From a virus (taxonomy: Duplodnaviria > Heunggongvirae > Uroviricota > Caudoviricetes), in the IMG/VR virus record IMGVR_UViG_2740892229_000023: 23,828 nucleotides of DNA. One strand, 5' to 3'. Position 1 is the first letter of the stretch. The number at the start of each line of letters is the position of its first letter. The position numbers and the translations under genes were made by a program. This document shows, one piece after another, positions 1 through 23,828 of this stretch. The notes under the pieces were generated by a model. That model saw nothing but the letters and a program-made list of their open reading frames with translations, ran no database searches and was not told the origin of the DNA.

Positions 1-702
1 ATGAAAAACATCGCCGCACAGATGATTAACTTTGACCGTGAGCAGATGCGTCGGATCGCCAACAACATGCCGGAACAGTACGACGAAAAGCCGCAGGTAC
101 AGCAGGTAGCGCAGATCATCAACGGTGTATTCAGCCAGTTGCTGGCAACTTTCCCTGCGAGCCTGGCTAACCGTGACCAGAACGAACTGAACGAAATTCG
201 CCGCCAGTGGGTTCTGGCTTTCCGGGAAAACGGGATCACCACAATGGAACAGGTTAACGCTGGAATGCGCGTAGCCCGTCGGCAGAATCGACCATTCCTG
301 CCATCACCCGGGCAGTTTGTCGCCTGGTGCCGGGAAGAAGCATCCGTTACCGCCGGGCTGCCAAACGCCAGCGAGCTGGTTGATATGGTTTACGAGTATT
401 GCCGGAAGCGCGGGCTGTATCCGGATGCAGAGTCTTATCCGTGGAAATCAAACGCGCACTACTGGCTGGTTACCAACCTGTATCAGAACATGCGGGCCAA
501 TGCGTTGACTGACTCGGAATTACGGCGCAAGGCTGCCGATGAACTTGCCCATATGACTGCGAGAATTAACCGTGGTGAGGCTATACCTGAACCAGTAAAA
601 CAACTTCCTGTCATGGGCGGTAGACCTCTAAATCGTGCACAGGCTCTGACGAAGATTGCAGAAATCAAAGCTAAGTTCGGACTGAAAGGAGCCAGTGTAT
701 GA
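1..702 (+). CDS. P: Replication protein P (DnaB helicase loader), lambda-type
   Basis: 233-aa translation (MKNIAAQMINFDREQMRRIANNMPEQYDEKPQ...KFGLKGASV) matches lambda P from memory in length and sequence; ATG at window position 1. Confidence 0.85.
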   Translation: MKNIAAQMINFDREQMRRIANNMPEQYDEKPQVQQVAQIINGVFSQLLATFPASLANRDQNELNEIRRQWVLAFRENGITTMEQVNAGMRVARRQNRPFLPSPGQFVAWCREEASVTAGLPNASELVDMVYEYCRKRGLYPDAESYPWKSNAHYWLVTNLYQNMRANALTDSELRRKAADELAHMTARINRGEAIPEPVKQLPVMGGRPLNRAQALTKIAEIKAKFGLKGASV

Positions 703-992
703 CGGGAAAAGAAGCAATTATTCATTACCTGGGGACGCATAAGAGCTTCTGTGCGCAGGACGTTGCTGCGGTAACAGGCGCAACAGTAACCAGCATAAAT
801 CAGGCTGCGGCTAAAATGGCGCGGACAGGAATCTTAGTTATTGATGGTAAGGTCTGGCGAACGGTGTATTACCGGTTCGCTACCAGGGAAGAACGGGAAG
901 GAAAGGTGAGCACGAATCTGATTTTCAAGGAGTGTCGCCAGAGTGCCGCGATGAAGCGGGTGTTGGCATTTTATCGCGGCAATTTTCAATAG
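699..992 (+). CDS. ren: Ren protein (Rex exclusion resistance), lambda-type
   Basis: 97-aa translation MTGKEAIIHYLGTH...VWRTVYYRFATREEREGK... matches lambda Ren from memory; ATGA overlap with P stop. Confidence 0.8.
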   Translation: MTGKEAIIHYLGTHKSFCAQDVAAVTGATVTSINQAAAKMARTGILVIDGKVWRTVYYRFATREEREGKVSTNLIFKECRQSAAMKRVLAFYRGNFQ

Positions 993-1029
993 ACTATGTA
1001 CATAAAAATATCATTTTTTTAATACATGT

Positions 1030-1236
1030 CTAATTATTGGACGAAATTGGTTTTTGCTTTGGTTTAGTTAGCCTAGCAATCAAGCCAGAGGCAATAATGA
1101 TGATCCAAGCAATTTGATGCAATGCTACTCCAATATAAGAACCTTTATAGATAATAAAGGCATAGATCGCTAGAAACGAAATAAATATCCATAACGAAAG
1201 TTGATAAATTTTGGCGCGCATATTTAATCCAATCAA
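1030..1236 (-). CDS. Small hydrophobic membrane protein, unknown function (2 predicted TM helices)
   Basis: 68-aa ORF in an AT-rich island; hydrophobic stretches IFISFLAIYAFIIY and IAWIIIIASGLIA. No homolog recognised; start may be ATG 1221 instead. Confidence 0.35.
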   Translation of the reverse strand: MIGLNMRAKIYQLSLWIFISFLAIYAFIIYKGSYIGVALHQIAWIIIIASGLIARLTKPKQKPISSNN

Positions 1237-1477
1237 TCAGAAAGACGAGTAATCATAGAGGTACTATCACCCGGGTAACTATTGCTATTATGAACGGATA
1301 GGATAGAGGCTTCAATAACATATGCATCAAGTATGATGGAATATGTAGGTGAAAATGACTTGTGTCAAATTTGTGGAAATGAGTACCATGTTTCTCTGAA
1401 ATTGATGTCGTTAATGGCTAGTGATAGTGAACTTTTTTACTTTATAATTCCTTTGGTTATAACAATAAGGTAAATTT

Positions 1478-2038
1478 ATGAAGAAGATAATATTATTAGC
1501 CATGATTATTGGTTCTTTAACAGGTTGCGCTAGTGTGCCACCATTGAATTTTTCAACACCTAACGTGGGAGTTAGCCAGAAAAAAATAGATGCTGAAATT
1601 AAGTCATTAACGGTATCACTTGCTCGTCCAGATGAGCAGAAAGGGGATATCACTGCTGGTATGGAGGCTATAACTCCAATTTGGCGTGAATCTTTGCAGG
1701 AAGCACTCGACCGAATGACTATTTTTCGTGATAGTTCACCAAATACGGTTAGCTTAAATGTTAAAGTGTTGGCTCTTGACGTTCCTGCTTTTGGTGTTTC
1801 AATGACAACTAAAGCAATTGCAAGGTATGAAATAATCAACCGTGCGAATGGTGATATTATATATACGCAGGATATTGAGTCTACCGGTACTGTTCCAGCC
1901 AGTTACGCATTCTACGGTATTGTTCGAGCACGCGAATCTGTTAATCGCGCGGTGCAAAACAACATAACGCAGTTCTTGCAAGCATTAGAAAGTGTTGATC
2001 TTTCTCGTCCAATGTTTCCTGTTAGGGTAGCTAAATGA
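1478..2038 (+). CDS. Putative lipoprotein, unknown function
   Basis: 186-aa ORF with signal peptide and lipobox (LAMIIGSLTGC); AT-rich codon usage unlike flanking phage genes. Confidence 0.6.
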   Translation: MKKIILLAMIIGSLTGCASVPPLNFSTPNVGVSQKKIDAEIKSLTVSLARPDEQKGDITAGMEAITPIWRESLQEALDRMTIFRDSSPNTVSLNVKVLALDVPAFGVSMTTKAIARYEIINRANGDIIYTQDIESTGTVPASYAFYGIVRARESVNRAVQNNITQFLQALESVDLSRPMFPVRVAK

Positions 2039-2487
2039 AGCGATTATTCGTAATTGCTCCACTCTTAGTGTTGGTTGGATGCGCACAAAATATATCGCCA
2101 AATAGTTATTCTGTTGGCTCTGTGGGCATGGTTAATCGAACTATCGCTGGTACAGTTATTAGTGCTAGGGGGGTTGATATCAGTGGGACTTCCGCGTTAG
2201 GCGGGACTGCTGGGGCTGCCGTGGGGGCAACCGCTGGTTCTGCGCTTGGTGGGGGAGTTCGTTCTAATATCGTTGGTGCCGTTGGTGGTGCAGTCATTGG
2301 TGGTATTGCCGGGGCAGCAATCGAATCTTCAGCAACAAAACAAACAGGCATGGAATATGTTGTCGAAACTGAGAATGGGAATTTAATGACCATTGTTCAA
2401 GGCAAAGATCCGTTATTTACTCAAGGAAGTAAGGTCCTTGTTTTATACGGAAACCCTTCTCGCATAATAACAGACCCGCGTCACTAA
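2035..2487 (+). CDS. Glycine-zipper outer-membrane lipoprotein (SlyB/Pcp-like)
   Basis: 150-aa ORF with lipobox (LLVLVGC), Gly/Ala-rich zipper (GGTAGAAVGATAGSALGGG...GAVGGAVIGGIAGAAI) and a SlyB-like C-terminus; start overlaps upstream stop (ATGA). Confidence 0.65.
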   Translation: MKRLFVIAPLLVLVGCAQNISPNSYSVGSVGMVNRTIAGTVISARGVDISGTSALGGTAGAAVGATAGSALGGGVRSNIVGAVGGAVIGGIAGAAIESSATKQTGMEYVVETENGNLMTIVQGKDPLFTQGSKVLVLYGNPSRIITDPRH

Positions 2488-2677
2488 CATACCTTTTGAT
2501 TTTGTAAAATCAATTCGTAATAATAAAGTCATCGGAGCTTGAACAACTCCGGTGACTTCTGCGCTAAACGGGGACGTTTATGCGCACATACAATCCAAAC
2601 TCTCTTCTCCCTTCACAGATGCAGAAATGCACCTGCGATTTTTTGCATCCAGCGTCTGACCTCTGCGGAGGTGAAGC

Positions 2678-3133
2678 GTGAACCTACCACAAGATGGCAT
2701 CAAACTGCATCGCGGTAACTTCACCGCTATCGGCCAGCAGATCCAGCCTTATCTGGAGGACGGAAAATGCTTTCGCATGGTGCTTAAACCGTGGCGTGAG
2801 AAACGCAGTCTTTCCCAGAATGCACTCAGCCACATGTGGTACAGCGAAATCAGTGAATACCTCATCAGCAGGGGGAAATCGTTCGCTACCGCAGCATGGG
2901 TAAAAGATGCTCTCAAACACACATACCTCGGTTATGAAACCAAGGACCTGGTTGATGTCGTAACCGGCGAAATCACTACTATCCAGTCGTTACGCCATAC
3001 TTCCGATCTTGATACCGGAGAGATGTATGTCTTCCTGTGTAAGGTTGAAGCCTGGGCGATGAATATTGGCTGCCACCTGACTATTCCGCAGAGCTGCGAG
3101 TTCCAGCTGCTGCGCGACAAGCAGGAGGCGTAA
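2678..3133 (+). CDS. ybcN: YbcN-like nin-region protein (DLP12 YbcN family)
   Basis: 151-aa translation from GTG 2678 ([19 protein letters not shown]...QLLRDKQEA) matches remembered E. coli YbcN. Confidence 0.75.
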
Positions 3134-3303
3134 TGGCTACACCGCTTATTCGTGTCATGAACGGACACATCTACAGAGTACCAAATCGTCGTAAGCGTAA
3201 GCCTGAGCTGAAGCCATCCGAAATACCAACACTGCTCGGATATACCGCTAGCCTGGTTGATAAAAAATGGTTGCGACTGGCAGCAAGGAGGAATCATGGC
3301 TGA
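3133..3303 (+). CDS. ninE: NinE-like small protein
   Basis: 56-codon ORF below the track cutoff ([56 protein letters not shown]); position and C-terminal motif resemble NinE. Confidence 0.6.
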   Translation: MATPLIRVMNGHIYRVPNRRKRKPELKPSEIPTLLGYTASLVDKKWLRLAARRNHG

Positions 3304-3586
3304 TTTGAGAAAAGCAGCGCGTGGTCGGGAATGCCAGGTAAGAATCACTGGCGTATGTAATGGCAACCCTGAAACGTCTGTACTGGCACATATCCGGCTG
3401 GCTGGATTGTGCGGCACCGGTATTAAACCGCCAGACCTTATTGCCACCATTGCCTGTTCTGCCTGTCACGACGAAATCGACCGCCGCACGCATTTTGTCG
3501 ATGCTGAGTACGCAAAAGAATGCGCGCTGGAAGGTATGGCGAGAACGCAGGTTATCTGGCTGAAAGAGGGGGTAATCAAGGCGTGA
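3296..3586 (+). CDS. ybcO: YbcO-like nin-region protein
   Basis: 96-aa ORF from ATG 3296 ([23 protein letters not shown]...), Cys-rich; matches remembered DLP12 YbcO. Confidence 0.75.
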
Positions 3587-3945
3587 ATACTTACCACATC
3601 ACACTACCCTGGCCTCCGAGCAATAACCGCTATTACCGCCATAATCGCGGGCGCACACACATCAGCGCAGAAGGGCAGGCATACCGCGATAACGTCACCC
3701 GAATCATTAAAAACGCAATGCTGGATATCGGCCTGGCTATGCCAGTGAAAATCCGTATTGAGTGCCACATGCCGGATCGCCGTCGCCGTGACCTGGATAA
3801 TCTGCAAAAGGCCGCTTTTGACGCACTCACCAAAGCAGGTTTCTGGCTGGATGATGCTCAGGTCGTTGATTACCGCGTTGTGAAGATGCCTGTTACCAAA
3901 GGTGGGAGGCTGGAACTGACCATCACCGAAATGGGGAATGAATGA
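3583..3945 (+). CDS. rusA: Holliday junction resolvase RusA
   Basis: GTG 3583; 120-aa translation [25 protein letters not shown]...[25 protein letters not shown] matches RusA. Confidence 0.9.
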
Positions 3946-4082
3946 TGTTTGAGTCTTATATGGCAGAGCGTCTTCGCCGCCGCTGGGTGCGCCTGCGCTT
4001 ATATCGTTTTCCTGGTTCTGTTTTGACCGATTACCGGATACTGAAGAATTACGCCAAAACCCTGACAGGAGCAGGAGTATGA
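3942..4082 (+). CDS. ylcG: YlcG-like small protein
   Basis: 46-codon ORF ([46 protein letters not shown]) overlapping rusA stop; conserved position between rusA and Q. Confidence 0.6.
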
Positions 4083-4167
4083 AGTCAGAGATAACAATCA
4101 ACTAATACTATTTTGTTGATTTTTGCTTGTAATTGGCGTTCTGGTCTGATTTTTGTGGAGTAAGTTG

Positions 4168-4551
4168 ATGCGTGATATTCAGATGGTTCTTGAGCGTTGG
4201 GGAGCGTGGGCGGCTAATAATCATGAAGATGTGACCTGGTCGTCCATTGCCGCCGGTTTTAAGGGATTAATTACTTCAAAAGTAAAATCTCGCCCGCAAT
4301 GTTGTGACGATGACGCGATGATCATTTGCGGGTGCATGGCCCGTCTGAAAAAGAACAACAGCGATTTGCACGATTTATTAGTAGATTATTATGTAGTCGG
4401 TATGACATTCATGTCACTGGCAGGTAAGCATTGCTGCTCTGATGGTTATATCGGGAAAAGGTTACAGAAGGCTGAGGGTATAATTGAAGGGATGTTAATG
4501 GCATTAGATATCCGGTTAGAGATGGATATCGTTGTTAATAACTCTAATTAA
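4168..4551 (+). CDS. quuD: Late gene antiterminator Q (QuuD-type)
   Basis: 127-aa translation [24 protein letters not shown]...[16 protein letters not shown] matches DLP12 QuuD. Confidence 0.85.
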
Positions 4552-4740
4552 TATGCCAGTTGTTTACTAAAAGTTATTAAAAATGGGGCGTTGCAACGCC
4601 CCCAAAAATAAAGGGTAATATATAACAGAAGGTTTATATAGTTAGAAGCAAGGTTGTGCTCCTAAAGGAAGTGGCTTGAGGGAGCCACTTATATGTTGGG
4701 GAGGCAAAGCCTCCCGCAACATATCTTTTTCGTAATCAGA

Positions 4741-5838
4741 TTAGAACTGGTAAACCAGACCTACAGCAACGATGTCATCAGTGCTTACACCGAGTGCTTT
4801 AGTGAAGTCATTTTTGTCAAGCAGGTTGATTTTGTAATCAACGAAAGTAGACATATTTTTGTTGAAGTAATAGGTTGCACCTACATCAACATATTTGACT
4901 AAGTCCTGATCGCCCCATACTCCAAGATCCTTACCTTTAGATTGCAGGTAAGCAACGGACGGACGCAGACCGAAATCGAACTGATATTGTGCAACAGCTT
5001 CGAAGTTTTGAGCTTTATTAGCAACGAAGTGATCAGCAAATACAGTCATATTCTGGGTTTCAGAATAGGTAGTGGCCAGGTAAATGTTGTTAGCGTCATA
5101 TTTCAGACCTGCGGCCCAAACTTCTGCATTTTTACCGGAAGCAAATACTTCAGGAAGAACTTTCCCTGCATTAACTTGAGTGTCGGTACGATCAGATTTC
5201 GCATAAGTTGCACCGATACCGAATCCTTCGTATTCATAGGTAGCAGAGAAACCGAAGCCATCACCGTTACCTTCAGTGTAGTTATCGAAATCGCTACGAT
5301 CGTTTTTGCCTTGGTACTGAGCAGCAAAGTTCAGACCATCAACCAGACCAAAGAAGTCGTTGTTACGATAGGTTGCAACACCAGTGGTACGACCAGTCAT
5401 GAACACATCTGTTTGGGTCCAGGTATCGCCACCGAATTCTGGCAGAACGTCAGTCCACGCACCGATGTCGTATGCTACACCGTAGTTACGGCCGTAATCG
5501 ATTGAGCCGTAGTCACCGAATTTCAGGCCTGCAAATGCAAGACGGGTTTTGTCTTTGGAGGAACCTTGAGATTCAGCGCGGTTGCCTTTGAATTCATATT
5601 CCCACTGACCGAAACCAGTCAGCTGATCGTTGATTTGGGTTTCACCTTTGAAGCCAAGACGGGCATAAGTAGTATCACCATCATCTGCATCATTAGAGGA
5701 GAAGTAGTGCTTAGCATTAACTTTCCCGTACAGATCCAGCTTGTTACTGTCTTTATTATAAATTTCAGCTGCCTGAGCAGACATCGCCATCAGTACTGAT
5801 GCAGCTACAGCAGAAATTGCCACTGTTAATTTTTTCAT
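4741..5838 (-). CDS. nmpC: Outer membrane porin NmpC/OmpD family, intact
   Basis: 365 aa with signal peptide ([23 protein letters not shown]), porin beta-barrel motifs and C-terminal ...GLVYQF; lysogenic-conversion moron between Q and lysis genes. Confidence 0.9.
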
Positions 5839-6189
5839 CGTGAGCCCTTTTTTTTGAACTATTATTAAAAAATGATGTCACTGCGCGATAAATATTCATC
5901 TAATCAATGTGATTATTTCAAGATGTAAGTTTTGGTTTCTCGTTTGATTTGTGAAGTAGATCTCTATTTTTATCTGAACTTTTTTCTATCGAATCCTATT
6001 TATAGCTCTTGGCTGAATAAAAATAAATCTATTAGCCAATTTATATTAACGGCTGTTATTTATAAGTGCTCTATAATTTGAAGGTTCAATTTAAATCGGC
6101 TAAAAATAACACTGGAAATTATTTGTTGGTTATTTGTTGAGATTTGCTTATGTATTTGTAGTGGTGTTTTCAATACTCGGTAGCATTCT

Positions 6190-6240
6190 CGCAAATATCA
6201 TTTAGTGGTTTACGTACGTAAAAAATTGGTTATGCTGTTA
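6190..6240 (+). promoter_or_regulatory. Candidate late promoter PR' and Q-utilisation region of prophage 1
   Basis: -10-like TATGCT (6231..6236) just upstream of a short transcribed region ending in a terminator; the block is conserved in inverted orientation at 9395..9460. Confidence 0.35.
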
Positions 6241-6264
6241 AGAGTGGTTACTTCGTCACACAGC

Positions 6265-6299
6265 TTAAACCCGCCGTCGAGCGGGTTTTTCCATTTTTT
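6265..6299 (+). terminator. Intrinsic terminator (tR'-like) upstream of holin
   Basis: Hairpin AAACCCGCCGTCGAGCGGGTTTTT (6267..6290) followed by a T-tract. Confidence 0.55.
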
Positions 6300-6411
6300 G
6301 AGTCTCGATATTAGCTGATAACCCAATACCTGAGTTATTCACTGACTCCGAGTCTGTTACGTTTCGTAGTATTCCCTCAATTTACACCCGCTTTGTCTGC
6401 GAGGTGGGGTT

Positions 6412-6623
6412 ATGAAATCCATGGATAAGTTAACAACGGGTGTCGCCTATGGCACCTCAGCAGGTAGTGCCGGGTACTGGTTTTTACAGCTGCTAGATAA
6501 AGTCACGCCCTCACAGTGGGCGGCAATTGGAGTGCTGGGTAGCCTGGTATTTGGCCTGCTGACGTACCTGACAAACCTTTATTTCAAGATTNNNNNNNNN
6601 NTAAGGCTGCGAGAGGTGAATAA
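6412..6623 (+). CDS. essD: Class II holin (EssD-like), copy 1, interrupted by a 10-N gap
   Basis: [60 protein letters not shown] then N-run; stop overlaps lysozyme start (TAATG). Confidence 0.8.
6592..6601. other. Assembly gap (10 N) inside holin copy 1
   Basis: Run of exactly 10 N. Confidence 0.95.
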
Positions 6624-7120
6624 TGTCGCCATCATTACGCAAGGCTGTAGCAGCTGCTATTGGTGGTGGGGCTGTTGCCATAGCGTCTGTGCTCATCACT
6701 GGTCCGAGTGGTGACGATGGTCTGGAAGGTGTCAGCTACATACCATATAAAGATATTGTTGGTGTATGGACTGTATGTCACGGGCATACAGGAAAAGACA
6801 TCATGCTCGGTAAAACGTATACCAAAGCAGAATGCAAAGCACTCTTGAATAAAGACCTTGCCACTGTCGCCAGATAAATTAACCCATACATCGAAGTCGA
6901 TATACCGGAAACAACGCGCGGCGCTCTTTACTCATTCGTTTACAACGTGGGTGCTGGCAATTTCAGAACATCGACGCTTCTTCGCAAAATAAACCAGGGC
7001 GATATCAAAGGCGCATGTGATCAGTTACGTCGCTGGACATATGCTGGCGGTAAGCAATGGAAAGGTCTCATGACTCGTCGTGAGATTGAGCGTGAAATCT
7101 GTTTGTGGGGTCAGCAATGA
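6623..7120 (+). pseudogene. rrrD: Phage lysozyme (RrrD-like) copy 1 with an in-frame TAA at 6875..6877
   Basis: Frame reads [16 protein letters not shown]...KDLATVAR, then TAA, then continues in the same frame [29 protein letters not shown]...CLWGQQ to 7120. Confidence 0.65.
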
Positions 7121-7301
7121 ACAGAGTAACCGCGATTATCTCCGCTCTGGTTATCTGCATCATCGTCGGCCTGTCATGGGCTGTTAATCATTACCGTGAT
7201 AACGCCATTACCTACAAAGCCCAGCGCGACAAAAATGCCAGAGAACTGAAGCTGGCGAACGCGGCAATTACTGACATGCAGATGCGTCAGCGTGATGTTG
7301 C
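7117..7301 (+). CDS. rzpD: Rz spanin (RzpD-like), N-terminal fragment truncated by gap
   Basis: [61 protein letters not shown] then N-run; ATGA overlap with lysozyme stop. Confidence 0.75.
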
Positions 7302-7311
7302 NNNNNNNNNN
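7302..7311. other. Assembly gap (10 N) joining + strand Rz to the inverted lysozyme copy
   Basis: Run of exactly 10 N. Confidence 0.95.
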
Positions 7312-7554
7312 AGTGGCAAGGTCTTTATTCAAGAGTGCTTTGCATTCTGCTTTGGTATACGTTTTACCGAGCATGATGTCTTTTCCTGTATGCCCGTGAC
7401 ATACGGTCCATACACCAACAATATCTTTGTATGGTATGTAGCTGACACCTTCCAGACCATCGTTACCACTTGGGCCAGTGATTAACACTGATGCTATAGC
7501 AATTGCTCCGCCACCAATAGCAGCAGCAACGGCTTTTCGTAATGATGGAGGCAT
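7312..7554 (-). CDS. Phage lysozyme (RrrD-like) copy 2, N-terminal 81 codons, truncated by gap
   Basis: [39 protein letters not shown]...NKDLAT then N-run; differs from copy 1 at several positions. Confidence 0.8.
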
Positions 7555-7765
7555 TATTCACCTCTCGCAGCCTTGCGCTTATCTTCTTTAATCTTGAAAT
7601 AAAGGTTTGTCAGGTACGTCAGCAGGCCAAATACCNNNNNNNNNNACCTATTGCTGCCCACTGTGAGGGCGTGACTTTATCGAGCAACTGTAAAAACCAG
7701 TACCCGGCACTACCTGCTGAGGTGCCATAGGCGACACCCGTTGTTAACTTATCCATGGATTTCAT
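7554..7765 (-). CDS. Class II holin copy 2, interrupted by a 10-N gap
   Basis: [40 protein letters not shown], gap, then ...[13 protein letters not shown] by reverse-complement reading; a distinct allele from copy 1. Confidence 0.8.
7636..7645. other. Assembly gap (10 N) inside holin copy 2
   Basis: Run of exactly 10 N. Confidence 0.95.
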
Positions 7766-7832
7766 AACCCCACCTCGCAGATGCGGGTGCTGTGTAATGG
7801 AAATAAAAAGGCCACCTGACGTGGCCACCAGA

Positions 7833-8885
7833 TTATTTCCCCACCAGCTCGTTTATCTCTTTCACTGTCTGGTTAAACCGCTCTGACTCAAGCTCAACAC
7901 CTAAGGCCCGACGCCCCAGCGCCATTGCTGCTTTTATTGTGGAACCGGATCCCATAAAAAAATCAGCAACCAGATCACCAGGTCGACTACTGGCATTGAT
8001 TATTTGCCTGAGCATATCCGCCGGTTTCTCACACGGATGTTTACCCGGGTAGAACTGAACGGGTTTATGCATCCAGACATCGGTATAAGGCACGGAGACT
8101 GATACGGAGAAATAGCGCCGGAGAGATTTAAACTCATCCAGCAATTCAGAATATTTGCGATTCAGTGAATCATAAGATGCCACCAGCTGGTGGTGTGGTT
8201 GTTCCAGTTGTTGTTCCTGAAACTTCTCTGCCGCTATACGGGAAAACAGTGCCTGTAACTTCCGATAGTCAGCCTCATTCGGCAACTGCCACTGACTGGC
8301 ACCAAACCAGTGGGAAACCATATTTTTCTTACCTGTGGCTTCGGCAATTTGTTTTGCCGTTATACCCAGTTCGGCACGAGCATCCCTGAAATACGATATC
8401 AGCGGTGCCATTATGTGCTGTTTGAGTTCCCTTTCTTTTGCTGCATAGCCGTCACTTTTGCCGCGATATGGCCCCTGGTAATGTTCAGCAAACAGAACGC
8501 GCTCTGTGGCAGGAAAATATGCGCGCAGACTTTCTTTATTACACCCATTCCAACGTCCGGACGGCTTCGCCCAGATGATATGGTTAAGCACGTTGAAACG
8601 TTCACGCATCATGATCTCAATATCAGATGCCAGGCGATGCCCACAGAACAGGTAAAGGCTTCCGGCAGGTTTTAACACCCGCCAGAACTGGGCCAGACAG
8701 TGGTCCAGCCACTTAAGGTAATCTTCGTCCCCTTTCCACTGATTGTCCCAGCCGTTGGGTTTCACCTTGAAGTACGGCGGATCGGTAACAATCAGGTCAA
8801 TGGAATCATCAGGCAGGGACTGAATAAAATGCAGGCAATCAGCGTTGATTAAATCAACACTGTTTATTTTTACAGTATTTTTCAT
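7833..8885 (-). CDS. Phage DNA methyltransferase (N6-adenine/N4-cytosine family, DPPY motif)
   Basis: 350 aa; motif [11 protein letters not shown] near the N-terminus and motif I FMGSGST near the C-terminus. Confidence 0.85.
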
Positions 8886-9035
8886 GGATCAGTAAGCGTA
8901 ACTCTGGTAGGCTCACTCTGCTTTTGCGCTAAAGCAGTGGGCCGTGGTTCGCTTGTGACCAGTAAGCATGAGCGAATGGCTGGCAGGTGCTACCAACACC
9001 CACCAGCCGCCCATTTTCACAGCAGGAAACCGCCA

Positions 9036-9263
9036 TTACTGGCAGCGTCTGAATTTATTCCCGTACCCGCCGTTATCCTTCGCCAGACCCGCCAGAACTA
9101 ACTGAGTCAGTATTAACTGGCACCGGGCTTCGCTTACTCCGGTAGTTCTCGTCATCATGCGTGGCGTTACCCACTTGTCAGCAGGTAAGAAATGAAGGAC
9201 TGCGGCGGCGGTTTCTGTCATATCTTGCTGTTTTAGCATGTCTTTTTCCCTTCTGGTTAACAT
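9036..9263 (-). CDS. Hypothetical small protein upstream of methyltransferase
   Basis: 75-aa ORF in phage orientation between the late terminator and the methylase; no homolog recognised. Confidence 0.3.
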   Translation of the reverse strand: MLTRREKDMLKQQDMTETAAAVLHFLPADKWVTPRMMTRTTGVSEARCQLILTQLVLAGLAKDNGGYGNKFRRCQ

Positions 9264-9361
9264 GACATACCAATAACTCTTGTCTAAAAAGCCAGCAAGA
9301 TAAAAAGCCAGTATTCACGACCACCAGCGTGTTTACTGTACTGCACCAGGTTTACAGGTAC

Positions 9362-9390
9362 AAAAAAACCGCTCAGCGGCGGGTTTAAGT
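9362..9390 (-). terminator. Intrinsic terminator (tR'-like) of prophage 2
   Basis: Reverse complement gives AAACCCGCCGCTGAGCGGTTTTTTT; homologous to the 6265..6299 terminator. Confidence 0.55.
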
Positions 9391-9394
9391 TGTG

Positions 9395-9460
9395 TGGCGA
9401 AGTAACCACTCTTAACACGATATAATACTTTTTGCGTACGCGTTAGGGTTTTTATAAACT
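9395..9460 (-). promoter_or_regulatory. Candidate late promoter PR' and Q-utilisation region of prophage 2
   Basis: Reverse complement ...CGTACGCAAAAAGTATTATATCGTGTTAAGAGTGGTTACTTCG aligns with 6211..6260 of prophage 1. Confidence 0.35.
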
Positions 9461-9504
9461 ATGCATCCCCATTCTCGCTATCTTTAGTCGGTCCTGGAAT
9501 ACAC

Positions 9505-10431
9505 ATGAAAGTTAGAAGCATAGGATTTACAATAAATAACAATAACAAAAATATTAATACCGTTGACGTAATGAATGCTTTTATCAACGCATCAAACAGA
9601 GAACACAATCGCACAGACTATACTCGTAAAATTCTCATTTCGGATGTGAATGATTTCTATTATGGATTAGTTGTCACATTCAGAAACCAAAAAAAGAACT
9701 GTAAGTCGCAATTTGTTGATGGTAAATTCCAGCTTAAAATTGAAGATCTTCAAGGAAGTGACAAACTTGCTAATTTCAACTTTTTCTTAATTAAAAAATC
9801 TAATCTTTCTGGTCTCTATATGTATCACCACGGTTCATGCAGTCTGAACACTCTCTTTTCTCATTTAGAAACAATAAGTAATGAATTTATCAGAAATCAA
9901 AATAAAGAAGAAATAAAAAAACTTGGTGATAAACCAAAACAAAAAGAAGTAACTGCAATAAATAAAAAATACAAAGAAAGACTGACTTTCAGCCTTATGA
10001 CAAACAAAAACAACATTCAGAGTGTTTTATGTCAATTCAAAGAGATTAAAAGCACAAGCTTTAAATTTAATTATATAGATTTTAAAGGTGGACCAATGAC
10101 TGCGCTTGAACAATTTGTTAACACCACCACAATAGATATGAATTTTAATTCTAGCGACAGAACAAAAGTGCAACAACTATCTCAGAATCTTTCAAATATT
10201 TATAATTCTATGAGTGGAGTTGCTAAAGCACAGGTTATTGCAGTAAACCATGCAGGAATAGAAAAAACCATTGATTTTATGAACTGCCCTGTTTTTTTTG
10301 AAACATACGATTTCGATATAATTGCCGATAAAGTCAATGGATTGACAAACGATAATTATACAACAAACCCTGTTTTTGATATGATAAAAGAAGAAATGCT
10401 GAACGGGACGAATAAAAATGCCTTTATATGA
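9505..10431 (+). CDS. Hypothetical soluble protein, cargo gene A of the AT-rich cassette
   Basis: 308-aa ORF, strongly AT-rich with Asn/Lys-rich composition, opposite in orientation to the surrounding phage genes; no family recognised. Confidence 0.6.
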   Translation: MKVRSIGFTINNNNKNINTVDVMNAFINASNREHNRTDYTRKILISDVNDFYYGLVVTFRNQKKNCKSQFVDGKFQLKIEDLQGSDKLANFNFFLIKKSNLSGLYMYHHGSCSLNTLFSHLETISNEFIRNQNKEEIKKLGDKPKQKEVTAINKKYKERLTFSLMTNKNNIQSVLCQFKEIKSTSFKFNYIDFKGGPMTALEQFVNTTTIDMNFNSSDRTKVQQLSQNLSNIYNSMSGVAKAQVIAVNHAGIEKTIDFMNCPVFFETYDFDIIADKVNGLTNDNYTTNPVFDMIKEEMLNGTNKNAFI

Positions 10432-10966
10432 ATGGCTAATAACTAAAAGATTGAGGTATCAGTACCTTACACTGCTTGCATTCTCGATCCTGGCATTGCT
10501 TGCACTTTACCTATTGTACAGAAACACACCTAAAGTAAGTGTTAACTTTTTTGATTTTTATCATAAAAACTTACGAGGCTATCTCTTCTCCGGTTTTATT
10601 TCCGTGGGCTCATTTTTATTGAGCCTGCATACCTTTGTCATAATAAATTTACGCGATAAGGTTTTTGCAACTCAGGAATATAAGGAAATTTATAGCATTG
10701 CCACTGGTATACCTATTGACAAAATCAATGATAGTGTACTTTATAAACCTTTAGACAATTTATCCTCATTTATTAATACATCAATATTATGTTCTATCAC
10801 AACAGCAATTGCACAATTCACTATTGGACTTTCAACTAATTTATATGCATGCTTATTTTGCGTATGGCTTGCAATGCTAACGGTATTTTTTTTATTACAT
10901 TGCCTCATCATAATCAGACAAAATATTAAAATTTTATTAAAGCAACAGAGAAAAAAAGGGGGGTAA
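10418..10966 (+). CDS. Hypothetical integral membrane protein (about 4 TM helices), cargo gene B
   Basis: 182-aa ORF overlapping gene A by 14 nt; hydrophobic segments LTLLAFSILALLALYLLY, YLFSGFISVGSFLLSLHTFVIINL, ILCSITTAIAQFTIGL, LYACLFCVWLAMLTVFFLLHCLIII. Confidence 0.6.
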   Translation: MPLYEWLITKRLRYQYLTLLAFSILALLALYLLYRNTPKVSVNFFDFYHKNLRGYLFSGFISVGSFLLSLHTFVIINLRDKVFATQEYKEIYSIATGIPIDKINDSVLYKPLDNLSSFINTSILCSITTAIAQFTIGLSTNLYACLFCVWLAMLTVFFLLHCLIIIRQNIKILLKQQRKKGG

Positions 10967-10975
10967 TTCCCCCTA
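10951..10975. terminator. Possible bidirectional terminator between cargo gene B and Q
   Basis: A7 tract, GGGGGG-TAAT-TCCCCC hairpin, then TAATATT; lies between two convergent genes. Confidence 0.4.
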
Positions 10976-10978
10976 ATA

Positions 10979-11323
10979 TTACAACATTGAAAGCACACCA
11001 TCCAGAAAACCAAGAGCTGTTTGCAACTCTTTTCTTATTGTCCCATCAGAACACTTCTGCTTCTTTGCAATAGTTCTTAGTGAGATGCCGATAACAAAAT
11101 GAGCAATAACCAACTCATACTCTTCGGGCTTATATTTCCGCAATCGCGCAACACAGCTGTCAATCATGATTCCTTCATCATCATCGCATTGTTGGCGTGT
11201 TTTCTTTCCATGAGGTAGTAAACCTTTAAACCCTGCAGCAACAGGCTGCCAGTTCACACCACTGTTATCTGCTGCAGCCCATGCACCCCAGCGGTCCAAT
11301 ACTTCATACATATCACGCATCAA
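10979..11323 (-). CDS. Late gene antiterminator Q-like protein (QuuD-family homolog)
   Basis: 114 aa (MMRDMYEVLDRWGAWAAADNSGVNW...QQCDDDEGIMIDSCVARL) parallels the quuD product at 4168..4551. Confidence 0.8.
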   Translation of the reverse strand: MMRDMYEVLDRWGAWAAADNSGVNWQPVAAGFKGLLPHGKKTRQQCDDDEGIMIDSCVARLRKYKPEEYELVIAHFVIGISLRTIAKKQKCSDGTIRKELQTALGFLDGVLSML

Positions 11324-11337
11324 CTTTCTCCACCAAA

Positions 11338-12333
11338 TCAGGCCAGCACGCCAATTGCCAGCGCACGATCGATAAAACGAAATATCAGCTCCAGCTGGGA
11401 GCCATACTTCTCTTCAAATGCCACGGTATCCGCATGCAGCTCGTCGTGATGCTTTCTGCACAAAGGCAACACAAAGAGGTCATGCGCTTTTGTACCCATT
11501 CCCCCCTGACCGTGGCCTATCAGGTGGTGGGGATCATCAGCGGGCTTTCCACAACATGCACACGGCTGTGTCTTAACCCAGCGCGTGTACTTCTCATTAA
11601 CCCAGCGGCGACGTTTTGGGCGTAACATAAAAGACTCCGGCGACTCCGGATCCACTTTCAGCGCCAGCACCTTTTTTGCCTTATCCTGGATGATGCTGGT
11701 GGCAGGAACCGAAGGCACAAGGTCACTTTCCCGGGTGACAGACGGCACAACAGGCTTTGGTAATCTCAGTGCCTTACGGGCTGCACTTTCCGGTAAGGCA
11801 TCCGCCAGGTCATTACGAATCAGCCACCAGCACAGTTCCGGCATTGTCACAACGTGACTATCATCAAAACCGAGGTCCCGACGCACAACAGACAACACCC
11901 AGCGGGCACAGTTATCCGTTGCCATTGATTCCAGCCGTTCCGTGAACTGATCGCGCAGCTGGTTATCACAGTGCCAGCACAGACGGATTGCGCCCGGAGC
12001 GTGTCGCATTGTGGTCATGTTCTCGCTGTGCCAGTCGGAATGAGGCCACTGGCAGCCTTTTTCACGAAGTAACCAGCTTTCAAGACATTCCACGCCACCA
12101 GCACGACGGATCACTGCCTCATTGCGGAACACGGCCCGAACAACAGGATCATCCGCCAGCGGTTGTGATGCCGCGGGAACGGCACCACTGGCGAAAGATG
12201 AATAACGTTCCGGCTCAGGCTCCAGCAGTACACGCCCCTGCATAAACAGGGGCATCAGCTCTGAACCTGGTCTGAACAATACGATCCCCATACGCGGGGC
12301 AATTTCAGGGGTCAGTAGTGCTCTCACGGTCAC
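11338..12333 (-). CDS. Phage protein with C-terminal HNH/zinc-finger-like motif (DUF968-like)
   Basis: 331 aa; C-terminal CACCGKPADDPHHLIGHGQGG...LPLCRKHHDELH motif; sits in the nin-equivalent region before Q. Confidence 0.55.
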   Translation of the reverse strand: MTVRALLTPEIAPRMGIVLFRPGSELMPLFMQGRVLLEPEPERYSSFASGAVPAASQPLADDPVVRAVFRNEAVIRRAGGVECLESWLLREKGCQWPHSDWHSENMTTMRHAPGAIRLCWHCDNQLRDQFTERLESMATDNCARWVLSVVRRDLGFDDSHVVTMPELCWWLIRNDLADALPESAARKALRLPKPVVPSVTRESDLVPSVPATSIIQDKAKKVLALKVDPESPESFMLRPKRRRWVNEKYTRWVKTQPCACCGKPADDPHHLIGHGQGGMGTKAHDLFVLPLCRKHHDELHADTVAFEEKYGSQLELIFRFIDRALAIGVLA

Positions 12334-12334
12334 C

Positions 12335-13165
12335 TCAATGAACGGTATCGAGCAGCTTTAACAGCTCAGGGAATCGGGATTCGAAGAAATGCGGCTGCGT
12401 CTCGCGCGGATTTGCAGGACTGGTAATGTTCTTGCCGAACATGCAGCCTTTCGCCGTCAGCGACCAGAATTTTTTGATGTTGTTAATCGCGGTACGGCTG
12501 TATCGTTCGCGTTGTTCAACGATCCCCAGCTTCGCCATCTGGTGATATGCCTGATTAGCTGTCAGGCGGATACCATACTGTTTCAGCAGTGCACTCAGCG
12601 ACAGCGTAGGGCGACTTGAGCCATCAGGCGCGTCAGCAGGAGCATCAATGGCATAGCGTGGTGCCAGATTCGGTAAGCCAACAGCCTCCTGGAGTTTCTG
12701 ACAGGCCCCAAGCACAGATGAGTTAGACAGGTTTAACTCCCGGCGCATAAAGTCCAGCAGAATCACGCCAGCCTGCATCTTGTCAGCAGCCTGCCCGGAT
12801 AATTTTTCCGGTGCGCTGGTTACCATATCGAAAGTACGGATCACCTTCAGATGGAATGACGGGCTGATCCACATTGCATAGGCATACACCAGTTCTTTGC
12901 AGACATACGTCCCCTGGTTATTTCCGCCACGAATAACGTTAACTGGCTCTATATTGACCGAGTTGCAAATCTGCAACTCGCTTATTAAACGTTCAGTTTG
13001 CTCATTGCGGAGCCAGAATGCAGGCTTATGCTTATCCAGAGAACCGGCAGCCCTGTGCAGATCGTTCAGGCTGTAACGCCCAAAAGCATCACGACGAACT
13101 TCAATACCATCAATGACCATCAGATTATTCATACTTCGTTTCTCCTCTTGATCAGGCGGCTGCAC
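12335..13165 (-). CDS. KilA-N domain protein
   Basis: N-terminal VIDGIEVRRDAFGRYSLNDLHRAAGSLDKHKPAFWLRNEQTERLISEL resembles KilA-N; true start may be ATG 13132. Confidence 0.6.
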   Translation of the reverse strand: MQPPDQEEKRSMNNLMVIDGIEVRRDAFGRYSLNDLHRAAGSLDKHKPAFWLRNEQTERLISELQICNSVNIEPVNVIRGGNNQGTYVCKELVYAYAMWISPSFHLKVIRTFDMVTSAPEKLSGQAADKMQAGVILLDFMRRELNLSNSSVLGACQKLQEAVGLPNLAPRYAIDAPADAPDGSSRPTLSLSALLKQYGIRLTANQAYHQMAKLGIVEQRERYSRTAINNIKKFWSLTAKGCMFGKNITSPANPRETQPHFFESRFPELLKLLDTVH

Positions 13166-13541
13166 CCGCCGTTTTCTCGTACTTACTGATAGTGATCTCG
13201 ACCTTCCCTTCCGGGATAACCGGTCCCCACTCCACCAGCATTCTTTTCACCTGACTGTCGTCTTCCCACACACCCGCGTGGGTCAGGGCGTCAAACAGCG
13301 CCTTGTTATAGTTGTCCAGATCGCGGATCCGGTTATCCGGAGGAAACAACACGATCTCCACTGAAGCAGGTGCCGACGTTGGTTTTGGCAGACGACGTAA
13401 CTGCTCAACTATTGCTGCGCACGCCGCGCTCTGGAATTTTCGCCCCGCCGCGCTTATCAGGCTCTTACCAGCAAACGCCCCTTTGTTGGGGTGTCGCCAG
13501 TACGTGTTCACGCTGGGCGGAAAAGGCAGGATCAGCTTCAT
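13152..13541 (-). CDS. RusA-family Holliday junction resolvase (second paralog)
   Basis: 129 aa MKLILPFPPSVNTYWRH...RDLDNYNKALFDALTHAGVWEDDSQV, similar to RusA at 3583..3945. Confidence 0.8.
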   Translation of the reverse strand: MKLILPFPPSVNTYWRHPNKGAFAGKSLISAAGRKFQSAACAAIVEQLRRLPKPTSAPASVEIVLFPPDNRIRDLDNYNKALFDALTHAGVWEDDSQVKRMLVEWGPVIPEGKVEITISKYEKTAGAAA

Positions 13542-13864
13542 ACTTTCAGGCCCCTCTCATGTAACCAGTGGGTTGCACGCAGCTTTGCGTTTTCCTCACC
13601 GGCAAGCAGTGCGCGGATAATCCCGACCGCCTCGCTGTCGTCGTCCTTCACCGCGGTATGAAGCGTTATCCCCCGGGCCACGCCACGCTTTATCGTGATG
13701 ACGCCTTTTTTCTCCAGTGCACGAAGATGCTCTACCGCTGCATTCACTGAACGGTATCCCAGCATGGTTGCCACCTCCTGATTGGTTGGCGGAAAGCCAC
13801 GCTCTTTCTGATAAGAAATCAGCATATCCAGCACCTGCTGCTGGCATTGAGTTAACGTCGTCAT
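13538..13864 (-). CDS. LexA DNA-binding-domain-like winged-helix protein
   Basis: MTTLTQCQQQVLDMLISYQKERGFPPTNQEVATMLGYRSVNAAVEHLRALEKKGVI resembles the LexA N-terminal domain; no peptidase domain follows. Confidence 0.55.
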   Translation of the reverse strand: MTTLTQCQQQVLDMLISYQKERGFPPTNQEVATMLGYRSVNAAVEHLRALEKKGVITIKRGVARGITLHTAVKDDDSEAVGIIRALLAGEENAKLRATHWLHERGLKV

Positions 13865-14358
13865 TACGCCCCCACGTAATTCCCTGACAGATACCACTCA
13901 TCACTCGATACAGCGCGCTTGCTGCTTTTCCGTAAACACAGCTCACGACGCGCCAGAAAATTGTTTCGTTCTGGCTGGGAGTGGCTTTCACGGAATGCCG
14001 CCATCCACACGGTTGCAGCACGACGGTATAAGCCCCTGGACTCCAGTTCTTCAGCCTGGCGGGTCAGGCACAAAATCACCCGTGGATCGTTAGTACCGAC
14101 ATAGAAATTGCGCACAGGTCTGGTTTCTCGAACTGGTTGTGGTTCCGGTTCCTGCGCTCTCTCAGTCAGGCGCGGGAAATGTCTGCGTGTATCTCCTTCA
14201 CAACGGTGAGCCACACGCCCACTCTGACGTAACTTGCTTGCTGACTGCAGAACGCGCTGCCGTGAGTAACCAGCAAAAGCATCCGCAATGTCTCCGGAAG
14301 TACACCCCGGATGGGCTTCAATGAATTTCTGAACGTCATTTAACAGACTCATGATCAC
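13864..14358 (-). CDS. Hypothetical phage protein (possible PerC-like motif)
   Basis: 164-aa ORF with ATGA coupling on both sides; motif GLYRRAATVWMAAF loosely resembles PerC-type activators. Confidence 0.4.
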   Translation of the reverse strand: MIMSLLNDVQKFIEAHPGCTSGDIADAFAGYSRQRVLQSASKLRQSGRVAHRCEGDTRRHFPRLTERAQEPEPQPVRETRPVRNFYVGTNDPRVILCLTRQAEELESRGLYRRAATVWMAAFRESHSQPERNNFLARRELCLRKSSKRAVSSDEWYLSGNYVGA

Positions 14359-15296
14359 CCCCTGAATCCTGCCGGGATCTGGCTGTAGTCCACGTTGTCG
14401 TAACTGGATTTGAAGTACGGGTCTTCGCGTTTTTCGGTGTACGTGCTTACGGACGGCGATAAGCGCAGGGAAAGCTCATCCCATTTTTCCCGCAGCTTCG
14501 ACGGGCTGAGCACGTTACGGCACCAGAACGGATCGCGGCTGACGCGGCTGTACATCTCGCAGATTTGTTTGTGAGTACGACCATCCTGCACACACATCAG
14601 GCGAATTTCGTTTGCCCAGGCTGTCCAGTTCGGTTCTTTGGGACGAACCACCTCGCCGTCACATTCGGCAGCCTGCTCGTACAGGGCGATGATTTTTTTC
14701 CAGAGCCACTGTGCGCAGGTCAAATCATCCTGCGTCCCCCACTGGCGCTTTTTAGGGCTGAATACAACCGCATCAGGATGGCGAGTTAAAAAATCCTGTT
14801 CAGCCGTCTGCGTGTCCGGTTGCGAAGCGTCCGGACGAGAAGGTTTTTTATCTGACGGATCATGTTTTGATTTTACTGACGGATCCCCGCCAGATTCTGA
14901 CGGGTGAAAACCCGCTTTTTTGCCAGATTTCGACGCATCAAATTTTGACGGGTCAGATTTTGATGCGTCAGATTTTGACGGGTCAGAATCTGACAGTTGA
15001 GAAAATGCCGCTGCCTGAAGCTTCGCAACGTTAAGCTGATAAACATTCGACGCATTGCGGTTACCCTGGCGACGCGCCTTACGCGTTAACCAGCCTTCTG
15101 CTTCCAGCCGTGCGATAGCCGTTCTGACGGTACTCATCCCCGCGCCAATCTGACGGGCAATGGTTTCAATTGATGGCCAGCACACACCTTCGTCATTACT
15201 GAAATCAGCCAGGCGGGCCATAATTGCCACGCTGGATAACTTCATGCCTGATGCAGCGCAACCATCCCATACATAGCCGGTTAATTTAGTGCTCAT
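14355..15296 (-). CDS. Replication initiation protein (lambda O-like N-terminal HTH) containing an internal iteron array
   Basis: 313 aa; N-terminal HTH region (VCWPSIETIARQIGAGMSTVRTAIARLEAEGWL); repetitive SDPSKSDASKSDPSKFDASKS encoded by the iterons. Confidence 0.65.
   Translation of the reverse strand: MSTKLTGYVWDGCAASGMKLSSVAIMARLADFSNDEGVCWPSIETIARQIGAGMSTVRTAIARLEAEGWLTRKARRQGNRNASNVYQLNVAKLQAAAFSQLSDSDPSKSDASKSDPSKFDASKSGKKAGFHPSESGGDPSVKSKHDPSDKKPSRPDASQPDTQTAEQDFLTRHPDAVVFSPKKRQWGTQDDLTCAQWLWKKIIALYEQAAECDGEVVRPKEPNWTAWANEIRLMCVQDGRTHKQICEMYSRVSRDPFWCRNVLSPSKLREKWDELSLRLSPSVSTYTEKREDPYFKSSYDNVDYSQIPAGFRG
14891..14996. repeat. Iteron array (about six 15-bp direct repeats, consensus CAGATTTTGACGGGT): candidate replication origin
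   Basis: Direct repeats cagattctgacgggt, cagatttcgacgcat, caaattttgacgggt, cagattttgatgcgt, cagattttgacgggt, cagaatctgacag, with an AT-richer segment at 14830..14880. Confidence 0.6.
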
Positions 15297-15305
15297 GACC
15301 GACCT

Positions 15306-15644
15306 CTATTTCCCTGAATTTACGACGAAACTGTTCGAGCGGACTGAAGCATTCATGCTCATAACCTTCGCGGAGGTAGATAACCCGTTGTGTTTCCGGC
15401 TCCCAACGAATGACTCTGACGGGCACTCCGTAGTGATCTTTGAACCAGCGGTTAACTTGTCGCAAAGGACTGTCTCCTTCTGCCGGTTGAAATCACCCAC
15501 AGCCCACTCTGCAAAGCTGTGGGTTACAATTTCCCTGTCACCTGGTACATTCACTGCATAGCAATATTCCACCTTCGCTTTTCCACCCGGTACAGGAAGC
15601 GCAATCAGTTGCGAGCGACGGTAGTGTGTTGTTAAACTGTTCAT
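15306..15644 (-). CDS. Hypothetical early-right protein
   Basis: 112-aa ORF between the regulator-like gene and the replication gene; C-terminal portion looks low-quality and may be frameshifted. Confidence 0.35.
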
Positions 15645-16210
15645 GCGTTAGTTTCTCCACAACCAGAAGCAATCGACGCCACGACGCCCGGAGCTGCACA
15701 CTCGCGGGCGTCATTACTTTCTGAAATGCAAAAAATTTTGTAGACAAGTGCTGCATGCTCCTGCAGCTTCGAAATTGAGAGATACAGCTCGTCGTTAATT
15801 GCTGTCTTCTCATGCGGTTCCACTACACCGTCTTCGATTGCTGAACGAATCTGTTTTGAATAACTGCCGATCTGTTCAATGACTTCCAGCAGACGCTGGT
15901 TAATATCGGCGTTGTCCACATCTTCGACGTCAGGAAGAGACACAAAGACGCCATTTGCAGACTGCGCCACAGCATCAGCAATGAAGTGAGTGCCACCAGC
16001 ACGCTGTAAAACCATTGCCCATCCCAGCGGGAAAATCTGATCGCCATCTGCACGAAGGCGGTTGAATAAAGCGTTTTCTGTTACATCGAGCCAGTCAGCC
16101 GCTTCAGCGTAACCACCCGGCAACGCCGCGATAGTTTTTCTGACAGCTTTCACGTACCACTCAGGCTGTTTTTCTACTTTCCAGTGATGCTTACCCACGA
16201 TTAGCCTCAT
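15641..16210 (-). CDS. Early-right regulatory protein (possibly YdaT/CII-like)
   Basis: 189-aa ORF immediately downstream of cro, in the position of cII-type regulators; family assignment from memory only. Confidence 0.45.
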
Positions 16211-16241
16211 CGTTCTGTGGTTAAAAATTGAAAGTGTTCTG

Positions 16242-16442
16242 CTAATCTTTCGGATAGATATCCGGTCTTAAGTCAGATTTCGTAATTGCACCTGACGTGC
16301 ATTGCTCAAGTTTTTTAGCCAGCACAAAACTGGCTTTTTTATAGCCATTGAAAACCAGCCGTAAGTAGCCAGGTGTTGAGCCAACTTTTCCGGCCAACTC
16401 GCCCTGCTGTTCTTTGGTTAAAGAGTCCCAATACGCTTTCAT
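16242..16442 (-). CDS. cro: Cro-like HTH repressor
   Basis: 66 aa MKAYWDSLTKEQQGELAGKVGSTPGYLRLVFNGYKKASFVLAKKLEQCTSGAI... divergent from cI across a palindrome-bearing intergenic region. Confidence 0.7.
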   Translation of the reverse strand: MKAYWDSLTKEQQGELAGKVGSTPGYLRLVFNGYKKASFVLAKKLEQCTSGAITKSDLRPDIYPKD

Positions 16443-16445
16443 ACA

Positions 16446-16517
16446 ATATGTACCTCCGGTGTACATATTACATGATTGAAATGAACCTTCAAGATACTTG
16501 TACCTTAACGGTACAAG
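16446..16517. promoter_or_regulatory. Right operator region (OR) with two palindromic operators between cro and cI
   Basis: ATATGTAC-CTCCGGT-GTACATAT (16446..16468) and CTTGTACC-TTAAC-GGTACAAG (16497..16517). Confidence 0.55.
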
Positions 16518-16532
16518 GGTTTTAATTTCGTT

Positions 16533-17207
16533 ATGAAAACAATCCATGACATCCGGCGGTCTAACGCCAGAAAACTGAGAGATGGTGTTGGCGGGAATTC
16601 TTCCTTTGCCACTATGATTGATCGCGAGCCAACCCAGACCAGCAGGTTTATGGGAGATGGTGCTACTAAAAATATCGGTGACAGCATGGCACGACACATC
16701 GAAAAATGTTTCGACCTGCCTGTCGGATGGCTCGATCAAGAACACCAGACAACGAACATCACAAAAAAACCTGATGTTTCAATCACTAATAAACAAATCA
16801 CATTAGTCCCTGTCATATCATGGGTACAGGCCGGAGCATGGAAAGAAGTTGGATATTCTGAGGTTGATTTGAGCACAGCAGAAACGTATCCCTGCCCTGT
16901 ACCCTGTGGGGAAATGACTTATATCTTGCGGGTGATAGGTGATTCAATGATTGATGAGTACCGCCCGGGAGACATGATTTTTGTCGATCCTGAAGTACCT
17001 GCCTGCCACGGTGACGACGTTATTGCATTGATGCACGATACAGGTGAAACCACCTTCAAAAGGTTGATAGAAGATGGGACACAGCGTTATCTCAAAGCGT
17101 TAAACCCAAACTGGCCTGAGCCTTACATTAAGATCAACGGTAATTGCTCTATAATTGGAACTGTGATTTTCTCAGGAAAACCAAGAAGATACAAAATCAA
17201 AGCCTAA
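16533..17207 (+). CDS. cI: cI-type prophage repressor (N-terminal HTH, C-terminal S24 LexA-like peptidase domain)
   Basis: 224 aa; C-terminal ...YILRVIGDSMIDEYRPGDMIFVDPE...GDDVIALMHDTGETTFKRL typical of the S24 autocleavage domain. Confidence 0.85.
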   Translation: MKTIHDIRRSNARKLRDGVGGNSSFATMIDREPTQTSRFMGDGATKNIGDSMARHIEKCFDLPVGWLDQEHQTTNITKKPDVSITNKQITLVPVISWVQAGAWKEVGYSEVDLSTAETYPCPVPCGEMTYILRVIGDSMIDEYRPGDMIFVDPEVPACHGDDVIALMHDTGETTFKRLIEDGTQRYLKALNPNWPEPYIKINGNCSIIGTVIFSGKPRRYKIKA

Positions 17208-17218
17208 TCAATGTTTAT

Positions 17219-17243
17219 GAACCTGCTTCGGCAGGTTTTTTTA
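17219..17243 (+). terminator. Intrinsic terminator after cI
   Basis: Hairpin CCTGC-TTCG-GCAGG followed by TTTTTTTA. Confidence 0.55.
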
Positions 17244-17246
17244 TAC

Positions 17247-17280
17247 TTGACAATGTACCTTTGAGATACATAATGTACCC
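17247..17280 (+). promoter_or_regulatory. Candidate PL/OL: near-consensus sigma70 promoter overlapped by operator-like TGTACC half-sites
   Basis: TTGACA (17247..17252), 16-nt spacer, CATAAT (17269..17274); TGTACC at 17254..17259 and 17275..17280 echo the OR palindrome half-sites. Confidence 0.45.
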
Positions 17281-17344
17281 AAGAGAAACAACAAACAGGC
17301 AGGACGCCCACGAAGTAGCCCCCTGGAGCATATGAAGTCCAGGA

Positions 17345-17370
17345 TGATTCGTTAGCAACAAAAAAGCGCC
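17345..17370 (-). terminator. Possible terminator for the convergent gene 17422..17913
   Basis: Reverse complement reads AAGCGTCCTATAGGGCGCTTTTTT (stem plus T-tract). Confidence 0.35.
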
Positions 17371-17421
17371 CTATAGGACGCTTCGCTCTTTAACAATCTG
17401 GATATCCACAACAGTAGCAAT

Positions 17422-17913
17422 CTACAGATTGCCGTTAAGTTTTCTGGCCAACTCCTCAATGGATGGAGGCGATACGTAATCCGGATTTTTATTCATCAGA
17501 AACTTATTTTCACAGTGGAGGCACCTGCTTTTATGAAAAAGCTCATCTTCGCTAACCGGGAATGGTTGAAGTATCGATACTATCTTTTGTCCAAAACATT
17601 TTGGGCAAAGATGCATGGTTATGCTGTCACCGTTCACGATTACCTCCTTCGAGTATACAAAAGTACCCGACTCAAGTTGGTTAAGGATATAGCCTTCCGT
17701 CTGAGCCTCAAAGTTTTCGAATTCTGCAATTTTAGCTTTGAGAGAAGCATTTATTTCTTGATAAGAGCCCAGCAGTTCAACGAGAGACACGCATTCGCGC
17801 TGAATAGACGCAAGCTTTGAGTTCAGCTCACCAATAGCCGCATTTACTTCAGCTTGAGTTTTTGCCTCGTTCATTAGTTTTGCAATCTGGGCGATTTCAC
17901 GAATAGCCGTCAT
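17422..17913 (-). CDS. Hypothetical coiled-coil protein with C-terminal CxxC...CxxC zinc-ribbon motif
   Basis: About 163 aa from MTAIREIAQIAKLMNEAK...; heptad-like N-terminus; CPKCFGQK and CLHCENK; upstream track extension judged spurious. Confidence 0.5.
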   Translation of the reverse strand: MTAIREIAQIAKLMNEAKTQAEVNAAIGELNSKLASIQRECVSLVELLGSYQEINASLKAKIAEFENFEAQTEGYILNQLESGTFVYSKEVIVNGDSITMHLCPKCFGQKIVSILQPFPVSEDELFHKSRCLHCENKFLMNKNPDYVSPPSIEELARKLNGNL

Positions 17914-18406
17914 TGCTGCCGTTAATTCAGCGATCACATTGAATACTCTTATTGTTGTTGGGGATATCCAGATTAACCGAATCCTTGTTGTTGGGGAATA
18001 ACTAGGTCCACCTCGCCTGATGTGGCTAAAAGCAGGCACATAACAGCTAAGTATTTTCAACCAGAGAGAATCCTTAGCGTTGTGGTGAATGCGGCTCAGC
18101 GCACGCGGGTTAAGGTTGAGGCTGACAGTCGACCTTCTGTGGATACCCACCCGCCTGGTGTGCAACCTTCGCCAGGCACCGGGAGGCACCCGGCACCACA
18201 ACTTTATGCTGTGTGTAGTCTTGGCGGTACCAGCTTGTACCCTTGCTTCCGGCTGGTACCGTCCTTTTTACAAAACAGAGAAGAGCATCACCGGACGACG
18301 GGCTCATAACCCAATCCATCCGGGCGGCAGTCACCGCAGGTGTTCTTCTCTGTTTTGTGGAGAAACTAACCGACCTTGCAGGGTCGATATGATGAGGGGC
18401 AGCAAA

Positions 18407-18768
18407 ATGGCTAGCGAACGCAGTACTGATGTGCAGGCATTTATCGGGGAGCTGGACGGCGGCGTATTTGAAACCAAAATCGGCGCAGTTCTCAGTGAAG
18501 TCGCTTCCGGTGTGATGAACACGAAAACCAAAGGTAAGGTCTCGCTCAACCTAGAAATCGAACCGTTTGATGAGAACCGAGTGAAAATCAAACACAAACT
18601 CTCATATGTTCGCCCGACTAACCGCGGGAAAATTCCGAAGAAGACACCACCGAAACGCCGATGTATGTCAATCGCGGTGGTCGCCTGACTATTCTGCAGG
18701 AAGACCAGGGACAGTTGCTGACTCTTGCCGGTGAACCTGACGGAAAACTCCGCGCAGCAGGTCGTTAA
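18407..18768 (+). pseudogene. YfdP-like early-left gene with an apparent +1/-1 frameshift near 18628..18640
   Basis: Frame A reads MASERSTDVQAFIGELDGGVFETK...RPTNRGKIPKK and stops at 18688; another frame continues as TPMYVNRGGRLTILQEDQGQLLTLAGEPDGKLRAAGR to 18768. Confidence 0.4.
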
Positions 18769-18833
18769 TATCGTTTTTAATTAACTGATTATTTATCTCA
18801 TCACTGAATATCTTTATATAGTGAGGACTTATT

Positions 18834-19658
18834 ATGTCTCAGAACTTAGACGCAACCGCAATTAATCAAATCCATGCCCTTATTTCTGCTCAGGGTGTTA
18901 ATGAAATTATCAGTAAGATTGGTGCCGATGCTGTGGCATTGCCTGAGAATTTCCGCATTCATGATCTGGAAAAATTTAATTTAAATCGCTTCCGTTTCCG
19001 TGGTGCGCTTTCCACTGCCAGCATCGATGATTTTACCCGTTATTCTAAAGATCTTGCAGATGAAGGCACCCGCTGCTTTATCGATGCTGATAATATGCGT
19101 GCCGTCAGTGTGCTTAACCTAGGTACTATTGATGAACCAGGTCACGCAGATAACACCGCCACACTCAAACTGAAAAAGACAGCACCGTTCTCTGCTCTGT
19201 TGTCTGTTAACGGCGAGCGTAACTCCCAGAAGTCACTAGCAGAATGGATTGAAGACTGGGCCGACTATCTTGTGGGCTTTGATGCTAATGGTGACGCTAT
19301 TCAGGCAACAAAAGCGGCTGCGGCTGTCCGTAAAATCACGATTGAAGCAAACCAGACCGCTGATTTTGAAGATAATGACTTCAGCGGCAAACGCTCCCTG
19401 ATGGAGTCTGTCGAAGCGAAGACCAAAGACATTATGCCAGTGGCATTTGAATTTAAATGCGTTCCGTTTGAAGGTCTGAAAGAACGTCCGTTTAAATTAC
19501 GCCTCAGTATTATCACTGGCGATCGTCCTGTACTGGTTCTGCGCATTATTCAGCTGGAGGCGGTGCAGGAAGAAATGGCTAACGAATTTCGTGATCTGCT
19601 TGTTGAGAAATTCAAGGACAGCAAAGTAGAAACCTTTATTGGTACTTTCACCGCCTGA
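18834..19658 (+). CDS. yfdQ: YfdQ-family protein (DUF2303)
   Basis: 274-aa translation [34 protein letters not shown]... matches remembered YfdQ in length and sequence. Confidence 0.7.
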
Positions 19659-19785
19659 TTTCATTACTGCAAATGCCCCTGCGGGGGCATTTATGGAAAC
19701 GTAATTTACTCAATAATCGCCGGATGGTGAGGGATTCTTTTTACCAGAATTCAGCGCGGTGCAGCGCATATACGTGGAGAACAAA

Positions 19786-20322
19786 ATGTCATTTATTAAA
19801 ACTTTTTCCGGGAAGCATTTTTATTATGACAGGATAAATAAAGACGACATCGATATTAACGATATCGCGGTTTCCCTTTCAAATATCTGTCGCTTTGCCG
19901 GTCATCTTTCGCACTTCTACAGCGTCGCCCAACATGCGGTTCTTTGCAGCCAGCTGGTGCCGCAGGAATTTGCTTTTGAAGCGTTAATGCATGATGCAAC
20001 AGAAGCGTATTGCCAGGACATTCCCGCACCACTGAAACGCCTTCTTCCTGACTATAAACAAATGGAAGAAAAAATAGACGCCGTAATCCGTGAGAAATAC
20101 GGGTTACCCCCAGTTATGAGTACGCCCGTGAAATATGCCGATCTCATCATGCTGGCAACCGAACGCCGCGATCTCGGGCTTGATGATGGCTCTTTCTGGC
20201 CTGTACTGGAAGGTATCCCGGCAACAGAGATGTTCAACGTGATTCCACTGGCACCGGGCCATGCCTACGGGATGTTTATGGAACGCTTTAACGAGTTATC
20301 GGAGTTACGCAAATGCGCATGA
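19786..20322 (+). CDS. yfdR: HD-domain 5'-deoxynucleotidase YfdR-like
   Basis: 178 aa from MSFIKTFSGKHFYYD; HD motif in ALMHDATEAY. Confidence 0.75.
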   Translation: MSFIKTFSGKHFYYDRINKDDIDINDIAVSLSNICRFAGHLSHFYSVAQHAVLCSQLVPQEFAFEALMHDATEAYCQDIPAPLKRLLPDYKQMEEKIDAVIREKYGLPPVMSTPVKYADLIMLATERRDLGLDDGSFWPVLEGIPATEMFNVIPLAPGHAYGMFMERFNELSELRKCA

Positions 20323-20675
20323 ATGTTTTCGAAATGGAAGGGTTTCTTCGTGGGAGATGTGTACCGCGAGATCTGAAAGTAAATGAAACAGATGCTGAAT
20401 ACCTGGTGCGTAAATTCGATGCGCTTGAAGCTAAATGTGCAGCACAGGAAAACAAAGTAATACCAGTGTCAACTGAACTGCCACCAGCAAATGAAAGTGT
20501 TTTGTTATTCGATGCTAACGGAGAAGGCTGGCTAATTGGCTGGCGTTCTCTCTGGTACACCTGGGGACAAAAAGAAACCGGAGAATGGCAGTGGACATTT
20601 CAGGTCGGGGACCTTGAAAACGTCAATATCACTCACTGGGCAGTAATGCCAAAAGCACCGGAGGCTGGAGCATAA
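20313..20675 (+). CDS. yfdS: YfdS-like protein
   Basis: 120 aa; conserved synteny yfdQ-R-S-T. Confidence 0.65.
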   Translation: MRMNVFEMEGFLRGRCVPRDLKVNETDAEYLVRKFDALEAKCAAQENKVIPVSTELPPANESVLLFDANGEGWLIGWRSLWYTWGQKETGEWQWTFQVGDLENVNITHWAVMPKAPEAGA

Positions 20676-20980
20676 TGACCACTTTTACCGACAAAGAACT
20701 GATTAAAGAAATTAAAGAGCGTATCAGCAGCCTTGACGTGCGAGACGATATTGAGCGCCGTGCTTATGAAATCGCACTCCTATCTCTGGAAGTAGAACCA
20801 GATGAACGCGAAGCTTATGAATTATTCATGGAAAAGCGTTTCGGTGACTTAGTAGATCGTCGGAGAGCAAAAAACGGCAATAACGAATACATGGCATGGG
20901 ATATGACTCTCGGTTGGATCGTCTGGCAGCAACGAGCTGGTATCCATTTTTCAACAATGTCACAGCAAGAGGTGAAATAA
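20675..20980 (+). CDS. yfdT: YfdT-like protein
   Basis: 101 aa; ATGA-coupled to the upstream gene. Confidence 0.65.
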   Translation: MTTFTDKELIKEIKERISSLDVRDDIERRAYEIALLSLEVEPDEREAYELFMEKRFGDLVDRRRAKNGNNEYMAWDMTLGWIVWQQRAGIHFSTMSQQEVK

Positions 20981-21330
20981 TGGAGCCATACAGCCTCACA
21001 CTCGATGAGGCCTGTCATTTTCTCAAGATATCCAGACCGACTGCCATTAACTGGATACGCACAGGGCGTCTTCAGGCAACACGCAAAGATCCCACTAAGA
21101 ATAAATCTCCTTACCTCACAACACGACAAGCCTGCATTGCGGCTCTTCAGTCTCCGCTGCATACTGTCCAGGTGAGCGCGGGTGATGGCATAACAGAGGA
21201 AAGAAAATGTCACTCTTCCGCAGAGGTGAAATATGGTACGCCAGTTTCACATTGCCGAACGGTAAAAGATTTAAACAGTCTCTTGGAACAAAGGACAAAA
21301 GGCAGGCGACAGAACTCCATGACAAGCTAA
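20980..21330 (+). CDS. xis: Excisionase (HTH type)
   Basis: 116-aa ORF ([33 protein letters not shown]...) directly upstream of and overlapping the integrase; extent of overlap uncertain. Confidence 0.55.
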
Positions 21331-22370
21331 AGGCTGAAGCATGGCGGGTCAGCAAACTTGGTGAAATACCTGATATAACGTTCGAGGAAGCGTGTGTCAG
21401 GTGGCTTGAAGAGAAAGCACATAAAAAATCACTGGACGATGACAAAAGCCGGATCGGATTCTGGCTTCAACATTTCGCAGGAATGCAACTAAGAGACATT
21501 ACTGAATCAAAAATTTATTCAGCAATGCAGAAAATGACGAACCGGCGTCATGAGGAAAACTGGAAACTCAGGGCAGAAGCATGCAGAAAAAAAGGGAAAC
21601 CTGTTCCAGAATACACGCCAAAACCAGCGTCCGTTGCAACGAAGGCTACGCATCTTTCATTTATAAAGGCCCTACTAAGAGCCGCAGAGCGTGAATGGAA
21701 AATGCTGGATAAGGCACCAATTATTAAAGTGCCTCAACCAAAGAATAAACGGATCCGCTGGCTGGAGCCCCATGAAGCACAAAGGCTGATTGATGAATGT
21801 CCGGAGCCATTAAAGTCTGTTGTTGAATTTGCACTGGCAACAGGCTTAAGACGCTCGAACATCATCAACCTTGAATGGCAACAAATAGATATGCAGCGCC
21901 GGGTGGCATGGATAAACCCGGAAGAGAGTAAATCAAACCGCGCAATTGGCGTTGCGCTGAATGATACTGCATGTCGCGTATTGAAAAAACAAATCGGGAA
22001 TCATCACCGTTGGGTATTTGTGTACAAGGAAAGCTGTACCAAACCAGACGGAACGAAAGCGCCAACAGTAAGGAAGATGCGGTATGACGCAAACACAGCC
22101 TGGAAAGCGGCGCTGAGACGGGCTGGTATTGATGATTTCAGATTTCACGACTTGAGACACACCTGGGCAAGTTGGCTGGTTCAAGCCGGAGTCCCGTTGT
22201 CAGTGTTACAGGAAATGGGAGGCTGGGAGTCTATCGAAATGGTTCGTCGATATGCTCACCTTGCACCTAATCACCTTACCGAACACGCACGGCAAATAGA
22301 CTCGATCCTGAACCCATCGGTCCCAAATTTGTCCCAGTCAAAAAATAAGGAAGGTACTAATGATGTGTAA
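21207..22370 (+). CDS. int: Tyrosine site-specific integrase, P22-type
   Basis: 387 aa [41 protein letters not shown]...; C-terminal catalytic region ...[39 protein letters not shown]; adjacent to tRNA-Thr. Confidence 0.9.
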
Positions 22371-22384
22371 CTTATTGATTTTAA

Positions 22385-22460
22385 TGGTGCCGATAATAGG
22401 AGTCGAACCTACGACCTTCGCATTACGAATGCGCTGCTCTACCAACTGAGCTATATCGGC
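22385..22460 (-). tRNA. thrW: tRNA-Thr (anticodon CGU)
   Basis: Reverse complement GCCGATATAGCTCAGTTGGTAGAGCAGCGCATTCGTAATGCGAAGGTCGTAGGTTCGACTCCTATTATCGGCACCA folds as a cloverleaf with anticodon loop TTCGTAA. Confidence 0.85.
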
Positions 22461-22574
22461 CCTGAAAGGACATGTTCACGAACGTGAATCACGGTGGACA
22501 AGGTTAAAACTAACCGGGCGATGCGTCAATGGCCTTGTGAATCAAATGGCTACTTTTGCATCACCCGGTTTTAT

Positions 22575-23828
22575 TTACGCACGAATGGTGTAATCACCAA
22601 TGCCGATCCACTTGTAAGTGGTCAGTGCTTCCAGCCCCATTGGGCCACGCGCGTGGAGTTTTTGTGTGCTTACCGCCACTTCCGCACCCAGTCCAAACTG
22701 GCCGCCGTCGGTAAAACGCGTAGAGGCGTTAACGTAAACAGCGGACGAATCCACTTCGTTAACAAAACGCTGGGCGTTGCGCATATCGCGGGTCAGGATC
22801 GCATCGGAGTGTTGTGTGCCGTGTTCACGAATATGGGCGATGGCATCGTCAAGATCACTGACGATTTTGACGTTCAAATCTAATGACAGAAACTCATCGT
22901 CATACTCTTCCGCTTTAACAGCCACCACCTTCGCGGGGCCTGTCTGCAACTGCGCCAGCGCAGCTGCATCTGCGTGTAATGCCACGCCGCTTTCCTCCAT
23001 TTGTTTGCTTAATGCGGGCAGGAAGCTATCGGCGATGTTTTTATTCACCAGCAACGTTTCTACCGTATTACATGTGCTCGGACGCTGAGTTTTCGCGTTG
23101 ACGATCACTTTTAATGCTTCAGCAATCTCTACACTTTCATCAACATAAATATGGCATACGCCTATACCACCTGTGATCACCGGGATCGTCGACTGTTCGC
23201 GGCACAGTTTATGCAAACCAGCGCCACCACGCGGGATCAGCATGTCGATGTATTTATCCATACGCAGCATTTCACTGACCAGCGCACGGTCAGGATTATC
23301 AATCGCCTGCACGGCACCCGCCGGTAAGCCGCAGGATTTCAGGGCGTCCTGAATCACCGCCACCGTTGCAGCGTTAGTGCGACACGTTTCTTTGCCACCG
23401 CGCAGGATCACCGCATTACCGGTTTTCAGGCACAGCGAAGCGACATCAACCGTCACGTTCGGGCGCGCTTCATAAATCACGCCAATAACCCCCAGCGGTA
23501 CGCGACGACGCTCAAGACGCAGGCCGCTGTCCAGTACGCCGCCATCGATTACCTGCCCCACCGGATCGGCGAGGTTGCACACCTGACGTACATCGTCGGC
23601 AATGCCTTTCAGCCGTGCGGGCGTCAGTGCCAGACGGTCAAGCATCGCTTCGCTAAGGCCATTGGCTCGCGCGTCAGCAACATCCTGGGCGTTAGCGTTG
23701 AGGATGATTTCGCTTTGTGCTTCCAGTTCATCGGCGATTTTTTCCAGCACGCGATTTTTTTCGCGGCTGGAGAGTTGCGCTAATTTATACGAGGCTTGCT
23801 TCGCGGCAATGCCCATTTGTTCCAGCAT
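22575..23828 (-). CDS. proA: Gamma-glutamyl phosphate reductase
   Basis: 417-aa translation [38 protein letters not shown]... full length; start codon at the last window position. Confidence 0.95.

Follow-up and report, generated by a model that had tools for sequence, protein, structure and literature searches.

An apparently mobile lipoprotein gene pair in a DLP12-type prophage of Escherichia coli couples a predicted LptE-fold protein to a SlyB homologue

The glycine-zipper lipoprotein SlyB assembles into outer-membrane rings that enclose outer-membrane proteins and lipid, and lipoproteins of this type have recently been recognised as builders of protective outer-membrane nanodomains. The slyB gene is monocistronic and belongs to the core genome, and to our knowledge every characterised SlyB-type member acts alone and is a core gene. 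Another architecture, the LptE/PelC/PqiC fold, typically occurs in lipoproteins of the outer membrane that assemble into rings or plug a barrel. A recent preprint summarises stress-induced stabilisation of the outer membrane by SlyB (bioRxiv 10.64898/2025.12.22.696046). TraT, the surface-exclusion and serum-resistance lipoprotein of IncF plasmids, combines an LptE-like core with two transmembrane helices in a decameric outer-membrane ring (PMC12658005), and the chromosomal gene has been co-opted repeatedly by plasmids (PMC11733297). Morons have been defined (Juhala/Hendrix) by extra DNA, deviant GC content, a promoter and terminator of their own and expression from the repressed prophage (PMC3594210).

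The window, i.e. the whole stretch of 23,828 nucleotides that was analysed, contains an insert whose features are collected in Table 1. Its edges were set by alignment with K-12 DLP12, whose homology stops at position 965 and restarts at 2494, leaving 1,528 bp of extra DNA where K-12 carries emrE-ylcJ-ybcK-ybcL-ybcM at the same junctions and lambda has only the 73-bp ren-ninB gap; the cargo was thus, as an earlier note on this DNA had said, different in DLP12 and absent from lambda. The AT-rich island which that note had placed between ren and ybcN was also borne out, with three ORFs at the positions it had given and a GC content of 0.398 as compared to 0.531 in the left flank and 0.490 in the right flank. 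Third codon positions followed the same trend (GC3 of 0.30 in gene A and 0.34 in gene B versus 0.59–0.62 for P and ybcN), and in B, whose whole-gene GC (0.47) is not low because of its glycine codons, it is the third positions that are AT-rich. The insert is compositionally foreign. A candidate promoter was found just 5' of A, in a region where the count of promoter-like sites was not above shuffled expectation (consensus scan), and no intrinsic terminator was present within the insert; a strong hairpin at 2526–2558 is without a U-tract and is part of the phage backbone. No PhoP box matched upstream of A (positions 1237–1477), and matches across the window were not above chance.

Table 1. Features of the insert and prophage positions at which the A-B pair or gene A was found.
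Feature	Position	Strand	Description
Low-GC cassette (moron)	966..2493	.	Between ren and ylcH/ybcN, DLP12-type lambdoid prophage, E. coli
Hydrophobic orphan ORF, doubtful gene	1030..1236	-	68 aa from TTG; 63 aa from ATG at 1221
Candidate sigma-70 promoter-like site, predicted lysogen promoter	1421..1448	+	GTGATA-16-TATAAT, ~30 nt 5' of A start, 10/12 consensus matches
Gene A, 186-aa outer-membrane lipoprotein, uncharacterised family	1478..2038	+	LptE/PelC/PqiC/TraT-core-like alpha/beta fold
Codon of lipidated Cys17 of A	1526..1528	+	Lipobox LTGC, +2 Ala; C17 column invariant
ATGA overlap, A stop/B start (translational coupling)	2035..2038	+	Sequence
Gene B, 150-aa SlyB-family glycine-zipper 2TM outer-membrane lipoprotein	2035..2487	+	phmmer, profile, Foldseek vs 7ojf
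Prophage slot, E. coli			ren/ybcN; A + B pair
Prophage slot, Salmonella			nin region; A-B pair
Prophage slot, Pantoea-type phage			Between tape measure and gpM
Prophage slot, viral contig			Next to CI-like repressor
Prophage slot, Xenorhabdus			Between tail chaperones and tape measure; A alone
Prophage slot, Pseudomonas			Between Q and lysis genes; A alone

The block was present at ≥99% identity in 280 of 5,426 complete E. coli genomes (~5%), always on the chromosome, and it is also carried by the PhiR30_1 phage record. This record is the only one to annotate the minus-strand ORF, which the earlier note had counted as a small membrane protein of the cassette. That part of its description did not hold: PGAP omits the ORF, no homologues were found except near-identical E. 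coli copies, every other A/B cassette compared was devoid of it, and the 512 bp upstream of A were unconserved even with respect to the closest cassette, from Klebsiella. The ORF has no place in the conserved module, and it probably does not represent a gene.

Gene A, by contrast with its minus-strand neighbour, was confirmed as a real lipoprotein gene with 512 homologues in the database. Its N-terminus (MKKIILLAMIIGSLTG followed by Cys) ends in an LTGC lipobox with Ala at +2, which under the Lol sorting rule directs a lipoprotein to the outer membrane. The homology and structure search that had been proposed for the 186-aa protein returned no Pfam family (E ≤ 0.01), and at profile level its sequence matched none of the solved structures. 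The AF2 model predicts two helices packed on an antiparallel beta-sheet behind the lipoprotein anchor, in the fold class of LptE, PelC, PqiC (DUF330) and the TraT core, with 6–15% identity to LptE/PelC/PqiC (DUF330)/CsgG-type lipoproteins. Matches in the viral structure library BFVD were weak and of low TM score, and the extra regions of the long A-family proteins P0247, P0250, P0300 and P0322 held no Pfam domains. In the 66–80 loci examined, A did not lie beside lptD/Lpt, Pel, Pqi (pqiAB) or curli (csg) genes. Invariant alignment columns (31 in A, 38 in B) indicate strong purifying selection across the A/B family, and the very high conservation of surface residues of A, together with its invariant N-terminal PPLNFSVPNVG, suggests a specific conserved ligand. 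A further invariant element of A is the helix R150–N162.

Current PGAP annotation names A either hypothetical or a "YajG family lipoprotein". YajG (PF03923) and A are both lipoproteins of similar length, and hhalign gave a weak match of A to E. coli YajG (probability 75%, 120 columns including the signal peptide); however, A lacks a Pfam match and scores far under the cutoff of NCBIfam PRK11627 (E 0.17, 11.4 bits versus 242), so that membership of the YajG family was rejected and A is a remote relative at best. E. coli YajG and SlyB each co-purify with LptDE (PMC12065857).

The product of gene B, described earlier as a SlyB-like glycine-zipper lipoprotein, is a full-length SlyB homologue, C-terminal beta domain included. 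It aligned with the SlyB structure 7ojf over residues 2–149 versus 3–155 (phmmer, E 1.3e-14) and in a profile search (E 5.6e-15), and 7ojf was the sole significant Foldseek match of its AF2 model (E 1.3e-8, probability 1.00, 28% identity). Pfam hits to PF05433 (21.1 bits, cutoff 24.2) and PF13488 (16.9 bits, cutoff 25) fell just under gathering. The N-terminus (MKRLFVIAPLLVLVG followed by Cys) carries an LVGC lipobox (residues 13–16) with Ala at +2, C16 is invariant in 37 homologues, 581 homologues were found in the database, and the model places a helical hairpin at 55–71 and 75–101. B and PhoP-regulated SlyB (PDB 7ojf/7ojg) are thus alike from end to end, sharing the lipobox, N-terminal strand, Gly-zipper helical hairpin and C-terminal beta domain. 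B differs from SlyB in being a member of a separate subfamily, whose genes almost always follow, with translational coupling, a gene for an LptE-fold lipoprotein; its gene is mobile, forms part of the accessory genome (5% of E. coli genomes) and has no PhoP box upstream. Taken together, A and B resemble in their architecture a "split TraT", although neither is homologous to TraT in sequence: what TraT combines in one chain, which also has a beta-hairpin, is here divided between two polypeptides. B on its own did not match the TraT structure significantly (Foldseek E 0.1).

The translational coupling proposed for the two genes was upheld by the ATGA that A stop and B start share, and the arrangement extends far beyond E. 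coli. B lay directly downstream of A, head-to-tail, in 67 of 80 species-level loci, and queries starting from B led back to A. Paired loci spanned Gamma-, Beta- and Alphaproteobacteria as well as metagenome bins labelled Solibacter, Chthoniobacteraceae and Desulfobulbaceae, with protein identities of 55–70% between Proteobacteria classes. A occurred without B in the other 13 loci and in four viral contigs, which implies that A can work without a dedicated B, or may use the SlyB of its host. ORF clustering and a Pfam scan of flanking ORFs (66–80 loci) disclosed no conserved third gene besides A and B: 122 flanking ORFs fell into 110 Pfam families, none of them in more than four loci and housekeeping genes among them, and the flanks at the 80 species-level genome loci were mostly non-phage genes. 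A and B are a self-contained two-gene module.

This module appears to be horizontally mobile and has been taken up independently by several prophage backbones. Cassette GC was usually lower than that of the flanks (median 4.9 points, maximum 20 points), and neighbours in some genomes included integrase, anti-restriction, umuDC and toxin-antitoxin genes, while among 72,556 plasmids there was one remote match only. The lysogenic-conversion (moron-type) status suggested by the earlier note is strongly supported, since the pair or A alone occupies at least five prophage slots in other bacteria; A alone in the Xenorhabdus prophage fills the slot of HK97 gp15 (PMC3594210). With the morons Bor/Iss and Lom of lambda, Cor of phi80/N15, Llp of T5 and gp15 of HK97, the insert shares extra DNA, deviant GC, a putative promoter of its own and envelope-located products. 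It differs from them all in the lack of homology, in being a two-gene module and in the non-phage flanks seen at most species loci. Neither A nor B resembled in sequence any family annotated for exclusion or defence: PADLOC returned zero matches, and those in PHROGs were confined to the unknown-function families phrog_12521 and phrog_13877. Literature searches on the WP accessions, on PhiR30_1 and on glycine-zipper lipoproteins in superinfection exclusion found nothing, and those on SlyB and prophage found no paper on the A-B pair.

The A-B pair probably reinforces or shields the host cell envelope. The reading that we tentatively prefer, and to which we give somewhat less than an even chance, is that of a mobile two-gene envelope module, a moron of a DLP12-type lambdoid phage, with outer-membrane stabilisation as its primary benefit. 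Expression in the lysogen would start at a predicted promoter within the AT-rich leader of the pair, and during lytic growth read-through from pR would add to it. A and B would be produced at similar levels; both would be lipidated and delivered via the Lol pathway to the outer membrane, where B may build a SlyB-type palisade of helical hairpins and A may dock onto it, an interaction for which operon structure is the argument. Jointly they would supply both TraT elements, the LptE-like core and the two transmembrane helices, and their complex might enclose or stiffen patches of outer membrane, so that the carrier would better tolerate envelope-attacking agents. Stabilisation of the SlyB kind would then be the primary benefit, and exclusion of incoming phages a possible by-product or alternative.

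Several observations run counter to this reading: A is not preceded by a PhoP box as slyB is, 13 of the 80 species loci and four viral contigs have A without B, the candidate promoter match does not exceed chance, and the conserved surface and PPLNFSVPNVG of A suggest a specific ligand. Moreover, it is rather exclusion genes, for example HK97 gp15, that typically reside in tail modules (PMC3594210). Alternatively, the main task of the pair might be superinfection or entry exclusion in the manner of Cor, Llp, TraT or HK97 gp15, with a block to the adsorption, to the penetration of tail tip or tape measure, or to the DNA passage of incoming phages or conjugative elements; we regard this as possible but doubtful. 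Repeated capture of the pair or of A alone by temperate phages speaks for it, as do the slots, one of them the tail chaperone/tape measure position of the HK97 gp15 exclusion moron (PMC3594210) and others between tape measure and gpM, next to cI and in nin regions, and so does the likeness of the A + B architecture to the surface-exclusion protein TraT (PMC12658005). Yet no annotated exclusion or defence family was matched, gene A was found in just one of 50,697 deposited phage genomes, and the species-level flanks are mostly non-phage, housekeeping genes included; such flanks, together with 55–70% identity across bacterial classes that have no common phage receptors, favour a generic envelope role over receptor-specific masking. 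A bolder version, which we consider unlikely, would make A and B a two-component TraT-like ring or "cork" and a distinct mobile envelope-exclusion or defence system, with B as transmembrane palisade and A as LptE-fold crown; PPLNFSVPNVG might then engage LptD or another universal outer-membrane machine, and across many Gram-negative lineages the pair would ride on phages, ICEs and genomic islands and keep competing phages, plasmids or toxins from entering.

Immunity to, or protection against, envelope toxins of competitors (colicins or bacteriocins acting via outer-membrane proteins, or periplasmic T6SS/T4SS effectors) seems very unlikely. Immunity proteins are often lipoproteins that face the periplasm, in Luteimonas genes for PAAR/Tle1-type T6SS effectors and for an XAC0095-domain protein are found a few kb away from the cassette, and Cor protects against colicin M (PMC3594210), but the 66 loci examined held no conserved cognate toxin gene beside the pair, and immunity proteins usually diverge fast, whereas A and B are highly conserved. 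That the cassette is a neutral passenger, a chromosomal lipoprotein operon acquired by illegitimate recombination, is in our view decidedly improbable. All E. coli copies are at least 99% identical, so that selection within E. coli is not measurable, and one copy (H47) is broken by IS5. Against this, the captures are independent, in several unrelated prophage backbones and different slots, both ORFs are intact within a degraded prophage remnant, and the invariant columns of A and B point to strong purifying selection family-wide. The widely propagated database name of A, "UDP-N-acetylglucosamine acyltransferase", would make it an LpxA-like enzyme, and this name is the argument for such a reading. 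LpxA is a cytoplasmic left-handed beta-helix, whereas A has a lipoprotein signal peptide and a predicted alpha/beta LptE-type fold, with no hexapeptide-repeat or acyltransferase Pfam match; fold and export signal rule the enzyme out, and we give it practically no credence.

The A-B pair sets apart a SlyB subfamily that is hard-wired to a highly conserved LptE-fold lipoprotein and appears horizontally mobile, and its adoption by temperate phages has been repeated, with cases in E. coli, Salmonella, Xenorhabdus, Pseudomonas and a Pantoea-type phage. The analysis also corrects the propagated acyltransferase mis-annotation of A. Should the pair strengthen the envelope or keep out incoming elements, it would represent a new lysogenic-conversion function in ~5% of complete E. 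coli genomes and would offer a tractable two-protein model of how accessory lipoproteins remodel the outer membrane.

Alignment with K-12 DLP12 set the limits of the insert between ren and ylcH/ybcN, K-12 homology restarting shortly before the ylcH-like ORF and ybcN, and all three ORFs that an earlier note had read from the sequence were found there. Between these junctions K-12 has emrE-ylcJ-ybcK-ybcL-ybcM, and lambda a ren-ninB gap of 73 bp only; the context described in that note, other cargo in DLP12 and nothing but phage genes in lambda, was thus correct. The block is compositionally foreign and indeed AT-rich, with a GC content of 0.398 vs 0.531 and 0.490 in the flanks, and third-position GC is 0.30 in gene A (186-aa lipoprotein) and 0.34 in gene B (150-aa SlyB-like lipoprotein), vs 0.59–0.62 in the neighbouring P and ybcN. 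K-12 renD homology is lost after 965, 27 nt ahead of the ren stop codon at 992, and therefore the last nine ren codons come from the insert in this phage lineage. Just 3' of the insert, where conserved phage backbone leads up to the ylcH-like ORF and ybcN, three hairpins form in the RNA. This fold is of unusual stability (-36.7 kcal/mol, z -6.1), includes a 12-bp stem without a U-tract, and may represent a nin-region regulatory or terminator element.

Features of the insert and its surroundings (window coordinates)
Feature	Position	Strand	Remark
Insert	966-2493		
Insert-derived end of ren	966-992		
Small ORF	1030-1236	-	68 aa
Predicted promoter	1421-1448		GTGATA-16-TATAAT
A	1478-2038	+	begins MKKIILLAMIIGSLTG/CAS; canonical lipobox
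B	2035-2487	+	begins MKRLFVIAPLLVLVG/CAQ; canonical lipobox
Stable RNA fold	2490-2586		three hairpins
12-bp stem	2526-2558		
ylcH-like ORF	2580-2681		
OmpC/NmpC-type porin gene	4741-5838	-	
Collinear with DLP12-type prophage at argU	1-7301		
Match to lysis region of that prophage	7313-7781		inverted
Match to prophage adjoining proA in other strains	7312-23828		

The A stop codon and the B start codon share ATGA, bearing out the proposed translational coupling. The +2 residue is not Asp in either protein and, since the Lol sorting rule sends lipoproteins with a non-Asp +2 residue to the outer membrane, both are predicted to be localised there. By sequence comparison, B is a SlyB homologue over its full length (phmmer against PDB 7ojf, SlyB, E 1.3e-14, residues 2-149; family profile match, E 5.6e-15). 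Its AF2 model, of moderate confidence (pLDDT 69.3), runs from a beta strand through a helical hairpin to a C-terminal beta domain, and SlyB was the only significant Foldseek match, which agrees with the glycine-zipper, SlyB-like protein first suspected; Pfam glycine-zipper models scored slightly under their gathering cutoffs. The subfamily is tight (581 hits at 60-77% identity). No PhoP box, a feature of slyB, is present for the pair, and its regulation is therefore unlike that of slyB.

Gene A belongs to no family in Pfam or NCBIfam, and the PHROG that holds it has no known function. The family (512 hits in the large database and, after clustering at 50% identity, 987 representatives) is strongly conserved, its 31 invariant columns including an N-terminal PPLNFSVPNVG segment, kept even in A-only genes, a helix RARES-NR-VQNNI and the lipobox Cys. 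In the homology and structure search that the earlier note had proposed for this protein, no solved structure was detectable by sequence, and the confident AF2 model (pLDDT 86.6, pTM 0.79), an antiparallel sheet with two helices packed on it, predicts an LptE-type fold. Database entries from many genera in NCBI and UniRef label A 'UDP-N-acetylglucosamine acyltransferase' (e.g. family records P0001 and P0003, and PV340558 CDS 11151-11711); newer PGAP runs call it hypothetical or 'YajG family lipoprotein', a relationship that is remote at best. Two divergent family members, P0300 (644 aa) and P0322 (539 aa), lack the lipobox Cys and fuse the domain to a long charged coiled-coil-like C-terminal extension with no Pfam match.

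A and B are co-inherited as well as coupled, forming a self-contained, horizontally mobile two-gene unit. In 67 of 80 species-level loci taken from GTDB genomes, a B-type gene directly follows A on the same strand; these loci come from Gamma-, Beta- and Alphaproteobacteria and from metagenome bins labelled Solibacter, Chthoniobacteraceae and Desulfobulbaceae. Searches initiated from B also return to A. ORF clustering of the loci found only A, B and shadow ORFs conserved, and the 122 nearest flanking ORFs, housekeeping genes among them, fell into 110 Pfam families, each in at most four loci. Cassette GC is usually lower than that of the flanks (median 4.9 points, maximum 20), and annotated neighbours include integrases, anti-restriction genes, umuDC, toxin-antitoxin modules and transposase fragments. 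In two Photorhabdus loci (L051, ~6270-7050; L055, ~5960-6320), repeated ORF artefacts ('VHCRTGSLE', 'FLSCLYGSE') come after the A-only gene and recur about every 20 residues; this pattern, read from translations rather than DNA, is what one would expect of a type I-F-like CRISPR array.

The small minus-strand ORF, described earlier as a membrane protein, did not hold up as part of this unit: it has no homologues beyond near-identical E. coli copies, is absent from all other cassettes examined and is not annotated by PGAP. DNA similarity to the closest relatives (Klebsiella, Serratia, Pantoea-type) begins precisely at the A start codon, leaving a 512-bp AT-rich leader outside it. We regard this ORF as doubtful, lying in AT-rich DNA outside the system.

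Of 5,426 complete E. coli genomes, 280 carry the cassette, always on the chromosome and at least 99% identical; it is essentially absent from the plasmids searched. Strain 2012C-4431 carries it within an apparently complete lambdoid prophage at argU, and JNQH498 in a decayed remnant that has kept A and B intact; one E. coli copy (H47, NZ_CP098858.1 3262312-3265000) is broken by an IS5 element. The deposited phage genome PhiR30_1 provides the only gene-A record among 50,697 phage records, and 38 IMG/VR viral contigs contain gene A (21 of E. coli type, 13 other A-B pairs, 4 with A alone). As extra DNA of deviant GC, the E. coli insert qualifies as a genuine moron; a promoter of its own is a prediction only. 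The earlier note's observation is thus confirmed except for the doubtful small ORF, and its interpretation is supported in part: the status of moron with envelope products stands, whereas the specific functions suggested are hypothetical. The same prophage type also carries other envelope morons, namely an OmpC/NmpC-type porin gene, and the complete prophage of 2012C-4431 adds an Iss/Bor lipoprotein gene (envelope genes at 23842-24939 and 26730-27023 of locus L133); thus, the phage stacks several outer-membrane cargo genes. The window itself joins two prophage segments, and no complete E. coli genome has at least 80% of it in one place, suggesting inter-prophage recombination or inversion, or an assembly join.

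Prophages have captured the pair, or A alone, repeatedly. The pair lies between tape measure and gpM/L in a Pantoea-type lambda-like phage, beside a CI-like repressor in another viral contig and, in a Salmonella lambdoid prophage, in a nin region rich in toxin-antitoxin modules. This Salmonella enterica prophage (L135 3388-10580; L136 332-7524) has a dense accessory island from the replication genes to Q, with several genes of toxin-antitoxin type, ParE/PaaA2, MazE/PemK, YoeB/Phd-YefM, HigB plus an HTH gene, and YdaS/YdaT beside the pair. In Pseudomonas prophages A occurs alone, with Q on one side and the lysis genes on the other. A Xenorhabdus prophage likewise has A by itself, flanked by tail chaperones and tape measure, which is where HK97 carries its gp15 exclusion moron (PMC3594210).

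This recurrence in prophage slots makes exclusion of incoming phage a serious rival explanation of the benefit, if the less likely one. Because the pair is widespread, highly conserved and often found outside phages, a generic envelope role is favoured over masking of a single receptor in the manner of Cor or Llp. Our tentative preference, held at somewhat short of an even chance, is outer-membrane fortification through SlyB-like stabilisation or shielding. Toxin immunity and neutral passenger DNA are both improbable. That A is the annotated enzyme is scarcely conceivable; the acyltransferase name is untenable because A is an exported alpha/beta lipoprotein.

The unit pairs two outer-membrane-targeted lipoproteins, a SlyB homologue and a protein of LptE-type fold. 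B would assemble its helical hairpins into an outer-membrane ring like that of SlyB, and A would associate with this ring. TraT of the F plasmid, which acts in surface exclusion and serum resistance, is described as combining an LptE-like core with two transmembrane helices in a decameric outer-membrane ring (PMC12658005), and its gene, of chromosomal origin, has been co-opted by plasmids several times (PMC11733297). By analogy with N-terminal segments predicted to enter the LptD lumen (PMC12065857), the invariant N-terminal segment of A could be an interaction element. A literature search found no paper on the A/B proteins, the PhiR30_1 record or glycine-zipper lipoproteins in exclusion; what is new here is a mobile, partner-dependent SlyB subfamily.

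Follow-up and report, generated by a model that had tools for sequence, protein, structure and literature searches.

Mirror-image copies of phage holin and lysozyme genes, facing each other head to head, raise the question of whether two prophages were fused in the chromosome of their host or were joined only by the assembler. Such copies were examined in a 23,828-nt stretch of DNA (referred to here as the window), which corresponds to positions 64-23891 of CCPP01000185.1 (31,075 nt; NCBI GCA_000752895.1, a 2014 draft E. coli assembly). This record is a draft 'contig' with scaffold gaps inside. It starts just 63 nt 5′ of the window, within a lambda-type O gene, and its left-prophage piece is a 7.3-kb island with repeats at its bounds. 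The first-pass annotation had described holin/lysozyme copies in mirror image, cut by three N10 gaps, and both the inverted repeats and the N runs were located in the window. The N runs (n = 3) are all exactly 10 N long (6592-6601, 7302-7311, and 7636-7645; gaps 1, 2, and 3, respectively), and no other Ns are present. Three inverted-repeat pairs were found: 6603-6865 versus 7312-7574 (263 nt, 92%), 6396-6530 versus 7647-7781 (135 nt, 97%), and 6546-6591 versus 7590-7635 (46 nt, 100%). When the three pairs were pooled, 25 mismatches were counted among 444 aligned nt (94.4% identity, far above chance), which agrees with the earlier estimate that the copies are about 95% similar and not identical. 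Each copy is also interrupted by an N10 run, as had been noted; both holin genes are broken in this way, copy 1 by gap 1 and copy 2 by gap 3. The features of the region are listed in Table 1. Positions in copy 2 or in a reference that are given in copy-1 window coordinates are marked 'eq.' throughout.

Table 1. Features of the window around the two lysis cassettes.
Feature	Position	Strand	Remark
Left contig: early-right/late-control region of a DLP12-type (argU-site type) lambdoid prophage	1..6591	+	100.0% identity to complete-genome prophages
Left contig genes P, ren, ybcN, ninE, ybcO, rusA, ylcG, quuD (about 4168-4551)	within 1..6591		RefSeq annotation of identical DNA
nmpC-type porin	4741-5838	-	left contig
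Holin copy 1 (class II)	6412-6623	+	interrupted by gap 1; 5′ part 6412-6591 on left contig
Gap 1, N10	6592..6601		colinear; 14 nt from holin copy 1 concealed (AAAGAAGATAAGCG)
Block A: last part of holin copy 1 (to 6623), lysozyme rrrD copy 1, 5′ part of Rz copy 1	6602..7301	+	
Lysozyme rrrD copy 1	6623-7120	+	in-frame TAA at 6875-6877
Rz copy 1, first 185 nt	7117-7301	+	cut at gap 2
Gap 2, N10	7302..7311		sole non-colinear join, between Rz copy 1 and lysozyme copy 2 (reverse complement)
Block B: lysozyme copy 2 (5′ 243 nt) and 3′ part of holin copy 2	7312..7635	-	
Lysozyme copy 2, 5′ 243 nt	7554 down to 7312	-	stops at position equivalent to copy-1 6865; cut at gap 2
Gap 3, N10	7636..7645		colinear; conceals the same 14-k-mer shared node, in holin copy 2
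Holin copy 2	7765-7554	-	interrupted by gap 3; 5′ part 7765-7646 on right contig
Right contig: thrW-site lambdoid prophage read backwards	7646..23828	-	100.0% identity to complete-genome prophages
DNA methyltransferase	7833-8885		right contig
Q	10979-11320		right contig; replication/immunity genes also there
Integrase	21207-22370	+	right contig
tRNA-Thr	22385-22460		right contig
proA	22575-23828		right contig

The identity of the lysis genes was established through domain and reference comparisons. Genes called in the source contig matched PF04971 (holin) and PF00959 (lysozyme), and PF03245 (Rz) was matched on an identical contig. PF06530 (Q) was found 5′ of the cassette on both arms, and identical DNA in RefSeq carries the names essD, rrrD, rzpD, and quuD. 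The gene order, with holin, lysozyme, and Rz lying 3′ of the antiterminator Q, is that of a lambdoid lysis cassette. None of the reading frames is intact: lysozyme copy 1 carries a TAA stop, gap 2 truncates both Rz copy 1 and lysozyme copy 2, and both holin genes are interrupted by N10. The public record already contains a spurious ORF of 126 aa that spans gap 2.

The two arms of the window were then assigned to their parent prophages. The left arm (1-6591) was 100.0% identical over 6591 nt to DNA in complete genomes 13E0767, OkiPb01716, GPEC1222, and EH41; in EH41, this prophage is full-length and lies at tRNA-Arg beside fimZ. The left-prophage references carry P, ren, ybcN, ninE, rusA, quuD, and the nmpC-type porin, followed by essD-rrrD-rzpD. 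The right arm (7646-23828) was 100.0% identical over 16,183 nt to DNA in 2013C-4991 and five other complete genomes, in all of which the prophage is located at tRNA-Thr (thrW)/proA. In these genomes, the corresponding cassette continues in colinear order through rrrD (with an internal stop), rzpD (with a frameshift), iss, terminase, and head and tail genes. The lysis cassette is thus colinear in the reference prophages of both arms. Among the complete genomes listed, none was common to the best-match lists of the two arms. We take the argU and thrW attachment sites to be about 300 kb apart, with the prophages directly oriented, as judged from the K-12 map and in part from the EH41 context. The lambda-type O gene at the start of the scaffold implies that at least a third lambdoid prophage is present in the genome.

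To read the block boundaries, all positions at which the two reference cassettes differ were listed, and every 61-mer of the window was classified against both references. Adding 60 to the last copy-specific site (6531) gives 6591, where the left contig ends; block A ends at 7301 (site 7241 plus 60); and block B ends at 7635, 60 nt past its outermost copy-specific site. Each of these three right-hand ends coincides with the last copy-specific 61-mer, and one value of k (k = 61) accommodates them all. Moreover, block A starts on copy-specific site 6602, the right contig starts at exactly such a site (7646), and both lack their first k-1 = 60 bases. The proposal in the first-pass annotation that the short N-bounded blocks are repeat contigs placed by a scaffolder is borne out by this pattern, in that the starts and ends of the blocks fit copy-specific sites and 61-mers, as expected of repeat-derived graph nodes.

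The same comparison accounted for gaps 1 and 3. Identical stretches between the two cassettes measure 74-142 nt, and the 74-nt stretch that lies between sites 6531 and 6602 corresponds to 14 shared 61-mers. At the site of gap 1, the references and contig L004, in which the same prophage was assembled independently, show 14 nt, and each N10 of gaps 1 and 3 stands for 14 nt that both the other copy and the reference genomes contain. Since the concealed length agrees with the number of shared 61-mers in this stretch (14 each), both gaps are trivial and correct. Consistent with this, comparison with the references showed that gap 1 links left-type to left-type sequence and gap 3 right-type to right-type sequence; in the region of gap 3, 3989 window bases align to 3993 reference bases as one piece. 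Judged from these alignments, gaps 1 and 3 are small, correct, colinear gaps and are harmless. Shared nodes of 14 k-mers were left unresolved by the assembler and nodes of 33-34 k-mers were threaded; block B itself is composed of 33 shared and 231 copy-specific 61-mers.

With regard to the software, Velvet prints scaffolds as node 'descriptors' without the k-1 prefix, and fills in at least 10 N where it finds no clear path. The missing prefix of block A and of the right contig presumably reflects scaffold printing of this style. The likeness extends to the ends placed at a variant ± (k-1) and to the fixed N10 written for a true 14 nt. The window departs from de Bruijn 10 N gaps at short repeats in that gap 2 joins inverted nodes, for which colinear-repeat read pairs should give no support. 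SPAdes is unlikely to have been the assembler, given that variant + 60 ends would require an even K; contig L004, in contrast, ends at 7241 + 77, which is the SPAdes pattern. Database masking was rejected as the origin of the Ns, as N10 replaces 14 nt at gaps 1 and 3 and length is therefore not kept. A literature search on the accession and on the 10-N convention of Velvet found nothing.

Block A was found to be a mosaic of alleles from both prophages. It carries left-prophage alleles at 22 sites in 6602-6772, right-prophage alleles at 6875, 6886, 6893, and 7025, and left-prophage alleles again at 7168, 7215, and 7241. The TAA stop lies in a right-type stretch and is also found in rrrD of 2013C-4991. 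Block A was found at 100% identity in no complete genome, the best match being 99.4% (4 mismatches). In block A, the two right-type stretches form bubbles 79 and 61 k-mers long, and the left-type stretches, which were retained, measure 231 and 134 k-mers; bubble collapse in Velvet is limited to 100 by default. The right-prophage alleles in block A may therefore have arisen through consensus collapse of the two copies, which the short bubbles would fit. The mosaic was also considered as proof of such collapse, and in this role it was weakened by L004, which was assembled independently and displays nearly the same mosaic (the exception being T at 7168, such that L004 switches back one site later). 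Real gene conversion is a possible alternative origin of the mosaic. Compared with the essD-rrrD-rzpD cassette of DLP12-family prophages, the window has the same gene order 3′ of Q and an nmpC-type porin, and flanks that are 100% identical; it differs in that its copy stops in Rz at the gap, has a TAA in the lysozyme gene, and carries a mosaic found in no complete genome.

Gap 2 is a different matter. Continuous sequence through the join, as a real fusion would provide, was not found; 10 N alone occupy 7302-7311, and no base crosses from one side to the other. The arrangement was therefore sought in other genomes. Both arms were found in one place in 0 of 5,426 complete E. coli genomes. The head-to-head arrangement was absent from the 10 longest contigs listed with the right-hand module, all of which showed holin-lysozyme-Rz followed by packaging genes. 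Among 5.8 billion protein clusters, no fusion ORF was found that joined the Rz N-terminus to antisense lysozyme (all three frames) or the lysozyme N-terminus to antisense Rz (one long-tailed frame only). A junction pattern with a spacer of 0-30 nt gave no match in collections of species-representative genomes and metagenome contigs, and no inverted microhomology of at least 8 nt was found near the predicted junction. The join thus recurs in no independent genome searched; a strain-private event would escape all of these searches.

The left end of block B did not follow the rule that governs the other ends. Block B matched the thrW prophage of 2013C-4991 at 100% identity and the left-prophage reference at 93%, and its left end at 7312 (eq. 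6865) coincides with no site at which the two copies differ. Among the other rrrD alleles aligned, none had a suitable variant at 6865/6926. According to the logic of Velvet-type printing, the block B node would run 60 hidden bases further, and the two-prophage model leaves its stop unexplained. Because this end lies off the copy differences, an extra cause is needed, such as a breakpoint, an IS insertion, or a third copy. As to the latter two, an IS insertion or a third lambdoid cassette may have produced this end. In other strains, two rrrD N-termini were found fused to one shared foreign tail, and our reading of this tail is that it is an IS end. An IS element within gap 2 itself is unlikely, given that the gap was printed at minimum size.

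A rearrangement at the same nucleotide was encountered elsewhere. The best match of the fusion search (P0001) was located on L024, a 1.03-Mb contig of GCA_949281715.1. In this contig, the cassette is followed, in direct order, by eq. 7225-7447, then by eq. 6866-7314, and then by a deletion that extends to the region 3′ of iss. The L024 breakpoint in the lysozyme gene (eq. 6865|6866) is the same nucleotide as the end of block B, and its Rz truncation (eq. 7314) falls at the place expected for a real junction in the window, if one exists. Neither L024 junction was found in complete genomes, and a widespread lysozyme remnant that starts at eq. 6866 was accordingly rejected as the sequence behind the end of block B. 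The coincidence could be due to chance (roughly 1 in a few hundred), to a fragile site, or to another assembly problem.

Taken together, we lean towards the view that the join at gap 2 does not represent the chromosome, a view that includes links supplied by a minority or chimeric molecule or by a third copy. Positions 6592-7645 would then be no genetic element; they probably consist of four de Bruijn graph nodes (k = 61) linked across 10 N gaps of minimum size. The nodes would have been cut by a short-read assembler from two 94%-identical lambdoid lysis cassettes, one of the DLP12-type prophage and one of the thrW/proA prophage, and, on other contigs, both prophages probably run on colinearly through Rz, bor/iss, and the packaging genes. 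The link across gap 2 probably came from a few aberrant read pairs, from a minority or chimeric molecule, or from confusion with a third lambdoid cassette. The location of the join is informative in this respect. Since the argU and thrW sites are taken to be about 300 kb apart and directly oriented, a genuine fusion would require illegitimate inversion, both breakpoints of which would have to fall in the same 1-kb homologous cassette, and a join at just this spot would be expected naturally from an artefact at repeats. The first-pass annotation had regarded the junction as a probable scaffolding artefact. The repeat-node character of the blocks and the failure to find the join in any comparator speak for that claim, and an artefact is the more probable origin of the join. 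Gaps 1 and 3 are correct colinear joins, and the claim leaves the inverted link and the left end of block B unaccounted for, such that an artefact is probable rather than demonstrated. Forward-reverse read pairs from colinear cassettes yield same-orientation links only, and a link from block A to an inverted block B is not expected from them; moreover, Velvet requires at least 5 read pairs by default for a scaffold link. Going by the Velvet algorithm, we found no way in which scaffolder error alone would turn block B round.

These last observations are where a fixed fusion has its strength. Under this explanation, the scaffold is right: the left prophage was broken in Rz just past 7301, the thrW prophage was broken past eq. 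6865, and the two were joined head to head through illegitimate recombination, most simply by an inversion of about 300 kb, or, had the prophages been neighbours in convergent orientation, by a deletion, with gap 2 being a short shared node. The end of block B, the inverted link, and the minimum gap would all be covered by this one assumption, in part on the basis of how the Velvet scaffolder behaves. The treatment of shared nodes is also in its favour, in that those of 14 k-mers remained as gaps 1 and 3 and those of 33-34 k-mers were threaded. Further points in its favour are the rearrangement of L024 at eq. 6865|6866 and the rrrD N-termini with a foreign tail, which show that this gene does break. 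Against it, the join is crossed by no sequence, is absent from every comparator searched, and has no inverted microhomology at the predicted junction; two illegitimate breakpoints about 440 nt apart in the same cassette, in prophages about 300 kb apart, would be a very unlikely coincidence. We therefore consider it unlikely, though still a serious contender, that the scaffold is right in this sense, and we hold with equal reserve that a fusion of Rz (about 7301-7320) to reverse-complement lysozyme eq. 6865 is real in this strain.

An inverted Rz/lysozyme junction could also have been real in the sequenced DNA, though formed elsewhere than between these two prophages, and have been phased to the wrong flanks via short shared nodes, an explanation that we regard as improbable. 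Sources of such a junction would be a fold-back or small local inversion from eq. 6866 to about 7314 inside a single cassette, a rearranged remnant of a third prophage, or minority DNA of induced phage. Fold-back/template-switch inverted junctions, such as those of Salmonella tandem inversion duplications, usually form at short inverted repeats. The window resembles them in its head-to-head join, the two sides of which are only about 450 nt apart in cassette coordinates. The scaffold start in an O gene, with the third lambdoid prophage that it implies, and the fact that the assembler left shared nodes around the join unresolved also fit this explanation. In contrast to fold-back junctions, however, the window has no inverted repeat of at least 8 nt near the join, and its sides carry alleles of different prophages. 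With left-type alleles in Rz and right-type alleles in lysozyme, an additional phasing error would be required, and a third cassette is hypothetical. A fold-back chimera of one locus was rejected as a simple explanation, as 25 of 444 positions distinguish the arms and each arm matches a prophage of its own.

Homologous recombination between the cassettes, as in the prophage-mediated chromosomal inversions of E. coli, can be dismissed with near certainty: the window shares with such inversions two homologous lambdoid prophages (here with cassettes 94% identical and exact stretches of 74-142 nt) and a join in shared late genes, but an exchange would give a hybrid colinear cassette, as the first-pass annotation had rightly argued, whereas here no hybrid is present and both 5′ halves are kept, facing each other with an offset of about 440 nt.

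The finding is of use chiefly for data hygiene. Read literally, the scaffold implies a head-to-head fusion of two truncated prophages, and errors could follow in the calling of prophage boundaries, in tallies of defective prophages, and in analyses of synteny. A scaffold of this kind can be audited without reads: comparison of block ends with the sites at which the copies differ gives the k of the assembler, and also tells harmless gaps (gaps 1 and 3 in this case) apart from the single join worth checking (gap 2). If the fusion were true, lysis would have been disabled in both prophages by a strain-specific event, either illegitimate inversion of about 300 kb or a rearrangement comparable to it. 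Together with the rearrangement of L024, a true fusion would also hint at a breakage hot spot in the lysozyme gene at eq. 6865|6866.

Lysozyme copy 1 was found to contain an in-frame TAA at window 6875-6877, where DLP12-type references carry CAA. The alleles at 6875-6877, 6886, 6893 and 7025 of this gene were those of the thrW prophage, and the thrW-prophage rrrD of the complete E. coli genome 2013C-4991 is annotated with an 'internal stop'. This allele mosaic was absent from all complete genomes searched. Draft contig L004, an independent assembly of the DLP12-type prophage, repeated the mosaic, but with another switch point (7168). The mosaic arose through either consensus collapse or gene conversion.

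In contig L024 of an independent draft genome, a lysis cassette was rearranged in direct order; in copy 1 cassette numbering (eq.), its segments ran ..7447 / 7225-7447 / 6866-7314, followed by a deletion reaching downstream of iss. The product of this rearrangement, P0001, was a 266-aa Rz-Rz-lysozyme fusion. The lysozyme breakpoint (eq. 6865/6866) fell at the identical nucleotide in L024 and at the end of block B, whose inverted lysozyme copy 2 fragment is joined to Rz copy 1 by gap 2. Both L024 junctions were absent from all complete genomes searched. The public record of the window also contains a gene call over gap 2, which begins at the lysozyme copy 2 start, crosses the N10 run and then continues antisense to Rz; this ORF is spurious, a product of the scaffold.

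Positions of the gene calls and of the rearranged cassette
Feature	Location	Strand	Details
126-aa gene call in public record	window 7174-7554 (L003 7237-7617)	minus	
N6/N4 DNA methyltransferase	window 7833-8885	minus	350 aa; PF01555
HTH_36 replication-type gene	window 14355-15296	minus	313 aa
Rearranged lysis cassette	L024 5272-6995 (CASDNH010000006.1, GCA_949281715.1, ~545.0-546.8 kb)		protein P0001

Two proteins from other strains, P0127 and P0168, consisted of rrrD-type lysozyme N-termini with an identical foreign tail, WICPYISRHLLSLNPLQARCRRYSRGER, joined at differing positions; judged from these sequences, one mobile element appears to have inserted more than once into the rrrD-type gene.

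Outer inverted-repeat pairs were also detected at 6213-6290 versus 9363-9440 (83%) and at 4151-4214 versus 11274-11337 (75%), so that homology between the two prophages reaches the segment upstream of each holin and the Q gene starts. The segment upstream of the holin contains, at ~6271-6292, a GC-rich hairpin and, after it, a T run. At its left end, which precedes window position 1, CCPP01000185.1 (L003 1-63) opens within a lambda-type O gene, 63 nt ahead of P. The piece of the left prophage thus spans just ~7.3 kb and has repeats at both borders, which implies that the same genome carries at least one more lambdoid prophage whose O segment is identical.

Within the HTH_36 gene, a 15-nt unit (CAGATTTTGACGGGT-like) occurs four times in tandem, overlapping, at window 14924-14998; these repeats resemble prophage-origin iterons within an initiator gene. 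The thrW-prophage methyltransferase gene lies between the holin and the late-control region, whereas the DLP12-type prophage has only ~100 nt there; the late operon of the thrW prophage carries this gene as a moron-like insertion.

Follow-up and report, generated by a model that had tools for sequence, protein, structure and literature searches.

The window analysed here is a stretch of 23,828 nucleotides from a Caudoviricetes virus record (IMG/VR IMGVR_UViG_2740892229_000023), in which two prophages lie head-to-head across a run of 10 N (7303..7312). In prophage 2, a methyltransferase gene and a small open reading frame are found between the late terminator tR' and the holin gene, and the question raised by this locus is what such an enzyme does in a late operon and how its expression is controlled. 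The best explanation, to which a probability of about 0.7 is given, is an M.EcoGII-family methylase that would be silent in the lysogen and expressed late under Q control, protecting the phage DNA. The cassette itself is of an already known kind, ordinary among E. coli phages, a routine case of the widespread M.EcoGII-type anti-restriction gene in the cargo slot of the late operon. The new part lies around the start codon of the methylase, in a folded and conserved element of nucleic acid and an SOS-box-like site that might account for the silencing of the toxic enzyme.

Position of the cassette and its distribution

The two open reading frames reported in the first-pass annotation were recovered at the same positions, 8885..7833 (350 aa) and 9263..9036 (75 aa); both are located on the minus strand, which had not been indicated, with tR' (9380..9368) on one side and the holin start (7765) on the other. 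The terminator scan placed the tR' hairpins at 6267..6288 (+) in prophage 1 and 9380..9368 (−) in prophage 2, and the holin ATGs lie at 6412 (+) and 7765 (−), respectively. The tR'-to-holin gap amounts to about 124 nt (about 0.12 kb) in prophage 1, where no cassette intervenes between tR' (6267..6298, plus strand) and the holin, versus about 1603 nt (about 1.6 kb) in prophage 2, a disparity already noticed in the initial reading. The extra genes, described there as inserted, are present, but they represent a replacement and not a clean insertion, because the two prophages, homologous over about 70 nt ahead of each tR' hairpin, part directly after tR' and realign only about 25 nt ahead of the holin ATG.

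Collinearity with a complete genome ends exactly at the 10-N run 7303..7312, so the adjacency of the two prophages is probably a scaffold join. The EssD-type holin gene of prophage 2 (7550..7765, minus strand) is broken by another N-run (7637..7646), and the cassette and the holin start lie on a single uninterrupted stretch from 7647 onward. The prophage location of the methylase gene was confirmed with the collinear complete genome. Further downstream, lysozyme and Rz are present there as pseudogenes, and for this reason this particular prophage may no longer be able to complete a lytic cycle.

Phages mEp460, cdtI, SfV and Ayreon share this cassette, which also occurs in Stx2 phages and in some 1000 complete genomes of E. 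coli. An order that runs from Q through the small ORF, a stretch of about 150 nt and the methylase to holin or stx is shared by SfV, Ayreon, Stx2a_1447, 1720a-02, phiP27 and Hafnia yong2, and also by Morganella, Providencia and Citrobacter phages. Stx2a_1447 carries the same module of small ORF, element and methylase, with an enzyme 93% identical to M.EcoGII, and in Stx2a, Stx2c and Stx2e phages the cassette is located between PR' and the tRNA-stx genes. The position between tR' and holin is that of the lambdoid morons, which include stx genes and other cargo (PMC4104026, PMC4587872); the difference is that the cargo here would serve the phage and would be shut off in the lysogen, instead of being a lysogenic-conversion gene.

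Identity and predicted specificity of the methyltransferase

The 350-aa product of the minus-strand gene 7833..8885 was assigned to the M.EcoGII family of beta-class N6-adenine methyltransferases, with DPPY at residues 35-38 and FFMGSG at residues 309-314. The family comparison proposed in the first-pass annotation has been carried out and returned an intact DNA adenine methyltransferase of the M.EcoGII clade, with both DPPY and FxGxG present. The match to PF01555 (E=2.2e-42, 145.9 bits versus a cut-off of 26.7) covers residues 29-341 with a central insert, phrog_67 was matched with E=2e-102, and in PADLOC only methyltransferase models matched (MTase_II); the call is far above chance. The motif order, with the catalytic DPPY at the N-terminal side, a central recognition domain and the SAM-binding FxGxG motif at the C-terminal side, is the same as in M.EcoGII and M.EcoGI, which also reside in lambdoid prophages (E. 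coli O104:H4 C227-11), and both motifs are invariant across nine aligned family members. A solved structure of a close relative was sought and discarded, as the best PDB matches reached only E ~1e-24 and covered only the catalytic core. No cognate restriction endonuclease was found beside the methylase, whose neighbours are the winged-helix ORF of 67 aa described below and the holin, and the enzyme is therefore an orphan.

Compared with reference sequences taken from Table S1 of PMC11551740, which are PDF-derived and contain a few OCR errors, the protein is 81% identical over its full length (349 residues) to M.EcoGII, of 349 aa versus 350 aa here, and 89% identical to Anc291, a reconstructed ancestor with reported activity on DNA (PMC11551740). 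About 19% of the residues differ from M.EcoGII, chiefly in the central target-recognition region, which is the most divergent part, and both activity and specificity are here predicted from sequence. M.EcoGII and Anc291, as well as SUPREM (Anc284), an ancestor further removed, are reported to be non-site-specific (PMC11551740), and by extrapolation from the 81% identity to M.EcoGII the enzyme of the window most likely has little or no specificity. It is decidedly unlikely that this is an ordinary sequence-specific orphan methyltransferase, giving Dam-type protection or regulation to the phage instead of hypermethylation. Sub-threshold NCBIfam matches to YhdJ-type, CcrM and similar specific adenine methyltransferases, and the divergence from M.EcoGII of the central region, the likely seat of specificity, are in line with that possibility. 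However, the identities to M.EcoGII and Anc291 extend over the whole length, central domain included, the non-site-specificity of these enzymes and of SUPREM points the other way, and homologues with 92-94% similarity are labelled 'nonspecific' in REBASE-based annotation.

Predicted late transcription and the small winged-helix gene

The order of elements in prophage 2 is Q, PR', tR', a second terminator-like hairpin, the small winged-helix gene, the structured element, the methylase, a terminator and the holin. The antiterminator Q gene (10979..11323, minus strand, 114 aa) matches PF06530 (Phage_antitermQ, E=4.5e-45) and is identically annotated in RefSeq for the collinear complete genome. 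Q and PR' are kept apart by a 1.46-kb insert with two counter-oriented genes; a defence-system role for these two ORFs was considered and dropped, since neither Pfam nor PADLOC gave a match and only phrog_2802, of unknown function, was found. The PR'-like block with a short leader transcript ending in tR' (9362..9440, minus strand; stem 9380..9368 followed by a T-run) was located by the terminator scan and by homology, about 70 nt of it being homologous to the prophage 1 block 6190..6298. No -35/-10 pair of PR' passed the consensus promoter scan, and the promoter is deduced from homology and position.

The second terminator-like hairpin with a T-run (9307..9328, minus strand), found by the terminator scan between tR' and the small ORF, aligns with the intrinsic terminator located right after the methylase stop codon and ahead of the holin (7801..7826, minus strand, listed in the scan as 7826..7810), which is also annotated in phages Ayreon and SfV; the cassette is thus flanked by similar terminators. 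A weak hairpin over the stop codon of the small ORF (9029..9046, minus strand), followed by TTTCC, was read from the sequence and fell below the pass level in the terminator scan of the window, and its counterpart in Stx2a phages is a strong intrinsic terminator. The original interpretation is supported in part, by an intact adenine methyltransferase of the M.EcoGII clade, by its position and by a scan that gave no convincing own promoter. The methylase was considered there as the first late gene; it does follow Q, the PR'-like block and tR' and precede the lysis genes, but it is the second gene after tR', the small ORF being the first.

A classical moron with its own promoter, active in the lysogen and devoted to host epigenetic regulation or superinfection exclusion, would fit the place past PR' where morons are known to insert (PMC4104026), the terminators on both sides of the cassette and one weak promoter-like site within the small ORF (9181..9154). 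This explanation is very improbable, as promoter-like sites are not enriched in the region (5 versus 6.7 expected in the scan, none of them convincing) and the methylase start comes without a Shine-Dalgarno sequence after several terminators. Disrupted catalytic motifs and a constitutive promoter of its own were the two observations named beforehand as contrary to a late anti-restriction methylase; the motifs are intact, and no convincing own promoter was detected.

The silence of the methylase in the lysogen is suggested indirectly by the terminators, the absence of promoter enrichment, the lack of a Shine-Dalgarno sequence and the literature on homologues. M.EcoGI and M.EcoGII are unexpressed in the lysogen and deleterious if expressed, and it was proposed that they serve to overcome restriction (PMC5778455); for them and their homologues, silence in lysogens has been reported and a counteraction of restriction on induction put forward (PMC5778455, PMC12707154, PMC6602927), and homologues are silent in O111 STEC (PMC6602927). 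The preferred reading, late expression with an anti-restriction effect, agrees with this published hypothesis and is based on synteny and family. The orphan methylase occupies the moron position in a late operon of lambdoid type, and in the lysogen its gene would be off, with tR' and the additional terminator-like hairpins halting the polymerase from PR'. After SOS induction, the Q-modified polymerase would pass the terminators and the methylase would be produced alongside the lysis genes, so that the replicating phage DNA would be methylated at many adenines and, therefore, the packaged genomes could resist adenine-methylation-sensitive restriction in the next host. What the data show directly is the family, the intact motifs, the order of the genes, the terminators and, as detailed below, the conservation and covariation of the element and the nucleotide-level constraint on the palindrome; transcription from PR', the non-specificity, the anti-restriction benefit and the roles given to that element, to the palindrome and to the winged-helix protein are what we infer from them.

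The homology search proposed for the 75-aa ORF (longest form, 9036..9263, minus strand) has been performed and gave phrog_331 (E=3e-26); the product is a winged-helix protein. Its true start is probably at 9239, with a predicted product of 67 aa (9239..9036), because MLKQQDM opens all of the homologues and the second ATG has a Shine-Dalgarno sequence (GAAGGG) ahead of it; the RefSeq annotation has the same 67-aa form. The AlphaFold model (pLDDT 86.9) consists of three helices and a beta-hairpin, and the structures that it resembles are winged-helix domains of a generic kind (TrmBL2, Z-alpha, IclR, SelB). Among the 60 loci with the conserved leader element described below, the winged-helix gene is present in 38 and absent in 22, and the protein is therefore accessory and not obligatory.

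The presence of this gene raises a quite unlikely alternative in which the methylase acts mainly on RNA, or as a holoenzyme with a winged-helix targeting subunit, and tunes induction or translation instead of protecting DNA. Both RNA and DNA:RNA hybrids are substrates of M.EcoGII in vitro (PMC5778455), the winged-helix gene lies directly 5' of the methylase in 38 of the 80 species-level loci, and the fold of the small protein resembles the RNA- and Z-nucleic-acid-binding winged helices of SelB and Z-alpha. The known parallel is the prophage phiPA8, in which an MT-A70 methyltransferase is co-transcribed with a small upstream gene and binds its product, the winged-HTH protein PNB-2, and this partner shifts the choice of substrate, redirecting the enzyme to 16S rRNA and altering the induction frequency (PMC10810198). 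However, the phiPA8 enzyme belongs to another family (DPPW, MT-A70, versus DPPY, PF01555, here), with a different position in the phage genome and a different regulation, and its identification with the enzyme of the window was rejected on the grounds of family. Moreover, M.EcoGII by itself is fully active on DNA, and the winged-helix gene is missing from 22 of 60 element-bearing loci, so that its product cannot be an obligatory subunit.

A structured element and a LexA-box-like site at the methylase start

Within the 150-nt spacer ahead of the methylase, a conserved structured element with strong covariation was found between the small ORF and the methylase (8892..9022). It consists of helices P1 (9013-9009/8942-8938), P2 (9008-8997/8989-8978), P3 (8976-8968/8956-8948), P4 (8937-8931/8924-8918) and P5 (8916-8911/8897-8892). 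The comparative structure was used, the single-sequence minimum-free-energy fold of the leader being different from it. In the alignment 81% of the cells are paired, versus 29-46% with the partners slid, and 28 of the 39 pairs changed on both sides, with none of 500 shuffles reaching a value as high. The element occurs in 60 of the 80 species-level loci, whether the small ORF is present or absent, and the covariance model gives a single match per locus, whose end always abuts the start codon. In the window, P5 ends 6 nt ahead of the methylase AUG, where no canonical Shine-Dalgarno sequence is found.

At gathering thresholds Rfam 15 matched nothing across the window, a search of 7600..9600 at E<=1 was equally empty, as was that with the Vibrio-type leader, and a literature search with the element sequence returned only a PCR primer. 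No tRNA lies in the spacer, the only one found by ARAGORN in the window being a tRNA-Thr (22385..22460). Several candidates for the nature of the element were discarded, namely AgvB/AsxR (convergent small RNAs of 51-60 nt, located 3' of the moron), the Pas prophage small RNAs (about 84 nt, only in Escherichia/Shigella) and an encoded small peptide, as the ORF from a conserved ATGGGC spans from 3 to more than 45 codons between loci.

The wobble-pair statistics are contradictory as to the strand, P2 and P5 favouring the sense strand (G.U 54 and 72, A.C 16 and 13) and P3 and P4 the antisense strand (A.C 154 and 39, G.U 5 and 11), and the assignment of the strand by G.U pairs was abandoned on account of this disagreement. 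An antisense small RNA, possibly transcribed from the region of the LexA-like box and controlling the methylase start in the manner of a type I toxin-antitoxin system, is an unlikely alternative. The bias of P3 and P4 fits selection on the opposite strand, RNAalifold gave -31.3 kcal/mol for the antisense versus -22.2 kcal/mol for the sense strand, and the LexA-like box, which lacks a sense-strand promoter, is exactly where an antisense promoter would be. However, P2 and P5 are biased in the opposite direction, the U-run past the antisense P1 is of just 2-4 nt and variable across loci, and neither an antisense promoter at the LexA-like site nor one for the cassette passed the scan, only 3-4 of 6 hexamer positions being matched by eye. 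In addition, the distance from the element to the start codon is fixed, also in Vibrio, where a com-like gene follows, and the sense strand is known to be within the transcription unit.

The LexA-box-like site is a 20-bp palindrome, TACTGTAAAAATAAACAGTG, that spans codons 4-10 of the methylase gene (8858..8877). It has the CTGT-N8-ACAG form with an AT-rich spacer of LexA operators, differs from TACTGTATATATATACAGTA at 4 positions, none of them in the CTG/CAG cores, and is the single match to CTGT-W8-ACAG in the whole window (0.06 expected). Of 87 loci, 60 retain CTG-N10-CAG even where the amino acids have changed, and over codons 1-10 the synonymous codon identity reaches 0.88, versus a gene mean of 0.47, which is a strong synonymous constraint. 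The candidate site differs from LexA operators in lying within the coding sequence without an overlapping promoter, none being found near 8858..8877 on either strand in the consensus scan, and a LexA role would consequently require a roadblock mechanism. An intragenic repressor roadblock of this type is that of PurR in purB. The palindrome could alternatively be read as an mRNA hairpin (ACUGU/ACAGU). No paper naming both M.EcoGII and LexA was found in the literature search.

In phage Mu, the com-mom operon presents a late and toxic DNA-modification gene that is silent in the lysogen, with a small gene just upstream and a structured mRNA at the start codon. The locus of the window resembles it in the small upstream gene and in the predicted structured region at the start codon, and differs from it in that the small protein is modelled as a winged helix, is not a Com homologue and has no match to PF10122, Mom is not a methyltransferase, and the window gives no sign of Dam/OxyR or C-protein control. 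Com-mom has been compared with M.EcoGII (PMC12707154), and the published work on M.EcoGII describes no upstream winged-helix gene, structured element or LexA-like site. The literature found is silent on how phages keep the toxic M.EcoGII off in lysogens and turn it on at induction, and the element, the SOS-box-like site and the Com-like or winged-helix genes would be concrete, testable parts of such a mechanism. As M.EcoGII is a widely used chromatin-footprinting and RNA-methylation reagent, these parts of the control region are also leads for a tighter control of its expression in biotechnology.

For the late, anti-restriction methylase preferred here, the start codon without a canonical Shine-Dalgarno sequence, 6 nt past P5 of a structured leader, would be one layer of silencing and the LexA-box-like site across codons 4-10 a further one; the toxic enzyme would be subjected to a com-mom-like silencing, translational and SOS-linked, in which the winged-helix protein would be an accessory regulator. 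A multilayer silencing of this style is suggested because the Vibrio and Shewanella relatives carry Com-like genes and LexA boxes at promoters. Tentatively, and with somewhat less than an even chance of being correct, these parts could form a previously undescribed modular control region, made up of a structured RNA of about 130 nt, an intragenic LexA roadblock and an interchangeable small activator of translation. The structured RNA abutting the start codon might act as a sense leader, as an antisense RNA or as both, the intragenic LexA operator would be a roadblock released by the SOS response, and the upstream protein, a winged helix in enterobacteria or a Com-like zinc ribbon in Vibrionaceae and Shewanella, would activate translation, a com-mom-like logic that would have evolved independently for a methyltransferase. 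In the Vibrio and Shewanella relatives, Mu Com-like zinc-ribbon genes are found instead of the winged-helix gene, and the LexA boxes at promoters are canonical in the Vibrionaceae. The zinc ribbons that precede the methylase in these relatives are true members of the Com family PF10122, with 34.0 bits in locus L245 and 24.6 bits in locus L236 (cut-off 22.9).

Gene content and identity of the cassette

The methylase and the 75-aa ORF placed by the first-pass annotation between the late terminator and the holin of prophage 2 were confirmed at 8885..7833 (350 aa) and 9263..9036, both on the minus strand. The window contains portions of two lambdoid prophages. The distance from tR' to the holin is about 1603 nt in prophage 2, with both ORFs inside, and about 124 nt in prophage 1, which agrees with the first-pass annotation. 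In prophage 1, which reads on the plus strand, RusA (3520..3945) and Q (4153..4551, PF06530) are followed by a counter-oriented porin gene in the slot between Q and PR' (5838..4741), the terminator of the PR'/tR' block (6267..6288) and the holin ATG (6412). In prophage 2, on the minus strand, the order is Q (11323..10979, PF06530), two counter-oriented ORFs (9505..10966, plus strand), a PR'/tR' block homologous to that of prophage 1 (hairpin 9380..9368), a second terminator-like hairpin (9328..9307), the small ORF, a 150-nt spacer, the methylase, a terminator (7826..7810, in the region 7810..7833) and the holin ATG (7765). Because the two prophage sequences part right after tR' and regain similarity only some 25 nt ahead of the holin start, the region is a replaced module and not a clean insertion. 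The hairpins before the small ORF (9307..9328) and after the methylase are alike (CTGGTGG.C..G....TGGC.TTTTTAT) and may mark recombination boundaries of the cassette. The counter-oriented ORFs (9505..10431, 308 aa; 10418..10966, 182 aa) overlap, are AT-rich and lie between Q and PR'; neither had a Pfam or PADLOC match, the 308-aa ORF corresponds to phrog_2802 (unknown function), and a similar gene pair lies between Q and the small ORF in Stx2a_1447.

Three N runs of exactly ten (6593-6602, 7303-7312 and 7637-7646) fall within the holin, lysozyme and Rz genes. The window is 99.9% collinear from 7312 to 21500 with a prophage of the complete genome NZ_CP027355.1, in which the lysis genes continue into terminase and head genes, and collinearity ends exactly at 7303-7312. 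Since the head-to-head junction of the prophages coincides with this gap, it is probably a scaffold join of contigs at collapsed lysis-gene repeats, and the prophages may not be true neighbours; the cassette and the prophage 2 holin start lie on one uninterrupted stretch. An in-frame TAA (6875-6877) interrupts the plus-strand lysozyme gene (6623..7120), leaving ORFs of 84 and 57 aa. In the complete genome (locus L001, 13951..14905) the lysozyme and Rz genes of prophage 2 are pseudogenes, the former through an internal stop and the latter through a frameshift; both prophages may thus be lysis-defective. The prophage 2 integrase (21207..22370, plus strand) adjoins a tRNA-Thr (CGU) gene (22385..22460, minus strand), the likely attachment site.

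The 350-aa product matched PF01555 (N6_N4_Mtase; E=2e-42, residues 29-341 with a central insert) in the profile search, phrog_67 'DNA methyltransferase' (E=2e-102) and PADLOC Type II methyltransferase models, solved structures matching the catalytic core only. The DPPY (35-38) and FFMGSG (309-314) motifs are intact and invariant among relatives, and no nuclease gene adjoins the methylase, which is therefore an orphan. Full-length identity to M.EcoGII, whose sequence was taken from Supplementary Table S1 of PMC11551740 and carries a few OCR errors, is 81%; identity to Anc291, a reconstructed ancestor reported in PMC11551740 to be active on DNA, is 89%. M.EcoGII, a prophage-encoded, non-specific adenine methyltransferase of E. 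coli O104:H4, is silent in the lysogen and harmful when produced, and has been proposed to defeat restriction upon induction (PMC5778455, PMC12707154); its homologues are also silent in O111 STEC (PMC6602927).

Phages vB_EcoS-569R4, cdtI, mEp460 and Ayreon carry the 1.85-kb cassette at 99-100% identity, SfV (orf47/orf48) at 96% and fifteen Stx2c phages at about 90%, and 982 of 5426 complete E. coli genomes match it over at least 80% of the query. In many phages, including Stx2a_1447, 1720a-02, phiP27, Hafnia yong2 and phages of Morganella, Providencia and Citrobacter, the small ORF is likewise separated from the methylase by about 150 nt, and the pair directly follows Q or tR' and leads up to the holin or the tRNA-stx genes. 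M.EcoGII shares 93% identity with the enzyme of Stx2a_1447, so that the characterised enzyme belongs to this same module. Among lambdoid phages of E. coli such a cassette is ordinary and of an already-known kind. What deserves follow-up is an unannotated element in the spacer, a constrained SOS-box-like site and parallels with Com, none of which was described in the literature searched; there, the element sequence string appeared only as a primer, and no paper combined M.EcoGII with LexA.

A conserved structured element before the methylase

The spacer (138-153 nt among relatives) has a mean column identity of about 79%, compared with about 50% amino-acid identity for the small protein. It contains an element (8892..9022) with five helices, in which P1 (9013-9009/8942-8938) closes a junction with P2 (9008-8997/8989-8978) and P3 (8976-8968/8956-8948), followed by P4 (8937-8931/8924-8918) and P5 (8916-8911/8897-8892). 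When 24 diverse sequences were aligned with plain MAFFT, 78.6% of cells paired; sliding the partners by 1-3 columns lowered this to 30-45%, and none of 500 shuffles reached the observed pairing or covariation score. In the model-fitted alignment 28 of 39 pairs changed on both sides and 81% of cells pair (29-46% slid), this alignment being biased toward the structure of the model and the MAFFT result being the fairer test. Compensatory changes include TGGGC/GCCCA to TGAGC/GCTCA in Mixta and TGGGG/CCCCA in Gilliamella for P1, and GGCTGG../..CCAGCC to GACTGTAAAGG/CCTTTACAGTC in Providencia and GACAGTGAGGATG/CATCCCCGCTGTC in Proteus for P2. Across 628 kb on both strands from 90 sources, the covariance model matched in 70, exactly once at each locus, always on the methylase strand and nowhere else; nearly all matches end at the methylase start codon, and in four Vibrio loci they lie just upstream of a com-like gene. 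Rfam 15 contained no match. A coding function was ruled out, as the ORF from a conserved ATGGGC varies inconsistently in length.

The strand on which the element acts was considered from its mismatches. Non-Watson-Crick cells are mostly G.U in P2 (54 versus 16 A.C) and P5 (72 versus 13), as expected for a sense RNA, whereas they are nearly all A.C in P3 (154 versus 5 G.U) and mainly A.C in P4 (39 versus 11), as expected if the antisense strand were selected, and different helices look as if selected on opposite strands. The RNAalifold energy is lower for the antisense strand (-31.3 kcal/mol) than for the sense strand (-22.2). A sense-strand leader is favoured by the fixed position beside the start codon, within a unit known to be transcribed, but the element may instead be an antisense RNA or function on both strands.

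All small-ORF homologues start with MLKQQDM, and upstream of the second ATG lies a GAAGGG motif, so the product is likely to be of 67 aa (9239..9036), as judged from these sequences. It belongs to phrog_331 (unknown function), and NCBI labels some relatives 'TrmB family transcriptional regulator'. Its AlphaFold model (pLDDT 86.9) has three helices and a beta-hairpin, and Foldseek retrieved generic winged-helix domains (TrmBL2, Z-alpha, IclR N-terminal domains and the SelB mRNA-binding domain) at E 4e-3 or weaker. It may act as a regulator or partner, as suggested in the first-pass annotation. In a species-level set of 80 genome loci that carry a methylase of this family, the small ORF lies directly upstream in 38, the element occurs without it in 22 and it occurs without the element in none; being missing from 22 element-bearing loci, the small ORF is accessory. 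At loci that lack it, L187 among them, the element comes directly after tR'. In phage phiSTEC1575-Stx2k (L173, 3501..4572) a truncated element, retaining just its initial ~50 nt (P1 5' arm and P2), comes after the small-ORF homologue, and a 237-aa 'HTH domain' gene then takes the place of the methylase, which places a recombination breakpoint within the element.

Expression signals and a LexA-like site

In the consensus scan promoter-like sites were not in excess (5 versus 6.7 expected), PR' did not pass, and the sole minus-strand site inside the cassette was weak and within the small ORF. Two terminators or terminator-like hairpins precede the small ORF and one follows the methylase; a further hairpin spans the stop codon of the small ORF and is weak in this prophage, its counterpart in Stx2a phages being strong. 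The scan, the terminators and the published silence in lysogens fit a Q-dependent late expression of the methylase, although PR' did not pass and the lysozyme and Rz genes further downstream are pseudogenes in the complete genome. Family membership and synteny support the putative late anti-restriction role proposed in the first-pass annotation, which is in essence the hypothesis already published for these enzymes.

Nucleotides +9..+28 of the methylase coding sequence (8877..8858) form TACTGTAAAAATAAACAGTG, the sole CTGT-W8-ACAG site in the window (0.06 expected). Of 87 loci, 60 keep CTG-N10-CAG despite differences in the encoded residues (KINS, KISS, NLNS, KIHS and others). Thr is invariably spelled ACT, only AGT and AGC are used for Ser, and the codon that precedes Ser has C as its last base in every case. 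Over codons 1-10 the identity of synonymous codons is 0.88; for the gene as a whole it averages 0.47, and in any other ten-codon block it reaches at most 0.61. The first ten codons are thus under strong synonymous constraint, and the palindrome is kept across genera (loci L174-L231). The promoter scan found no promoter overlapping the site, so that LexA, if bound, could act only as a roadblock; alternatively, the palindrome may reflect an mRNA hairpin.

Other leaders and Com-like genes in relatives

Homologues from Vibrio, Aliivibrio and Psychromonas (L238, L240-L244, L246, L248, L250-L252) have a different, unrelated conserved leader about 200 nt upstream of the methylase, with the layout ATGCCTTGAGTACCTGAGACCCA..GGAGAGGAAGCA..variable GC hairpin..ATTCAAGGCTCT..GGAG..ATG and a long-range GCCTTGA/TCAAGGC complementarity. 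It had no Rfam match and is preceded by an invariant ACTGT-N8-ACAG (LexA) box adjoining a TATAAT-like -10 element.

Other Vibrio and Shewanella loci carry a small zinc-ribbon gene directly before the methylase, whose best Pfam match is Mu Com (PF10122), two of them exceeding the gathering score (34.0 and 24.6 bits, cut-off 22.9). These ORFs of 36-42 aa occur in L235-L237 and L249 (about -145..-15 relative to the methylase) and also in L245 and L247. In the first four loci the enterobacterial-type element stands before the com-like gene and not before the methylase, and in L245 and L247 the zinc-ribbon gene has a canonical LexA box upstream. Such relatives point to control by SOS and by Com-like proteins. 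In phage Mu, com-mom is the classic example of a toxic DNA-modification gene that is expressed late under the control of a small RNA-binding protein encoded upstream. By analogy, the enterobacterial module of winged helix, element and intragenic palindrome would serve a com-mom-like purpose; Mom has already been paired with M.EcoGII as silent and toxic (PMC12707154).

What the first reader, a model, noticed from the sequence alone, without database searches (positions are those of the whole stretch)
17422..17913. Convergent coiled-coil / zinc-ribbon gene embedded antisense to the candidate PL transcript next to cI
Seen in sequence: a convincing - strand ORF (coiled-coil N-terminus, CPKCFGQK...CLHCENK) lies downstream of cI and downstream of a near-consensus + strand promoter with operator-like half-sites (17247..17280). 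It is therefore opposite in orientation to the early-left operon. Inference: genes in the rex/sieB-equivalent position near cI are frequently exclusion or defence genes; the antisense arrangement would couple its expression inversely to PL activity.
Basis: partly seen in the sequence, partly recalled or inferred. Interest (0 to 1): 0.55.

Follow-up and report, generated by a model that had tools for sequence, protein, structure and literature searches.

The report
Rip1-family anti-phage gene antisense to PL
The minus-strand gene next to the prophage repressor is real and is a distant relative of Rip1, a prophage defence protein described in 2026 that kills an infected cell by forming a membrane pore when it meets ring-shaped phage packaging proteins.

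Summary
**Observation.** The minus-strand ORF is a conserved gene. Its start is probably the GTG at 17937 (171 aa), not the ATG at 17913. It lies about 150 nt downstream of an 11/12 promoter (17247-17274) that is overlapped by two repressor operators, and it is antisense to the early-left operon.

**Identity.** It belongs to the Rip1 ("ring interacting pore 1") family.
- A family profile hits PDB 9OOX (phage HK446 Rip1 bound to T6 small terminase) at E 4e-17.
- The AlphaFold model matches only that entry (Foldseek E 6e-7, probability 1.0).
- The four zinc-ribbon cysteines and the amphipathic N-terminal helix are shared.

**Position.** HK446 rip1, HK620/HK630 hkaP and Pseudomonas JBD30 gp30 are all antisense inserts in lytic operons. 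Lambda sieB holds the same position but is unrelated in sequence. The defence reading is therefore supported by homology. The proposed inverse coupling to PL is plausible but untested.

**What seems new.** The gene sits in a conserved non-coding "socket":
- a one-way terminator;
- a perfect boxA on the PL strand;
- 19-nt inverted repeats;
- a roughly 110-nt leader.

These flanks are better conserved than the coding sequence, and in other E. coli they hold a different cargo gene (ECs1072 family).

**Verdict.** This is a new member of a known kind, of moderate interest.

The parts
16533..17207 (+). cI-type repressor (YmfK, LexA/S24 family); context
   Evidence: Pfam Peptidase_S24 E 1.5e-26; RefSeq ymfK
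17219..17238 (+). intrinsic terminator after cI
   Evidence: terminator scan
17247..17274 (+). PL-like promoter TTGACA-16-CATAAT (11/12)
   Evidence: promoter scan; conserved in e14 and in relatives that lack the cassette
17254..17290 (.). two operator sites (TGTACC-N5-GGTACA type) overlapping PL: 17254-17270 and 17274-17290
   Evidence: pattern search, 7 hits against 0.67 expected; the other strong hits are the OR sites at 16449-16465 and 16499-16515
17322..17343 (+). conserved hairpin in the PL leader RNA (CCUGGA...UCCAGG)
   Evidence: fold -9.3 kcal/mol; the stem changes in a compensatory way in e14, L018, L022 and L027
17357..17384 (-). one-way intrinsic terminator of the rip1-like gene (stem 17363-17384 plus a U run)
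   Evidence: scan; minus-strand RNA folds at -14 kcal/mol followed by U6; plus-strand RNA folds at -7.2 kcal/mol with a C.A mismatch and no U run; the stem is invariant and the loop variable in 10 or more loci
17385..17396 (+). boxA-like element GCTCTTTAACAA on the PL strand
   Evidence: exact 12/12 match and the only hit in the window at <=1 mismatch; the GCTCTTTA core is kept in 12 of 16 divergent loci, in the O157 locus L008 and in the ECs1072-cargo locus L027
17395..17413 (.). left arm of the 19-nt inverted repeat that brackets the CDS
   Evidence: the repeat finder I1, 95% complementary; the core AATCTGGATATCC is conserved across loci; the cargo-exchange boundary falls inside it
17422..17937 (-). 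Rip1-family gene, 171 aa, GTG start (the finding's ORF began at 17913)
17956..17974 (.). right arm of the inverted repeat, in the 5' leader of the gene
17938..18048 (-). conserved leader or promoter region of the cassette (61-87% identical where the CDS is 54-67%)
   Evidence: alignment A2; identities; present in 1423 E. coli genomes against 650 for the gene; no stable consensus RNA fold and no sigma-70 consensus

Best explanation
The gene at 17422-17937 (minus strand) encodes a Rip1-family, single-protein abortive-infection defence.

**Mechanism, inferred from the characterised homologues.**
- The protein is harmless on its own in the lysogen.
- A superinfecting phage reaches late gene expression and makes a ring-shaped oligomer: small terminase for E. 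coli phages, portal for Pseudomonas phages.
- The C-terminal four-cysteine beta domain of Rip1 docks around that ring.
- The ring templates a roughly 12-mer. Its N-terminal amphipathic helices form a pore in the inner membrane.
- The cell dies before progeny mature.

**What the sequence layout shows.**
- The gene sits immediately downstream of the cI-controlled PL promoter, in the opposite orientation.
- Its terminator works in one direction only. Its transcript therefore stops before PL, while the PL transcript has to run antisense through the entire gene.

**What is inferred from the layout.** In the lysogen PL is repressed and the gene can be expressed. After induction, strong PL transcription would lower rip1 expression by collision and antisense RNA. 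This might limit activation by the prophage's own Nu1-like small terminase and portal.
For: **Homology**
- The family profile hits only PDB 9oox_L (HK446 Rip1) significantly: E 4.2e-17, query 6-151 against chain 16-160 of 164.
- BLASTP to HK446 gp37 gives 27% identity, E 6e-11.
- BLASTP to HK620 HkaP gives 30% identity, E 2e-21.
- BLASTP to JBD30 gp30 gives 29% identity, E 1e-19.

**Structure**
- The AF2 model has pLDDT 88.8.
- Foldseek against PDB gives only 9oox_L and 9oox_M: E 6e-7 and 1e-6, probability 1.00, TM 0.52-0.70 normalised by target.
- Four cysteines are invariant across all subfamilies.
- The N-terminal helix is the most amphipathic segment (muH 0.52) and there is no transmembrane segment, as in HK446 Rip1.

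**Mechanism of Rip1**
- PMC13434031 section 5 summarises Patel et al. 2026, Nature 651:1060. A conference report and a paper on Avs2 and Upx give supporting mentions.

**Layout**
- Promoter and operators.
- One-way terminator.
- The same antisense position is seen in HK446, HK620, HK630, an O157 Rac-like prophage and 16 enterobacterial loci with four repressor types.
- JBD30 gp30 is antisense between the terminase genes.
- This prophage encodes a Nu1-like DNA-packaging protein, a large terminase and a portal.
Against: - Identity to the characterised Rip1 is only 27-28%. The trigger and the phage range of this subfamily are unknown.
- I could not read the primary Rip1 paper. The mechanism is taken from a review and from the PDB entry title.
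- No consensus sigma-70 promoter was found upstream of the gene in any locus, so expression in the lysogen is assumed, not shown.
- PADLOC (2023), Pfam and NCBIfam have no model for the family, so there is no independent curated classification.
- The inverse coupling to PL is inference only. Rip1 protein already present would persist after induction.
- This particular prophage looks partly decayed. Its lysozyme, Rz, minor tail protein L and yfdP genes are marked as pseudogenes.
Confidence: 0.7

Rival explanations
1. The protein has the Rip1 fold but does something else. It might be a regulator or chaperone that uses its coiled coil and zinc ribbon to bind nucleic acid or a host protein, in the manner of CT398/HP0958 or DksA/TraR. 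Alternatively it might exclude phages at a different step.
For: - Identity to Rip1 is only 27-28%.
- This subfamily has an extra C-terminal tail with a short helix at 160-167.
Against: - Pfam shows no zf-dskA_traR, DUF164 or zinc-ribbon family hit.
- At sequence level the only PDB relative is Rip1, at E 4e-17 over the full length.
- Foldseek finds nothing else below E 0.1.
Confidence: 0.13
2. The antisense orientation has no regulatory role. The gene is a moron that happens to be tolerated in this orientation, because this keeps it out of the lytic transcript as a sense message. PL activity does not meaningfully change its output.
For: - Morons are often inserted in reverse orientation with their own terminator.
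- Family members occur antisense in very different operons: PL operons and the Mu-like late operon. This could simply reflect insulation.
- No transcript data are available.
Against: - The arrangement is conserved across at least 20 loci and four repressor types.
- The terminator is built to stop only the gene's own transcript.
- A consensus boxA sits on the PL strand at the point where PL transcription enters the cassette, and it is conserved more strongly than the CDS.
- From my own knowledge, not checked here: in P22 a PL-derived antisense RNA (sas) controls sieB translation (Ranade and Poteete 1993).
Confidence: 0.3
3. The gene is a silent relic in a decaying prophage and is not expressed.
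For: - No recognisable sigma-70 promoter was found.
- Several neighbouring prophage genes are pseudogenes in this strain.
Against: - The ORF is intact in 645 of 650 E. coli genomes that carry it.
- It is present in inducible phages PhiR49_1 and PhiR29.
- The protein family is conserved with invariant structural residues.
- The leader and the 3' element appear to be under strong constraint, being better conserved than the CDS.
Confidence: 0.05

Closest known systems
Rip1 (ring interacting pore 1) of phage HK446, gp37; PDB 9OOX with T6 small terminase; Patel et al. 2026
   Same: - Alignable over the full length (E 4e-17).
- Same predicted fold.
- Same four cysteines and an amphipathic N-terminal helix.
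- Similar size (171 against 164 aa).
- Prophage-encoded and antisense inside the PL operon.
   Different: - Only 27-28% identical.
- Lacks the 10-residue N-terminal extension of HK446 Rip1 and has a longer C-terminal tail.
- HK446 rip1 lies after gene N and overlaps its 3' end. The window gene lies directly after PL, in a phage with no N gene seen, inside a conserved socket with boxA and inverted repeats that HK446 and HK620 lack.
- The trigger is untested.
HK620 HkaP (annotated 'putative superinfection exclusion protein'); HK629 and HK630 HkaP
   Same: Same family (30% identity, E 2e-21). Antisense in the PL operon between hkaQ and cIII.
   Different: A different subfamily in an N-dependent lambdoid background, without the conserved flanks. 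I found no functional data for it.
JBD30 gp30, D3112 orf25, MP38 ORF25 and an unnamed DMS3 ORF (Pseudomonas Mu-like phages)
   Same: Same family (29% identity, E 1e-19). A lone reverse-strand gene between the small-terminase-position gene and the large terminase. This matches the location the review gives for the Pseudomonas Rip1.
   Different: A different host and phage type. The gene is antisense to the late operon, not the early one. Escapers reported for Pseudomonas phages map to portal.
SieB of lambda and P22
   Same: Same slot and same antisense orientation within the PL operon. It is also an abortive-type exclusion gene expressed from the prophage.
   Different: No sequence similarity. 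SieB has hydrophobic membrane segments (maximum Kyte-Doolittle 1.73 against 1.05). It has no zinc ribbon.
Lambda RexAB
   Same: An abortive-infection function in the immunity region that acts on the membrane.
   Different: A two-protein system, co-transcribed with cI on the same strand and located before PL. It is unrelated in sequence.
CT398 / HP0958 type coiled-coil plus zinc-ribbon proteins
   Different: No sequence or Pfam relationship. Those proteins are bacterial flagellar or secretion chaperones, not prophage genes.

Membership tests
Rip1 (ring interacting pore 1) | Full-length sequence homology to an experimentally characterised Rip1 | tested here: met
   Profile against PDB: 9oox_L E 4.2e-17, query 6-151 against chain 16-160. 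BLASTP 27% identity, E 6e-11.
Rip1 (ring interacting pore 1) | Fold: N-terminal long helices followed by a small C-terminal beta domain | tested here: met
Rip1 (ring interacting pore 1) | Four conserved cysteines (CxxC...CxxC) in the C-terminal domain | tested here: met
   C111, C114, C139 and C142 are invariant in the window protein, HK446 Rip1, HkaP, JBD30 gp30 and 19 close homologues.
Rip1 (ring interacting pore 1) | Amphipathic N-terminal helix, with no classical transmembrane segment | tested here: met
   The highest hydrophobic moment (0.52) is at residues 5-25. Maximum Kyte-Doolittle over 19 residues is 1.05. HK446 Rip1 behaves alike.
Rip1 (ring interacting pore 1) | Encoded in a prophage as a stand-alone single gene | tested here: met
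   Lambdoid prophage at tRNA-Thr/proA. No partner gene is conserved next to it.
Rip1 (ring interacting pore 1) | Binds ring-shaped phage oligomers (small terminase or portal) and assembles into a roughly 12-mer | not testable with these tools
   Needs biochemistry or a multimer prediction. Known only for HK446 Rip1 (PDB 9OOX title; review).
Rip1 (ring interacting pore 1) | Anti-phage phenotype with membrane permeabilisation; not toxic alone | not testable with these tools
   Experimental.
SieB superinfection exclusion | Sequence homology to lambda or P22 SieB | tested here: not met
   BLASTP to lambda SieB gives 20 bits over 39 residues.
SieB superinfection exclusion | Antisense position within the PL operon near the immunity region | tested here: met
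   Lambda sieB at 34482-35036 on the plus strand, among minus-strand PL genes. The window gene is antisense to PL.
DksA/TraR zinc-finger proteins | Match to the zf-dskA_traR domain | tested here: not met
   No Pfam hit at E<=0.1 apart from a sub-threshold coiled-coil family.
rrn/nut-type boxA antitermination site (for the 17385-17396 element) | Consensus GCUCUUUAACAA on the transcribed strand downstream of a promoter | tested here: met
   Exact match on the PL strand, about 105 nt downstream of the presumed PL start (just after the -10 at 17274). It is the only hit in the window, and the core is conserved in divergent loci.
rrn/nut-type boxA antitermination site (for the 17385-17396 element) | NusB/NusE binding and suppression of Rho termination | not testable with these tools
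   Experimental. There is no N gene and no second boxA downstream of cro.

The most novel reading that the evidence does not exclude
The Rip1-like gene sits in a reusable antisense socket built into the early-left operon of e14-like and Rac-like lambdoid prophages. The socket has four parts:
- a leader;
- 19-nt inverted repeats that mark where cargo is exchanged;
- a terminator that works only for the cargo strand;
- an rrn-type boxA on the PL strand.

On this reading, boxA lets the PL transcript cross about 650 nt of untranslated antisense RNA without Rho termination. As a result, prophage induction both reads through the cassette and silences the defence gene, sparing the phage from its own terminase or portal sensor. 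Different defence cargos (Rip1-like, ECs1072 family) would be swapped in and out between the repeats.
Probability: 0.25. Interest if true: 0.6.

Novelty: new member of a known kind. Interest (0 to 1): 0.4.

Why it matters
- **Annotation.** The gene is labelled "hypothetical protein" in 650 of 5426 complete E. coli genomes, including many O157:H7 strains. Neither Pfam, NCBIfam nor PADLOC names the family. Linking it to Rip1 gives these prophages a testable defence function and predicts the trigger class, ring-forming packaging proteins.
- **Subfamily.** It is divergent (27-28% identity), so it could reveal how Rip1 specificity for different rings evolves.
- **Flanks.** If functional, the conserved flanks would show how a prophage carries a suicide sensor for terminase or portal inside its own lytic operon without harming itself. 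They would also define a hotspot in which to look for further unknown defence genes, with the ECs1072 family as a first candidate.

Tried and rejected
- **DksA/TraR-like.** I considered this from the cysteine spacing. It is rejected: there is no Pfam zf-dskA_traR hit and the fold differs.
- **SieB homology.** Rejected.
- **PADLOC defence models.** Nothing at or below E 0.05.
- **Rfam.** At gathering score only the tRNA is found. Nothing was significant over the gene or its leader at permissive thresholds.
- **Structured-RNA reading of the 5' leader.** RNAalifold gives only -4.8 kcal/mol and 9 pairs, essentially without covariation. It is not supported.
- **Sigma-70 promoter upstream of the gene.** None reached 9/12 in the window. 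None was conserved in 14 loci at 8/12 or better.
- **Co-variation in the extension of the 5'/3' inverted repeat.** Cognate and non-cognate duplex energies gave a mixed result, so this is inconclusive.
- **C-over-G skew on the PL strand as a sign of a Rho-loading (rut) site.** No signal.
- **YmfI of e14, which occupies the same slot.** Unrelated to the gene.
- **Primary Rip1 paper.** The paper (doi 10.1038/s41586-025-10075-1) is not in the held library, so the mechanism is cited second-hand.
- **Wasted search.** One literature search for 'hkaP' inside words returned only unrelated papers.

Full report
**Where the window comes from.** The window is 100% identical to a lambdoid prophage of E. coli 2013C-4991, integrated at tRNA-Thr next to proA. 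The layout of its immunity region is:

| Feature | Coordinates | Strand |
|---|---|---|
| O-like replication gene | 14355-15296 | - |
| ymfL | 15641-16210 | - |
| cro (ymfT) | within 16242-16445 | - |
| cI (ymfK, Peptidase_S24) | 16533-17207 | + |
| the finding | 17422-17937 | - |
| yfdP (frameshifted), yfdQ, yfdR ... xis, int | from 18407 | + |

The head and tail genes are lambda-like and include a Nu1-like DNA-packaging protein, a large terminase and a portal.

**Checking the observation.**
- The minus-strand ORF is real.
- All close homologues start M-I-A-E-L, which matches the GTG at 17937. The CDS is therefore 17422-17937 (171 aa), not 17422-17913.
- AlphaFold2, run with 20 homologues, gives a confident model (pLDDT 88.8). 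It has helices at 2-24 and 28-79, then a six-stranded domain.
- The CPKC and CLHC motifs are four invariant cysteines.
- The plus-strand promoter at 17247-17274 scores 11/12.
- Two copies of the operator pattern TGTACC-N5-GGTACA overlap that promoter. The same pattern marks the cro/cI intergenic region. That is 7 hits against 0.67 expected.
- The promoter scan found no other plus-strand promoter-like site before the early-left genes.

**What the gene is.**
- Pfam, PADLOC and NCBIfam give no significant match. PHROGs places it in phrog_1244, of unknown function.
- A profile of the family hits one solved structure, PDB 9OOX chain L, "ring interacting pore 1 (Rip1)" of phage HK446, at E 4.2e-17 across the whole protein.
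- Pairwise identities are 27% to HK446 gp37, 30% to HK620 HkaP and 29% to Pseudomonas phage JBD30 gp30.
- The four cysteines and several core residues are invariant across these subfamilies.
- The N-terminal helix is the most amphipathic part, and there is no transmembrane segment.
- The family is large: 2283 cluster representatives at E<=1e-3.

**How Rip1 works (second-hand).** I could not access the primary paper, Patel et al. 2026, Nature 651:1060. The account below is from a review (PMC13434031).
- Rip1 is a single protein that acts as both sensor and effector.
- It is not toxic alone.
- Escape mutants map to portal in Pseudomonas phages and to small terminase in E. coli phages.
- Twelve Rip1 subunits surround an 11-mer small-terminase ring.
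- The N-terminal amphipathic helices form a pore, and the cell lyses prematurely.
- The Pseudomonas gene lies between the small and large terminase genes. JBD30 gp30 lies in exactly that place, on the reverse strand.

I infer the same mechanism for the window protein. Family membership is well supported. The specific trigger is not known.

**The antisense arrangement.** Antisense placement is a family trait.
- HK446 rip1 lies on the opposite strand directly after gene N.
- HK620 and HK630 hkaP lie antisense between hkaQ and cIII.
- An O157 Rac-like prophage carries a 93%-identical copy between racR/DUF1391 and the remnant early-left genes, again antisense.
- In the 16 enterobacterial loci, wherever flanking genes could be identified (13 loci), the integrase and yfd genes on one side and a repressor of one of four types on the other lay on the strand opposite to the gene.
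- Lambda sieB occupies the same slot and orientation but is unrelated in sequence.

In the window the arrangement is asymmetric.
- The gene's terminator folds at -14 kcal/mol with a U run on the minus strand.
- On the plus strand it folds at only -7.2 kcal/mol, with a C.A mismatch and no U run.
- The gene's transcript should therefore stop before PL, while PL transcription should pass through the gene.

It is a reasonable inference that PL firing lowers rip1 expression and so protects the induced prophage from its own terminase or portal. None of this was tested.

**An unexpected feature: conserved flanks.** I compared loci where the protein is 45-61% identical and the CDS is 56-67% identical at nucleotide level.
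- The 52-nt 3' element is 85-94% identical.
- The 112-nt 5' leader is 63-87% identical.

Read on the PL strand, the 3' element runs in this order:
- the hairpin;
- GCTCTTTAACAA (17385-17396), an exact boxA consensus and the only such site in the window;
- TCTGGATATCC.

A 19-nt inverted repeat (17395-17413 and 17956-17974, 95% complementary) brackets the CDS. Its 13-nt core is conserved across loci.

In E. coli UID2309220027 the same flanks enclose a different cargo: an ECs1072-family gene on the antisense strand plus a 68-aa ORF. The homology to the window there covers 17288-17401 and 17954-18900, so it breaks inside the repeat arms. The leader occurs in 1423 complete E. coli genomes, against 650 for the rip1-like gene. 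E14 of K-12 has ymfJ and ymfI in this slot, and neither it nor a cassette-less relative has boxA.

I read this as a conserved socket for antisense morons just downstream of PL. The role I propose for boxA is an hypothesis based on established boxA biology, for example in CRISPR arrays (the eLife 2020 paper PMC7665894, listed and not read here). On that hypothesis, Nus-factor loading would stop Rho from terminating the PL transcript on the long untranslated antisense stretch. Other readings remain open:
- a 3'UTR-derived small RNA;
- recombination boundary sequences.

The leader has no convincing RNA fold and no consensus sigma-70 promoter. How the cargo is transcribed is unresolved.

**Novelty and score.** The protein family and its mechanism were published in 2026, so the finding is a new and divergent member of a known kind. 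The practical value is annotation, since every copy is currently "hypothetical". It also offers a second E. coli subfamily for specificity studies. The socket architecture is the part that may be new. It raises the interest somewhat but rests on sequence conservation only.

| Measure | Value |
|---|---|
| Interest | 0.4 |
| Confidence in Rip1-family membership | about 0.9 |
| Confidence in the full mechanistic reading | about 0.7 |

Noticed in passing
window 17357-17413 and 17938-18048; loci L008, L010-L022, L027: The non-coding flanks of the gene are more conserved than its coding sequence. They comprise a one-way terminator, an exact boxA on the opposite (PL) strand, 19-nt inverted repeats and a leader of about 110 nt. 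The leader occurs in 1423 E. coli genomes, against 650 for the gene itself.
   Followed up: partly
L027 (NZ_CM142691.1) 2501-3400: The same flanks hold a different antisense cargo, an ECs1072-family protein (NF033230, 144 aa) plus a 68-aa plus-strand ORF. The exchange boundaries fall inside the inverted-repeat arms. ECs1072 has no PADLOC hit and may be another candidate exclusion gene.
   Followed up: partly
window 18049-18272 (+): A full-length match to the prophage sRNA family STnc100 (RF02076) scores 43.4 bits, just under the gathering score of 47, at E 3e-8. Its 3' end is a DicF-like hairpin plus U run (-26 kcal/mol, z -3.9). RefSeq annotates this stretch as a frameshifted hypothetical protein, and it is homologous to the e14 'ymfH' region. 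It may be RNA rather than a pseudogene.
   Followed up: partly
window 18276-18352 (+): A very stable long-range stem-loop lies between the sRNA-like region and yfdP. A 14-bp outer stem encloses two small hairpins (-37.3 kcal/mol, z -6.5). Its function is unknown.
   Followed up: no
window 17322-17343 (+): The PL leader hairpin CCUGGA...UCCAGG shows compensatory stem changes in e14 (CCCGGU/ACCGGG), Buttiauxella (CCCCA/UGGGG) and Kosakonia (CCCGG/CCGGG), with a conserved ...UAUGAAG loop. It could be a protein-binding or processing site in the early-left transcript.
   Followed up: no
window about 1-9000 and 18407-18768 (record NZ_CP027355.1 2650000-2679081): The prophage looks partly decayed in this strain. 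The yfdP, lysozyme (rrrD), Rz (rzpD) and minor tail protein L genes are marked as pseudogenes, while the rip1-like gene is intact. The prophage also carries the iss (bor-like) serum-survival moron.
   Followed up: no
window 22388-22460 (-): A tRNA (Rfam 71.8 bits, annotated tRNA-Thr) lies next to the integrase and marks the attachment site and the prophage end, followed by proA.
   Followed up: no
databases: NCBIfam (June 2026), Pfam and PADLOC 2.0 have no model that recognises even the structurally solved HK446 Rip1. The whole family is therefore currently annotated as hypothetical.
   Followed up: yes
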